This document shows positions 1 through 64,000 of a stretch of 64,000 nucleotides of DNA, in pieces. Positions within the stretch are counted from its first letter, which is position 1. Every line of letters begins with the position of its first letter. A program made the position numbers and the translations under genes. Origin of the DNA: Escherichia coli. GTDB taxonomy: Bacteria > Pseudomonadota > Gammaproteobacteria > Enterobacterales > Enterobacteriaceae. Below the pieces are notes generated by a model. That model was not told the DNA's origin and searched no databases. It saw only the letters and a list, made by a program, of their open reading frames with translations. The stretch lies in the NCBI RefSeq assembly GCF_044324875.1, contig NZ_CP172185.1, one strand, 5' to 3'.

Positions 1-1777
1 AGGGCTGATCAACAAAATCGCTGCCTTCGTCGCTGACAATCAGGAATCCACCGGGAGCCGGACTGTTTAGTGATTGTGCCGCTCGCGCCGTTTCATGCGT
101 GATAAACGGCGCGGTGGAGGTTGCCACCAGGTTATCCAGTGATTCCGCACTCACCGGGCGTAATAACACATTCACGCCATCGAGTTTCCCGGCGTTGGCG
201 CGTTTTACCAGCGCGTCCCAGTCTTTACTGTTGCCGAGATTGACCAGCGCATTTTTCAGTCGCACACAGTCATCTTTGGCATAACACAGATCCGCTGTCT
301 TCAGTACTATGTCGCCAAAATCATCAAGCAATACCATGCCGGATTTTTGAATTGCTGAACGTAATGAGGCGCTGACGCGAGATTCATCTTCCGGTTTAGG
401 GTGCAGCTGGCGATTAACTGCTTCGGTCAATGCCGTCGCTTTGTTGACCAATTCAGATTCTGGTAATGGCAATGAGCGGGCGTCATTCCAGATGATCTGC
501 GAGCAGTCAAACGGTAAAAAAGGTGAGTTGGTTTTCGCGCTCCAGGTACCGGAAGTGCGAATATTACACATTCCCGTACCGCTAATACGCAATGTATCGC
601 CAACCCGCACGCCAGCGTCAGCCAGTTGTTTCACGCTGGTGGCTTCAATGGTCTGCGCGCCTTTCATCCACGAGAGGGTGAATTTCAGCGGCATATCCAG
701 CGGGATCCAGAATAACAGCATAAACAGCACCAGTAGCGAGCCCGCAGCGATAATCGTACTGCGCAGCCAGTGCTGTAACGGAAAGTTTTTTACTTCATCA
801 TGGAGCGAAAGATATCGCCCCTGACGCACTACGTGGCGGTCGAGATAGATATCGATATCGGTTTGTTGACCGAGATCCTGAGCAATGTATGGCTGCCAGT
901 GTGCGGGGTAGACCAGGTCGATAATACCGAGTGAAATATTGTTGATCTGTTCCTGATCGTTTTCGCCAAACAATCCCCAACGACGGGGTGTACCGCGCAG
1001 ACAATGAATTTCCCGCAGGGAGGATTTTGCCGGGGGCGCGAATAGCCCCCACAGACCTGCGCCCAGCAGCAGTAACGCGCCGCCTGCCAGCCACGGAACA
1101 AATACATCCGGGGTAATCAGGCAGAAAAAGAACATTAGGAATGAGGCGACAATCAGCAACGCTTCACGCAGCCCGCGCGGACGACTTAGCGCATACTCTT
1201 CGTGCGTTTCTTTGCGAATATTGAGTAGCTCGATTTGCTCACTCTCTTCCCCGCGAATCGACGCCTGTGTTGACGGAACAGGTTGCAAGGCATAGCCGCG
1301 AGTTTCCTGCATGTACTCCTGCAGCGTATGACCGTTGAGTGAAATAACCAGCGGCAGCGAATCGGTATGAATCAGTTCAACGGTATTCTCATCGTTGATG
1401 TACTGCTCCCAGAAAGGGGGCAGGTGGACTTCTACCGAATCGAGGTAGTAACGCCATTTATTCGGATCGTCGGTAGAGATGCCGTAACGCGTGATAGCGT
1501 GTGTCAGCATCATGACGTTGTTGCTTTCGGCATTCAGCGCCAGAGAGATCGGTGCCGCGCTGGCTCCCGTTGGGCCAGGCACCTGTAATACCTGCGTCAG
1601 GCTCTCAAGATAATTTTCAACGGCGCTATGTTCTTCAGGTGTGAGTTTACGCGTTTGCGCATCCGCGAAGGCGTTGGTCCAGGGCAGCTGACGCCGTCTG
1701 GATCGCACTTTTATCAGCCATCCCGCAAGTAGTGAGCAGGCCAGCAAAGCAGCTAAAAAAATCACAATGGTGCTCAT
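1..1777 (-). CDS. igaA: IgaA/YrfF inner-membrane regulator of the Rcs phosphorelay (3' end lies outside the window)
   Basis: The minus-strand frame is open from the ATG at 1777-1775 to the window edge. It has no stop codon in the window, so it is absent from the ORF track. Translation starts MSTIVIFLAALL and reads ...SPAPGGFLIVSDEGSDFVDQP at position 2, which matches IgaA as I recall it. It is divergent from nudE, as in E. coli. Confidence 0.9.
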   Translation of the reverse strand, partial: MSTIVIFLAALLACSLLAGWLIKVRSRRRQLPWTNAFADAQTRKLTPEEHSAVENYLESLTQVLQVPGPTGASAAPISLALNAESNNVMMLTHAITRYGISTDDPNKWRYYLDSVEVHLPPFWEQYINDENTVELIHTDSLPLVISLNGHTLQEYMQETRGYALQPVPSTQASIRGEESEQIELLNIRKETHEEYALSRPRGLREALLIVASFLMFFFCLITPDVFVPWLAGGALLLLGAGLWGLFAPPAKSSLREIHCLRGTPRRWGLFGENDQEQINNISLGIIDLVYPAHWQPYIAQDLGQQTDIDIYLDRHVVRQGRYLSLHDEVKNFPLQHWLRSTIIAAGSLLVLFMLLFWIPLDMPLKFTLSWMKGAQTIEATSVKQLADAGVRVGDTLRISGTGMCNIRTSGTWSAKTNSPFLPFDCSQIIWNDARSLPLPESELVNKATALTEAVNRQLHPKPEDESRVSASLRSAIQKSGMVLLDDFGDIVLKTADLCYAKDDCVRLKNALVNLGNSKDWDALVKRANAGKLDGVNVLLRPVSAESLDNLVATSTAPFITHETARAAQSLNSPAPGGFLIVSDEGSDFVDQP

Positions 1778-2096
1778 GCTTTCCCCATCTTACTTAGTCT
1801 GTCAGGCGTGGTCAGTCGCACCGGACACAAAACATGATTCTGCGGTTGGCTATCGGCAAGCGTGGAGTTTAACTTGAGCATCATTAAGCACATCACAGTA
1901 ACCGCTGATCATAGCAAACCCTCTGAAGGCGGAATATCAGCAAATTCCTGGAGTTATTTCAACCTATTGACTTTTAATTTGATTTGAGGACGATTATTTA
2001 TTAAGTTACATAAATGTAAATAACATGCAATTCACATTGCCGAAAGCGTGTCCTATATCGCACAATAACCGCTGATTTCACAGCATAGATCCCACG

Positions 2097-2657
2097 ATGA
2101 GCAAATCATTACAAAAACCCACCATTCTGAATGTTGAAACTGTAGCCCGTTCCCGACTGTTTACCGTCGAAAGCGTGGATCTGGAGTTCAGCAATGGCGT
2201 GCGGCGTGTTTATGAACGAATGCGTCCAACCAACCGGGAAGCAGTGATGATTGTGCCGATTGTGGACGATCACCTGATCCTGATCCGCGAATACGCAGTG
2301 GGAACTGAATCCTACGAATTAGGTTTTTCGAAAGGATTAATTGATCCGGGTGAAAGCGTCTTCGAAGCCGCGAACCGCGAGCTAAAAGAAGAGGTGGGAT
2401 TTGGTGCGAACGATCTGACTTTTTTGAAGAAGCTCAGCATGGCACCGTCTTACTTTTCCAGCAAAATGAATATCGTGGTAGCGCAAGATCTCTACCCGGA
2501 ATCGCTGGAAGGCGATGAGCCAGAGCCGCTACCACAGGTGCGCTGGCCGCTGGCGCATATGATGGATTTGCTGGAAGACCCTGACTTCAACGAAGCGCGT
2601 AATGTCAGCGCGCTGTTCCTCGTGCGCGAATGGTTGAAAGGGCAGGGGCGGTTGTAA
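2097..2657 (+). CDS. nudE: ADP compounds hydrolase NudE (Nudix family)
   Basis: 186-aa ORF with a visible Nudix box (GLIDPGESVFEAANRELKEEVGF). Its position next to mrcA matches E. coli. Confidence 0.95.
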   Translation: MSKSLQKPTILNVETVARSRLFTVESVDLEFSNGVRRVYERMRPTNREAVMIVPIVDDHLILIREYAVGTESYELGFSKGLIDPGESVFEAANRELKEEVGFGANDLTFLKKLSMAPSYFSSKMNIVVAQDLYPESLEGDEPEPLPQVRWPLAHMMDLLEDPDFNEARNVSALFLVREWLKGQGRL

Positions 2658-2670
2658 ATGCGTGAAGTTT

Positions 2671-2700
2671 GCCTGATGCATAATGCTTATCAGGCCTGTG
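2671..2700. repeat. REP-like palindromic element (GCCTGATGC...CTTATCAGGCCT)
   Basis: The imperfect palindrome gcctgatgcataatgcttatcaggcctgtg resembles the enterobacterial REP consensus. A second partial REP-like motif (cacgccgtatccggtat) lies at about 2753-2769. Confidence 0.6.
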
Positions 2701-2798
2701 CGGCTCCTGCAATATATTGATTTTTCTAGATGTTGCTAGACGGGTAAAGTGTTCACGCCGTATCCGGTATAAACAAAGTGCACTTTGTCAGCAAACTT

Positions 2799-2824
2799 AA
2801 AAAGGCGCTGAAGCGCCTTTTTAA
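2799..2824. terminator. Bidirectional rho-independent terminator between nudE and mrcA
   Basis: GC stem aaaaGGCGC-tgaa-GCGCCtttt flanked by an A-run and a T-run, directly after the mrcA stop codon. Confidence 0.75.
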
Positions 2825-5401
2825 TCAGAACAATTCCTGTGCCTCGCCATTATCGATAATGGTCGTTCCCACCTCGTGCACCGCCTGTTGTGTCGGCTGC
2901 GTACCTTCGATGAAATACTCTTCGCGGCTGTTGCCACCATTAGCTAACTGCCCGGTGCTGCGATCGATATTCACCGTCACAATACCCGGCGGCGGCGTCA
3001 GCGGCTGCTCCGGCACACCTTCAAGAACGGCTTTCATATAAGCGTCCCATGCAGGCTGGGCACTCTTGGCACCGCCTTCGTAACCTGAGATCTGATCTTT
3101 AATCGCTCCGGAAGCCGTTGTATGACCGAGATTACGACGGTGATCATCAAAGCCAATCCAGACCGAGGTCACAACGCCCGGACCGTAACCCGAAAACCAC
3201 GCATCTTTCGAACTGTTAGTGGTACCGGTTTTCCCGCCGATATCGCGACGCTGCAAATCACGACCTGCACGCCAGCCGGTACCCTGCCAGCCTGGCTCAC
3301 CAAAGATATTGGTGTTCAAAGCACTCTTAATCAGGAATGCCAGCGGAGTGTTGATGACGTGCGGTGCGTACTCCTGCGCGCCAGTCTTCGCCACTAACGC
3401 CTGATTTGCCTGCTCCAGCTGCGGCATTGGCACAGAAACATTCTGCTGCTCGCGGGAGATAGCGACATCTTCAACATCGTTATTTTCCAGCACGTTCGAT
3501 TTCTGCGTATCACCGTAAATTACCGGAATATCGCATTCCGGGCAGGCTACTTTCGGTTTCGCTTCGAAAATCACGCCGCCCTGATCGTTTTCAATTTTGC
3601 TGATAAACCACGGGTCCACCAGGAAGCCGCCGTTCGCCATGACCGCGTAGCCGCGCGCCACCTGCATTGGGGTGAATGACGCTGAACCCAGCGCCAGCGA
3701 TTCGGTGTGGACAATGTTTTGCGCCGGGAAGCCGAAGCGTTGCAGATATTCTGCAGCGTAGTCGACGCCCATCGCCCGCATTGCGCGTACCATCACCACG
3801 TTTTTCGACTGGCCCAGTCCCTGACGTAAGCGAATTGGACCAGCATATTGTGGCGGCGAGTTTTTCGGCTGCCAGTCAGAACCGGCACCTGCGTCCCAGC
3901 GAGAAATTGGCACATCGTTCAACATACTTGCCAGCGTCAGACCTTTATCCATCGCCGCGGTGTAGAGGAACGGTTTGATGTTGGAACCCACCTGACGCAG
4001 TGCCTGGGTGGCGCGGTTAAACTTGCTCTGATTGAAATCAAAGCCACCGACCAGCGCCATAACGGCACCGTTTTGCGGATTGATCGACACCAGCGCCGAG
4101 TTCACTTCCGGCACTTGTGCCAGCCACCAAGCATCGCCAACCTGACGAACCCAGATTTGCTGACCCGTTTGCAGAACATCGGTCACTTTACGCGGCGTCG
4201 GTCCCTGCTGAGTATCCGAACGGTAAGGACGCGCCCAGCGAACGCCTTCCATACTCAATGCGACGGTCGACCCGTCCGCCAGCATCGCCGTCGCTTCCTG
4301 AGGATTGGCGCTGGTGACTGCGGCAGGTAGCAGAGGACCATAGGTCGGCAGCGCCTTCAACGTATCGGTAATCTTGTTGTTATCCCACGCCGACTCGCCC
4401 ACTTTCCACAGCACATTTGCCGGGCCGCGATAGCCGTGGCGCATGTCGTAGTCCAGCACGTTATTACGTACCGCCTGCTGTGCGGCCTGCTGCACTTTGC
4501 GGGTGATGGTGGTGTAAATGCGATAACCGTCTTCATAGGCACTTTCGCCATAACGGTTATACATCTCCTGGCGCACCATTTCGCTCAGGTACGGCGCAGA
4601 GAAAGCAATCTCCGGCGCGTGATAGTTAGCGTTAATCGCCTCAGTGCGTGTCTGATCGAACTGTTGCTGGGTGATATACCCTTCATCCAGCATCCGCGAC
4701 AGTACGACGTTACGCCGCGCGACGGCACGATCCATTGAGTAGAGCGGATTAAAGGTGGAAGGCGCTTTCGGCAGCCCGGCTATCACCGCCATTTCGTTCA
4801 GCGTCAGTTGGTCGACCGTTTTACCGAAATAGACTTGTGCCGCAGCACCGACACCATAGGCGCGGTAACCGAGGTAAATCTTGTTCAGATAAAGCTCGAG
4901 GATCTCGTCTTTCGTCAGCAATTGTTCAATGCGAATCGCGAGGAAGACTTCCTTAATCTTACGCATCAGCGTGCGTTCTGGACTGAGGAAGAAGTTTCTC
5001 GCCAGCTGCTGGGTAATGGTACTCGCCCCTTGTGACGCGTGGCCGGAGAACAGCGCCACACTTGCCGCACGGAAGATCCCCACCGGGTCAACGCCGTGAT
5101 GCTCGTAGAAGCGGCTGTCTTCCGTCGCGATAAAGGCTTTCACCATCTCCGGCGGGATTTGATCCAACGTAACCGGAATACGACGTTTCTCACCGTATTG
5201 AGCGATCAGCTCGCCATCGGCGCTGTAAATCTGCATCGGAATTTGCAGGCGAACATCTTTTAATGTCGCCACATCCGGCAGTTGTGGCTCGATGTAGCGG
5301 TATAGGCCATAAATCGAGCCTGCTCCCAGCAGAATGCAACAGACTGCAAGGATCAAAAAATACTTTACGAACTTCACTGGAAATTTCCCATTTAGTTTCA
5401 T
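2825..5401 (-). CDS. mrcA: Penicillin-binding protein 1A (bifunctional glycosyltransferase/transpeptidase)
   Basis: 858-aa ORF with GT51 motifs (EDSRFYEHHG, RKIKE) and transpeptidase motifs SxxK (SNIK), SKN and KTG (GKTGTT). The K-12 annotation uses the in-frame GTG at 5377 (850 aa, MKFVKYFLIL). Confidence 0.97.
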   Translation of the reverse strand: MKLNGKFPVKFVKYFLILAVCCILLGAGSIYGLYRYIEPQLPDVATLKDVRLQIPMQIYSADGELIAQYGEKRRIPVTLDQIPPEMVKAFIATEDSRFYEHHGVDPVGIFRAASVALFSGHASQGASTITQQLARNFFLSPERTLMRKIKEVFLAIRIEQLLTKDEILELYLNKIYLGYRAYGVGAAAQVYFGKTVDQLTLNEMAVIAGLPKAPSTFNPLYSMDRAVARRNVVLSRMLDEGYITQQQFDQTRTEAINANYHAPEIAFSAPYLSEMVRQEMYNRYGESAYEDGYRIYTTITRKVQQAAQQAVRNNVLDYDMRHGYRGPANVLWKVGESAWDNNKITDTLKALPTYGPLLPAAVTSANPQEATAMLADGSTVALSMEGVRWARPYRSDTQQGPTPRKVTDVLQTGQQIWVRQVGDAWWLAQVPEVNSALVSINPQNGAVMALVGGFDFNQSKFNRATQALRQVGSNIKPFLYTAAMDKGLTLASMLNDVPISRWDAGAGSDWQPKNSPPQYAGPIRLRQGLGQSKNVVMVRAMRAMGVDYAAEYLQRFGFPAQNIVHTESLALGSASFTPMQVARGYAVMANGGFLVDPWFISKIENDQGGVIFEAKPKVACPECDIPVIYGDTQKSNVLENNDVEDVAISREQQNVSVPMPQLEQANQALVAKTGAQEYAPHVINTPLAFLIKSALNTNIFGEPGWQGTGWRAGRDLQRRDIGGKTGTTNSSKDAWFSGYGPGVVTSVWIGFDDHRRNLGHTTASGAIKDQISGYEGGAKSAQPAWDAYMKAVLEGVPEQPLTPPPGIVTVNIDRSTGQLANGGNSREEYFIEGTQPTQQAVHEVGTTIIDNGEAQELF

Positions 5402-5496
5402 TTGGGCAGTTTATAAACAAACGCGCGGTAGTATAAAGGCAAGCCAGACGCATTGATATACCCGTCAGAGTGACGGGTGATAAGGAGATCATCACA

Positions 5497-6276
5497 ATGG
5501 CATTTAAGATCTGGCAAATTGGTTTGCATTTACAACAGCAAGAAGCGGTAGCGGTTGCTATCGTGCGGGGCACAAAAGAATGTTTTTTGCAACGCTGGTG
5601 GCGGTTGCCGCTGGAGAACGACATAATCAAAGATGGGCGGATTGTTGATGCGCAGCGGCTGGCTAACACGTTGTTACCGTGGAGTCGCGAACTGCCGCAG
5701 CGTCATCACATTATGTTGGCGTTTCCCGCCAGTCGCACATTACAGCGGTCATTTCCACGCCCGTCGATGTCCCTTGGTGAGCGGGAGCAAACGGCCTGGC
5801 TGTCCGGGACGATGGCCCGCGAGCTGGATATGGATCCGGACTCCCTGCGCTTCGATTACAGCGAAGACTCACTCAGTCCCGCCTATAACGTGACTACCGC
5901 GCAAAGCAAAGAGTTGGCAACGCTGCTTACTCTGGCAGAAAGGTTGCGTGTTCATGTTAGCGCGATCACCCCGGATGCCAGTGCATTACAGCGATTCCTG
6001 CCTTTTTTACCTTCTCATCAGCAATGTCTGGCCTGGCGTGATAACGAACAGTGGCTGTGGGCGACGCGCTATCGCTGGGGGCGCAAACTGGCGGTGGGGA
6101 TAACTAGCGCGAAGGAGCTGGCGGCAGCGTTATCCGTTGATCCCGAAAGCGTCGCGATATGTGGCGAAGGCGGATTTGATCCCTGGGAGGCCGTTTCTGT
6201 TCGTCAGCCGCCGCTACCGCCGCCAGGTGGAGACTTTGCCATCGCGCTGGGGCTGGCGCTTGGGAAGGCGTACTGA
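5497..6276 (+). CDS. hofM: PilM-like DNA utilisation/type IV pilus assembly protein HofM
   Basis: Starts MAFKIWQIGLHLQQQ, preceded by the SD sequence taaggag. The track ORF (5470) adds 9 upstream codons. This is the first gene of the hofMNOPQ set, divergent from mrcA. Confidence 0.9.
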   Translation: MAFKIWQIGLHLQQQEAVAVAIVRGTKECFLQRWWRLPLENDIIKDGRIVDAQRLANTLLPWSRELPQRHHIMLAFPASRTLQRSFPRPSMSLGEREQTAWLSGTMARELDMDPDSLRFDYSEDSLSPAYNVTTAQSKELATLLTLAERLRVHVSAITPDASALQRFLPFLPSHQQCLAWRDNEQWLWATRYRWGRKLAVGITSAKELAAALSVDPESVAICGEGGFDPWEAVSVRQPPLPPPGGDFAIALGLALGKAY

Positions 6277-6815
6277 TGAACCCGCCAATTAATTTTTTGC
6301 CCTGGCGACAGCAACGCCGGACCGCTTTTCTTCGTTTCTGGTTGCTGATGTTCGTTGCGCCTCTGCTGCTGGCTGTCGGGATAACGCTAATACTGCGTCT
6401 GACAAGCAACGCCGAAGCACGCGTAGACACCGTTTTGCTTCAGGCGGAACAACAACTCGCCCGCAGCTTACAGATAACGAAACCACGTTTGCTGGAACGC
6501 CAGCAGTTACGCGAACAGCGTTTGCAAAGGCAGCTCCAGCGACAATTTACCCGTGACTGGCAATCTGCGCTGGAAGCACTGGCGGCGCTTTTACCCGAAC
6601 ACGCCTGGCTGACAACGATAAGCTGGCAGCAGGGAACGCTGGAGATCAAGGGGCTGACAACAAGCATTACCGCGTTAAACGCACTAGAAACGTCACTCCG
6701 CCAGGATGCTTCTTTTCATCTCAATCAGCGGGGGGCCACGCAGCAGGATACGCAGGGACGCTGGCAATTTGAGTATCAGTTAACAAGAAAGGTTAGCGAT
6801 GGACATGCTCTTTGA
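6276..6815 (+). CDS. hofN: PilN-like protein HofN
   Basis: 179-aa ORF. Its ATG overlaps the hofM stop codon (TGATG). It has a single N-terminal TM segment and a Gln/Leu-rich coiled region, typical of PilN. Confidence 0.9.
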   Translation: MNPPINFLPWRQQRRTAFLRFWLLMFVAPLLLAVGITLILRLTSNAEARVDTVLLQAEQQLARSLQITKPRLLERQQLREQRLQRQLQRQFTRDWQSALEALAALLPEHAWLTTISWQQGTLEIKGLTTSITALNALETSLRQDASFHLNQRGATQQDTQGRWQFEYQLTRKVSDGHAL

Positions 6816-7239
6816 CTGGTGGTTCGTCGCATCACCCCGCCTCCGCCAGCTTTGCTGGGCAGTCTGGTTGCTGGTGTTAGTTACGCTCATTTTTCTGTCA
6901 TCGACACACCAGGAAGAGAGCGACGCATTAATTCGACTACGGGCGAGTCATCACCAGCAGTGGGCCGCACTGTATCGCCTGGTAGACACCACTCCCTTCA
7001 GCGAGGAAAAAACGCTGCCCTTTTCGCCACTGGATTTTCAGTTATCCGGCACGCAACTGGTTTACTGGCATCCATCCGCGCAGGGAGGTGAGTTGGCGTT
7101 GAAAACGCTGTGGGAAGCAGTGCCATCGGCATTTACACGGCTGGCAGAGCGCAACGTCAGCGTGAGCCGTTTTTCGTTAAGCGTGGAAGGTGATGACCTT
7201 TTGTTCACGCTACAACTGGAGACGCCGCATGAGGGTTAA
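6799..7239 (+). CDS. hofO: PilO-like protein HofO
   Basis: 146-aa ORF that overlaps the hofN end by 17 nt and has an N-terminal TM segment. Its position in the operon matches HofO. Confidence 0.85.
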   Translation: MDMLFDWWFVASPRLRQLCWAVWLLVLVTLIFLSSTHQEESDALIRLRASHHQQWAALYRLVDTTPFSEEKTLPFSPLDFQLSGTQLVYWHPSAQGGELALKTLWEAVPSAFTRLAERNVSVSRFSLSVEGDDLLFTLQLETPHEG

Positions 7240-7633
7240 ACGCTGGTTGTTGGCAGGTATTGCATTGTGCCTTTTAACCGGTATGCGTGACCCTTTTAAA
7301 CCGCCGGAAGATCTATGCCGGATTAGCGAACTTAGCCAGTGGCGCTATCAGGGGATAGTAGGGCGAGGCGAGCGCATCATCGGTGTAATAAAAGACGGGC
7401 AAAAGAAATGGCGACGGGTGCAGCAAAACGATGTGCTGGAAAACGGTTGGACAATTTTACAGCTGACGCCAGACGCACTAACGCTGGGAACCGGGACAAA
7501 CTGCGAACCGCCACACTGGTTGTGGCAACGGCAAGGAGATACAAATGAAGCAATGGATAGCCGCACTACTGTTGATGCTTATACCCGGCGTACAGGCGGC
7601 AAAGCCGCAAAAAGTGACGCTGATGGTGGATGA
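7229..7633 (+). CDS. hofP: PilP-like lipoprotein HofP
   Basis: Starts MRVKRWLLAGIALCLLTGM (signal-like). The track ORF begins 13 codons earlier. It overlaps the hofO end and the hofQ start. Confidence 0.8.
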   Translation: MRVKRWLLAGIALCLLTGMRDPFKPPEDLCRISELSQWRYQGIVGRGERIIGVIKDGQKKWRRVQQNDVLENGWTILQLTPDALTLGTGTNCEPPHWLWQRQGDTNEAMDSRTTVDAYTRRTGGKAAKSDADGG

Positions 7634-8783
7634 CGTTCCGGTAGCTCAGGTGTTGCAGGCGCTGGCTGAACAGGAGAAGTTGAACCTGGTCGTGTCGCCA
7701 GACGTCAGCGGTACGGTGTCGTTACATCTAACAGATGTTCCCTGGAAGCAGGCACTACAAACTGTAGTAAAAAGCGCCGGACTGATAACGCGGCAGGAAG
7801 GCAACATTCTCTCGGTGCATTCCGTTGCCTGGCAGAATGACAATATCGCCCGTCAGGAGGCGGAGCAGGCGCGGGCGCAGGCAAATCTGCCGCTGGAAAA
7901 TCGCAATATTACTCTGCAATACGCCGACGCCGGAGAGCTGGCGAAAGCGGGGGAGAAGCTACTGAGTGCCAAAGGGAGTATGACCGTCGATAAACGCACC
8001 AATCGCCTTTTGCTGCGAGATAACAAAGCGGCGTTAAGCGCGCTTGAACAGTGGGTAGCGCAAATGGATCTGCCGGTCGGGCAGGTTGAGCTGTCGGCGC
8101 ATATTGTCACCATTAATGAAAAAAGTTTGCGTGAGTTAGGCGTGAAATGGACGTTGGCTGATGCGCAACAAGCTGGTGGCGTTGGGCAAGTCACCACGCT
8201 TGGCAGCGACCTCTCCGTAGCGACGGCGACAACGCATGTCGGTTTTAACATTGGACGCATCAACGGACGTTTACTGGATCTTGAGCTTTCCGCGCTCGAA
8301 CAAAAACAGCAGCTGGATATTATCGCCAGTCCGCGTCTGCTTGCCTCACATCTTCAGCCTGCCAGCATTAAACAGGGGAGCGAAATTCCATATCAGGTTT
8401 CCAGCGGGGAAAGTGGCGCGACGTCGGTGGAATTTAAAGAGGCCGTCCTGGGGATGGAAGTTACGCCCACGGTGTTACAAAAAGGTCGCATCCGGCTGAA
8501 ATTACACATCAGCCAGAACGTTCCGGGGCAGGTGCTACAGCAGGCCGATGGCGAAGTGTTGGCGATTGATAAGCAGGAGATCGAAACGCAGGTCGAGGTC
8601 AAAAGCGGAGAAACGTTGGCGCTGGGCGGCATTTTTACCCGTAAAAATAAATCGGGTCAGGATAGCGTACCGTTGCTTGGCGACATTCCCTGGTTCGGGC
8701 AATTATTTCGTCATGACGGAAAAGAAGATGAACGACGCGAGTTAGTGGTGTTTATCACGCCACGACTGGTTTCCAGTGAGTAA
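7545..8783 (+). CDS. hofQ: Secretin HofQ (PilQ/ComE-like outer-membrane channel)
   Basis: 412-aa ORF with the SD sequence aaggag upstream and a signal peptide MKQWIAALLLMLIPGVQA. It carries the C-terminal secretin signature (VPLLGDIPWFGQLFR). Confidence 0.95.
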   Translation: MKQWIAALLLMLIPGVQAAKPQKVTLMVDDVPVAQVLQALAEQEKLNLVVSPDVSGTVSLHLTDVPWKQALQTVVKSAGLITRQEGNILSVHSVAWQNDNIARQEAEQARAQANLPLENRNITLQYADAGELAKAGEKLLSAKGSMTVDKRTNRLLLRDNKAALSALEQWVAQMDLPVGQVELSAHIVTINEKSLRELGVKWTLADAQQAGGVGQVTTLGSDLSVATATTHVGFNIGRINGRLLDLELSALEQKQQLDIIASPRLLASHLQPASIKQGSEIPYQVSSGESGATSVEFKEAVLGMEVTPTVLQKGRIRLKLHISQNVPGQVLQQADGEVLAIDKQEIETQVEVKSGETLALGGIFTRKNKSGQDSVPLLGDIPWFGQLFRHDGKEDERRELVVFITPRLVSSE

Positions 8784-9183
8784 ACAGCCGTAAAAGCGGT
8801 AATGTTTTTACGCTGAACATGTTTCATCTATTTGACGCGCGCAGGTATTTAGCATACAAGGAGTACCGATTTGAGAGTTGGTGCTCTTCGCTGCCTGCGT
8901 TCCATGATGATGATTTATCATTCAGGCGGCATTTTGCTGTCTTTTTTACGCTAATCTTACCCGGTGATTTATCGCCAGAGCGGTGGTAGCAAGGCAGCGC
9001 GCTTGCAGCGACCAGATATGCAGAGGGATGGGTGATTTATTCAGTTGCCAAACCCGCTGGAGTATTGAGATAATTTTCAGTCTGACTCTCGCAATATCTT
9101 ATGAGGTTTCAGTTCATGTCCTGCGGCGCTCTCTGAGCGAAGCGGGTTTATCATTAACGAATAGTCTTAGTAGTACCGAAAAA

Positions 9184-9705
9184 ATGGCAGAGAAACGCAA
9201 TATCTTTCTGGTTGGGCCTATGGGTGCCGGAAAAAGCACTATTGGGCGCCAGTTAGCTCAACAACTCAATATGGAATTTTACGATTCCGATCAAGAGATT
9301 GAGAAACGAACCGGAGCTGATGTGGGCTGGGTTTTCGATTTAGAAGGCGAAGAAGGCTTCCGCGATCGCGAAGAAAAGGTCATCAATGAGTTGACCGAGA
9401 AACAGGGTATTGTGCTGGCTACTGGCGGCGGCTCTGTGAAATCCCGCGAAACGCGTAACCGTCTTTCCGCACGTGGCGTTGTCGTTTATCTTGAAACGAC
9501 CATCGAAAAGCAACTTGCACGCACGCAGCGTGATAAAAAACGCCCGTTGCTGCACGTTGAAACACCGCCGCGTGAAGTTCTGGAAGCGTTGGCCAATGAA
9601 CGCAATCCGCTGTATGAAGAGATTGCCGACGTGACCATTCGTACTGATGATCAAAGCGCTAAAGTGGTCGCAAACCAGATTATTCACATGCTGGAAAGCA
9701 ACTAA
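9184..9705 (+). CDS. aroK: Shikimate kinase I
   Basis: Starts [19 protein letters not shown] (Walker A). The track ORF (8983) is an in-frame upstream extension that I do not consider coding. Confidence 0.96.
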
Positions 9706-9761
9706 TTCTGGCTTTATATACACTCGTCTGCGGGTACAGTAATTAAGGTGGATGTCGCGTT

Positions 9762-10850
9762 ATGGAGAGGATTGTCGTTACTCTCGGGGAACGTAGTTAC
9801 CCAATTACCATCGCATCTGGTTTGTTTAATGAACCAGCTTCATTCTTACCGCTGAAATCGGGCGAGCAGGTCATGTTGGTTACCAACGAAACCCTGGCTC
9901 CTCTGTATCTCGATAAGGTCCGCGGCGTACTTGAACAGGCGGGTGTTAACGTCGATAGCGTTATCCTCCCTGACGGCGAGCAGTATAAAAGCCTGGCTGT
10001 ACTCGATACCGTCTTTACGGCGTTGTTACAAAAGCCGCATGGTCGCGATACTACGCTGGTGGCGCTTGGCGGCGGCGTAGTGGGCGATCTGACCGGCTTT
10101 GCGGCGGCGAGTTATCAGCGCGGTGTACGTTTCATTCAAGTCCCGACGACGTTGCTGTCGCAGGTCGATTCCTCCGTTGGCGGCAAAACTGCGGTCAACC
10201 ATCCCCTCGGTAAAAACATGATTGGCGCGTTCTACCAGCCTGCTTCAGTGGTGGTGGATCTCGACTGTCTGAAAACGCTTCCCCCGCGTGAGTTAGCGTC
10301 GGGGCTGGCAGAAGTCATCAAATACGGCATTATTCTTGACGGTGCGTTTTTCAACTGGCTGGAAGAGAATCTGGATGCGTTGTTGCGTCTGGACGGTCCG
10401 GCAATGGCGTACTGTATTCGCCGTTGTTGTGAACTGAAGGCAGAAGTTGTCGCCGCCGACGAGCGCGAAACCGGGTTACGTGCTTTACTGAATCTGGGAC
10501 ATACCTTTGGTCATGCCATTGAAGCTGAAATGGGGTATGGCAATTGGTTACACGGTGAAGCGATCGCTGCGGGTATGGTGATGGCGGCGCGGACGTCGCA
10601 ACGTCTCGGGCAGTTTAGTTCTGCCGAAACGCAGCGTATTATAACCCTGCTCACGCGGGCTGGGTTACCGGTCAATGGGCCGCGCGAAATGTCTGCGCAG
10701 GCGTATTTACCGCACATGCTGCGTGACAAGAAAGTCCTTGCGGGAGAGATGCGCTTAATTCTTCCGTTGGCAATTGGTAAGAGTGAAGTTCGCAGCGGCG
10801 TTTCGCACGAGCTTGTTCTTAACGCCATTGCCGATTGTCAATCAGCGTAA
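9762..10850 (+). CDS. aroB: 3-dehydroquinate synthase
   Basis: 362-aa ORF with the full-length AroB sequence ([28 protein letters not shown]), immediately downstream of aroK. Confidence 0.97.
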
Positions 10851-10941
10851 CAACAAGAAAGGTCAGGCCGCTTATCAAGCGGTCTATTAGCTTCAGGTTA
10901 ATTGCAACGTGGTAAGCATTAACCTTTTAGTGGGGTGTTAA

Positions 10942-12228
10942 ATGGATGAATTCAAACCAGAAGACGAGCTGAAACCCGATCCCAGCGATCGTCGTACTGG
11001 TCGTTCTCGTCAATCTTCTGAACGTTCTGAGCGTACTGAACGTGGCGAACCGCAGATCAATTTTGATGATATTGAACTTGATGACACTGACGATCGCCGT
11101 CCGACTCGTGCGCAAAAAGAGCGCAATGAGGAACCGGAACTCGAAGAAGAAATTGACGAATCCGAAGATGAAACCGTGGATGAAGAGCGCGTAGAGCGTC
11201 GTCCGCGTAAGCGCAAAAAAGCAGCCAGTAAACCCGCTTCTCGTCAGTATATGATGATGGGCGTCGGCATTCTGGTTCTCCTGCTGTTGATTATCGGTAT
11301 CGGTTCTGCGCTAAAAGCCCCCTCGACCTCTTCCAGCGATCAAACCGCGTCTGGCGAGAAGAGTATTGATCTTGCTGGCAATGCGACCGATCAGGCGAAT
11401 GGCGTGCAGCCAGCACCGGGAACCACGTCTGCGGAAAATACTCAGCAGGATGTATCTCTGCCGCCGATCTCTTCTACGCCGACTCAAGGGCAAACCCCGG
11501 CGGCAACGGATGGTCAACAACGTGTTGAAGTGCAGGGTGACCTGAACAATGCGCTGACCCAGCCACAAAATCAGCAACAGTTGAACAATGTGGCGGTCAA
11601 TTCCACGTTGCCGACTGAACCCGCGACGGTCGCGCCTGTTCGCAATGGCAATGCATCGCGTGACACGGCGAAAACGCAAACCGCTGAACGTCCGGCCACC
11701 ACGCGTCCAGCTCGTCAGCAGGCGGTGATTGAACCGAAAAAACCGCAAGCAACCGTGAAAACGGAACCGAAGCCGGTAGCTCAGACGCCGAAGCGTATTG
11801 AACCAGCTGCTCCTGTGGCGAGCGCGAAGGCACCGGCTGCGACCTCTACGCCAGCACCAAAAGAGACCGCAACTACGGCTCCAGTACAGACGGCATCCCC
11901 GGCGCAAACCACGGCAACACCAGCCGCTGGAGGGAAGACCGCAGGTAATGTTGGTTCGTTGAAATCGGCACCGTCCAGCCATTACACTCTGCAGCTGAGC
12001 AGTTCCTCTAACTACGACAACCTGAACGGTTGGGCGAAGAAAGAGAATCTGAAAAACTACGTTGTCTATGAAACGACGCGTAATGGTCAGCCGTGGTATG
12101 TCCTGGTTTCTGGCGTGTACGCTTCGAAAGAAGAGGCGAAAAAAGCGGTATCTACATTGCCAGCAGATGTCCAGGCCAAAAACCCGTGGGCGAAACCGCT
12201 GCGTCAGGTACAGGCCGATCTGAAGTAA
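10942..12228 (+). CDS. damX: Cell-division protein DamX (SPOR domain)
   Basis: 428-aa ORF with an acidic N-terminus, one TM segment ([18 protein letters not shown]), a Pro/Thr/Gln-rich linker and a C-terminal SPOR-like domain ([21 protein letters not shown]). Confidence 0.95.
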
Positions 12229-12334
12229 TCAAGGTTATCTCCCGCAATGGTTTATCATCGCGGGAGTTGCCTGAAGCGCTGGATGCTGTCGGAGCTTTCT
12301 CCACAGCCGGAGAAGGTGTAATTAGTTAGTCAGC

Positions 12335-13171
12335 ATGAAGAAAAATCGCGCTTTTTTGAAGTGGGCAGGGGGCAAGTATCCCCTGCTTGATGATATTAAA
12401 CGGCATTTGCCCAAGGGCGAATGTCTGGTTGAGCCTTTTGTAGGTGCCGGGTCGGTGTTTCTCAACACCGACTTTTCTCGTTATATCCTTGCCGATATCA
12501 ATAGCGACCTGATCAGTCTCTATAACATTGTGAAGATGCGTACTGATGAGTACGTACAGGCCGCACGCGAGCTGTTTGTTCCCGAAACAAATTGCGCCGA
12601 GGTTTACTATCAGTTCCGCGAAGAGTTCAACAAAAGCCAGGATCCGTTCCGTCGGGCGGTACTGTTTTTATATTTGAACCGCTACGGTTACAACGGCCTG
12701 TGTCGTTACAATCTGCGCGGTGAGTTTAACGTGCCGTTTGGCCGCTACAAAAAACCCTATTTCCCGGAAGCAGAGTTGTATCACTTCGCTGAAAAAGCGC
12801 AGAATGCCTTTTTCTATTGTGAGTCTTACGCCGATAGCATGGCGCGCGCAGATGATGCATCCGTCGTCTATTGCGATCCGCCTTATGCGCCGCTGTCTGC
12901 GACTGCCAACTTTACGGCGTATCACACAAACAGTTTTACGCTTGAACAACAAGCGCATCTGGCGGAGATCGCCGAAGGTCTGGTTGATCGCCATATTCCA
13001 GTGCTGATCTCCAATCACGATACGATGTTAACGCGTGAGTGGTATCAGCGCGCAAAATTGCATGTCGTCAAAGTTCGACGCAGTATAAGCAGCAACGGCG
13101 GCACACGTAAAAAGGTGGACGAACTGCTGGCTTTGTACAAACCAGGAGTCGTTTCACCCGCGAAAAAATAA
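12335..13171 (+). CDS. dam: DNA adenine methyltransferase (GATC)
   Basis: 278-aa ORF with the AdoMet motif EPFVGAGSV and the catalytic motif DPPY ([11 protein letters not shown]). Confidence 0.98.
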
Positions 13172-13188
13172 TTCTCAAGGAGAAGCGG

Positions 13189-13866
13189 ATGAAACAGTAT
13201 TTGATTGCCCCCTCAATTCTGTCGGCTGATTTTGCCCGCCTGGGTGAAGATACCGCAAAAGCCCTGGCAGCTGGCGCTGATGTCGTGCATTTTGACGTCA
13301 TGGATAACCACTATGTTCCCAATCTGACGATTGGGCCAATGGTGCTGAAATCCTTGCGTAACTACGGCATTACCGCCCCTATCGACGTACACCTGATGGT
13401 GAAACCGGTCGATCGCATTGTGCCTGATTTCGCTGCCGCTGGTGCCAGCATCATTACCTTTCATCCAGAAGCCTCCGAGCATGTTGACCGCACGCTGCAA
13501 CTGATTAAAGAAAATGGCTGTAAAGCGGGTCTGGTATTTAACCCGGCGACACCTCTGAGCTATCTGGATTACGTGATGGACAAACTGGATGTGATCCTGC
13601 TGATGTCCGTCAACCCAGGTTTCGGCGGTCAGTCTTTCATTCCGCAAACACTGGATAAACTGCGCGAAGTACGTCGTCGTATCGACGAGTCTGGCTTTGA
13701 CATTCGTCTGGAAGTGGACGGTGGCGTGAAGGTGAACAACATTGGCGAAATCGCTGCGGCGGGCGCAGATATGTTCGTCGCCGGTTCGGCAATCTTCGAC
13801 CAGCCAGACTACAAAAAAGTCATTGATGAAATGCGCAGTGAACTGGCAAAGGTAAGTCATGAATAA
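13189..13866 (+). CDS. rpe: Ribulose-phosphate 3-epimerase
   Basis: 225-aa ORF with the typical Rpe sequence ([25 protein letters not shown]). Confidence 0.97.
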
Positions 13867-14617
13867 GTTTGAAGATATTCGCGGCGTCGCTTTTGATCTC
13901 GATGGTACGCTGGTGGACAGTGCTCCTGGCTTGGCTACCGCAGTAGATATGGCGCTGTATGCGCTGGAGTTGCCCGTCGCAGGTGAAGAACGCGTTATAA
14001 CCTGGATTGGTAACGGCGCAGATGTTCTGATGGAGCGCGCATTGACCTGGGCGCGTCAGGAACGTGCGACTCTGCGTAAAACAATGGGTAAACCGCCCGT
14101 TGATGACGACATTCCGGCAGAAGAACAAGTACGTATTCTGCGTAAACTATTCGATCGCTACTATGGCGAGGTTGCCGAAGAGGGGACGTTTTTGTTCCCG
14201 CACGTTGCCGATACGCTGGGCGCATTGCAGGCTAAAGGCCTGCCGTTGGGCCTGGTCACCAACAAACCGACGCCGTTCGTCGCGCCGCTGCTGGAAGCCT
14301 TAGATATCGCTAAATACTTCAGCGTGGTGATTGGTGGTGATGATGTGCAAAACAAAAAACCGCATCCGGACCCGCTGTTACTGGTGGCTGAGCGGATGGG
14401 AATTGCTCCACAACAGATGCTGTTTGTTGGCGACTCACGCAATGATATTCAGGCAGCAAAAGCGGCAGGTTGCCCATCAGTTGGCTTAACCTACGGATAT
14501 AACTACGGCGAGGCTATCGATCTCAGCCAGCCTGATGTAATTTATCAGTCTATAAATGACCTTCTGCCCGCATTAGGGCTTCCGCATAGCGAAAATCAGG
14601 AATCGAAAAATGACTAA
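13859..14617 (+). CDS. gph: Phosphoglycolate phosphatase (HAD family)
   Basis: 252-aa ORF with HAD motif I ([10 protein letters not shown]) and motif IV (VGDSRNDI). It overlaps the rpe stop codon by 8 nt. Confidence 0.96.
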
Positions 14618-15614
14618 GCCCATCGTTTTTAGTGGCGCACAGCCCTCAGGTGAATTGACCATTGGTAACTACATGGGTGCGCTGCGTCAGTGGGTAAACA
14701 TGCAGGATGACTACCATTGCATTTACTGTATCGTTGACCAACACGCGATCACCGTGCGCCAGGATGCACAGAAGCTGCGTAAAGCGACGCTGGATACGCT
14801 GGCCTTGTATCTGGCTTGTGGTATCGATCCTGAGAAAAGCACCATTTTTGTTCAGTCCCACGTACCAGAACATGCGCAGTTAGGCTGGGCACTGAACTGC
14901 TATACCTACTTCGGCGAACTGAGCCGCATGACGCAGTTTAAAGATAAATCTGCGCGTTATGCCGAGAACATCAATGCTGGTCTGTTTGACTATCCGGTGC
15001 TGATGGCAGCGGACATCCTGCTGTATCAAACTAATCTGGTACCGGTGGGTGAAGACCAGAAACAGCACCTGGAACTGAGCCGCGATATCGCCCAGCGTTT
15101 TAACGCGCTGTATGGCGAGATCTTTAAAGTGCCGGAGCCGTTTATTCCGAAATCTGGCGCGCGCGTAATGTCGCTGCTGGAGCCGACCAAAAAGATGTCC
15201 AAGTCTGACGATAACCGCAATAACGTTATCGGCCTGCTGGAAGATCCGAAATCGGTGGTGAAGAAAATCAAACGCGCGGTCACCGACTCCGACGAGCCGC
15301 CGGTAGTTCGCTACGATGTGCAGAACAAAGCGGGCGTTTCCAACCTGCTGGATATCCTTTCTGCGGTAACGGGCCAGAGCATCCCGGAACTGGAAAAACA
15401 GTTCGAAGGCAAGATGTATGGTCATCTGAAAGGCGAAGTGGCTGATGCCGTTTCCGGTATGCTGACTGAATTGCAGGAACGCTATCACCGTTTCCGCAAT
15501 GACGAAGCCTTCCTGCAACAGGTGATGAAAGATGGCGCGGAAAAAGCCAGCGCACACGCTTCCCGTACGCTAAAAGCGGTGTACGAAGCGATTGGTTTTG
15601 TGGCGAAGCCGTAA
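14610..15614 (+). CDS. trpS: Tryptophan--tRNA ligase
   Basis: 334-aa ORF, class I aaRS with a HIGH-like motif (TIGNYMGA) and an exact KMSKS motif. It overlaps the gph stop codon by 8 nt. Confidence 0.98.
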
Positions 15615-15629
15615 TTTAACATTAATGCC

Positions 15630-15656
15630 AAAAACCGGGGAAACCCGGTTTTTTTA
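15630..15656 (+). terminator. trpS rho-independent terminator
   Basis: Hairpin aaaaaCCGGGgaaaCCCGGttttttt located 16 nt after the trpS stop codon. Confidence 0.85.
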
Positions 15657-15774
15657 TCCTCTTTTTGTAATAATCCGAAAAAATGTGAAGCGCCTCGCCG
15701 TTTCCACATCTCGCAGTTGCCACTTATCTTCATTTTTATGAAGATATAAATATTCATTTTATTGAAAATTTACT

Positions 15775-16680
15775 ATGCGTCGAACGTTTATCAAAAAAGA
15801 AGGCGTCGTCATCACGACACTGGCCCGTTATTTGTTGGGTGAAAAGTGCGGTAATCGACTGAAAACCATAGATGAGCTGGCAACTGAATGCCGTTCATCC
15901 GTTGGCCTGACGCAGGCCGCGTTGAAAACGCTGGAATCAAGCGGAGCGATACGGATTGAACGCCGTGGGCGCAATGGCAGTTATCTGGTCGAGATGGATA
16001 ACAAAGCATTGCTGACTCATGTGGATATCAACAACGTGGTATGTGCGATGCCCTTGCCCTATACCCGTTTGTACGAAGGCCTGGCGAGCGGATTGAAAGC
16101 CCAGTTCGATGGCATTCCTTTTTACTATGCGCATATGCGCGGCGCGGATATTCGCGTGGAGTGTTTACTTAACGGCGTGTATGACATGGCGGTTGTTTCC
16201 CGACTGGCGGCGGAAAGTTATCTCACGCAAAAAGGCTTATGCCTCGCGCTGGAGTTGGGGCCGCACACCTACGTTGGCGAGCACCAGTTGATTTGCCGTA
16301 AAGGCGAGTCCGCAAACGTGAAGCGCGTGGGGCTGGATAACCGTTCGGCGGATCAGAAAATCATGACCGATGTCTTTTTTGGCGATAGTGATGTGGAACG
16401 TGTCGATCTCTCTTATCACGAGAGTTTACAACGCATTGTTAAAGGCGATGTTGATGCGGTGATCTGGAACGTGGTGGCGGAAAACGAACTGACCATGCTG
16501 GGATTAGAAGCGACGCCGCTCACAGACGATCCGCGATTTTTACAGGCCACCGAAGCCGTGATCCTGACGCGAGTCGATGATTACCCAATGCAACAATTGC
16601 TGCGTGCAGTTGTTGATAAACAGGCCCTGCTTGCCCATCAACAACGAGTGGTCAGTGGGGAACAGGAACCCAGTTATTAA
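15775..16680 (+). CDS. yhfZ: Putative GntR-like winged-helix regulator YhfZ
   Basis: 301-aa ORF. The N-terminus (LKTIDELATECRSSVGLTQAALKTLESSGAIRIERRGRNGSYL) looks like a GntR-type wHTH. It is the first gene of the yhfZ-yhfS cluster, as in K-12. Confidence 0.85.
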   Translation: MRRTFIKKEGVVITTLARYLLGEKCGNRLKTIDELATECRSSVGLTQAALKTLESSGAIRIERRGRNGSYLVEMDNKALLTHVDINNVVCAMPLPYTRLYEGLASGLKAQFDGIPFYYAHMRGADIRVECLLNGVYDMAVVSRLAAESYLTQKGLCLALELGPHTYVGEHQLICRKGESANVKRVGLDNRSADQKIMTDVFFGDSDVERVDLSYHESLQRIVKGDVDAVIWNVVAENELTMLGLEATPLTDDPRFLQATEAVILTRVDDYPMQQLLRAVVDKQALLAHQQRVVSGEQEPSY

Positions 16681-16801
16681 ACGAAAGGCATCTGAAATGG
16701 AAACCAGACTCAACCTGCTTTGCGATGCAGGCGTTATTGATAAGGACATCTGCAAAGGCATGATGCAGGTCGTCAACGTACTGGAAACTGAGTGTCATCT
16801 A

Positions 16802-16807
16802 CCGGTG
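16802..16807. repeat. Target-site duplication CCGGTG (left copy)
   Basis: An identical hexamer directly abuts both IS ends. An adjacent A makes a 7-bp reading (ACCGGTG) possible if the IS is taken to end in ...TTTGC. Confidence 0.8.
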
Positions 16808-16880
16808 TGCGTATTCCGCTCTATTCGATCACGGATTGGCATCGAAGTCCGATCAGCGATTCGCATCCATTCGATCAACC
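16808..16880. repeat. IS end distal to istA: terminal IR plus about 3 subterminal repeats
   Basis: TGCGTATTCCGCTCT then ATTCGATCACGGATTGGCAT, TCCGATCAGCGATTCGCAT and ATTCGATCAACC. The repeats are about 23 bp apart and each contains a GATC (16827, 16851, 16873). Confidence 0.8.
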
Positions 16881-16906
16881 GGGAACTTAACTTTTTCTAC
16901 CGCTTT

Positions 16907-17662
16907 TTAACGCGTTTTTTCGCTGCTTTCCACTACCGGGGGATTTTTCCTCAGTGACTCTCCCTGAAGGACCACTCGGTGTGAGTTATGTACCAGTCTG
17001 TCCAGGATGGCATCTGCTGTTGTTGGGTTCTCCATCAGACCATGCCATTTATCTACCGGGAACTGGCTTACCACTATCGTGCTGCTTTGTCCGTAACGAT
17101 CCTCTATGAGCTCCAGAAGGTCATTACACTGGGCGTTACTTAACTGTTCCAGCCCCAGATCGTCCAGGATTAGAACCTGTATTTTTTGCAACTGTTTCAG
17201 ATATTTCAGCCAGCTGCCATCAACACGTCCCTGAGCCAGTTGTTCCAGTAATCGCCCGGTTCTACAGTACCGGACGCTGTGTTTCTGTCGACATGCCTGT
17301 TCGCCCAGCGCATTGGCTATCCAGCTCTTGCCACATCCTGTCGGACCGGTTATCAGCAGGTTTTTCCTGTGGGTTATGTAGTGGCCGTTCAGCAGTTCTC
17401 TCATCTGTTCAGCCCGCAGACCTCTTGAGGCCGGATAGCGCAGCCCTTCCGGTGTTGCCTGGTATTTCAGGCCGGCATTTTTTCTCAACCGTGCCACACG
17501 GCTGTTTTCCCTGCTCAGAAGCTCGTCATCAACCAGCAGCGTCAGCCTTTCCTCGAACGACAGTTCGTCGTAGGTCTGAGGCGTTTCCCGCTGCCGTATC
17601 AGGCTCCCGGCCATCGCCGGGAGTTTCAGTTGGGTCAGTTTGTTTAACAGGTTATCACTCAT
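16907..17662 (-). CDS. istB: IstB-like AAA+ ATPase transposition helper
   Basis: 251 aa counted from MSDNLLNKLTQLKLPAMAG, with Walker A (GPTGCGKS) and Walker B (VLILDDLG). It starts 16 nt after the istA stop codon, with aagga upstream. The track ORF carries an 81-codon overlap extension. Confidence 0.92.
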   Translation of the reverse strand: MSDNLLNKLTQLKLPAMAGSLIRQRETPQTYDELSFEERLTLLVDDELLSRENSRVARLRKNAGLKYQATPEGLRYPASRGLRAEQMRELLNGHYITHRKNLLITGPTGCGKSWIANALGEQACRQKHSVRYCRTGRLLEQLAQGRVDGSWLKYLKQLQKIQVLILDDLGLEQLSNAQCNDLLELIEDRYGQSSTIVVSQFPVDKWHGLMENPTTADAILDRLVHNSHRVVLQGESLRKNPPVVESSEKTR

Positions 17663-17678
17663 ACTGTTGTTCCTTCTG

Positions 17679-19214
17679 TCAGTGGTAGTAGCCCGGACCA
17701 CGCAGGTTTTCATGCTCTGAAGCATATGCCGGATGTTGTTCGCCCTGGCGGGATAATGGAAGCTCCAGGTTCTCCCGATGGTGACGCAGCAGATTGTCGA
17801 TAAAGCGTCTGTCAGGGGCGTTATAGTGCAGGGCAACGTAACAGGCCTTTTCCAGCCGTTCCGGGCCGTATTTTTTCTGAAGTGCCAGCAGCCCCAGAAC
17901 TGCACGATAAGCCAGTTCCGGATGGGGTTTTGCCTTCAGCATGGATTCAACCACCCGGCCTGTGGACGGGCCCGTACGTTTTCCCTGCTCGATCAGGCGT
18001 TCCGGTGTCCATGTCCCGTGCTGCCGGTGGCGCTCTGGCATGTGAAGCGGATTGGTTGTGTGTTTATATTCATGTGTGCTGCGCGGATGTTGCGCCACAC
18101 ACTGCCCCTTGTGCCAGAGCTGTACCACCGACTGCCCCGCCTTCAGTGACAGACGCTGACCGACCAGTTCGTGTGGAACGGAGTACCAGTGACGGGCATA
18201 TTCAACGTGGTAGTCAGGGCCAACCTTCACAGCTTTGTATTCCGTGTATTCATAAGGTGCCAGAGGCAGCGGAGAGAGTGCTGGCGCATCCAGTATGCGG
18301 AAGCGTTCTGCACGGGTTTGATTGCCGTACCCCTTCATTGGCCGGTTATTCATGTCTGTCAGTAACTCCCTAAGGCGCGCATTCAGCGCCCTGAGCGTGT
18401 GGAAGGTTTCATTACGGATGCGGGCAAGAAGCCATCGTTCAACGATGAGGACGCCGTTTTCTGCTTTTGGTTTATCTTTAGGTTTGCGTGGTCGGGCCGG
18501 GATGATAACCGTGCCATAGTGCTCAGCCAGTGCCTGATAACTGTCGTTGATGACAGGCTCATATCGATCGGCCTTTTTCACTGCGCTTCTGAGGTTATCG
18601 GGGATGAGCAGCTTCGGTACGCCGCCCAGGAAGGTCAGGCAACGGCTGTGGGCATTTAACCATGACATCATGTCCTGACCTTCGCACGCTTCAACGTAGG
18701 TATAGTTGGACGCCCCCATTACGGCCACGAAGATTGCCACGCGGCGTATCTCACCGGTGTCCGGATTAATAACAGGAACCGTAGGACCACAGAAGTCGAT
18801 AAAAAGCTTTTCGCCGGCACGATGCTCCTGGCGCATGGAGAGACGTCGCGTTTTTTTCCACTCCCGGTAGCAACGGCAGAAGTGCGAGTATCCCATCGCT
18901 TTGTTACCCGCCTGTGCCTTGTATTCCATCCACAACAGTTGCCGCGTCACACCTGGTTTTCTCATTTCCGTATCGAAGTACAACATGTCAGGCATTACAA
19001 GCTCTGATGCAAAGGTGTCTTTGGGCGGAAAAATGAGTTTCTCCAGCGTGTCATGGGATATATCAGCAGGTAATGGCCATGACAGAGAAGAGGCTTTGAA
19101 GCGGGCAAGAACCTCAAAAACGGTTGAGGCGCTGATGTGTAACGTCAGTCCGATACAACGGTTAGTCAGCTTCTTGTCGAACTTGAGCTGAAGGATCTTA
19201 AAACAGGTTTCCAT
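17679..19214 (-). CDS. istA: IstA-like DDE transposase
   Basis: 511 aa counted from METCFKILQLKF, with the SD sequence aggag 5 nt upstream. It has an N-terminal HTH region and an rve-type integrase core (FIDFCGP..., NYTYVEA..., PARPRKPKDKPKAENGV). The track ORF adds 37 codons that run into the terminal repeats. Confidence 0.9.
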   Translation of the reverse strand: METCFKILQLKFDKKLTNRCIGLTLHISASTVFEVLARFKASSLSWPLPADISHDTLEKLIFPPKDTFASELVMPDMLYFDTEMRKPGVTRQLLWMEYKAQAGNKAMGYSHFCRCYREWKKTRRLSMRQEHRAGEKLFIDFCGPTVPVINPDTGEIRRVAIFVAVMGASNYTYVEACEGQDMMSWLNAHSRCLTFLGGVPKLLIPDNLRSAVKKADRYEPVINDSYQALAEHYGTVIIPARPRKPKDKPKAENGVLIVERWLLARIRNETFHTLRALNARLRELLTDMNNRPMKGYGNQTRAERFRILDAPALSPLPLAPYEYTEYKAVKVGPDYHVEYARHWYSVPHELVGQRLSLKAGQSVVQLWHKGQCVAQHPRSTHEYKHTTNPLHMPERHRQHGTWTPERLIEQGKRTGPSTGRVVESMLKAKPHPELAYRAVLGLLALQKKYGPERLEKACYVALHYNAPDRRFIDNLLRHHRENLELPLSRQGEQHPAYASEHENLRGPGYYH

Positions 19215-19317
19215 AGTGCTCCTGGATTTTCTCTTTCTGGACATTGACGTCTCCACTGGTTTAAACACGGCAATGGAGACTGTGGTGAAAAGAGTTAATT
19301 CCCGGAGTGACTGGCAG

Positions 19318-19446
19318 GATGCCAATCAATGATCGGAAGCATGCCAAATCGTGATCGATTGTGATGCCAAACTGTGATCGGAGATGGATGCCAAATCATG
19401 ATCGATTCGAATGCCAAACTGCGATCGATTCAGATGCCATTTTGCA
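19318..19446. repeat. IS end proximal to istA: six phased copies of ATGCCAAAYNNYGATCGRWT ending in the terminal IR
   Basis: ATGCC cores lie at 19319, 19341, 19364, 19388, 19411 and 19434, giving a 22-24 bp period. Five of the six copies carry a GATC (19331, 19353, 19376, 19400, 19423). Confidence 0.85.
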
Positions 19447-19452
19447 CCGGTG
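19447..19452. repeat. Target-site duplication CCGGTG (right copy)
   Basis: The hexamer is identical to 16802-16807 and lies immediately outside the IS terminal ...TTTTGCA. Confidence 0.8.
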
Positions 19453-19787
19453 CGCAGCGAGCAAGGAATGATGGCGATGACACATATGGCGAGCGCACTG
19501 ATGCGCAGTCGCCGTGGTGAAGAAATAGAGCCGCTGGACGCCGAATTGCTGGCAGAACTGGCGCAATCCAGCCACTGGCAAGCCGTTGTGCAATTGCATC
19601 AGGTATTGTTGAAGGAATTTGCACTGGAAGTTAACTCGTGTGAAGAAGGCTATTTGCTGGCCAACCTTTATGGATTATGGATGGCCGCGAACGAAGAGGC
19701 CTGAAGCTCACTACAAATCCACGTCGCATATCTTAAATATTCAAAAAAATGAATATTTGATTCAAGGAACAGAAACGAGGCAACAAG

Positions 19788-31526: not shown

Positions 31527-32900
31527 TTAATGGTTGGAGAACCAGTTCAATTTATCGCGCAGGCCAACGACCCGACCAATAATAATTAATGATGGGCTGT
31601 TCATTTGCTGCGCCAGTTCGCCCAGCTGCGAGAGTGTACCGTCAATCACGCGCTGCGTGACTGCCGTTCCGTTTTCGACAATCGCCACCGGCATATCGCC
31701 AGGCATACCGTGTTCAATCAGCTTTTGCTGAATAGTCGCGGCCTGATTCAACCCCATATAGAACACCAGCGTCTGTTTTTCTGCCGCCAGGTTTTCCCAG
31801 TCCAGTTCGCCACCGGTTTTTAAGTGTCCGGTAATTAAGCGTACGCTCTGGGCATAATCGCGATGCGTGAGCGGAATACCCGAATAGGCAGAGCAACCAG
31901 AAGCTGCGGTAATACCCGGAACCACCGAGAACGGAATGCCCGCGTTGCACAGTGTTTCCAGCTCTTCGCCACCACGACCAAAAATAAACGGATCGCCGCC
32001 TTTCAGCCGCACCACGCGTTTGCCTTTTTGCGCTTCCCGCAGCAGGATCTGGTTAATCTCTTCTTGCGGTACGCAGTGGTATCCCGCGCGTTTGCCGACG
32101 AAAACGCGATCCGCATCGCGGCGTACCAGATTCATAATATCGTCAGAAACCAGACGGTCGTAGACCACCACATCTGCCTGCTGAATTTGTTGCAGACCTT
32201 TCAGTGTCAGCAGCCCGGCATCGCCCGGACCTGCACCAACCAGCACCACTTCACCGCGATGGTCGAGCGGTTCGTTGATTAACTGTTCGGTGGTTTCAGT
32301 AATGGCTTTCTGATCGTTGTTGGCCAGCGACTGCGCCAGGCGGTCGTTAACGAACAATTTCTCCCAGAAACGGCGACGCTCACCCATCGTGGCGAACTGT
32401 TGTTTCACTCGCCCGCGTAATTGCCCGGCGTATTTCGCTACCTGGCCCAGATGTAACGGCAGCAGTGATTCGAGTTTTTCGCGCAACAGGCGCGCCAGAA
32501 CCGGAGAGGTGCCGCCAGAGGATACCGCTACCATGAGCGGTGAGCGGTCAATAATCGACGGCATAATAAAGCTGGCGGCTTTCGGCGCATCGACCACGTT
32601 ACAGAAGATGCGACGAGCTTCAGCGGCTTCACTGACGCGCTGGTTAAGCGCGTCATCATCCGTCGCAGCAATTGCCAGCCAGCAGGTGTCGAGAAGGCTT
32701 TCATCAAATGGCCCTTCGACGAGGGTTAACATGCCTGCATCTGCCCATGCGGTGAACTGTGGAATAAACGCTAATGCATTCACCGTTAAGCGAGCGCCTG
32801 CGTCTAACAGCAACCTTGCTTTGCGTTCCGCGACATCACCACCGCCGACAATCAGACAGTCGCGATCGCGTAATTGGCAAAATATAGGCAAATGATCCAC
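31527..32900 (-). CDS. cysG: Siroheme synthase (uroporphyrinogen-III methyltransferase/dehydrogenase/ferrochelatase)
   Basis: 457-aa ORF with an N-terminal NAD-binding motif ([10 protein letters not shown]) and a C-terminal SUMT domain ([12 protein letters not shown]). Confidence 0.97.
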
Positions 32901-32918
32901 GTAAAAACCCCTTAGTAA

Positions 32919-33725
32919 TTAACCGGCAGCTGTTTCAGTTTGATTAAATTTGTCCGCAACCGGACGATTCGCTTTCGGCGTAGCATACCAATAACCCAAT
33001 CCCATGAATACGGCACCCGATAAAGTATTACCCAGCGTCACCCACAGCAGGTTATGACCAATACCCGCCAGCGTGTAGGCTTCGCTGTGGTTGCCAAACC
33101 AGGAGAGGGCGAACAGCGTCATGTTAGCGATGGAGTGCTCGTAGCCGGACGCGATAAATGCCAGCAGACACCACCAGATAGCGATAAATTTCGCCGCCCC
33201 TTCAGTGCGCAGCGCCATCCAGATAGCCAGGCAAACCAGCCAGTTACACAATGCACCTTTGAAGAACAGTACCATTGCCGGTGCAGTGGTTTTAGCCAGC
33301 GCGACGGAGTGAACGATGCTGGTATCTACCGGCAGCAGGCTACCGCCACCCCAGCTATAGAGCATGGCAACGAAGACGGAACCGACCAGGTTACCCAGCC
33401 AGGTTTGCGGCAGGATTGCCCACATTTGCCCGTGGCTGATAGTGCCCGCTTTCACTCCAAAGGTGAGGAACATGGTGTGTCCGGTGAACAGCTCAGAACC
33501 AGCAATAATGACCAGCGTTAAGGCGATACCAAAGGTCGCGCCCATCACCAGAGGACGTACGGACGGGTCGAGCAAATTACCGAGCGTGAAAATCAGGATG
33601 ATCCCAAGACCCACATACGCGCCCGCCATGGCGGAGCTGACCCAGAAGCCGAGCGGGTTATTTGCCGACAGGCGTGCAATGCGCGCAGCGTTAGCCGCAC
33701 ACTTATTAATAGTGTCTGTAAACAT
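32919..33725 (-). CDS. nirC: Nitrite transporter NirC (formate/nitrite transporter family)
   Basis: 268-aa hydrophobic ORF. FNT family features are present and its position in the nir operon matches NirC. Confidence 0.96.
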   Translation of the reverse strand: MFTDTINKCAANAARIARLSANNPLGFWVSSAMAGAYVGLGIILIFTLGNLLDPSVRPLVMGATFGIALTLVIIAGSELFTGHTMFLTFGVKAGTISHGQMWAILPQTWLGNLVGSVFVAMLYSWGGGSLLPVDTSIVHSVALAKTTAPAMVLFFKGALCNWLVCLAIWMALRTEGAAKFIAIWWCLLAFIASGYEHSIANMTLFALSWFGNHSEAYTLAGIGHNLLWVTLGNTLSGAVFMGLGYWYATPKANRPVADKFNQTETAAG

Positions 33726-33779
33726 TTGATTATCCTTTAAAAAATAAAAACAAAAAATAAAACAAAAAGTTTAAAAAAT

Positions 33780-33842
33780 GTCCTGCAATATACCGAAGGT
33801 TAGTACAGGACCATGCAAAAAGGGGAGGCATTGCGCCTCCCG
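33780..33842 (-). promoter_or_regulatory. Two tandem hairpins in the nirD-nirC spacer (attenuator/terminator-like)
   Basis: On the minus strand, GGGAGGCgcaatGCCTCCC is followed by CTTTTTGC. Then GTCCTGtactaaccttcggtatattgCAGGAC is followed by a roughly 50-nt T-rich tract. Confidence 0.5.
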
Positions 33843-33850
33843 TTAAAACA

Positions 33851-34177
33851 TTAACCGCGCAGCTGTACCACGCCGTCTTTCACTCGCGCTTCGTAATGCT
33901 TGACGGAAAACTGTTCGTCTTCCATGCACAAGCCGTCGCTTAAGCGAAAACGCTGTTTTTTCAGCGGGCTGGCGACCCACAGCTCGCCCTGGTGTTCCGC
34001 AATCAGCCCGCGTGACAGCACGCTGGACTCGAAGAACGGGTCGATGTTGCTGATCGCAAACACCTGGTCGCTGTGATACGGGCGGAAAATTGCTACCTGC
34101 TCGTCACCTAACAGCGCGCAGACGCCGGTTTCAGGCAGGATGTCATCGATTTTGCAGATGTCTTTCCACTGGCTCAT
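33851..34177 (-). CDS. nirD: NADH-nitrite reductase small subunit
   Basis: 108-aa ORF that overlaps the nirB stop codon by 4 nt. It is a Rieske-like small subunit. Confidence 0.96.
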   Translation of the reverse strand: MSQWKDICKIDDILPETGVCALLGDEQVAIFRPYHSDQVFAISNIDPFFESSVLSRGLIAEHQGELWVASPLKKQRFRLSDGLCMEDEQFSVKHYEARVKDGVVQLRG

Positions 34178-36717
34178 GCGTTGTCCTCCACCAGAGTTAC
34201 CGGGATACGTTCATACGGCGTTGCCGGACGGTGCTGTTCGCGCTCTGGCACCATCTGCACGTTCGGGTCACGCTTGTCGCTGTTGATGAAGTGTTTGAAG
34301 CGAGTCTGCGCGGACGGTGTATTGACCGTCTCAGTCCACTCACACACTACCGCTTCACGCAGGCGCGCCATCTCTTCTTCCAGATGAGCGTTCAGCCCCA
34401 GTTTGTCGTCAATGATCACCGCTTTCAGGTAATCGATGCCGCCTTCAAGGTTTTCTAACCACGGCGCGGTACGCGTCAGTTTGTCGGCGGTACGGATGTA
34501 GAACATCATGAAGCGGTCGAGATATTTGATCAGCGTTTCGCGATCGATATCCGCTGCCAGCAGATCTGCATGACGCGGTTTCATGCCGCCGTTACCGCAA
34601 ACATACAGGTTCCAGCCTTTTTCGGTGGCGATAATACCCACGTCTTTACCCTGAGCTTCTGAACATTCACGGGTACAGCCGGAGACACCGAACTTCATTT
34701 TGTGCGGCGTACGGATGCCTTTGTAGCGGTTTTCCAGTTCCACGCCGAGGCCGACGCTGTCGCCAACGCCGTAGCGGCACCAGGTGCTACCCACGCAGGT
34801 TTTCGCCATACGCAGTGCTTTCGCATAGGCATGACCGGTTTCGAAACCGGCTTCAATCAGCTGACGCCAGATTTCCGGCAGATCGTCTTTCTGTGCGCCA
34901 AACATCGCCAGGCGCTGGGAGCCGGTGATTTTGGTGTAGAGATTAAATTCACGCGCGATACGACCCACTGCCATCAGCCCTTCCGGGGTGATTTCACCGC
35001 CCGGAGAACGCGGGATCACCGAGTAGGTGCCGTCTTTCTGGATGTTAGCGAGGAAGTTGTCGTTAGAATCCTGCAGCGGAGTATGTTCCGGCTTCAGAAT
35101 GTATTCGTTCCAGCAGGAGGCCAGCAGCGAACCGACGGTCGGTTTACAAACTTCACAACCGTAGCCTTTGCCGTGTTTCGCCAGCAGCTCTTCGAAGGTT
35201 TTAATGCCTTCAACGCGGATCAAATGGAACAGTTCCTGACGCGAATAAGCAAAGTGTTCGCACAGGTTGTTGTTAACTTCGATGCCCTGTTTCGCCAGTT
35301 CCGCGTTCAGTACCTGAGTGACCAGCGGGATACAGCCACCGCAGCCAGTACCCGCTTTGGTTTCAGCTTTCAGCGCCGCAACGGTGTGGCAGCCTTTGTT
35401 GATAGCAGCAATCAGGTCGCCTTTGGTGACGTCGAAGCAGGAGCAGATTTGCGCGCTGTCCGGCAGTTTATCAACACCGATAGACGGCTTACCGCTACCA
35501 GAGTGCGCCGGCAGAATCAGAGAATCCGGGTTTTCCGGCAGCTCGATAGCGTTCAGCACCAGTTGCAGCAGGTTGCCGTAGTCGCTGGTATCGCCCACCA
35601 GTACCGCACCGAGCAGGGTTTTGTTGTCTTCGCTGACAATAAGGCGTTTGTAGATCTCTTTGCTTTCGTCGAGGTAAACGTAGCTACGTGCGCCAGGTGT
35701 GCGACCGTGCGCATCACCAATACCGCCTACGTCTACGCCCAGCAGTTTCAGCTTGGCGCTAAGGTCAGCACCTTCAAAGGCGTTTTCGCTGCCAAGAATA
35801 TGGTCAACGGCGACCTGCGCCATTTTGTAGCCTGGTGCTACCAGACCAAATACACGGTTGTTCCAGCTTGCGCATTCACCGATGGCGTAGATATCCGGAT
35901 CGGAAGTCTGGCAGGAATCATTTATGACGATACCCCCACGCGGAGCAACGTCCAGACCACACTGGGTTGCCAGCTTATCGCGCGGACGGATACCGGTAGA
36001 GAAGACGATAAAGTCGACTTCCAGTTCGCTGCCGTCGGCAAAACGCATGGTTTTACGCGCTTCGACACCTTCCTGCACAATCTCAAGGGTGTTTTTGCTG
36101 GTGTGAACGCGCACACCCATACTTTCGATTTTGCGACGTAGCTGCTCGCCGCCCATCTGATCAAGCTGTTCCGCCATCAGCATAGGGGCAAATTCGATAA
36201 CGTGGGTTTCAATGCCTAAGTTTTTCAGCGCGCCAGCGGCTTCCAGACCTAACAGGCCGCCACCAACAACGGCACCGCGTTTGCTGCGACGGGCACAGGA
36301 TTCAATGGCGTTGAGGTCTTCAATGGTGCGATAGACAAAGCAGTCCTGAGTATCAGAACCTTTGATTGGTGGGATCCACGGGTAGGAACCGGTCGCCATG
36401 ATCAGCTTGTCATAAAAAACGGTGCGCCCGGCGCTGGAGTGAATCACCTTCTCCTGACGGTTGATGGTGATAGCGCGTTCGCCGACCAGAACTTTGATGC
36501 CGTGTTTCTCGTAGAAGCCTTCGCGCACCAGCGACAGCTCTTCGGCGGTGTGGTGAGAGAAGTAAGACGAGAGGTGTACGCGGTCATAAGCGATGCGCGG
36601 TTCTTCACAGAAAACGGTAATATCAAAGTTGGCCGCATCAGATTTATCAAGAAGATCTTCGATAAAGCGATGGCCGACCATACCGTTACCGATAATTGCG
36701 AGTCTGACTTTGCTCAT
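34174..36717 (-). CDS. nirB: NADH-nitrite reductase large subunit
   Basis: 847-aa ORF with an N-terminal FAD/NAD Rossmann motif (AIIGNGMVGHRF) and BFD-like and siroheme/4Fe-4S domains. Confidence 0.98.
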   Translation of the reverse strand: MSKVRLAIIGNGMVGHRFIEDLLDKSDAANFDITVFCEEPRIAYDRVHLSSYFSHHTAEELSLVREGFYEKHGIKVLVGERAITINRQEKVIHSSAGRTVFYDKLIMATGSYPWIPPIKGSDTQDCFVYRTIEDLNAIESCARRSKRGAVVGGGLLGLEAAGALKNLGIETHVIEFAPMLMAEQLDQMGGEQLRRKIESMGVRVHTSKNTLEIVQEGVEARKTMRFADGSELEVDFIVFSTGIRPRDKLATQCGLDVAPRGGIVINDSCQTSDPDIYAIGECASWNNRVFGLVAPGYKMAQVAVDHILGSENAFEGADLSAKLKLLGVDVGGIGDAHGRTPGARSYVYLDESKEIYKRLIVSEDNKTLLGAVLVGDTSDYGNLLQLVLNAIELPENPDSLILPAHSGSGKPSIGVDKLPDSAQICSCFDVTKGDLIAAINKGCHTVAALKAETKAGTGCGGCIPLVTQVLNAELAKQGIEVNNNLCEHFAYSRQELFHLIRVEGIKTFEELLAKHGKGYGCEVCKPTVGSLLASCWNEYILKPEHTPLQDSNDNFLANIQKDGTYSVIPRSPGGEITPEGLMAVGRIAREFNLYTKITGSQRLAMFGAQKDDLPEIWRQLIEAGFETGHAYAKALRMAKTCVGSTWCRYGVGDSVGLGVELENRYKGIRTPHKMKFGVSGCTRECSEAQGKDVGIIATEKGWNLYVCGNGGMKPRHADLLAADIDRETLIKYLDRFMMFYIRTADKLTRTAPWLENLEGGIDYLKAVIIDDKLGLNAHLEEEMARLREAVVCEWTETVNTPSAQTRFKHFINSDKRDPNVQMVPEREQHRPATPYERIPVTLVEDNA

Positions 36718-36775
36718 TTTTGCCTCGATTTCTTTTCTATTACCGCCTACCTTAACGATTCAGCAACCCCGCTTA

Positions 36776-36789
36776 TTGATGTAAATCAA
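36776..36789. promoter_or_regulatory. FNR binding site of the nirB promoter
   Basis: TTGATGTAAATCAA is a perfect TTGAT-N4-ATCAA palindrome. Placing its centre at -41.5 puts the transcription start at about 36741, 24 nt upstream of the nirB ATG. Confidence 0.85.
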
Positions 36790-36802
36790 ATTCACCTTTA
36801 TA

Positions 36803-36818
36803 TACTCCTTAAGGGGTA
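36803..36818. promoter_or_regulatory. NarL/NarP 7-2-7 site of the nirB promoter
   Basis: TACTCCT-TA-AGGGGTA is an inverted heptamer pair. Its centre lies 28 bp upstream of the FNR site centre, which gives -69.5 and matches the known pnir architecture. Confidence 0.8.
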
Positions 36819-36939
36819 TATTGCTGATTTGTATAAATTTTCTTAAGTCACGGAATTGTCTGACATTTCATGTTTGTGCAAAAAACAGACAAATTGAACG
36901 GGTTTATAGAAATAGATGCACGTAGCGGGGTTAGAGAGG

Positions 36940-36970
36940 AAAAGGCCGGACGACGATAGTGCCGTCCGGC
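36940..36970 (-). terminator. tsgA rho-independent terminator
   Basis: On the minus strand, GCCGGACGgcactatcgtCGTCCGGC is followed by CTTTTCCTC, just after the tsgA stop codon. Confidence 0.7.
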
Positions 36971-36978
36971 ATGAGCAA

Positions 36979-38160
36979 TTAATGAGAGGTCAGGGTGTTA
37001 TGCTGACGGTGACGGCTGACGAAACCTAACAGGAAGCACATCACAAAGACGACAGCGTACAGACCGTTTGCTGTAAGCAGTGCCGCCTGCGGACCGCTAT
37101 GTTCAACAATCGGCCCGGTAACCACAAAGGTCAACATAGTACCGATGGTCCCGCAGGTCAGGACAAAGTTAACCAGTTTTGGCGACGGTACTTTGGTCTG
37201 CTGTGAACCCAGGGTGATGATGGTGGTATAGATCGCGCTGGAGAAGAAGCCCAGGGCGAGAATTGACCACGCCATATGTGCCGGTGTTCCGGTGTTAAAG
37301 ACGTACATCAGAATCGCGGCCAGACCCGCCAGTACGGTCAGGATACGTTGCAAATCAAAGAAGCGAAGAATAAAGCTGAACGCCCACATGCCGATCATGT
37401 ATGACATCCAGAAGTTACTCACCAGCGTACCAGCATCATTCAGGCTCATGCCCAGGCCTTTGGCATACTCAGGCACCCAGGAGATAAAACCTAACTGACC
37501 GAGGATGTAGCACAGTGCCGCAATGGAGAGAAACAGCACGCCGATCCCCCACTTTTCTTTCTCTACCGGAGCATCCGTTTTTGGTGCATGTTTGCCCAGT
37601 GCCGGGAACTCACAGCCGAAGGTCAGAATAAAAATAGCGACATACACCAGCCCGATGCAGGCATAAACCCAGTACCACTCAATGCTGCGCGCCAGTAGAA
37701 ACGCGGCGATCATTGGGAAAATCATCCCAGCCATACTGAAGAAGGAGTCGGTAAATAACAGGCGGGAACCGCGCTGACGCCCTTCATACATTTGTGTTAT
37801 CAGGAATGTACCAATCGACATGGTGATGCCGCTGACCACCCCGAGAATGAACATCGCCGCCGAGAACAGCGCCAGGCTGTGGCTGAACATCAAACCGGCA
37901 ACCGCCAGCACCATCAGGAGAAAGCCAAAACGTAACTGCGTTTTCAACGGGACGATTTCCATCAGCCAGGCGTTGAGGAAGATAGAGATTAAAATGCCGG
38001 CGTTGAGGAAGGTGAAGGTATTACTCATACTGGAAACAGGCAGATTGAAATAATCGGCGATATTTCCCATCACCATCCCGGTGACAATAACCAACGCACC
38101 GGTCAGTGCGTAGGAGAGAAAGCTAATCCATGTGAGCTTGATGCGATTGCTGTTAGTCAT
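36979..38160 (-). CDS. tsgA: MFS transporter TsgA
   Basis: 393-aa polytopic ORF whose sequence and position match TsgA. Confidence 0.93.
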
Positions 38161-38282
38161 GATTGGCCTGCGTTCAAAAATAAAATGGCATAGCGGGCTA
38201 TGCCGCGAGCGGGCGATTTTAGGTGATTTTGTGATCTGATTAAATGTTTTATTGCAATCGGTTGCTAAATTGCATTTTAAGA

Positions 38283-38298
38283 GGTGATTTTTATCACA
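38283..38298. promoter_or_regulatory. Candidate CRP site upstream of ppiA
   Basis: GGTGA-TTTTTA-TCACA matches TGTGA-N6-TCACA at 9 of 10 core positions. ppiA is reported to be CRP-dependent. Confidence 0.5.
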
Positions 38299-38421
38299 GA
38301 ATAAAAAGTGATCGTCAGGTTACATATATTTCAGATACGTAAAATTAGGTAAAGGGATGGCCTTGTTCTTGAAGGCTATTTAGAATCTCTTCACTTGCTT
38401 TTTTTCTGCTCTGTTTGTTAA

Positions 38422-39003
<582 letters not shown>

Positions 39004-39012
39004 TGATTTCTC

Positions 39013-39040
39013 GCGCGGGCAATCTTGCCCGCGCTTCTGC
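39013..39040 (+). terminator. ppiA terminator hairpin
   Basis: GCGCGGGCAAtcTTGCCCGCGC is followed by TTCTGCTCT. The T-run is weak. Confidence 0.55.
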
Positions 39041-39107
39041 TCTCCCGGCGTAACCCGGATTTGCCGCTTATACTTGTGGCAAATGGACACGTTCAGGGAG
39101 GCATCAA

Positions 39108-39275
39108 GTGAAGAAACTCACCGATAAGCAAAAGTCCCGTCTCTGGGAGTTTCAGCGTAATCGTAATTTCCAGGCCAGTCGCCGTCTTGAAGGCGTCGAG
39201 ATGCCTTTAGTCACTCTTACTGCCGCAGAGGCTTTAGCGCGACTTGAAGAGCTGAGGAGGCACTATGAGCGATAA
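39108..39275 (+). CDS. yhfG: YhfG, small partner (antitoxin-like) of Fic
   Basis: Not in the ORF track. It has a GTG start with the SD sequence gggagg upstream and encodes 55 aa, (M)[54 protein letters not shown]. Its last 11 nt overlap the fic start. Confidence 0.85.
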
Positions 39276-39867
39276 ATTCGGCGAAGGGCGCGATCCGTAT
39301 CTTTATCCTGGCCTTGATATCATGCGTAACCGGCTGAACATCCGCCAGCAACAACGGCTGGAACAGGCCGCTTACGAAATGACGGCGCTACGTGCTGCGA
39401 CCATTGAGCTTGGTCCGCTGGTGCGCGGTTTACCGCATTTGCGCACTATCCATCGCCAGCTGTATCAGGATATTTTCGACTGGGCGGGGCAACTGCGTGA
39501 AGTTGATATTTATCAGGGTGATACGCCGTTCTGCCACTTTGCTTATATCGAAAAAGAGGGCAATGCCCTGATGCAGGATCTGGAGGAAGACGGTTATCTG
39601 GTTGGCCTGGATAAAGCGAAGTTCGTCGAGCGGCTGGCGCATTACTATTGTGAAATCAACGTGCTGCATCCCTTCCGTGTGGGAAGCGGACTGGCACAGC
39701 GGATCTTCTTCGAGCAGCTGGCGATTCATGCGGGCTACCAACTGAGCTGGCAGGGTATCGAAAAAGAGGCCTGGAATCAGGCAAATCAGAGTGGGGCAAT
39801 GGGGGATCTCACCGCGCTGCAGATGATATTTAGCAAAGTGGTAAGCGAAGCCGGGGAATCTGAGTAA
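39265..39867 (+). CDS. fic: Fic-domain protein (cell filamentation protein)
   Basis: 200-aa ORF. The Fic motif region reads [12 protein letters not shown], which is degenerate relative to HPFx[DE]GNGRxxR. Confidence 0.95.
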
Positions 39868-39898
39868 AATAGCGCGGTTCTTTCGTACCGGAGCCGCC

Positions 39899-40462
39899 AT
39901 GATCCTGCTTATTGATAACTACGATTCTTTTACCTGGAACCTCTACCAGTACTTTTGTGAACTGGGGGCGGATGTGCTGGTTAAGCGCAACGATGCGTTG
40001 ACGCTGGCGGATATCGATGCCCTTAAACCACAAAAAATTGTCATCTCACCCGGACCCTGTACGCCAGATGAAGCCGGGATCTCCCTTGACGTTATTCGCA
40101 ACTATGCCGGGTGCTTGCCGATTCTTGGCGTCTGCCTCGGTCATCAGGCAATGGCGCAGGCATTTGGCGGCAAAGTTGTGCGCGCCGCAAAGGTCATGCA
40201 CGGCAAAACCTCGCCGATTACACATAACGGTGAGGGCGTATTTCGGGGGCTGGCAAATCCACTTACCGTGACACGCTACCATTCGCTGGTGGTGGAACCT
40301 GACTCATTACCAGCGTGCTTTGAAGTGACGGCCTGGAGCGAAACCCGCGAGATTATGGGGATTCGCCATCGCCAGTGGGATCTGGAAGGCGTGCAGTTCC
40401 ATCCAGAAAGTATTCTCAGCGAACAAGGACATCAACTGCTGGCTAATTTCCTGCATCGCTGA
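39899..40462 (+). CDS. pabA: Aminodeoxychorismate synthase glutamine amidotransferase subunit
   Basis: 187-aa ORF, a class I GATase with the catalytic motif GVCLGHQ and the HPES motif. Confidence 0.97.
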
Positions 40463-40478
40463 TTTCTGATTGCTATTA

Positions 40479-40517
40479 AGTGATTTTTTATGCATATTTT
40501 GTGATTATAATTTCACA
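40479..40517. promoter_or_regulatory. Tandem ARG boxes (ArgR operator) upstream of argD
   Basis: AGTGATTTTTTATGCATA (15/18) and TGTGATTATAATTTCACA (16/18) compare to TNTGAATWWWWATTCANW. They are separated by 3 bp, and the second box overlaps a TATAAT hexamer. Confidence 0.6.
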
Positions 40518-40532
40518 TTTATTTATGTGTAA

Positions 40533-41768
<1,236 letters not shown>

Positions 41769-41790
41769 ATAAGACGCATCAGGCAAAAGA

Positions 41791-41822
41791 TGTCGGATGC
41801 GGCGTGAATGCCTTATCCGATG
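41791..41822. repeat. REP element
   Basis: gtcggatgcggcgtgaatgccttatccgatgg is REP consensus-like. It lies between the convergent genes argD and yhfK. Confidence 0.75.
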
Positions 41823-41834
41823 GTTTAGCCTGTA

Positions 41835-43925
41835 TTACGCCTTCGAATCCCGCAACTTGCGACTCAGCCAAATCCCATGATGTGGTCGCTGACGCCATGC
41901 CATCGACGAAATGGTGTGCATGGTGTTCAGATGACCTATAACCCGCTGTAAATGCTGCTCCAGCGTACCTGCCGCGCCTTCGTGCGGCTGCATCTCCGGC
42001 GCATCCATGATATTGGCATCGCCGGAACTACCCGGTTCGTCATACTCCAGCCGCTGCTGACAACGCTGAATGGCGATTTCACAAGACTGTAAATACTCTT
42101 GTGCCAGTTCCGGTGGCAATGCCCGGTGTTCCCGCGCCAGCGTGGTCATGGCATTAATATGCTCAACAATAAACTGGCTGTGCGTTACCCACAGTTTCAT
42201 ATCTGCCAGATAATGGCTGTTAAACGCCGGTTCCTGCATCGCCTGATTCAATGAGTTATACAGAGTGTTATGCGCCTGATTTACCCGCATTCGCTGCCAG
42301 GCCAGTGGCGTAGGTTGCGGGTCCTCGCTCAGAATCAAGCGAATCGCGTCCTGATAGGCTTCTAAAGCGTCATGGGCGTTCTTACGCAATAACCCGCTCT
42401 GCCACTGCGGCCACAGCCAGACAGTACCGCCGAAAGCAATTAAACAACCAATAATGGTATCGATAAGACGCGGAAGGATGTACTGCTCACCGTTCAGCCA
42501 CAACAGTTGCAGGGTATACACTGCGGTAATGGTAAAGCCGACCGTCGCCCAGCCGTAGTTTTTGCGCAATATCAGGTAGCTGGCGAGGGTGGTAATCAGC
42601 ATCAAGGTCAGAGTGTAACCTTCGGGAATTTTAAAGTGCAGGGCAACGCCCGCAATGATTAACCCGACCACGGTTCCCACGGAGCGATTCACAATCCTCA
42701 GACGGGTTGCGCCATAGCCATTTTGCGTCACCAGCAATACCGTCATCAGGATCCAGTACGACTTCGGCAGATGCAGCGCGGTGCCCATCAGGCTGGCAAC
42801 GCTTAACATCACACTGAGTCGTCCGGCATTGCGTAGCGCCGGAGATTTCAGTGACAGATAACTTTTCAGCGCCGGAAGTAACGGCATTCGCCGCTGTTTA
42901 TCGGCCAGTAAGTCACGGGCATAGAGCGGTTTTTGGGTGCGCAGCACGCGGGCGATGCGGCTGAAATGCCAATAGCAGAATTGCCCAACCGGATTATCCG
43001 GATGCTGGCGGGCGATTTTTTCCAGTGCGCCAATTTGCTTTTCCATCGTAAAACGCGTCGGCAGGCGATGGTAAAGAATGTCATCAGCCAGCACGCGCAG
43101 GCGAGCGGCGACGGTTTGCGCATTCCAGCGGATAACTTCCTCCGCATGGCTACGCTCGACCAGTTTTTGCACCTCTTCCGGCTGATGCAAACTGACCGAA
43201 ATATGTTCCTGCAAATCCAGCGCCTCCTGGAAAATACGCAGCATCCGCTTGTAATCGTTATTATTTTGCGCGGAAAGCATATGCATTTGCTGATAGCACT
43301 GGGTAATTAAATCGACCGCTTTTTGCTGGCGCACCAGCAGCGGCGGCAGCGCTTTTTCAGGGTCGGTGTGCTGGGTAAGCAGGCTGTATTTGGCTTCACA
43401 ATAATCTGCCAGTTCACGGTACAGCAGACTTAGTGACTCGCGCAGCGGTTGTTCGCGCCAGATCCAGAACCAAAACCAGTTAAACAATCCGTACCAGAGA
43501 GTGCCCAACGCATAGATGAGCAACGGTTCCCAGACCGGCATGTATCCCGCCAGACTGAGGGTAAAAATGGCGGCGAGCAGCGATGCGGGAAGCAATTTTG
43601 CGTGCAATGGCCCCAGCTCAGCAGTGACGCCAAGTACCAGCGTTAATCCGGTCAGCAAAAAGGGCAGGGGAACATCTTTTGCCAGTAACAGCTGTGTCAG
43701 CAAGCTACAGGTGGCAAACAGCGACGCACCAATGATTAAGCGTTTGAAAAAACGTTTATGAGGCGTATCAAGGCCCGCAATATTGCAACAAGCAGGAACG
43801 AGGGAGAAGAGCAGACCGAATCGTAATTCGCCAAGCATTAACCCAACGGCCACGGGCAAACATAGCACCAGCGTTTGTCGCAGTGCATAGTTGATATCGG
43901 GGTGATAAATCAGTCTGCGCCACAT
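41835..43925 (-). CDS. yhfK: YhfK, large inner-membrane protein (FUSC/ArAE-like)
   Basis: 696 aa counted from MWRRLIYHPDINYALRQT. The track ORF begins 4 codons upstream at a TTG. It has two hydrophobic blocks plus a soluble region, as in K-12 YhfK. Confidence 0.88.
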   Translation of the reverse strand: MWRRLIYHPDINYALRQTLVLCLPVAVGLMLGELRFGLLFSLVPACCNIAGLDTPHKRFFKRLIIGASLFATCSLLTQLLLAKDVPLPFLLTGLTLVLGVTAELGPLHAKLLPASLLAAIFTLSLAGYMPVWEPLLIYALGTLWYGLFNWFWFWIWREQPLRESLSLLYRELADYCEAKYSLLTQHTDPEKALPPLLVRQQKAVDLITQCYQQMHMLSAQNNNDYKRMLRIFQEALDLQEHISVSLHQPEEVQKLVERSHAEEVIRWNAQTVAARLRVLADDILYHRLPTRFTMEKQIGALEKIARQHPDNPVGQFCYWHFSRIARVLRTQKPLYARDLLADKQRRMPLLPALKSYLSLKSPALRNAGRLSVMLSVASLMGTALHLPKSYWILMTVLLVTQNGYGATRLRIVNRSVGTVVGLIIAGVALHFKIPEGYTLTLMLITTLASYLILRKNYGWATVGFTITAVYTLQLLWLNGEQYILPRLIDTIIGCLIAFGGTVWLWPQWQSGLLRKNAHDALEAYQDAIRLILSEDPQPTPLAWQRMRVNQAHNTLYNSLNQAMQEPAFNSHYLADMKLWVTHSQFIVEHINAMTTLAREHRALPPELAQEYLQSCEIAIQRCQQRLEYDEPGSSGDANIMDAPEMQPHEGAAGTLEQHLQRVIGHLNTMHTISSMAWRQRPHHGIWLSRKLRDSKA

Positions 43926-43931
43926 CGGGGG

Positions 43932-43965
43932 AAACAAAATGGCGCGCTACTCAGTAACGCGCCAC
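43932..43965 (-). terminator. crp rho-independent terminator
   Basis: On the minus strand, TGGCGCGttactgagtagCGCGCCA is followed by TTTTGTTT, about 12 nt after the crp stop codon. The T-run ends 6 nt before the yhfK ATG. Confidence 0.65.
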
Positions 43966-43975
43966 TCCGACGGGA

Positions 43976-44608
43976 TTAACGAGTGCCGTAAACGACGATG
44001 GTTTTACCGTGTGCGGAGATCAGGTTCTGATCTTCCAGCATCTTCAGAATGCGTCCCACGGTTTCACGAGAACAGCCGACTATCTGACCAATTTCCTGAC
44101 GGGTAATTTTGATTTGCATACCGTCCGGGTGAGTCATAGCATCCGGTTGTTTTGCCAGGTTCAGCAGAGTCTGTGCAATGCGGCCCGTCACGTCGAGGAA
44201 CGCCAGGTTGCCCACTTTCTCTGAAGTGACTTGCAGGCGACGCGCCATCTGTGCAGACAGACGCATCAGAATGTCCGGGTTTACCTGAATCAATTGGCGA
44301 AATTTTTTGTACGAAATTTCAGCCACTTCACAGGCGGTTTTCGCACGTACCCATGCGCTACGTTCCTGGCCCTCTTCAAACAGGCCCAGTTCGCCAATAA
44401 AATCACCCTGATTCAGATAGGAGAGGATCATTTCTTTACCCTCTTCGTCTTTGATCAGCACTGCCACAGAGCCTTTAACGATGTAGTACAGCGTTTCCGC
44501 TTTTTCACCCTGGTGAATAAGCGTGCTCTTGGATGGGTACTTATGAATGTGGCAATGAGACAAGAACCATTCGAGAGTCGGGTCTGTTTGCGGTTTGCCA
44601 AGCACCAT
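43976..44608 (-). CDS. crp: cAMP receptor protein
   Basis: 210-aa [63 protein letters not shown]...[30 protein letters not shown], which is the canonical CRP sequence. Confidence 0.99.
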
Positions 44609-44909
44609 GCGCGGTTATCCTCTGTTATAAGCTTTCTCCAGAGCCAGATAACGCCGCTGTCTCTGGATTGCCGAAATATGCTTCCCGCTACCTGGGAAGG
44701 GGCTATCAACTGTACTGCACGGTAATGTGACGTCCTTTGCATACATGCAGTACATCAATGTATTACTGTAGCATCCTGACTGTTTTAGCATAGCTTTCGC
44801 TTTGTGTCTCCTGGTGTCTCGCTTCAGCATGACCCAGGTCGCCTTCCGTTGCGCGATTTGGTTAGTACGCGTACTCTGTCAGGAAAATTGACGCAGTGGA
44901 GTAGCAAAA

Positions 44910-45314
44910 ATGCAAGCGCGAGTGAAGTGGGTCGAAGGGTTAACTTTTCTGGGCGAATCCGCCTCTGGTCACCAGATTTTAATGGACGGCAACTCAGGCG
45001 ATAAAGCACCAAGTCCGATGGAAATGGTGTTGATGGCGGCGGGTGGTTGCAGTGCCATCGATGTGGTTTCTATTCTGCAAAAAGGGCGTCAGGATGTGGT
45101 CGATTGTGAAGTAAAATTGACCTCTGAACGCCGCGAAGAGGCACCACGCCTGTTTACGCACATTAATCTGCATTTCATCGTCACCGGTCGCGACCTGAAA
45201 GACGCAGCGGTTGCGCGTGCGGTTGATCTCTCTGCTGAGAAATATTGTTCAGTGGCGTTGATGCTGGAAAAAGCGGTGAATATTACTCACTCGTATGAAG
45301 TGGTTGCCGCGTGA
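44910..45314 (+). CDS. yhfA: OsmC-family protein YhfA
   Basis: 134-aa ORF, divergent from crp. It is an OsmC/Ohr-like fold protein with the conserved Cys in GGCSAIDV. Confidence 0.9.
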   Translation: MQARVKWVEGLTFLGESASGHQILMDGNSGDKAPSPMEMVLMAAGGCSAIDVVSILQKGRQDVVDCEVKLTSERREEAPRLFTHINLHFIVTGRDLKDAAVARAVDLSAEKYCSVALMLEKAVNITHSYEVVAA

Positions 45315-45334
45315 TTTAACTATCCCATTGTGAA

Positions 45335-45356
45335 GCCGGATAGTATTTTATCCGGC
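45335..45356. terminator. Hairpin between the convergent genes yhfA and prkB (likely bidirectional terminator)
   Basis: GCCGGATAgtatttTATCCGGC is a perfect 8-bp stem. The flanking U-runs are modest. Confidence 0.5.
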
Positions 45357-45368
45357 GTAATAGCAAAG

Positions 45369-46238
45369 TTACTCGATTTTCTTTCCTTCCATCAATCGTT
45401 GCACCAGCGGCAGCATAATTAATTCCATTGCCAGACCCATTTTGCCGCCCGGTACCACTAACGTATTGACGTGGGAAATGAATGAGCCTTGCAACATCGC
45501 CAGCAGCCAGGGGAAATCGATCCCTTCCAGATTACGAAAATGGATCACCACAAAGCTTTCATCCAGCGACGGGATAGCTTTTGCCGCGAACGGGTTTGAG
45601 GTGTCAACGGTGGGGACGCGCTGGAAGTTAAGATGGGTGCGGGAAAACTGCGGTGTGATGTAGTTGATATAGTCTTCCATTGAACGCACTACTGAGTCCA
45701 TCACGGCTTCTCGTGAGTGCCCGCGCTCGCTGGTATCGCGGATCAGTTTTTGAATCCACTCAAGGTTAACGATAGGCACCACGCCAACCAGTAAATCCAC
45801 ATGCTGCGCAACGTTATGCTGTGGCGTGACTACGCCGCCGTGTAAACCTTCATAAAACAGTACATCAGTGGGTTCCGGTAAAGGTTGCCAGGGGGTGAAT
45901 GTCCCCGGTACCTGATTCCACGGTACGGCTTCATCGTAGGTATGCAGATATTTGCGAGATTTCCCTTTGCCGCTCTGACCATATTCAATGAAGGTTTGTT
46001 CCAGCAGGCCAAAGTCGTTCGCTTCGGGGCCGAAGTAGCTGATATGCCGCCCGGCGTCGCGCGCTTTGCGGATCGCCATGTCCATTTCCGGGCGGGTGTA
46101 ACGGTGAAAACTGTCGCCTTCCACCTCGGCTGCATGCAGATTTAACTGCGCGAATATTTTACGAAACGCGAGGCTGGTGGTGGTGGTCCCCGCGCCGCTG
46201 GATCCTGTTACCGCAATGACCGGATGTTTGGCAGACAT
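45369..46238 (-). CDS. prkB: Phosphoribulokinase homologue
   Basis: 289-aa ORF with a P-loop (VTGSSGAGTTT). It is PRK/uridine-kinase family. Confidence 0.93.
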   Translation of the reverse strand: MSAKHPVIAVTGSSGAGTTTTSLAFRKIFAQLNLHAAEVEGDSFHRYTRPEMDMAIRKARDAGRHISYFGPEANDFGLLEQTFIEYGQSGKGKSRKYLHTYDEAVPWNQVPGTFTPWQPLPEPTDVLFYEGLHGGVVTPQHNVAQHVDLLVGVVPIVNLEWIQKLIRDTSERGHSREAVMDSVVRSMEDYINYITPQFSRTHLNFQRVPTVDTSNPFAAKAIPSLDESFVVIHFRNLEGIDFPWLLAMLQGSFISHVNTLVVPGGKMGLAMELIMLPLVQRLMEGKKIE

Positions 46239-46291
46239 AGTAACTCCATGACTTAGCTATCATTATTATCTCGTCCGCCGACGGTTGCAGG

Positions 46292-46510
46292 TTATTCGCG
46301 AAACTGACTGCGCGGCATGATATTGACCGTTTCGTGCAGCTCCGACCATACCAGCACCGCTTCTCCGCACTGTAGCTGGCGTTTGACGTCGGCGACTTTC
46401 TGTTCAAGTGTACGCTCATGTTCACCATAATCGGTGCCTTCACGTAACACAAAGCTTTCAATTAAATTTTCCAGCGTTTCGGGGGAGAGGTCTTGCCACG
46501 GAATCAACAT
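46292..46510 (-). CDS. yheU: UPF0270 protein YheU
   Basis: 72-aa ORF ([29 protein letters not shown]) whose start overlaps the yheT stop codon by 7 nt. Confidence 0.88.
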
Positions 46511-47526
46511 GATTTCGCCTCCAGATACGTTGTTAACCAGTCAGGAATACGTGACTCCAGCCACATTTGCGGATGAAGTAATGTACCGCCAATAAAGCCA
46601 ACATGACCGCCATGTTCAGTCAGCTGATACTCCACCTGCGGGGGGAGACTTTCCGGTTTCGGGATCACCTGATGATCCATAAACGGATCGTCTTTGGCGT
46701 GAATAATCAGCGTCGGTTTGGCTATCCGATTAAGCATCGGCATGGCGCTACACTGACGATAATAGTCGATAGCGTCAGCGTAGCCGTGAATTCTGGCGGT
46801 GATGAGATCGTCAAATTCACGGATGCGACGTACCGATTTTAACTGCGCGAGATTAATCGGCAGCGTTCCGGGGTAGGCTGCCAGCTTGCGCGCGGCATTG
46901 GCTTTTAACAGGTTCAGCAAGTAACGCTGATAAACGCGGGAAAAGCCCTTTTCCATATGGTAACTACAGGCCTCCAGCATAAATGGCGCGGAGACAATTA
47001 CCGCTGCATCAATCGGGAGGTTATTACCTTCTTTTGCCAGCAAACAGGCCAGCATATTTCCGCCGAGCGAATAGCCGACGGCAGCCGTTGGCGCATGACC
47101 AAATTCGCGTTGCAGCCAGCGTAAAAACCAACTGGCGTCTTCGGTTTCGCCCGAATGGTAAATGCGGTGCATACGGTTTGGTTCACCGCTGCATCCGCGA
47201 AAATGCATCACCACGCCCAGCCAGCCACGCTTTTGCGCCGCCTCAACCAGACCGTGGGCGTAAGGGCTATTGAGACTGCCTTCCAGCCCGTGAAACACGA
47301 CTAAACGCGGTTTATGCCGCGCCTGTGCAGGATCTTCACTCCACGCGAGATCGACAAAATCGCCGTCGGGCAACTCCAGTCGCTGCCAGTGTGGGGTGAA
47401 TTTCACCTGACGACGAAACAGACGCGGCAGCATGGTTTGTAGATGACAATTGCTAAAGCCGCGCATGGGGGTGAATTCAGCACTGCTGCTGAATTCATTG
47501 GCATCGGTCGTCGTTATCTGCGCCAT
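46504..47526 (-). CDS. yheT: Alpha/beta-hydrolase YheT
   Basis: 340-aa ORF with a nucleophile elbow (GYSLGG) and an HG oxyanion motif (VVFHGLEGS). Its start overlaps the yheS stop codon by 1 nt. Confidence 0.9.
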
Positions 47527-49439
47527 CAGTTGCTTTGGCCTTCCAGCAGCATCTGCTCAAGCTGCTCCTGGGCTTCCAGCCACGCCATTTCGCACTCTTC
47601 CAGGCCGGATTTGGCGCTGGCTTGCTGTTGCAGGCAGGCGGTCAACTCCGCTTTACGGCTTTGATCGTACAGTTCGCTGTCGCCGAGTTTCTCTTCCGCC
47701 TGCGCCAGCTGTGCGTTCAGCTTCTCCATCTCTTTTTCCAGACGGGCAATCTCTTTACGCAGTGGCTGGGTTTGCGCACGCAGCTCCGCTTCCCGACGTT
47801 TCTGATCTTTACGTGCCTGGGCGCTGTTCGCGTTCTCTTTTGGCGCTTCGTCGGTCTGGTTTTCCTGCTTTTGTACGTCGCTCAACCACTGTTGATAATC
47901 TTCCAGATCGCCGTCGAACGGTTCGACTTTATGATCGTGAACCAGGTAGAGATCGTCAGTGGTGGAACGCAGCAAATGACGGTCGTGCGAGACGACAACC
48001 AGCGCGCCTTCGAACTCGATTAATGCTTCGGTGAGTGCCTGACGCATGTCGAGGTCAAGGTGGTTAGTCGGTTCGTCGAGCAGCAGCAGATTCGGACGCT
48101 GCCAGACGATTAATGCCAGCACCAGGCGGGCTTTTTCCCCACCGGAAAAGCGGCGCGTTTCTTCCGTCACTTTATCGCCCTGGAAACCAAAGCCGCCGAG
48201 GTAGTCACGCAGTTTTTGCTCCAGTTCCTGCGGCGCTAAACGTGCCAGATGTTGAATAGGCGATTCGTCGGCGCTCAGGTATTCAAGTTGATGCTGGGCG
48301 AAGTAGCCGAGCTTGATCCCTTTCGCCAGACCAATTTCACCGCTGACTGGCGCAAGTTCACCGGCTAACAGTTTGATTAATGTCGATTTACCCGCGCCGT
48401 TGCGGCCTAGCAGACCAATGCGCGAGCCGGGGACCAGATTCAGTTTAATCGAGTCGAGAATAATGCGATCGCCATAGCCTGCGCTGACCTTTTCCATCTT
48501 CAGTAACGGATTTGGCAGGCTTTCCGGCGCGCGGAAGCTAAAGCGGAACGGGTTGTCGACGTGCGCGGGGGCAATCAGCTCCATACGCTCAAGCATCTTA
48601 ATGCGGCTCTGGGCCTGCTTCGCTTTGGTGGCTTTGGCACGGAAACGGTCGATATAACTTTGCAGATGCGCCACGCGTTCCTGCTGGCTTTCGTACATCG
48701 CTTGTTGCTGCGCCAGACGGGTGGCGCGCTGCACTTCAAACGAACTGTAGTTGCCGGTGTACTCGAACATGCTTTGTTGTTCGATATGAATAATTTTATC
48801 AACGATCGGATCGAGGAAGTCGCGGTCGTGAGAGATCAGGATCAGTGTGCCCTGATAGCTCTTCAGCCATTTTTCCAGCCAGATAACAGCATCGAGATCG
48901 AGGTGGTTAGTCGGTTCGTCGAGCAGCAGCAAGTCTGAACGGCAAATCAGCGCCTGGGCAAGGTTAAGACGCATACGCCAGCCACCAGAGAAATCACTTA
49001 CCGGGCGCTCCAGTTGTTCATTGCTGAAACCGAGGCCGTGCAGCAGGCTGGCGGCACGGGAGCGAATACTCCATGCGTCAATAGCATCCAGCTTGCCATG
49101 AATAGTGGCGATGGCGTGCCCGTCGTTACGTTCGTTGGCGTCGTGTAGCTGCGCTTCCAGTTGACGATATTCACGGTCGCCGTCAATGACATATTCCAGC
49201 GCCGCTTGCGGTAACGCCGGCGTTTCCTGATTCACCCACGCCAGTTGCCAGCTTCCCGGAAAGGTGTAGCTGCCGCCGTCGGCGCTGATTTCATTTTTCA
49301 GCAATGCCAGCAGGGTAGATTTACCACAGCCGTTTTTACCCACCAGGCCGACTTTCTGCCCGGGGTTGATGGTGGCGGTGGCATTATCCAGCAGGACGCG
49401 CACGCCGCGACGAATTTGTAACGAGGAGAAAACAATCAT
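47526..49439 (-). CDS. yheS: ABC-F family ATPase YheS
   Basis: 637-aa ORF with two ABC cassettes (GKNGCGKST and GRNGAGKST, two LSGG signatures), no TM domain, and a C-terminal charged coiled-coil tail. Confidence 0.95.
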   Translation of the reverse strand: MIVFSSLQIRRGVRVLLDNATATINPGQKVGLVGKNGCGKSTLLALLKNEISADGGSYTFPGSWQLAWVNQETPALPQAALEYVIDGDREYRQLEAQLHDANERNDGHAIATIHGKLDAIDAWSIRSRAASLLHGLGFSNEQLERPVSDFSGGWRMRLNLAQALICRSDLLLLDEPTNHLDLDAVIWLEKWLKSYQGTLILISHDRDFLDPIVDKIIHIEQQSMFEYTGNYSSFEVQRATRLAQQQAMYESQQERVAHLQSYIDRFRAKATKAKQAQSRIKMLERMELIAPAHVDNPFRFSFRAPESLPNPLLKMEKVSAGYGDRIILDSIKLNLVPGSRIGLLGRNGAGKSTLIKLLAGELAPVSGEIGLAKGIKLGYFAQHQLEYLSADESPIQHLARLAPQELEQKLRDYLGGFGFQGDKVTEETRRFSGGEKARLVLALIVWQRPNLLLLDEPTNHLDLDMRQALTEALIEFEGALVVVSHDRHLLRSTTDDLYLVHDHKVEPFDGDLEDYQQWLSDVQKQENQTDEAPKENANSAQARKDQKRREAELRAQTQPLRKEIARLEKEMEKLNAQLAQAEEKLGDSELYDQSRKAELTACLQQQASAKSGLEECEMAWLEAQEQLEQMLLEGQSN

Positions 49440-49566
49440 AAGGTGCCGTATGTTCAGACTATGTTAACTTATCATTATGATAATGTAATGTATGGGCGAG
49501 CTGCCGCACCGGGCGCAATGGTAGCCCAAAACAGCGACTATACACAAAAACCATACCGGGAGGGGG

Positions 49567-50121
49567 ATGATGTCTCAGCCAGCGAAAGTTTTGCTGCTGT
49601 ATGCCCATCCGGAATCTCAGGACTCGGTGGCAAACCGGGTACTGCTTAAACCGGCCACGCAGCTCAGCAATGTTACCGTGCACGACCTTTACGCGCACTA
49701 TCCCGATTTTTTTATTGATATCCCCCGTGAGCAGGCATTACTGCGCGAGCACGAGGTGATTGTCTTTCAGCATCCTCTTTATACCTATAGCTGCCCGGCG
49801 CTACTGAAAGAGTGGCTGGACCGGGTATTAAGTCGTGGTTTTGCCAGCGGGCCGGGGGGAAACCAACTGGCGGGAAAGTACTGGCGTAGCGTGATTACCA
49901 CCGGCGAGCCGGAAAGTGCTTACCGTTATGACGCCTTGAATCGCTACCCGATGAGCGATGTTCTGCGCCCCTTTGAACTAGCGGCGGGCATGTGCCGGAT
50001 GCATTGGTTGAGTCCCATCATTATTTACTGGGCGAGACGGCAAAGCGCACAGGAGCTGGCGAGTCACGCCAGAGCCTACGGTGACTGGCTGGCAAATCCG
50101 CTGTCTCCAGGAGGCCGCTGA
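49567..50121 (+). CDS. kefG: KefB ancillary protein KefG (flavodoxin-like quinone oxidoreductase fold)
   Basis: 184-aa ORF ([20 protein letters not shown]). Its stop codon overlaps the kefB ATG (TGATG). Confidence 0.93.
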
Positions 50122-51926
50122 TGGAAGGTTCCGATTTTTTACTCGCAGGAGTGTTGTTTCTCTTCGCGGCGGTGGCTGCGGTGCCGCTGGCATCGCGGCT
50201 GGGTATTGGCGCTGTGTTGGGATATTTGCTGGCAGGGATTGCAATTGGCCCGTGGGGGCTGGGTTTTATTAGCGACGTCGATGAGATCCTCCACTTTTCG
50301 GAACTCGGCGTGGTGTTCCTGATGTTTATCATCGGCCTGGAGTTGAATCCCTCCAAGCTTTGGCAATTGCGGCGTTCGATTTTTGGCGTAGGTGCAGCAC
50401 AGGTGCTGTTAAGCGCGGCGTTGCTGGCGGGATTATTGATGCTGACGGATTTCGCCTGGCAGGCGGCGGTGGTCGGTGGCATTGGCCTTGCGATGTCTTC
50501 AACTGCAATGGCGTTGCAATTGATGCGTGAGAAAGGGATGAATCGCAGCGAATCCGGGCAGTTAGGTTTTTCGGTTCTGCTGTTTCAGGATCTGGCGGTG
50601 ATCCCGGCGCTGGCGTTAGTACCGTTACTGGCGGGTTCGGCAGACGAACATTTCGACTGGATGAAGATCGGCATGAAGGTGCTGGCGTTTGTCGGCATGC
50701 TGATTGGGGGACGCTATTTACTGCGTCCGGTATTCCGTTTTATTGCAGCTTCTGGCGTGCGGGAAGTGTTCACCGCCGCGACGCTACTGCTGGTGTTGGG
50801 TTCCGCAATGTTTATGGATGCGCTGGGGCTGTCGATGGCGCTCGGTACGTTTATTGCGGGCGTGTTGCTGGCAGAAAGCGAATATCGCCACGAACTGGAA
50901 ACAGCTATCGACCCGTTTAAGGGGTTGCTGCTCGGTTTGTTCTTTATCTCTGTCGGCATGTCGCTCAATCTCGGGGTGCTTTATACCCATCTGTTGTGGG
51001 TAGTGATAAGCGTGGTTGTGCTGGTGGCGGTGAAAATTCTCGTGTTGTATCTGCTGGCGCGATTGTATGGCGTGCGTAGCTCAGAGCGGATGCAGTTTGC
51101 TGGCGTGTTGAGTCAGGGCGGCGAGTTTGCCTTTGTCCTCTTTTCTACCGCTTCTTCGCAACGCTTATTCCAGGGCGACCAGATGGCGCTGTTGCTGGTG
51201 ACGGTGACGCTTTCCATGATGACCACGCCGTTGCTGATGAAGCTGGTGGATAAATGGCTATCCCGCCAGTTTAACGGACCGGAAGAAGAAGACGAAAAAC
51301 CGTGGGTCAACGATGATAAACCCCAGGTCATTGTCGTGGGCTTCGGGCGTTTTGGTCAGGTGATTGGTCGTTTGCTGATGGCAAATAAAATGCGCATTAC
51401 TGTGCTGGAGCGGGATATCAGTGCCGTTAACCTGATGCGCAAATATGGCTACAAAGTTTATTACGGCGACGCCACGCAGGTCGATCTGTTACGTTCTGCG
51501 GGAGCAGAGGCCGCTGAGTCTATCGTCATTACCTGTAACGAGCCGGAAGACACCATGAAGCTGGTGGACATATGCCAGCAGCACTTTCCGCATTTGCATA
51601 TTCTTGCGCGAGCGCGCGGACGTGTGGAAGCGCATGAGTTATTACAGGCAGGGGTGACGCAGTTTTCCCGTGAAACATTCTCCAGTGCGTTAGAGCTGGG
51701 GCGCAAGACGCTGGTCACGCTTGGCATGCATCCGCATCAGGCACAGCGGGCGCAACTGCATTTTCGTCGCCTGGATATGCGGATGCTGCGAGAGCTCATC
51801 CCAATGCATACCGATACCGTACAAATTTCTCGCGCCAGGGAAGCCCGACGCGAACTGGAAGAGATTTTCCAGCGTGAAATGCAACAAGAACGACGCCAGC
51901 TGGACGGCTGGGATGAATTTGAGTAG
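50121..51926 (+). CDS. kefB: Glutathione-regulated K+ efflux system KefB
   Basis: 601-aa ORF with a CPA2 membrane domain and a KTN/RCK domain ([11 protein letters not shown]). Confidence 0.97.
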
Positions 51927-51935
51927 AGGGTAAAG

Positions 51936-52136
51936 ATGGCAATCCGAAAACGTTTTATTGCGGGCGCAAAATGCCCGGCCTGTCAGGCACAGGATTCAAT
52001 GGCGATGTGGCGCGAAAATAATATTGATATTGTTGAATGTGTTAAGTGTGGACATCAGATGCGAGAAGCAGACAAAGAAGCCCGCGATCACGTTCGCAAA
52101 GATGAGCAAGTGATCGGGATTTTTCATCCGGACTAG
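51936..52136 (+). CDS. yheV: Zinc-ribbon protein YheV
   Basis: 66-aa ORF with CPAC...CVKCG cysteine pairs. It follows kefB, as in E. coli. Confidence 0.85.
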   Translation: MAIRKRFIAGAKCPACQAQDSMAMWRENNIDIVECVKCGHQMREADKEARDHVRKDEQVIGIFHPD

Positions 52137-52230
52137 CGATATGCGCCGAGTTTTTTTAAGCTAGTGAGTACACGGCTGCAGAATTCCGCTACAATCTGCG
52201 CCACTATTCTTCCCATGCTCAGGAGATATC

Positions 52231-52821
52231 ATGAAAGTAGCAAAAGACCTGGTGGTCAGCCTGGCCTATCAGGTACGTACAGAAGACGGTGTGTTGGTTG
52301 ATGAGTCTCCGGTGAGTGCGCCGCTGGACTACCTGCATGGTCACGGTTCCCTGATCTCTGGCCTGGAAACGGCGCTGGAAGGTCATGAAGTTGGCGACAA
52401 ATTTGATGTCGCTGTTGGCGCGAACGACGCTTACGGTCAGTACGACGAAAACCTGGTGCAACGCGTTCCTAAAGACGTATTTATGGGCGTTGATGAACTG
52501 CAGGTTGGTATGCGTTTCCTGGCTGAAACCGACCAGGGTCCGGTACCGGTTGAAATCACTGCGGTTGAAGACGATCACGTCGTGGTTGATGGTAACCACA
52601 TGCTGGCCGGTCAGAACCTGAACTTCAACGTTGAAGTTGTGGCGATTCGCGAAGCGACTGAAGAAGAACTGGCTCATGGCCACGTTCACGGTGCGCACGA
52701 TCATCACCACGATCACGACCACGACGGTTGCTGCGGTGGTCATGGCCACGATCACGGTCATGAACACGGTGGCGAAGGCTGCTGCGGCGGTAAAGGTAAC
52801 GGCGGTTGCGGTTGCCACTAA
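52231..52821 (+). CDS. slyD: FKBP-type PPIase/metallochaperone SlyD
   Basis: 196-aa ORF with an FKBP and IF domain and a His/Cys/Asp-rich C-terminal tail (HGHVHGAHDHHHDHDHDGCCGGHGHDHGHEHGGEGCCGG). Confidence 0.98.
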   Translation: MKVAKDLVVSLAYQVRTEDGVLVDESPVSAPLDYLHGHGSLISGLETALEGHEVGDKFDVAVGANDAYGQYDENLVQRVPKDVFMGVDELQVGMRFLAETDQGPVPVEITAVEDDHVVVDGNHMLAGQNLNFNVEVVAIREATEEELAHGHVHGAHDHHHDHDHDGCCGGHGHDHGHEHGGEGCCGGKGNGGCGCH

Positions 52822-52836
52822 TACCGAAAACGTGAC

Positions 52837-52865
52837 AAAAAAGCGGGGAATCCCCGCTTTTTTTA
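52837..52865. terminator. Bidirectional terminator shared by slyD and slyX
   Basis: aaaaaAGCGGGGAaTCCCCGCTttttttt, with A-runs and T-runs on both sides, lies between the convergent stop codons. Confidence 0.85.
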
Positions 52866-52869
52866 CGCC

Positions 52870-53088
52870 TCAATAATGTGGCGGTGGCGTTTCTTCAGCC
52901 TGCGACGCGATGTTCGACGGCTGGCTGGCTTTTAGCTTCTCGGTCAGCAGACGCAGATGATCGCGCAGTTTCGCCATCTCCATTTCATGAGCGGTCACCG
53001 TGACGTTCAGTTCTTCAATGGTGATTTCCTGAAAAGCCAGTCGGCTCTCCAGCTCTGCCAGGCGTGCTTCCAATGATAAATCCTGCAT
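52870..53088 (-). CDS. slyX: SlyX coiled-coil protein
   Basis: 72-aa ORF ([28 protein letters not shown]). Confidence 0.92.
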
Positions 53089-53168
53089 GATTCACCTCTT
53101 TTGTCGAATGGTCGCCGCGGATTCTACTTAACTTTGCTGCCCGAGACAGCACTCATTTCGCGGTCATC

Positions 53169-53196
53169 GAAACTAATTTAAACAAAAAGAGTCTGA
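53169..53196 (+). promoter_or_regulatory. Candidate sigma-E promoter of fkpA
   Basis: GAAACTA-N16-TCTGA resembles the sigma-E consensus GGAACTT-N16-TCTGA/TCAAA. fkpA is a known sigma-E regulon member. The exact promoter was not verified. Confidence 0.35.
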
Positions 53197-53308
53197 AAAT
53201 AGATGATAATAGGGCGTGTCTGTATGTAGATTTGTTCGACAACGCTTTATAGTACCCTTCTGATAATAGTTAACCCTGGGGTGAGATGCCCCGATCCTGG
53301 AGATATGG

Positions 53309-54121
53309 ATGAAATCACTGTTTAAAGTAACGCTGCTGGCGACCACAATGGCCGTTGCCCTGCATGCACCGATCACTTTTGCTGCTGAAGCTGCAAAACC
53401 TGCTACAACTGCTGACAGCAAAGCAGCGTTCAAAAATGACGATCAGAAATCAGCTTATGCACTGGGTGCTTCGCTGGGTCGTTACATGGAAAACTCTCTT
53501 AAAGAACAAGAAAAACTGGGCATCAAACTGGATAAAGATCAGCTGATCGCTGGTGTTCAGGATGCATTTGCTGATAAGAGCAAACTCTCCGACCAAGAGA
53601 TCGAACAGACACTGCAAGCATTCGAAGCTCGCGTGAAGTCTTCTGCTCAGGCGAAGATGGAAAAAGACGCGGCAGATAACGAAGCGAAAGGTAAAGAGTA
53701 CCGCGAGAAATTTGCCAAAGAGAAAGGTGTGAAAACCTCTTCAACTGGTCTGGTTTATCAGGTAGTCGAAGCCGGTAAAGGCGAAGCACCGAAAGACAGC
53801 GATACTGTTGTCGTGAACTACAAAGGTACGCTGATCGACGGTAAAGAGTTCGACAACTCTTACACCCGTGGTGAACCGCTCTCTTTCCGTCTGGACGGTG
53901 TTATTCCGGGTTGGACAGAAGGTCTGAAGAACATCAAGAAAGGCGGTAAGATCAAACTGGTTATTCCACCAGAACTGGCTTACGGCAAAGCGGGTGTTCC
54001 GGGGATCCCACCGAATTCTACCCTGGTGTTTGACGTAGAGCTGCTGGATGTGAAACCAGCGCCGAAGGCTGATGCAAAGCCGGAAGCTGATGCGAAAGCC
54101 GCAGATTCTGCTAAAAAATAA
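53309..54121 (+). CDS. fkpA: Periplasmic FKBP-type PPIase/chaperone FkpA
   Basis: 270-aa ORF with a signal peptide (MKSLFKVTLLATTMAVALHAPITFA) and an FKBP domain (VVVNYKGTLIDGKEFDNS). Confidence 0.97.
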   Translation: MKSLFKVTLLATTMAVALHAPITFAAEAAKPATTADSKAAFKNDDQKSAYALGASLGRYMENSLKEQEKLGIKLDKDQLIAGVQDAFADKSKLSDQEIEQTLQAFEARVKSSAQAKMEKDAADNEAKGKEYREKFAKEKGVKTSSTGLVYQVVEAGKGEAPKDSDTVVVNYKGTLIDGKEFDNSYTRGEPLSFRLDGVIPGWTEGLKNIKKGGKIKLVIPPELAYGKAGVPGIPPNSTLVFDVELLDVKPAPKADAKPEADAKAADSAKK

Positions 54122-54129
54122 GCATTAAG

Positions 54130-54161
54130 AACCGCCGCCTGACCAGGCGGCGGTTTTTTTA
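54130..54161 (+). terminator. fkpA rho-independent terminator
   Basis: AACCGCCGCCTGaccCAGGCGGCGGTT is followed by TTTTTT. Confidence 0.9.
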
Positions 54162-54287
54162 TTACAGGCCGGATATAATTAGTGCTGGAAAGCGGAACCT
54201 CCGCTGTATTAATTTAGTTACCCGCATCATTAATGAGCCTGCCCTGAAAAGTTAACGACAGGCTCCTGAAAAGGAGTGTTTTTTTTC

Positions 54288-55395
<1,108 letters not shown>

Positions 55396-55396
<1 letters not shown>

Positions 55397-55755
55397 TGAA
55401 ACGAATTGCGTTTGTTTTTTCTACTGCGCCTCATGGTACAGCTGCAGGCCGGGAAGGTTTAGATGCTTTACTGGCAACTTCCGCATTAACTGACGATCTG
55501 GCTGTCTTCTTTATAGCTGATGGCGTTTTTCAGCTGCTGCCAGGACAAAAGCCCGATGCAGTGCTGGCGCGTGATTACATTGCCACTTTTAAATTGTTGG
55601 GTCTGTACGACATTGAACAGTGCTGGGTTTGTGCGGCTTCACTGCGCGAACGCGGGTTAGATCCGCAGACACCCTTTGTTGTCGAAGCCACGCCGCTCGA
55701 AGCAGATGCCTTACGCCGCGAACTCGCCAACTACGATGTTATTTTGAGGTTTTGA
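55396..55755 (+). CDS. tusC: Sulfurtransferase complex subunit TusC (DsrF-like)
   Basis: 119-aa ORF whose ATG overlaps the tusD stop codon (TGATG). Confidence 0.95.
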
Positions 55756-55762
55756 GGCGTTT

Positions 55763-56050
55763 ATGCTGCATACATTACATCGTTCACCCTGGCTGACGGA
55801 TTTTGCTGCGCTGCTGCGTCTGCTCAGTGAAGGCGACGAACTGCTGTTATTGCAAGATGGCGTAACTGCCGCAGTTGACGGTAACCGCTACCTTGAAAGT
55901 CTGCGTAATGCCCCCATTAAGGTCTATGCCCTGAACGAAGACCTTATTGCCCGCGGTTTGACTGGTCAAATTTCGAACGATATCATTCTCATTGACTATA
56001 CTGATTTCGTCAGACTTACGGTTAAGCACTCCAGCCAGATGGCCTGGTGA
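55763..56050 (+). CDS. tusB: Sulfurtransferase complex subunit TusB (DsrH-like)
   Basis: 95-aa ORF, the last gene of the tusDCB set, directly upstream of the str operon. Confidence 0.95.
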
Positions 56051-56072
56051 TGGCGGGATCGTTGTATATTTC

Positions 56073-57117
<1,045 letters not shown>

Positions 57118-57201
57118 TCCCTTCGGAGTTTTAGTCACCAGGCGGGCGCTTCCAGTAAGCAGCCCGCTTTGGGCTACTTAAATTGAACGCCTAAAAGATA
57201 A

Positions 57202-59328
<2,127 letters not shown>

Positions 59329-59341
59329 GCCTAAGGGTTAA

Positions 59342-60583
<1,242 letters not shown>

Positions 60584-60607
60584 TTACACGTTAATTAGTT
60601 TCGAATT

Positions 60608-60634
60608 AAAAAGGGCGCTTCGGCGCCCTTTTTG
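60608..60634 (+). terminator. str operon (tufA) rho-independent terminator
   Basis: aaaAAGGGCGCttcgGCGCCCTTttt, 25 nt after the tufA stop codon. Confidence 0.9.
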
Positions 60635-60710
60635 CTGCCCGTAATTTGAGCTCGAAATATTTAGTCGCAATTTCACTCGCTGAACTATGGCGCAAATAAA
60701 ACTGTGCTAT

Positions 60711-60729
60711 TGTAATCATAACCATTCTC
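60711..60729. promoter_or_regulatory. Candidate Fur box upstream of bfd
   Basis: TGTAATCATAACCATTCTC matches GATAATGATAATCATTATC at 14 of 19 positions. It lies 37 nt upstream of the bfd ATG. bfd is reported to be iron/Fur regulated. Confidence 0.45.
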
Positions 60730-60765
60730 ATTTACACTTTGCGCAGAATTTGAACGGGAGCAATC

Positions 60766-60960
60766 ATGTACGTTTGTTTGTGTAATGGTGTAAGTGACAA
60801 AAAAATTCGCCAGGCAGTCCGTCAGTTTCATCCGCAATCTTTCCAACAATTGCGTAAGTTTATTCCTGTGGGAAATCAATGCGGTAAGTGCATTCGCGCC
60901 GCGCGCGAAGTGATGCAGGACGAGTTGATGCAGATGCCAGAATTTAAAGAGATTGCCTGA
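60766..60960 (+). CDS. bfd: Bacterioferritin-associated ferredoxin
   Basis: 64-aa ORF (MYVCLCNGVSDKKIRQAV...CGKC), with BFD-like [2Fe-2S] cysteines. Confidence 0.95.
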   Translation: MYVCLCNGVSDKKIRQAVRQFHPQSFQQLRKFIPVGNQCGKCIRAAREVMQDELMQMPEFKEIA

Positions 60961-61032
60961 AGCCCACGCTTATTTTTTGACATCCCGCTAGCCCCATCTA
61001 CGCTCTAATAGTGGAAGCGGAGGGACTATAAA

Positions 61033-61509
61033 ATGAAAGGTGATGTTAAAATCATAAATTATCTCAATAAACTATTGGGAAATGAGCTTGTCGCAATCAA
61101 TCAGTATTTTCTCCATGCCCGGATGTTTAAAAACTGGGGCCTGATGCGTCTTAATGACGTCGAATACCATGAATCTATCGATGAGATGAAACACGCTGAT
61201 AAATATATCGAGCGTATTTTGTTTTTAGAAGGAATCCCCAACTTACAGGATTTAGGCAAACTGGGGATTGGTGAAGATGTCGAGGAGATGCTGCAATCCG
61301 ACCTGCGATTAGAACTGGAAGGCGCGAAGGATCTCCGTGAGGCTATCGCGTATGCCGACAGCGTTCATGACTATGTTAGCCGTGATATGATGATCGAGAT
61401 CCTTGCCGATGAAGAAGGTCATATTGACTGGCTCGAAACTGAGTTGGATCTCATCGGTAAAATCGGTCTACAAAATTACCTGCAATCACAAATAAAAGTT
61501 AAAGATTAA
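61033..61509 (+). CDS. bfr: Bacterioferritin
   Basis: 158-aa ORF ([36 protein letters not shown]). Confidence 0.98.
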
Positions 61510-61973
61510 CGGCCTGCCAGCAAACTATCCCAGCCTACAACGAAACCCGCAGCCGCCAGAAATGGACCAAACGGCAGCGGGTTTTTTAATGACTCTTTTC
61601 CTCTCATAAGCAAACCAATAACTACGGCTCCGCAAGCGAATGAGGCAGCAAGGAAAACCAGTCGTGGCAAGAAGGTCCATGTATGCCAGGCACCAAGGGC
61701 GGCGAGAAACTTCACATCACCATAGCCTAATCCTTCTTTATGGCGCAGTATGCGATACCCCCAGTAAATGACAGCGAATGTGCCGTAACCAATAATCGCC
61801 CCCCATAACGCATCGGCTAAACCGTCAGGATTACAAACTTGATAGAACAAAAGACCTGACCAGAGTAACGGGCAGGTAAACCTGTCAGGTAACAAGCCAT
61901 GCTTTGCATCCCAGAAAAAAAGTAGGGTTGATAAACAAGCGTACAAAATCAGAAAGGGAAGGGCAGCGTCCAT
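61506..61973 (-). CDS. hopD: Short A24-family prepilin (leader) peptidase, orphan; occupies the position of K-12 gspO
   Basis: 155-aa ORF with both aspartyl-protease motifs ([11 protein letters not shown] and [16 protein letters not shown]) and about 4 TM segments. It lacks the N-terminal region of longer homologues. The symbol follows the annotation I recall for non-K-12 E. coli and is less certain than the family call. Confidence 0.7.
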
Positions 61974-62146
61974 AAAATATCCTCTGTAATTGGAGTATCA
62001 CCATCGAATAACTCCGGATGCTCAGCAACAGAGAAATCGCTGATTTGTTAACCTGGTTCCGGTGAAAAACGCTATCTTCACAACCTTACAAATTTCGTGG
62101 AATGCAGCTCGCAATCTGCGCGTTGCGATTAATTTCTACCCGATGC

Positions 62147-62174
62147 TTGCGTCAGGCTCAGATTTGCGTATAAT
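62147..62174 (+). promoter_or_regulatory. S10 operon promoter
   Basis: TTGCGT-N16-TATAAT. The predicted start at about 62181 gives a leader of about 171 nt, in line with the known leader of about 172 nt. Confidence 0.7.
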
Positions 62175-62180
62175 GCGCGG

Positions 62181-62663
<483 letters not shown>

Positions 62664-62683
62664 TCAGGTCATTGAGCGATTGA

Positions 62684-64000
<1,317 letters not shown>

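Follow-up and report, generated by a model that had tools for sequence, protein, structure and literature searches.

A complete ISSso4-type IS21-family insertion sequence in yhfY of an Escherichia coli chromosome

What is the DNA that splits yhfY in this Escherichia coli chromosome, does it already have a name, and how recently did it arrive? We analyzed a stretch of 64,000 nucleotides (assembly GCF_044324875.1, contig NZ_CP172185.1), referred to below as the window, in which the reading frame of yhfY is interrupted after codon 37. A preliminary description, made from the letters alone, had proposed an intact istA/istB element of the IS21 family, bordered on both sides by perfect copies of a 6-bp target, and all the tests that we ran agree with it. 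The interruption is very probably a full-length and apparently functional copy of ISSso4 (IS21 family, long-IstA subgroup), which recently entered yhfY at codons 36-37 and duplicated CCGGTG.

Layout of the insertion in yhfY

Direct reading and script checks place an element of 2,639 bp with TG…CA ends between two perfect copies of CCGGTG (Table 1), and every coordinate given for the element in the preliminary description was correct. The left edge reads TGCGTATTCC, and the right edge reads …TTTTGCA. Taken alone, the window leaves an ambiguity of 1 bp at the boundaries, as ACCGGTG is also repeated. The boundaries and the 6-bp length of the duplication are nevertheless fixed, because 15 other copies of the element all start with TGCAAAAT and finish with AATACGCA. 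Both istA and istB are antisense to yhfY; their strand was absent from the preliminary description.

When positions 16808-19452 are deleted in silico, a continuous 120-aa YhfY open reading frame (ORF) is obtained, as had been predicted, with 3 aa and 8 nt that differ from YhfY as annotated in E. coli strain 7/2. The empty site implied by the duplication is common, being found uninterrupted in 5,076 of 5,426 complete E. coli genomes. Except at the insertion sequence (IS) and at the frl operon, a reference chromosome is collinear with the window, in keeping with the earlier remark that the IS is the only clearly mobile DNA in the window.

Assemblers often mis-join IS copies, and the assembly of another strain contains a stand-alone 2,636-bp contig of this IS, which might suggest that a repeat contig had been misplaced inside yhfY. 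Such an artefact is extremely improbable, because exact IS termini together with a perfect 6-bp duplication of a sequence that is single in the empty site are the signature of real transposition, one that a mis-join would not create.

Table 1. Coordinates of the ISSso4-type element and of the two parts of yhfY in the window
Feature	Position	Strand	Description
yhfY 5' part	16697-16807	+	Codons 1-37, …ECHLPV; last 6 nt are the left duplication copy
Target-site duplication, left copy	16802-16807		CCGGTG; yhfY codons 36-37; single copy in the empty site of strain 7/2
Complete ISSso4-type IS21-family insertion sequence	16808-19446	minus (genes)	2,639 bp
istB-proximal (right) terminal inverted repeat	16808-16866	minus	Two CGATCN5TTSGCAT motifs: 16826-16842, 16850-16866
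istB	16907-17662	minus	251-aa AAA+ helper ATPase; stop included
istA	17679-19214	minus	511-aa DDE transposase; stop included; ATG preceded by AGGAG
IstA parts (residues)			D140, D206, E252; rve core 131-245; beta-barrel 316-387; C-terminal tail 388-511
istA-proximal (left) terminal inverted repeat	19319-19446	minus	Five CGATCN5TTSGCAT motifs (19319-35, 19341-57, 19364-80, 19388-404, 19411-27; ~23-nt spacing) plus terminal TGCAAAATGGCAT
Target-site duplication, right copy	19447-19452		CCGGTG; direct reading and script
yhfY 3' part	19453-19704	+	Codons 38-120 plus stop (83 codons; stop 19702-19704)

Proteins and ends of an IS21-family element

The homology of both proteins to the IS21 family, proposed earlier from their motifs and order, was borne out by the curated IS21 models of NCBIfam, to which we applied the models' own cut-offs. 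IstA scored 284.7 bits against NF033546 (cut-off, 160), and IstB scored 257.8 bits against NF038214 (cut-off, 200). IstB also scored 205.7 bits against PF01695. IstA reached 72.1 bits against Mu-transpos_C_2, above the cut-off of 27, and 32.1 bits against the rve model, just below the cut-off of 32.6. The long istA is followed on the same strand by the shorter istB, with 16 nt between the istA stop and the istB ATG. In IstB, the Walker A sequence GPTGCGKS occupies residues 106-113 and LILDDLG residues 164-170 (Walker B LILDD, 164-168).

IS5376 and IS21 are prototypes whose structure and biochemistry have been characterized. IstA residues D140, D206, and E252 align with D124, D187, and E233 of IS5376 IstA (PDB 8b4h/8q4d), which have been validated experimentally, and IstB aligns over residues 10-241 with IS5376 IstB (8q3w). 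The element resembles both prototypes in the two-gene order, the aligned DDE triad, the beta-barrel, the AAA+ fold of IstB with Walker A and B, the TG…CA ends, the iterated subterminal repeats, and the short target duplication (PMC10122671, PMC11208146). The relation to IS5376 is distant, however, with phmmer E values of ~1e-13 for IstA and ~1e-24 for IstB. IS5376 IstA has ~400 aa, whereas IstA of the window has 511 aa with a C-terminal tail of ~125 aa, and the istA end of IS5376 carries two repeats (L1/L2) where that of the window element carries five. The target duplication of IS5376 is 5 bp (PMC10122671), compared with a mode of 6 bp (range, 4-7) for ISSso4-type copies.

The preliminary description regarded the long IstA as unusual. 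It is not, since the same tail is common to the transposases of six named IS21-family elements, IS408, ISEc12, ISPsy14, ISAs29, ISFK1, and ISAzs2, and the long IstA is therefore the mark of a known subgroup; the idea of a new subgroup was rejected on the same evidence. The tails of these six are 29-47% identical to that of the window over 97-100% of 124 residues. They are separate elements, well below 60% identity in the tail region, and they occur in other hosts too (Burkholderia, Pseudomonas, Aeromonas, and rhizobia).

The ends of the element have TG…CA termini and imperfect inverted repeats with multiple iterated subterminal repeats, as is characteristic of the IS21 family. The motif CGATCN5TTSGCAT occurs seven times in the window, always inside the two IS ends, where 0.05 occurrences would be expected by chance. 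The two ends had been described as related to each other, and this stands through the iterated motif and when gaps are allowed (26/37 columns match over the outer ~36 nt and 46/64 columns over 60 nt), but it does not stand for an ungapped comparison, in which just 24/60 positions match. By analogy with IS5376, the two motifs at the istB end are presumed to be the IstA-binding sites R1 and R2 (PMC10122671).

Ten codons before the annotated start of istA (ATG at 19214) there is another in-frame ATG, at 19244, which has a separate Shine-Dalgarno sequence, GGAG, and both ATG and GGAG are also conserved in the Shigella sonnei copy of ISSso4. This ATG and the five-versus-two difference in repeats could reflect an undescribed regulatory or isoform mechanism of long-IstA elements, to which we give only a small chance. 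It could take the form of autorepression via the extra sites or of two IstA isoforms that resemble the transposase and cointegrase of IS21. If true, such a mechanism might be part of the reason why 100%-identical copies are now spreading.

Identity of the element and its other copies

ISSso4 is a member of the IS21 family whose name was first given from S. sonnei. The suggestion that the element in yhfY might be unnamed did not survive comparison with annotated and published ISSso4. It differs by 7 nt (99.7% identity) from the copy on the E. coli plasmid pCT, which has been called ISSso4 (PMC6361801). Against an S. sonnei plasmid copy, in which PGAP names both genes ISSso4, 98 of the 2,639 positions differ (96.3% identity), and the proteins are 97.7% (IstA, 12 aa changes) and 97.2% (IstB, 7 aa changes) identical. 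The length is similar (2,639 bp here versus 2,638 bp), the 14-nt termini TGCAAAAT…AATACGCA are identical, and the layout of istA (511 aa), 16 nt, and istB (251 aa) is shared with the same ORF coordinates. The window copy is thus the E. coli/plasmid-borne variant, separated by 98 substitutions from the S. sonnei copy.

Could this variant be a distinct IS, a sister element with a name of its own rather than an isoform of ISSso4? The 98 differences are from a copy whose IstA is named ISSso4 by PGAP, whereas for the E. coli-type variant PGAP calls IstA only by the generic "IS21 family transposase" and assigns IstB to the ISSso4 family. ISfinder treats elements as isoforms at >95% nucleotide and/or >98% amino acid identity. 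By this rule the two protein values appear borderline, slightly below the amino acid threshold. However, nucleotide identity exceeds 95% over the full length against both the pCT and the S. sonnei copies, which served as proxies for the ISfinder reference. Length, termini, and gene layout are all those of ISSso4, and the pCT copy, only 7 nt away, carries that name in the literature, as does the family label that PGAP gives IstB. We therefore consider a distinct IS rather unlikely. The generic PGAP name of IstA and the protein identities to S. sonnei make the status of the variant as an isoform probable rather than certain. The element is one already catalogued; its insertion here is of an ordinary type, specific to the strain, and no novel sort of element is involved.

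The variant is found on chromosomes of E. coli, Salmonella, and Klebsiella and on conjugative plasmids, and many of these copies are 0-7 nt from the element. Copies in E. coli 3R, GPEC1040, and ESDR8 show 0 differences, and ten further copies show 1-4. In some genomes as many as 23 places match, counting partial as well as full matches. The 100%-identical copies are spread over poultry-associated E. coli and conjugative plasmids from several continents.

We compared 15 independent copies at different sites, which all have the same termini. Target duplications of 4-7 bp, with a mode of 6 bp, flank 14 of the 15, and one copy has none. In the IS21 family, target duplications are 4-8 bp long. The stand-alone 2,636-bp record mentioned above belongs to ESDR8, where it is listed as a "plasmid." We considered it as a circular form of the IS and rejected this, as the contig is linear; it equals the element without the final 3 nt and is therefore an assembly by-product.

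Age, activity, and consequences of the insertion

No complete E. coli genome exceeds 99.3% identity to the chromosomal backbone (best matches, 99.1-99.3%), whereas the IS has copies elsewhere that match it at 100%, so that a recent arrival is indicated. Had the IS diverged together with the backbone, its 2,639 bp should contain ~18 differences, and 0 are seen against the closest copies. With the perfect duplication, this comparison argues for a recent insertion, as had been suggested at the outset. None of the 5,426 complete E. coli genomes has a filled yhfY site, and searches of species-representative genomes and metagenome contigs did not find the yhfY::IS junction either. Three junction ORFs that a gene caller might make gave no exact match on look-up.

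The same genome collection also bears on an older origin, in which the insertion kept an intact sequence and became fixed in a lineage that has not been sampled. In favor of it, no close relative of the source chromosome is present among the 5,426 complete genomes. An old insertion is still unlikely. The element matches copies in unrelated strains and plasmids at every nucleotide, whereas the backbone on its flanks is at least 0.7% different; its duplication is perfect, and its junction is absent from every collection searched.

On the reading of a recent ISSso4 insertion, the variant of E. coli, Salmonella, and Klebsiella transposed into yhfY codons 36-37 and doubled the 6-bp target CCGGTG. 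YhfY is split after residue 37. By analogy with IS21 and IS5376, for which mechanism and structures have been reported (PMC10122671, PMC11208146), IstA would bind the iterated subterminal repeats, synapse both ends as a tetramer, and expose the 3'-OH at the terminal CA. The AAA+ protein IstB, which depends on ATP, would oligomerize on the target DNA and bend it, and would recruit and activate IstA. Staggered strand transfer followed by repair would then produce the short direct repeat.

From its intactness and from the identical copies elsewhere, it is reasonable to infer that the copy is probably still active. A crude scan of the element found no consensus sigma-70 promoter for istA on the minus strand, and a wider scan for promoters and terminators in the element stayed within the level of shuffled sequence, so we make no claim on promoters of istA or on outward ones. 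In the IS21 literature, a single IS21 copy is weakly expressed. A copy that can no longer transpose although its ORFs are intact, because of a defect in regulation or at an end, for instance, would fit the lack of a detected promoter-like site for istA. Such a dead copy is very improbable, as the identical sequence occurs at many different sites and in multicopy genomes, every catalytic and nucleotide-binding residue is present, and both ends are complete and the same as in the 15 other copies.

In the strain carrying the insertion, expression of the downstream same-strand genes yhfX-yhfW-php-yhfU-yhfT-yhfS is probably lowered, and part of the uncharacterized yhfZ-yhfS cluster is probably silenced. 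The disrupted gene, yhfY, is itself a poorly understood E. coli gene. The insertion is useful as a strain-specific marker, since none of the 5,426 complete E. coli genomes has it. For annotation, the element should be recorded as ISSso4 (IS21 family) and yhfY as disrupted; the insertion has little importance beyond that and raises no new biological question. That unrelated strains and conjugative plasmids carry identical copies indicates that this ISSso4 variant is currently mobile in Enterobacteriaceae, and its mobility is relevant to tracking IS-mediated rearrangements on resistance plasmids.

Position and boundaries of the element in yhfY

An IS21-family insertion sequence of 2,639 bp lies between two direct copies of CCGGTG in yhfY. 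Direct reading of positions 16600 to 19800, together with a script check, confirmed all coordinates of a preliminary description made from the sequence alone. The element starts with TGCGTATTCC and ends with TTTTGCA, and none of its 20-mers was found elsewhere in the window. As that description had predicted, removal of 16808-19452 leaves a single uninterrupted open reading frame (ORF) of 120 aa, which, compared with yhfY as annotated in E. coli strain 7/2 (our reference chromosome with an intact gene), has 3 residue and 8 nucleotide differences.

Features of the insertion in yhfY (window coordinates)
Feature	Position	Strand	Description
Insertion sequence	16808-19446		istB-proximal end at 16808, istA-proximal end at 19446
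Target duplication	16802-16807 and 19447-19452		CCGGTG
yhfY 5' part	start 16697	plus	37 codons, to ...ECHLPV
yhfY 3' part	from 19453; stop 19702-19704	plus	83 codons
istA	17679-19214	minus	511 aa, counted from the ATG preceded by AGGAG
istB	16907-17662	minus	251 aa
End motifs, istA end	19319-19427		five copies, ~23-nt spacing
End motifs, istB end	16826-16866		two copies

Since ACCGGTG is likewise repeated, the boundary is uncertain by 1 bp from the window alone. The boundaries were compared with those of the copy on plasmid pCT and of 14 other copies, which came from E. coli chromosomes or from plasmids of E. coli, Salmonella, Klebsiella, and Shigella. Each of these copies starts with TGCAAAAT, ends with AATACGCA, and has a length of 2,639 bp, or 2,638 bp in S. 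sonnei. They occupy differing sites, with direct repeats of 4 to 7 bp (mode, 6) and none in one copy. These common termini and direct repeats set the ends of the element as TG...CA and the duplication in yhfY as 6 bp. When aligned to strain 7/2, the flanks abut with a 7-nt overlap, composed of the 6-bp duplication and one further base that agrees by chance, so the empty site has a single CCGGTG, and the perfect 6-bp target duplication read from the sequence was correct.

The two ends can be aligned only with gaps (26/37 columns over the outer ~36 nt and 46/64 over 60 nt). Their kinship is due mainly to the iterated motif CGATCN5TTSGCAT; the 64-kb window has seven copies of it, all within the element ends, compared with a chance expectation of 0.05. 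In descriptions of prototypical IS21-family elements, each end has two motifs; the iterated end repeats are family-typical, although the five at the istA end exceed the prototype.

Identity and distribution of the element

The element had been considered possibly unnamed, but this did not hold. PGAP labels its IstB "IS21-like element ISSso4 family," and there are only 7 differences from the pCT copy, which was called ISSso4 (PMC6361801), a name used as the ISfinder name for S. sonnei (PMC7373316; also a 2026 preprint). The S. sonnei plasmid copy, both proteins of which PGAP calls ISSso4, has 98 differences (96.3% identity; IstA, 97.7%; IstB, 97.2%). No differences were found from the copies of strains 3R, GPEC1040, and ESDR8, and one to four were found from ten others. 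The PGAP labels and the literature naming of near-identical copies thus make this a named, catalogued insertion sequence; the E. coli-type variant is probably an isoform of ISSso4, although ISfinder might give it a name of its own.

A match of some kind is present in 1,778 of the 5,426 complete E. coli genomes, and at least 80% of the element is covered at one place in 225. Identity reaches 100% for many E. coli copies, and the matching places within one genome, counting full and partial ones, number as many as 23. At least 80% of the element was also found in 232 plasmid records; the majority of matching plasmids are conjugative, with hosts including Escherichia, Salmonella, Shigella, Klebsiella, and Enterobacter. 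Conjugative plasmids and E. coli of chicken or poultry (China, the United States, and Pakistan) are the source of many listed copies with 100% identity, which suggests that this exact variant has spread recently.

One identical copy, on plasmid pD2-tet(X4) (NZ_JBXSPU010000002.1, 21384-24022), has no target duplication (flanks ATTAAG and ACTTTC) and adjoins a frameshifted traG. The plasmid has three matching places, and IS-mediated deletion or recombination between copies is suggested. NZ_JBXSPU010000008.1, deposited as "plasmid unnamed8," is a 2,636-bp linear sequence holding only the IS less its last 3 nt; we rejected it as a replicon, because such content marks a collapsed repeat contig.

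Age and surroundings of the insertion

The empty yhfY site is unbroken in 5,076 of the 5,426 complete E. coli genomes, in line with the predicted empty site, and none of the 5,426 contains the filled site. The yhfY::IS junction was not found in species-representative genomes or metagenome contigs, and exact look-ups of the junction ORFs gave no match. The best backbone identity to any of the complete genomes is 99.3% (1-16807) and 99.1% (19453-31500); the window's lineage, within the E. coli/Shigella group, has no close representation among them. A divergence of 0.7% would amount to ~18 differences in 2,639 bp, and the IS shows none relative to copies carried by unrelated strains. Set against a backbone of at most 99.3% identity, the identical IS and the perfect duplication indicate that the element probably arrived horizontally and transposed recently, in agreement with the recent insertion first proposed; the insertion may be private to one isolate or common to a small lineage.

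Collinearity with strain 7/2 (NZ_CP023820.1) extends over the window from igaA to rplW and is broken at only two places, by the IS and by a segment of 5.2 kb at 25832-31029. This supports the view that, within the window, no DNA other than the IS is mobile. Strain 7/2 lacks the 5.2-kb segment, which is situated between yhfS and yhfL and matches the operon annotated as frl (fructoselysine) in other E. coli genomes; its presence or absence is apparently an ordinary polymorphism. Identity to strain 7/2 is 99.24% (1-16807), 96.6% (19446-25831, yhfX-yhfS), 98.4% (31030-44779), and 99.06% (44102-64000). The markedly more diverged yhf cluster downstream of the IS suggests a recombination mosaic.

The genes yhfZ, yhfY, yhfX, yhfW, php, yhfU, yhfT, and yhfS share the plus strand and are separated by short gaps. 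YhfZ is a helix-turn-helix (HTH) regulator and YhfX a PLP enzyme, while the sole match of YhfY is PRD-like and sub-threshold. The insertion cuts YhfY after residue 37 and adds 49 IS-encoded codons in fusion, and a polar drop of the genes downstream of yhfY is likely.

IstA, IstB, and the predicted transposition pathway

Both genes are antisense to yhfY, with sixteen nt from the istA stop to the istB ATG. The assignment to the IS21 family was borne out by NCBIfam models, with IstA scoring 284.7 bits against NF033546 "IS21 family transposase" (cutoff, 160) and IstB 257.8 bits against NF038214 "IS21-like element helper ATPase IstB" (cutoff, 200). IstA also matches Mu-transpos_C_2 (72.1 bits; cutoff, 27) and, slightly below the cutoff of 32.6, rve (32.1 bits); IstB matches PF01695 (205.7 bits). 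IstA residues 75 to 373 and IstB residues 10 to 241 align with the solved structures of IS5376 IstA (8b4h and 8q4d) and IstB (8q3w). IstA D140, D206, and E252 share alignment columns with IS5376 D124, D187, and E233, which mutagenesis showed to be needed for integration (PMC10122671). The IstB Walker A (GPTGCGKS) and Walker B (LILDD) motifs are at residues 106 to 113 and 164 to 168.

The 124 IstA residues past the β-barrel have no Pfam assignment. The length of IstA had been read as a possible sign of an unusual subgroup, but tblastn matched this tail at 29 to 47% identity, over nearly its full length, to IstA of IS408, ISEc12, ISPsy14, ISAs29, ISFK1, and ISAzs2 and placed it in many unnamed IS21-family elements of Proteobacteria and beyond. 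Long-IstA elements are thus a populous and known subgroup.

The IstA N-terminal HTH (residues 6 to 70; 19005-19199) matches the IS66 accessory protein TnpA model at 54.7 bits (cutoff, 150), presumably reflecting common HTH ancestry and nothing further. Ten codons before the annotated istA start, at 19242-19244 on the minus strand, there is an in-frame ATG preceded by GGAG; it would yield a 521-aa IstA with the basic N-terminal extension MSRKRKSRST. The S. sonnei copy keeps both ATG and GGAG, and through one substitution its third residue is K. The two possible starts may be reminiscent of the two IstA isoforms (transposase and cointegrase) of IS21.

By homology to the IstA/IstB systems described previously (PMC10122671 and PMC11208146), IstA would bind the subterminal repeats cooperatively, and an intertwined IstA tetramer would synapse both ends, with the 3'-OH of the terminal CA positioned in the DDE site. 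In the presence of ATP, IstB would bend target DNA as pentamers of dimers; a pair of these decamers would kink the target into an S shape, in which form it engages the β-barrels of IstA. This contact would stimulate ATP hydrolysis and trigger strand transfer over a short stagger. All sequence features required by this scheme are present and intact in the window copy, which is probably still mobile. The insertion is real and was accurately described; it is an ordinary, previously named insertion sequence at a new, unremarkable site.

Follow-up and report, generated by a model that had tools for sequence, protein, structure and literature searches.

The phased repeats at both ends of an insertion sequence in the dam region of Escherichia coli very probably serve as multiple terminal binding sites for the transposase IstA, and the GATC found in nearly all of them would be one of several alternative specificity codes of a conserved box, here called box A. 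This reading is drawn from the comparison of sequences across one subgroup of the IS21 family. The sequence-only reading of the window (the whole stretch of 64,000 nucleotides that was analysed, from contig NZ_CP172185.1) had already proposed that the ends carry multiple IstA-binding repeats, and this proposal gains support from the match to the family, from the two-box anatomy of the 23-bp repeats (PMC10122671), and from the co-variation of the box with a residue of IstA. The same reading had suggested that methylation of the GATC sites by Dam could modulate the binding of IstA or the transcription of istA. Such a control is possible but unsupported, and it is not indicated by the comparison.

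The insertion sequence and its terminal repeats

The window covers the damX-dam-…-trpS-yhfZ region of E. coli (Table 1); the two open reading frames downstream of dam are in the positions of rpe and gph and are followed by trpS. At a distance of 3.6 kb from dam, the gene yhfY is interrupted by the insertion sequence and left as two fragments (16577-16807 and 19453-19704). In silico excision of the element together with one copy of the CCGGTG duplication yields a single intact yhfY-like open reading frame, which sits between yhfZ and yhfX. The limits of the element (16808 and 19446/19447) are the common ends of the full-length megablast matches of about 300 copies in other E. coli contexts and are supported by the 6-bp CCGGTG duplication. 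The tips read TGCG... and ...TGCA. Identical copies are labelled "IS21-like element ISSso4 family" in RefSeq, and megablast finds the element at 2957 places in 2026 of the 5426 complete E. coli genomes, a single genome having as many as 23 copies. As is expected of a mobile IS21-family element, the same sequence is thus present in many unrelated contexts. In addition, istA and istB are adjacent and both score above the NCBIfam cut-offs (160 bits for NF033546 and 200 bits for NF038214), the element has TG...CA inverted terminal repeats and a short target duplication, and inside each end there are direct repeats of ~23 bp with two conserved boxes per repeat, as the family is defined (PMC10122671). 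The insertion sequence is therefore an ordinary, catalogued element with the multi-repeat ends known for its family.

Table 1. Coordinates of the insertion sequence, its terminal units, and the neighbouring genes in the window
Feature	Position	Strand	Evidence or remark
damX, upstream of dam	10942-12228		
dam, host DNA adenine methyltransferase	12335..13171	+	NF008152, 582 bits
yhfZ, neighbour of interrupted yhfY	15775-16680		
Target-site duplication CCGGTG, copy 1, within yhfY	16802..16807		empty-site reconstruction
ISSso4-like IS21-family insertion sequence, 2639 bp, tips 5'-TG...CA-3'	16808..19446	-	~300 full-length E. coli copies
istB-proximal (right) end, three units R1-R3	16808..16878	+	
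Box B, R1-R3	16815-20 (TCCGCT), 16837-42 (TGGCAT), 16861-66 (TCGCAT)		
Box A (CGATCA), R1-R3	16826-32, 16850-56, 16872-78		
Sub-terminal block CCGGGAACTTAAC..., just inside the unit arrays	16879..16897		inverted repeat with 19287-19305
istB, 251 aa, AAA+ helper ATPase	16907..17662	-	NF038214, 258 bits
istA, 511 aa, DDE transposase with N-terminal HTH-1 and HTH-2	17679..19214	-	NF033546, 285 bits
Partner of the sub-terminal block, …GTTAATTCCCGG on the + strand	19287..19305		
istA-proximal (left) end, six units L1-L6	19307..19446	-	
Box A of L6, CAGTCAC in place of CGATCAC	19307-13		decayed GATC
Box A (CGATCR), L1-L5	19421-27, 19398-404, 19374-80, 19351-57, 19329-35		
Box B (TGGCAT), L1-L6	19434-39, 19411-16, 19388-93, 19364-69, 19341-46, 19319-24		
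Target-site duplication CCGGTG, copy 2	19447..19452		empty-site reconstruction
Next gene beyond interrupted yhfY	19788-20951		

Read from the tip inward, each unit is composed of box B (TGGCAT or TCGCAT), a spacer of 5-7 bp, and box A (CGATCA), which gives a unit length of 22-24 bp. At the istA end successive starts of box B are 23, 23, 24, 23, and 22 bp apart, and Tandem Repeats Finder returns a period of 23 for this array. The six ATGCC cores that the sequence-only reading had located at the istA end (19319, 19341, 19364, 19388, 19411, and 19434) are all present, as are the five GATC of this end (19331, 19353, 19376, 19400, and 19423) and the three of the istB end (16827, 16851, and 16873). 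The proposed 20-nt consensus describes five of the six copies with 0-2 mismatches; the sixth copy at the tip (19434) shares only ATGCCA with it and has nine mismatches. We prefer the order box B, spacer, box A because in both arrays the outermost box, at the tip, is a box B and the innermost is a box A. Nevertheless, the parse of the earlier reading, in which box A and the following box B form the unit, may be the right one, since each box A is followed by the next box B at a fixed distance and it is the spacer between box B and box A within our unit that varies by ±1 bp.

In the two-box parse eight of the nine units (L1-L6 and R1-R3) carry a GATC. The box A of the remaining unit L6 is intact as CGATCAC in a diverged E. 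coli relative (locus L089), which has a GATC in all six left units, and in an Enterobacter relative (locus L082); thus, one GATC has been lost from the element in the window. The bases flanking the GATC are conserved as well, with C at position -1 in 8/8 units and A at position +5 in 7/8. Just inside the arrays, the sub-terminal block common to both ends has the sequence CCGGGAAyTTAAC and is conserved in the same two relatives (L082 and L089).

The density of GATC at the ends had been called unusual, and the count is indeed high, with 8 GATC in 202 bp and a Poisson probability of 6e-6 when the average of the whole window, one GATC in 218 bp, is taken as the rate; this probability treats as independent events eight sites which are copies of one repeated unit. 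We also considered the density alone as an anomaly and rejected it: the five GATC in 129 bp tie the maximum of the window, and several other stretches of 129 bp reach four. What is unusual is the GATC at a fixed position of a strictly phased repeat, not the density alone. The window as a whole is rich in GATC, with 293 sites compared to 233 ± 14 in dinucleotide-preserving shuffles, none of which (0/100) reached 293.

Related elements and the box A code

A profile search with IstA in a collection of species-representative genomes yielded 80 loci with 43-54% identity. To these we added seven closer relatives (55-89% identity), three diverged E. coli copies, and 20 elements on plasmids of cultured isolates. 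The comparison of the ends refers to this IstA subgroup. Arrays with a period of 23 bp between the tip and istA were found in nearly all scorable ones (73) of the 80 genome loci and also in most of the 7 closer and 20 plasmid-borne relatives. These istA-end arrays are 75-135 bp long, lie between a TGCATATTCCGG-like tip and the start of istA, and usually consist of 4-6 direct units, with nine in a Citrobacter plasmid element; at the istB end there are usually 2-4 units. For the ends of IS21-family elements the textbook count is 2-3 repeats. Six copies are therefore at the high end when measured against the textbook, as the sequence-only reading had it, but they are normal for this IstA subgroup, in which the istA end as a rule has 4-6 direct units and may have up to nine.

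It had further been proposed to look for conservation of the GATC in related ends. In fact the GATC is kept in orthologues with 55-80% IstA identity, so that the lack of conservation which was to refute the earlier reading is not observed, while box B drifts: TTTGGCAT is replaced by TTTCGCAT in the Enterobacter (L082) and E. coli (L089) relatives, and box B reads ATTCCGA, again with the GATC retained, in Citrobacter and Sodalis relatives. Elements of the GAAC type likewise have a conserved box A and a drifting box B, so this behaviour is not peculiar to GATC. In one relative with 63% identity (L088) all units have switched to ACGAACA. Decay of the GATC is confined to pseudogenised copies (L090 and L091).

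Two observations concern the way in which the arrays vary. Copies of the same element (L061/L050 compared to L057/L040; L090, L091) differ by clean deletions of whole 23-bp units, from which it follows that the arrays expand and contract in steps of one unit. A second GATC position is found within the spacer, directly ahead of box A (gatcGTGAGCA, gatcGTGGGCA), in elements from Bradyrhizobium (L105), Pseudosulfitobacter (L106), and Roseomonas (L104) and in L057. This spacer GATC arises from a conserved ATCGTG context, and judged by taxonomy the hosts are not expected to have Dam. As some alphaproteobacterial units thus carry GATC elsewhere in the unit, a GATC arises easily in the sequence frame of the unit.

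Box A follows the frame G-x-y-C and then A. All units of one element have the same core, which varies from element to element and is of the types GATC, GAAC, GACC, GGCC, GGAC, GAGC, GTCC, and GGGC. From an alignment of 87 IstA sequences, thinned at 90% identity, we calculated the mutual information with the box A type for each of the 511 columns. Residue 29 (A29 in the window) comes out on top with 1.84 bits compared to <=1.39 bits for any other column (z = 3.8), and residue 30 is second after normalisation for column entropy. Arginine at residue 29 is found with GGAC, GGCC, and CTGCC, lysine or histidine with GACC and GTCC, valine, leucine, or threonine with GAAC, and proline (11), tyrosine (4), alanine, cysteine, or serine with GATC; the association of GATC with P/Y/A/C at this residue has a Fisher P of 2e-11. 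The 20 plasmid elements repeat the pattern, with exceptions: GGCC is paired with arginine in Pseudomonas, Aeromonas, and Azospirillum, GGGC with lysine in Roseomonas and Pseudosulfitobacter, GAGC with asparagine in Bradyrhizobium, GAAC with valine or threonine in ISAs29, Yokenella, and Citrobacter, and GATC with proline in ISEc12. The exceptions are valine with GATC in Burkholderiales and proline with CGCCCCC in Rhizobiales. In the wider set of relatives, cysteine occurs both with GATC (L085/86) and with GAAC (L088). As far as these sequences tell, the code is real but not one-to-one.

The structure of the IS5376 transpososome suggests how such a code might be read. There the repeats are 23 bp apart and have two conserved boxes each, CS1 and CS2; CS1 is bound by HTH-2 and CS2 by HTH-1 via the major groove, the base-contacting residues of IstA being R31, K32, T92, and K95 (PMC10122671). 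Of the subunits of the IstA tetramer, the catalytic one sits on the outer repeat and a structural one on the second repeat (PMC10122671). In a profile-to-PDB alignment, I27-S28-A29-S30-T31-V32 of the window IstA fall on I29-D30-R31-K32-T33-V34 of IS5376, and by this register residues 29 and 30 would be the equivalents of R31 and K32 of HTH-1, which contact CS2. The alignment of the N-terminal HTH has a non-significant domain score of -2.7, with a register that is canonical for a helix-turn-helix, and a single-sequence search of the PDB with IstA aligned the catalytic core only and gave no N-terminal match. The assignment of box A to HTH-1 therefore takes the weak N-terminal alignment and the co-variation together. 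Since the core of box A co-varies with the residue that aligns to the DNA-contacting R31, we suggest that GATC is a specificity variant read by HTH-1.

In a neighbour-joining tree of IstA the GATC type is found on several separate branches. These are the Enterobacterales group, Brumicola, an Oceanospirillaceae MAG, Vibrio, a marine gammaproteobacterial MAG group, a Colwellia/Psychromonas/Paraglaciecola group that includes an ISEc12-like box B, and a Vicinamibacterales copy whose sister has arginine and CTGCC.

By analogy to IS5376 we propose the following arrangement for the ends in the window. Box B (TGGCAT), which is nearer to the tip, would correspond to CS1 and be bound by HTH-2, and box A (CGATCA) beyond the spacer would correspond to CS2 and be bound by HTH-1. 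As in the cryo-EM tetramer, the catalytic IstA subunits would be positioned at the TG/CA tips by the outermost units, L1 and R1, whereas the structural subunits would sit on L2 and R2. The further units L3-L6 and R3 are candidate accessory sites, which may load extra IstA and wrap the DNA in 23-bp phase, and their occupancy between the tip and istA could damp the expression of istA. The central AT of the GATC would be read by Ala29 at the start of the recognition helix of HTH-1, and the alternative box A codes would keep co-resident members of the family from cross-reacting.

If so, residue 29 of HTH-1 and the two central bases of box A would constitute a simple recognition code for IstA. It may explain how numerous IS21-family elements live side by side without mobilising one another, and it could be of use in the engineering of orthogonal pairs of IstA and ends. 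For specialists this code of one residue and two bases may be of more interest than a role of Dam.

Dam methylation and other possible explanations of the GATC

The clustering of Dam sites would follow from a GATC code that is repeated nine times, and it is not in itself evidence of a control by Dam. Recognition by IstA would also explain the conservation of GATC in the orthologues, and Dam is therefore not needed to account for it; the conserved bases that flank the GATC are not needed by Dam either.

The main alternative is that the GATC sites themselves are selected and that their N6-methylation alters the binding of IstA or the transcription of istA. The ends would then be competent for transposition only in the hemimethylated state that directly follows the passage of the replication fork, as in IS10, IS50, and IS903, and the precedent of Tn10/IS10 has been reviewed (PMC5371812). 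The host is Dam+, with dam inside the window, and as in Dam-regulated elements the GATC lies within a putative transposase-binding end sequence (box A in eight units). Moreover, its position coincides with the base pairs that vary together with the HTH-1 recognition residue, and the methyl groups would fall into the contacted major groove. The conservation of GATC in the Enterobacterales orthologues and a second plasmid element of E. coli and Klebsiella of the GATC type, ISEc12, are also in line with this proposal.

If methylation were the reason for the GATC, however, the end-repeat GATC should be tied to hosts that methylate GATC, and it is not. Equally regular GATC units are present in hosts outside the Dam clade, in IS408, ISBmu3, and ISRme9. 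The left end of IS408 from B. multivorans ATCC 17616 (pTGL1 copy) has 11 GATCs in ~150 bp. For this strain the motifs reported from its SMRT methylome are CACAG, GTWWAC, and CCA-N6-RTTC, not GATC; RGATCY is reported only in another species, and B. cenocepacia likewise has no reported GATC motif. A complete copy of the GATC type with its own target duplication is found in a closed Vicinamibacterales chromosome. Conversely, boxes other than GATC are present in many relatives from Dam+ hosts, namely Idiomarina, Alishewanella, Alteromonas, and one Vibrio, and also in Rahnella, Aeromonas, Yokenella, Citrobacter, and ISAs29. Between GATC-type elements of Dam+ and Dam- hosts we found no consistent difference at residue 29, and proline occurs in both.

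A count of lineages seems at first to favour an association with Dam. GATC-type lineages number 5/12 in Dam-bearing orders compared to 3/32 elsewhere (odds ratio 6.9, P = 0.025, Fisher), but this count is biased, because the loci were chosen by their similarity to a GATC-type query. Several of the hosts are MAG bins on short contigs, and the Dam status of the hosts was taken from taxonomy. We do not trust the host association obtained from this test, and the plasmid sample then gave GATC-type elements in Burkholderiales.

Further points against such a gate come from the element itself. It is very successful in Dam+ E. coli, where it reaches the copy numbers given above. A consensus scan of the whole element for σ70-like promoters found none, so that no GATC can be assigned to an istA promoter. 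Because the units are inverted between the two ends, each hemimethylated sister should carry opposite hemimethylation states at its two ends, and a strand-specific binding in the manner of IS10 could therefore favour no more than one end of a given sister. A Dam gate would work only through a general preference for DNA that is "not fully methylated". Our literature search found no report linking IS21-family elements to Dam or GATC and nothing relevant on ISSso4. Taken together we regard the gating of transposition by Dam as unlikely.

This judgement concerns regulation and not the chemistry of the sites. As the host is Dam+, the eight GATCs are presumably methylated at the positions that IstA would read, and because the methyl groups fall on these read-out positions a measurable effect of methylation on the binding of IstA is quite possible. 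Should IstA distinguish the methylation states, the GATC-type IS21 ends of Dam+ hosts (ISSso4-like, ISEc12) might act as a cooperative multi-site epigenetic switch, a proposal which we consider rather improbable. Such a switch, possibly reinforced by SeqA, would tie the assembly of the transpososome to replication. It would make the element the first of the IS21 family known to be under the control of Dam, and its architecture would differ from that of the single-site switches of IS10 and IS50. ISSso4-like elements and ISEc12 are common on chromosomes and resistance plasmids of E. coli and Klebsiella, and their transposase sites are presumably Dam-methylated; a contrast with IS408 and its relatives, whose hosts have no reported GATC methylation, could reveal an influence of adenine methylation on a transposase of the IS21 type, or the lack of one.

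Far less probable is a sequestration by SeqA, in which the cluster of hemimethylated GATCs would be bound by SeqA after replication and the ends and the region upstream of istA would be transiently hidden, in the way known from the dnaA promoter and oriC. Binding of SeqA requires at least two hemimethylated GATCs that lie within ~31 bp and roughly on the same face of the helix. The host is Dam+ and five GATC in 96 bp, spaced by 22-24 bp, would offer such sites, but a spacing of 23 bp corresponds to 2.2 turns, which does not place them exactly on one face, and the same architecture occurs in hosts that presumably lack Dam and SeqA. Finally, the view that a unit containing a GATC was amplified by chance, with the GATC itself unselected, is already disfavoured and barely credible: repeat amplification multiplies whatever a unit contains and a 23-bp unit has a ~9% chance of a GATC at the rate of the window, but the GATC persists at 55-80% IstA identity where other positions of the unit diverge, is uniform across the units of an element, co-varies with residue 29, and decays only in the pseudogenised copies (L090, L091).

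Known elements and the region upstream of istA

IS21/IS5376 (cryo-EM 8B4H) are close to the element in organization, having istA-istB, TG..CA tips, and ~23-bp direct repeats at both ends (L1-L2/L3 and R1-R2). In IS5376, as in the window, each repeat has two boxes about one helical turn apart, and those of IS5376 are bound by the tandem HTH domains of IstA (PMC10122671). The element of the window differs in having 6 + 3 units, compared to "usually at least two" in IS21/IS5376, and in the size of IstA (511 aa compared to 400 aa in IS5376), where significant alignment (E = 1e-14 to 1e-21) is limited to the catalytic core. Its predicted HTH-1 box combines a GATC core with alanine, where IS5376 has Arg31. 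The ends of phage Mu and Tn7 are similar in that they are asymmetric arrays with multiple MuA or TnsB sites at each end, used by a tandem-HTH transposase with an AAA+ partner (PMC10122671), but their sites are irregularly spaced and sometimes inverted, whereas the array in the window is a strict 23-bp direct array.

Within the IstA subgroup, IS408 and ISBmu3 from Burkholderia and ISRme9 from Cupriavidus share the 23-bp units and have the box A CGTGATCA. Their istA end has four direct and 3-4 inverted units and their opposite end 2-3 units, with a GATC in every unit and, in part of the IS408 array, two per unit. They differ from the element in the window by their hosts, which are Betaproteobacteria without reported GATC methylation, by a valine at residue 29, and by the inner inverted units, which the window element does not have. 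ISEc12 from plasmids of E. coli and Klebsiella is an IS21-family element of a Dam+ host as well and carries a GATC in every unit; its IstA is 47% identical and has a proline at residue 29, its box B is AATAACAT, and it has one inverted unit.

IS10/Tn10, IS50/Tn5, and IS903 share with the element of the window the GATC within the transposase-binding end sequence and the Dam+ host. In these three elements the GATCs number one or two and are located at a single end, the inner one, and in the promoter of the transposase, and effects of dam have been demonstrated. The window element has eight GATC placed symmetrically at both ends, with none identified in a promoter, and a transposase of another family.

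Inverted units are a recurrent feature of the relatives. Many of them (L003, L014, L030, L037, L057, L101-L103, and others) have 1-4 such units between the direct array and istA, located ~60-140 bp upstream of istA; in L003 from Vibrio they are at -132 and -111. IS408 and ISRme9 have 3-4, and the element in the window has none. These inverted units are candidate operator or accessory sites.

The start of istA deserves a remark. An in-frame ATG on the minus strand at 19244 lies 10 codons upstream of the istA ATG at 19214 and would extend the protein to MSRKRKSRST-METCF.... The annotated start (19214) has its own AGGAG. The extension of 10 codons is kept in relatives, and many annotated IstA proteins begin 7-11 codons upstream. 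IS21 has two isoforms of IstA, transposase and cointegrase, which are 8 N-terminal residues apart, and the alternative start in the window recalls this pair. Between the repeat array and istA there is also an inverted repeat, GTCTCCA…TGGAGAC, at 19249-19280, and four relatives whose ends are 72-80% related have kept it. RNAalifold predicts for this repeat a hairpin of 8 bp with one compensatory pair and a consensus energy of -10.8 kcal/mol, composed of folding and covariation terms. It could be a hairpin in the 5'-UTR or a protein-binding palindrome.
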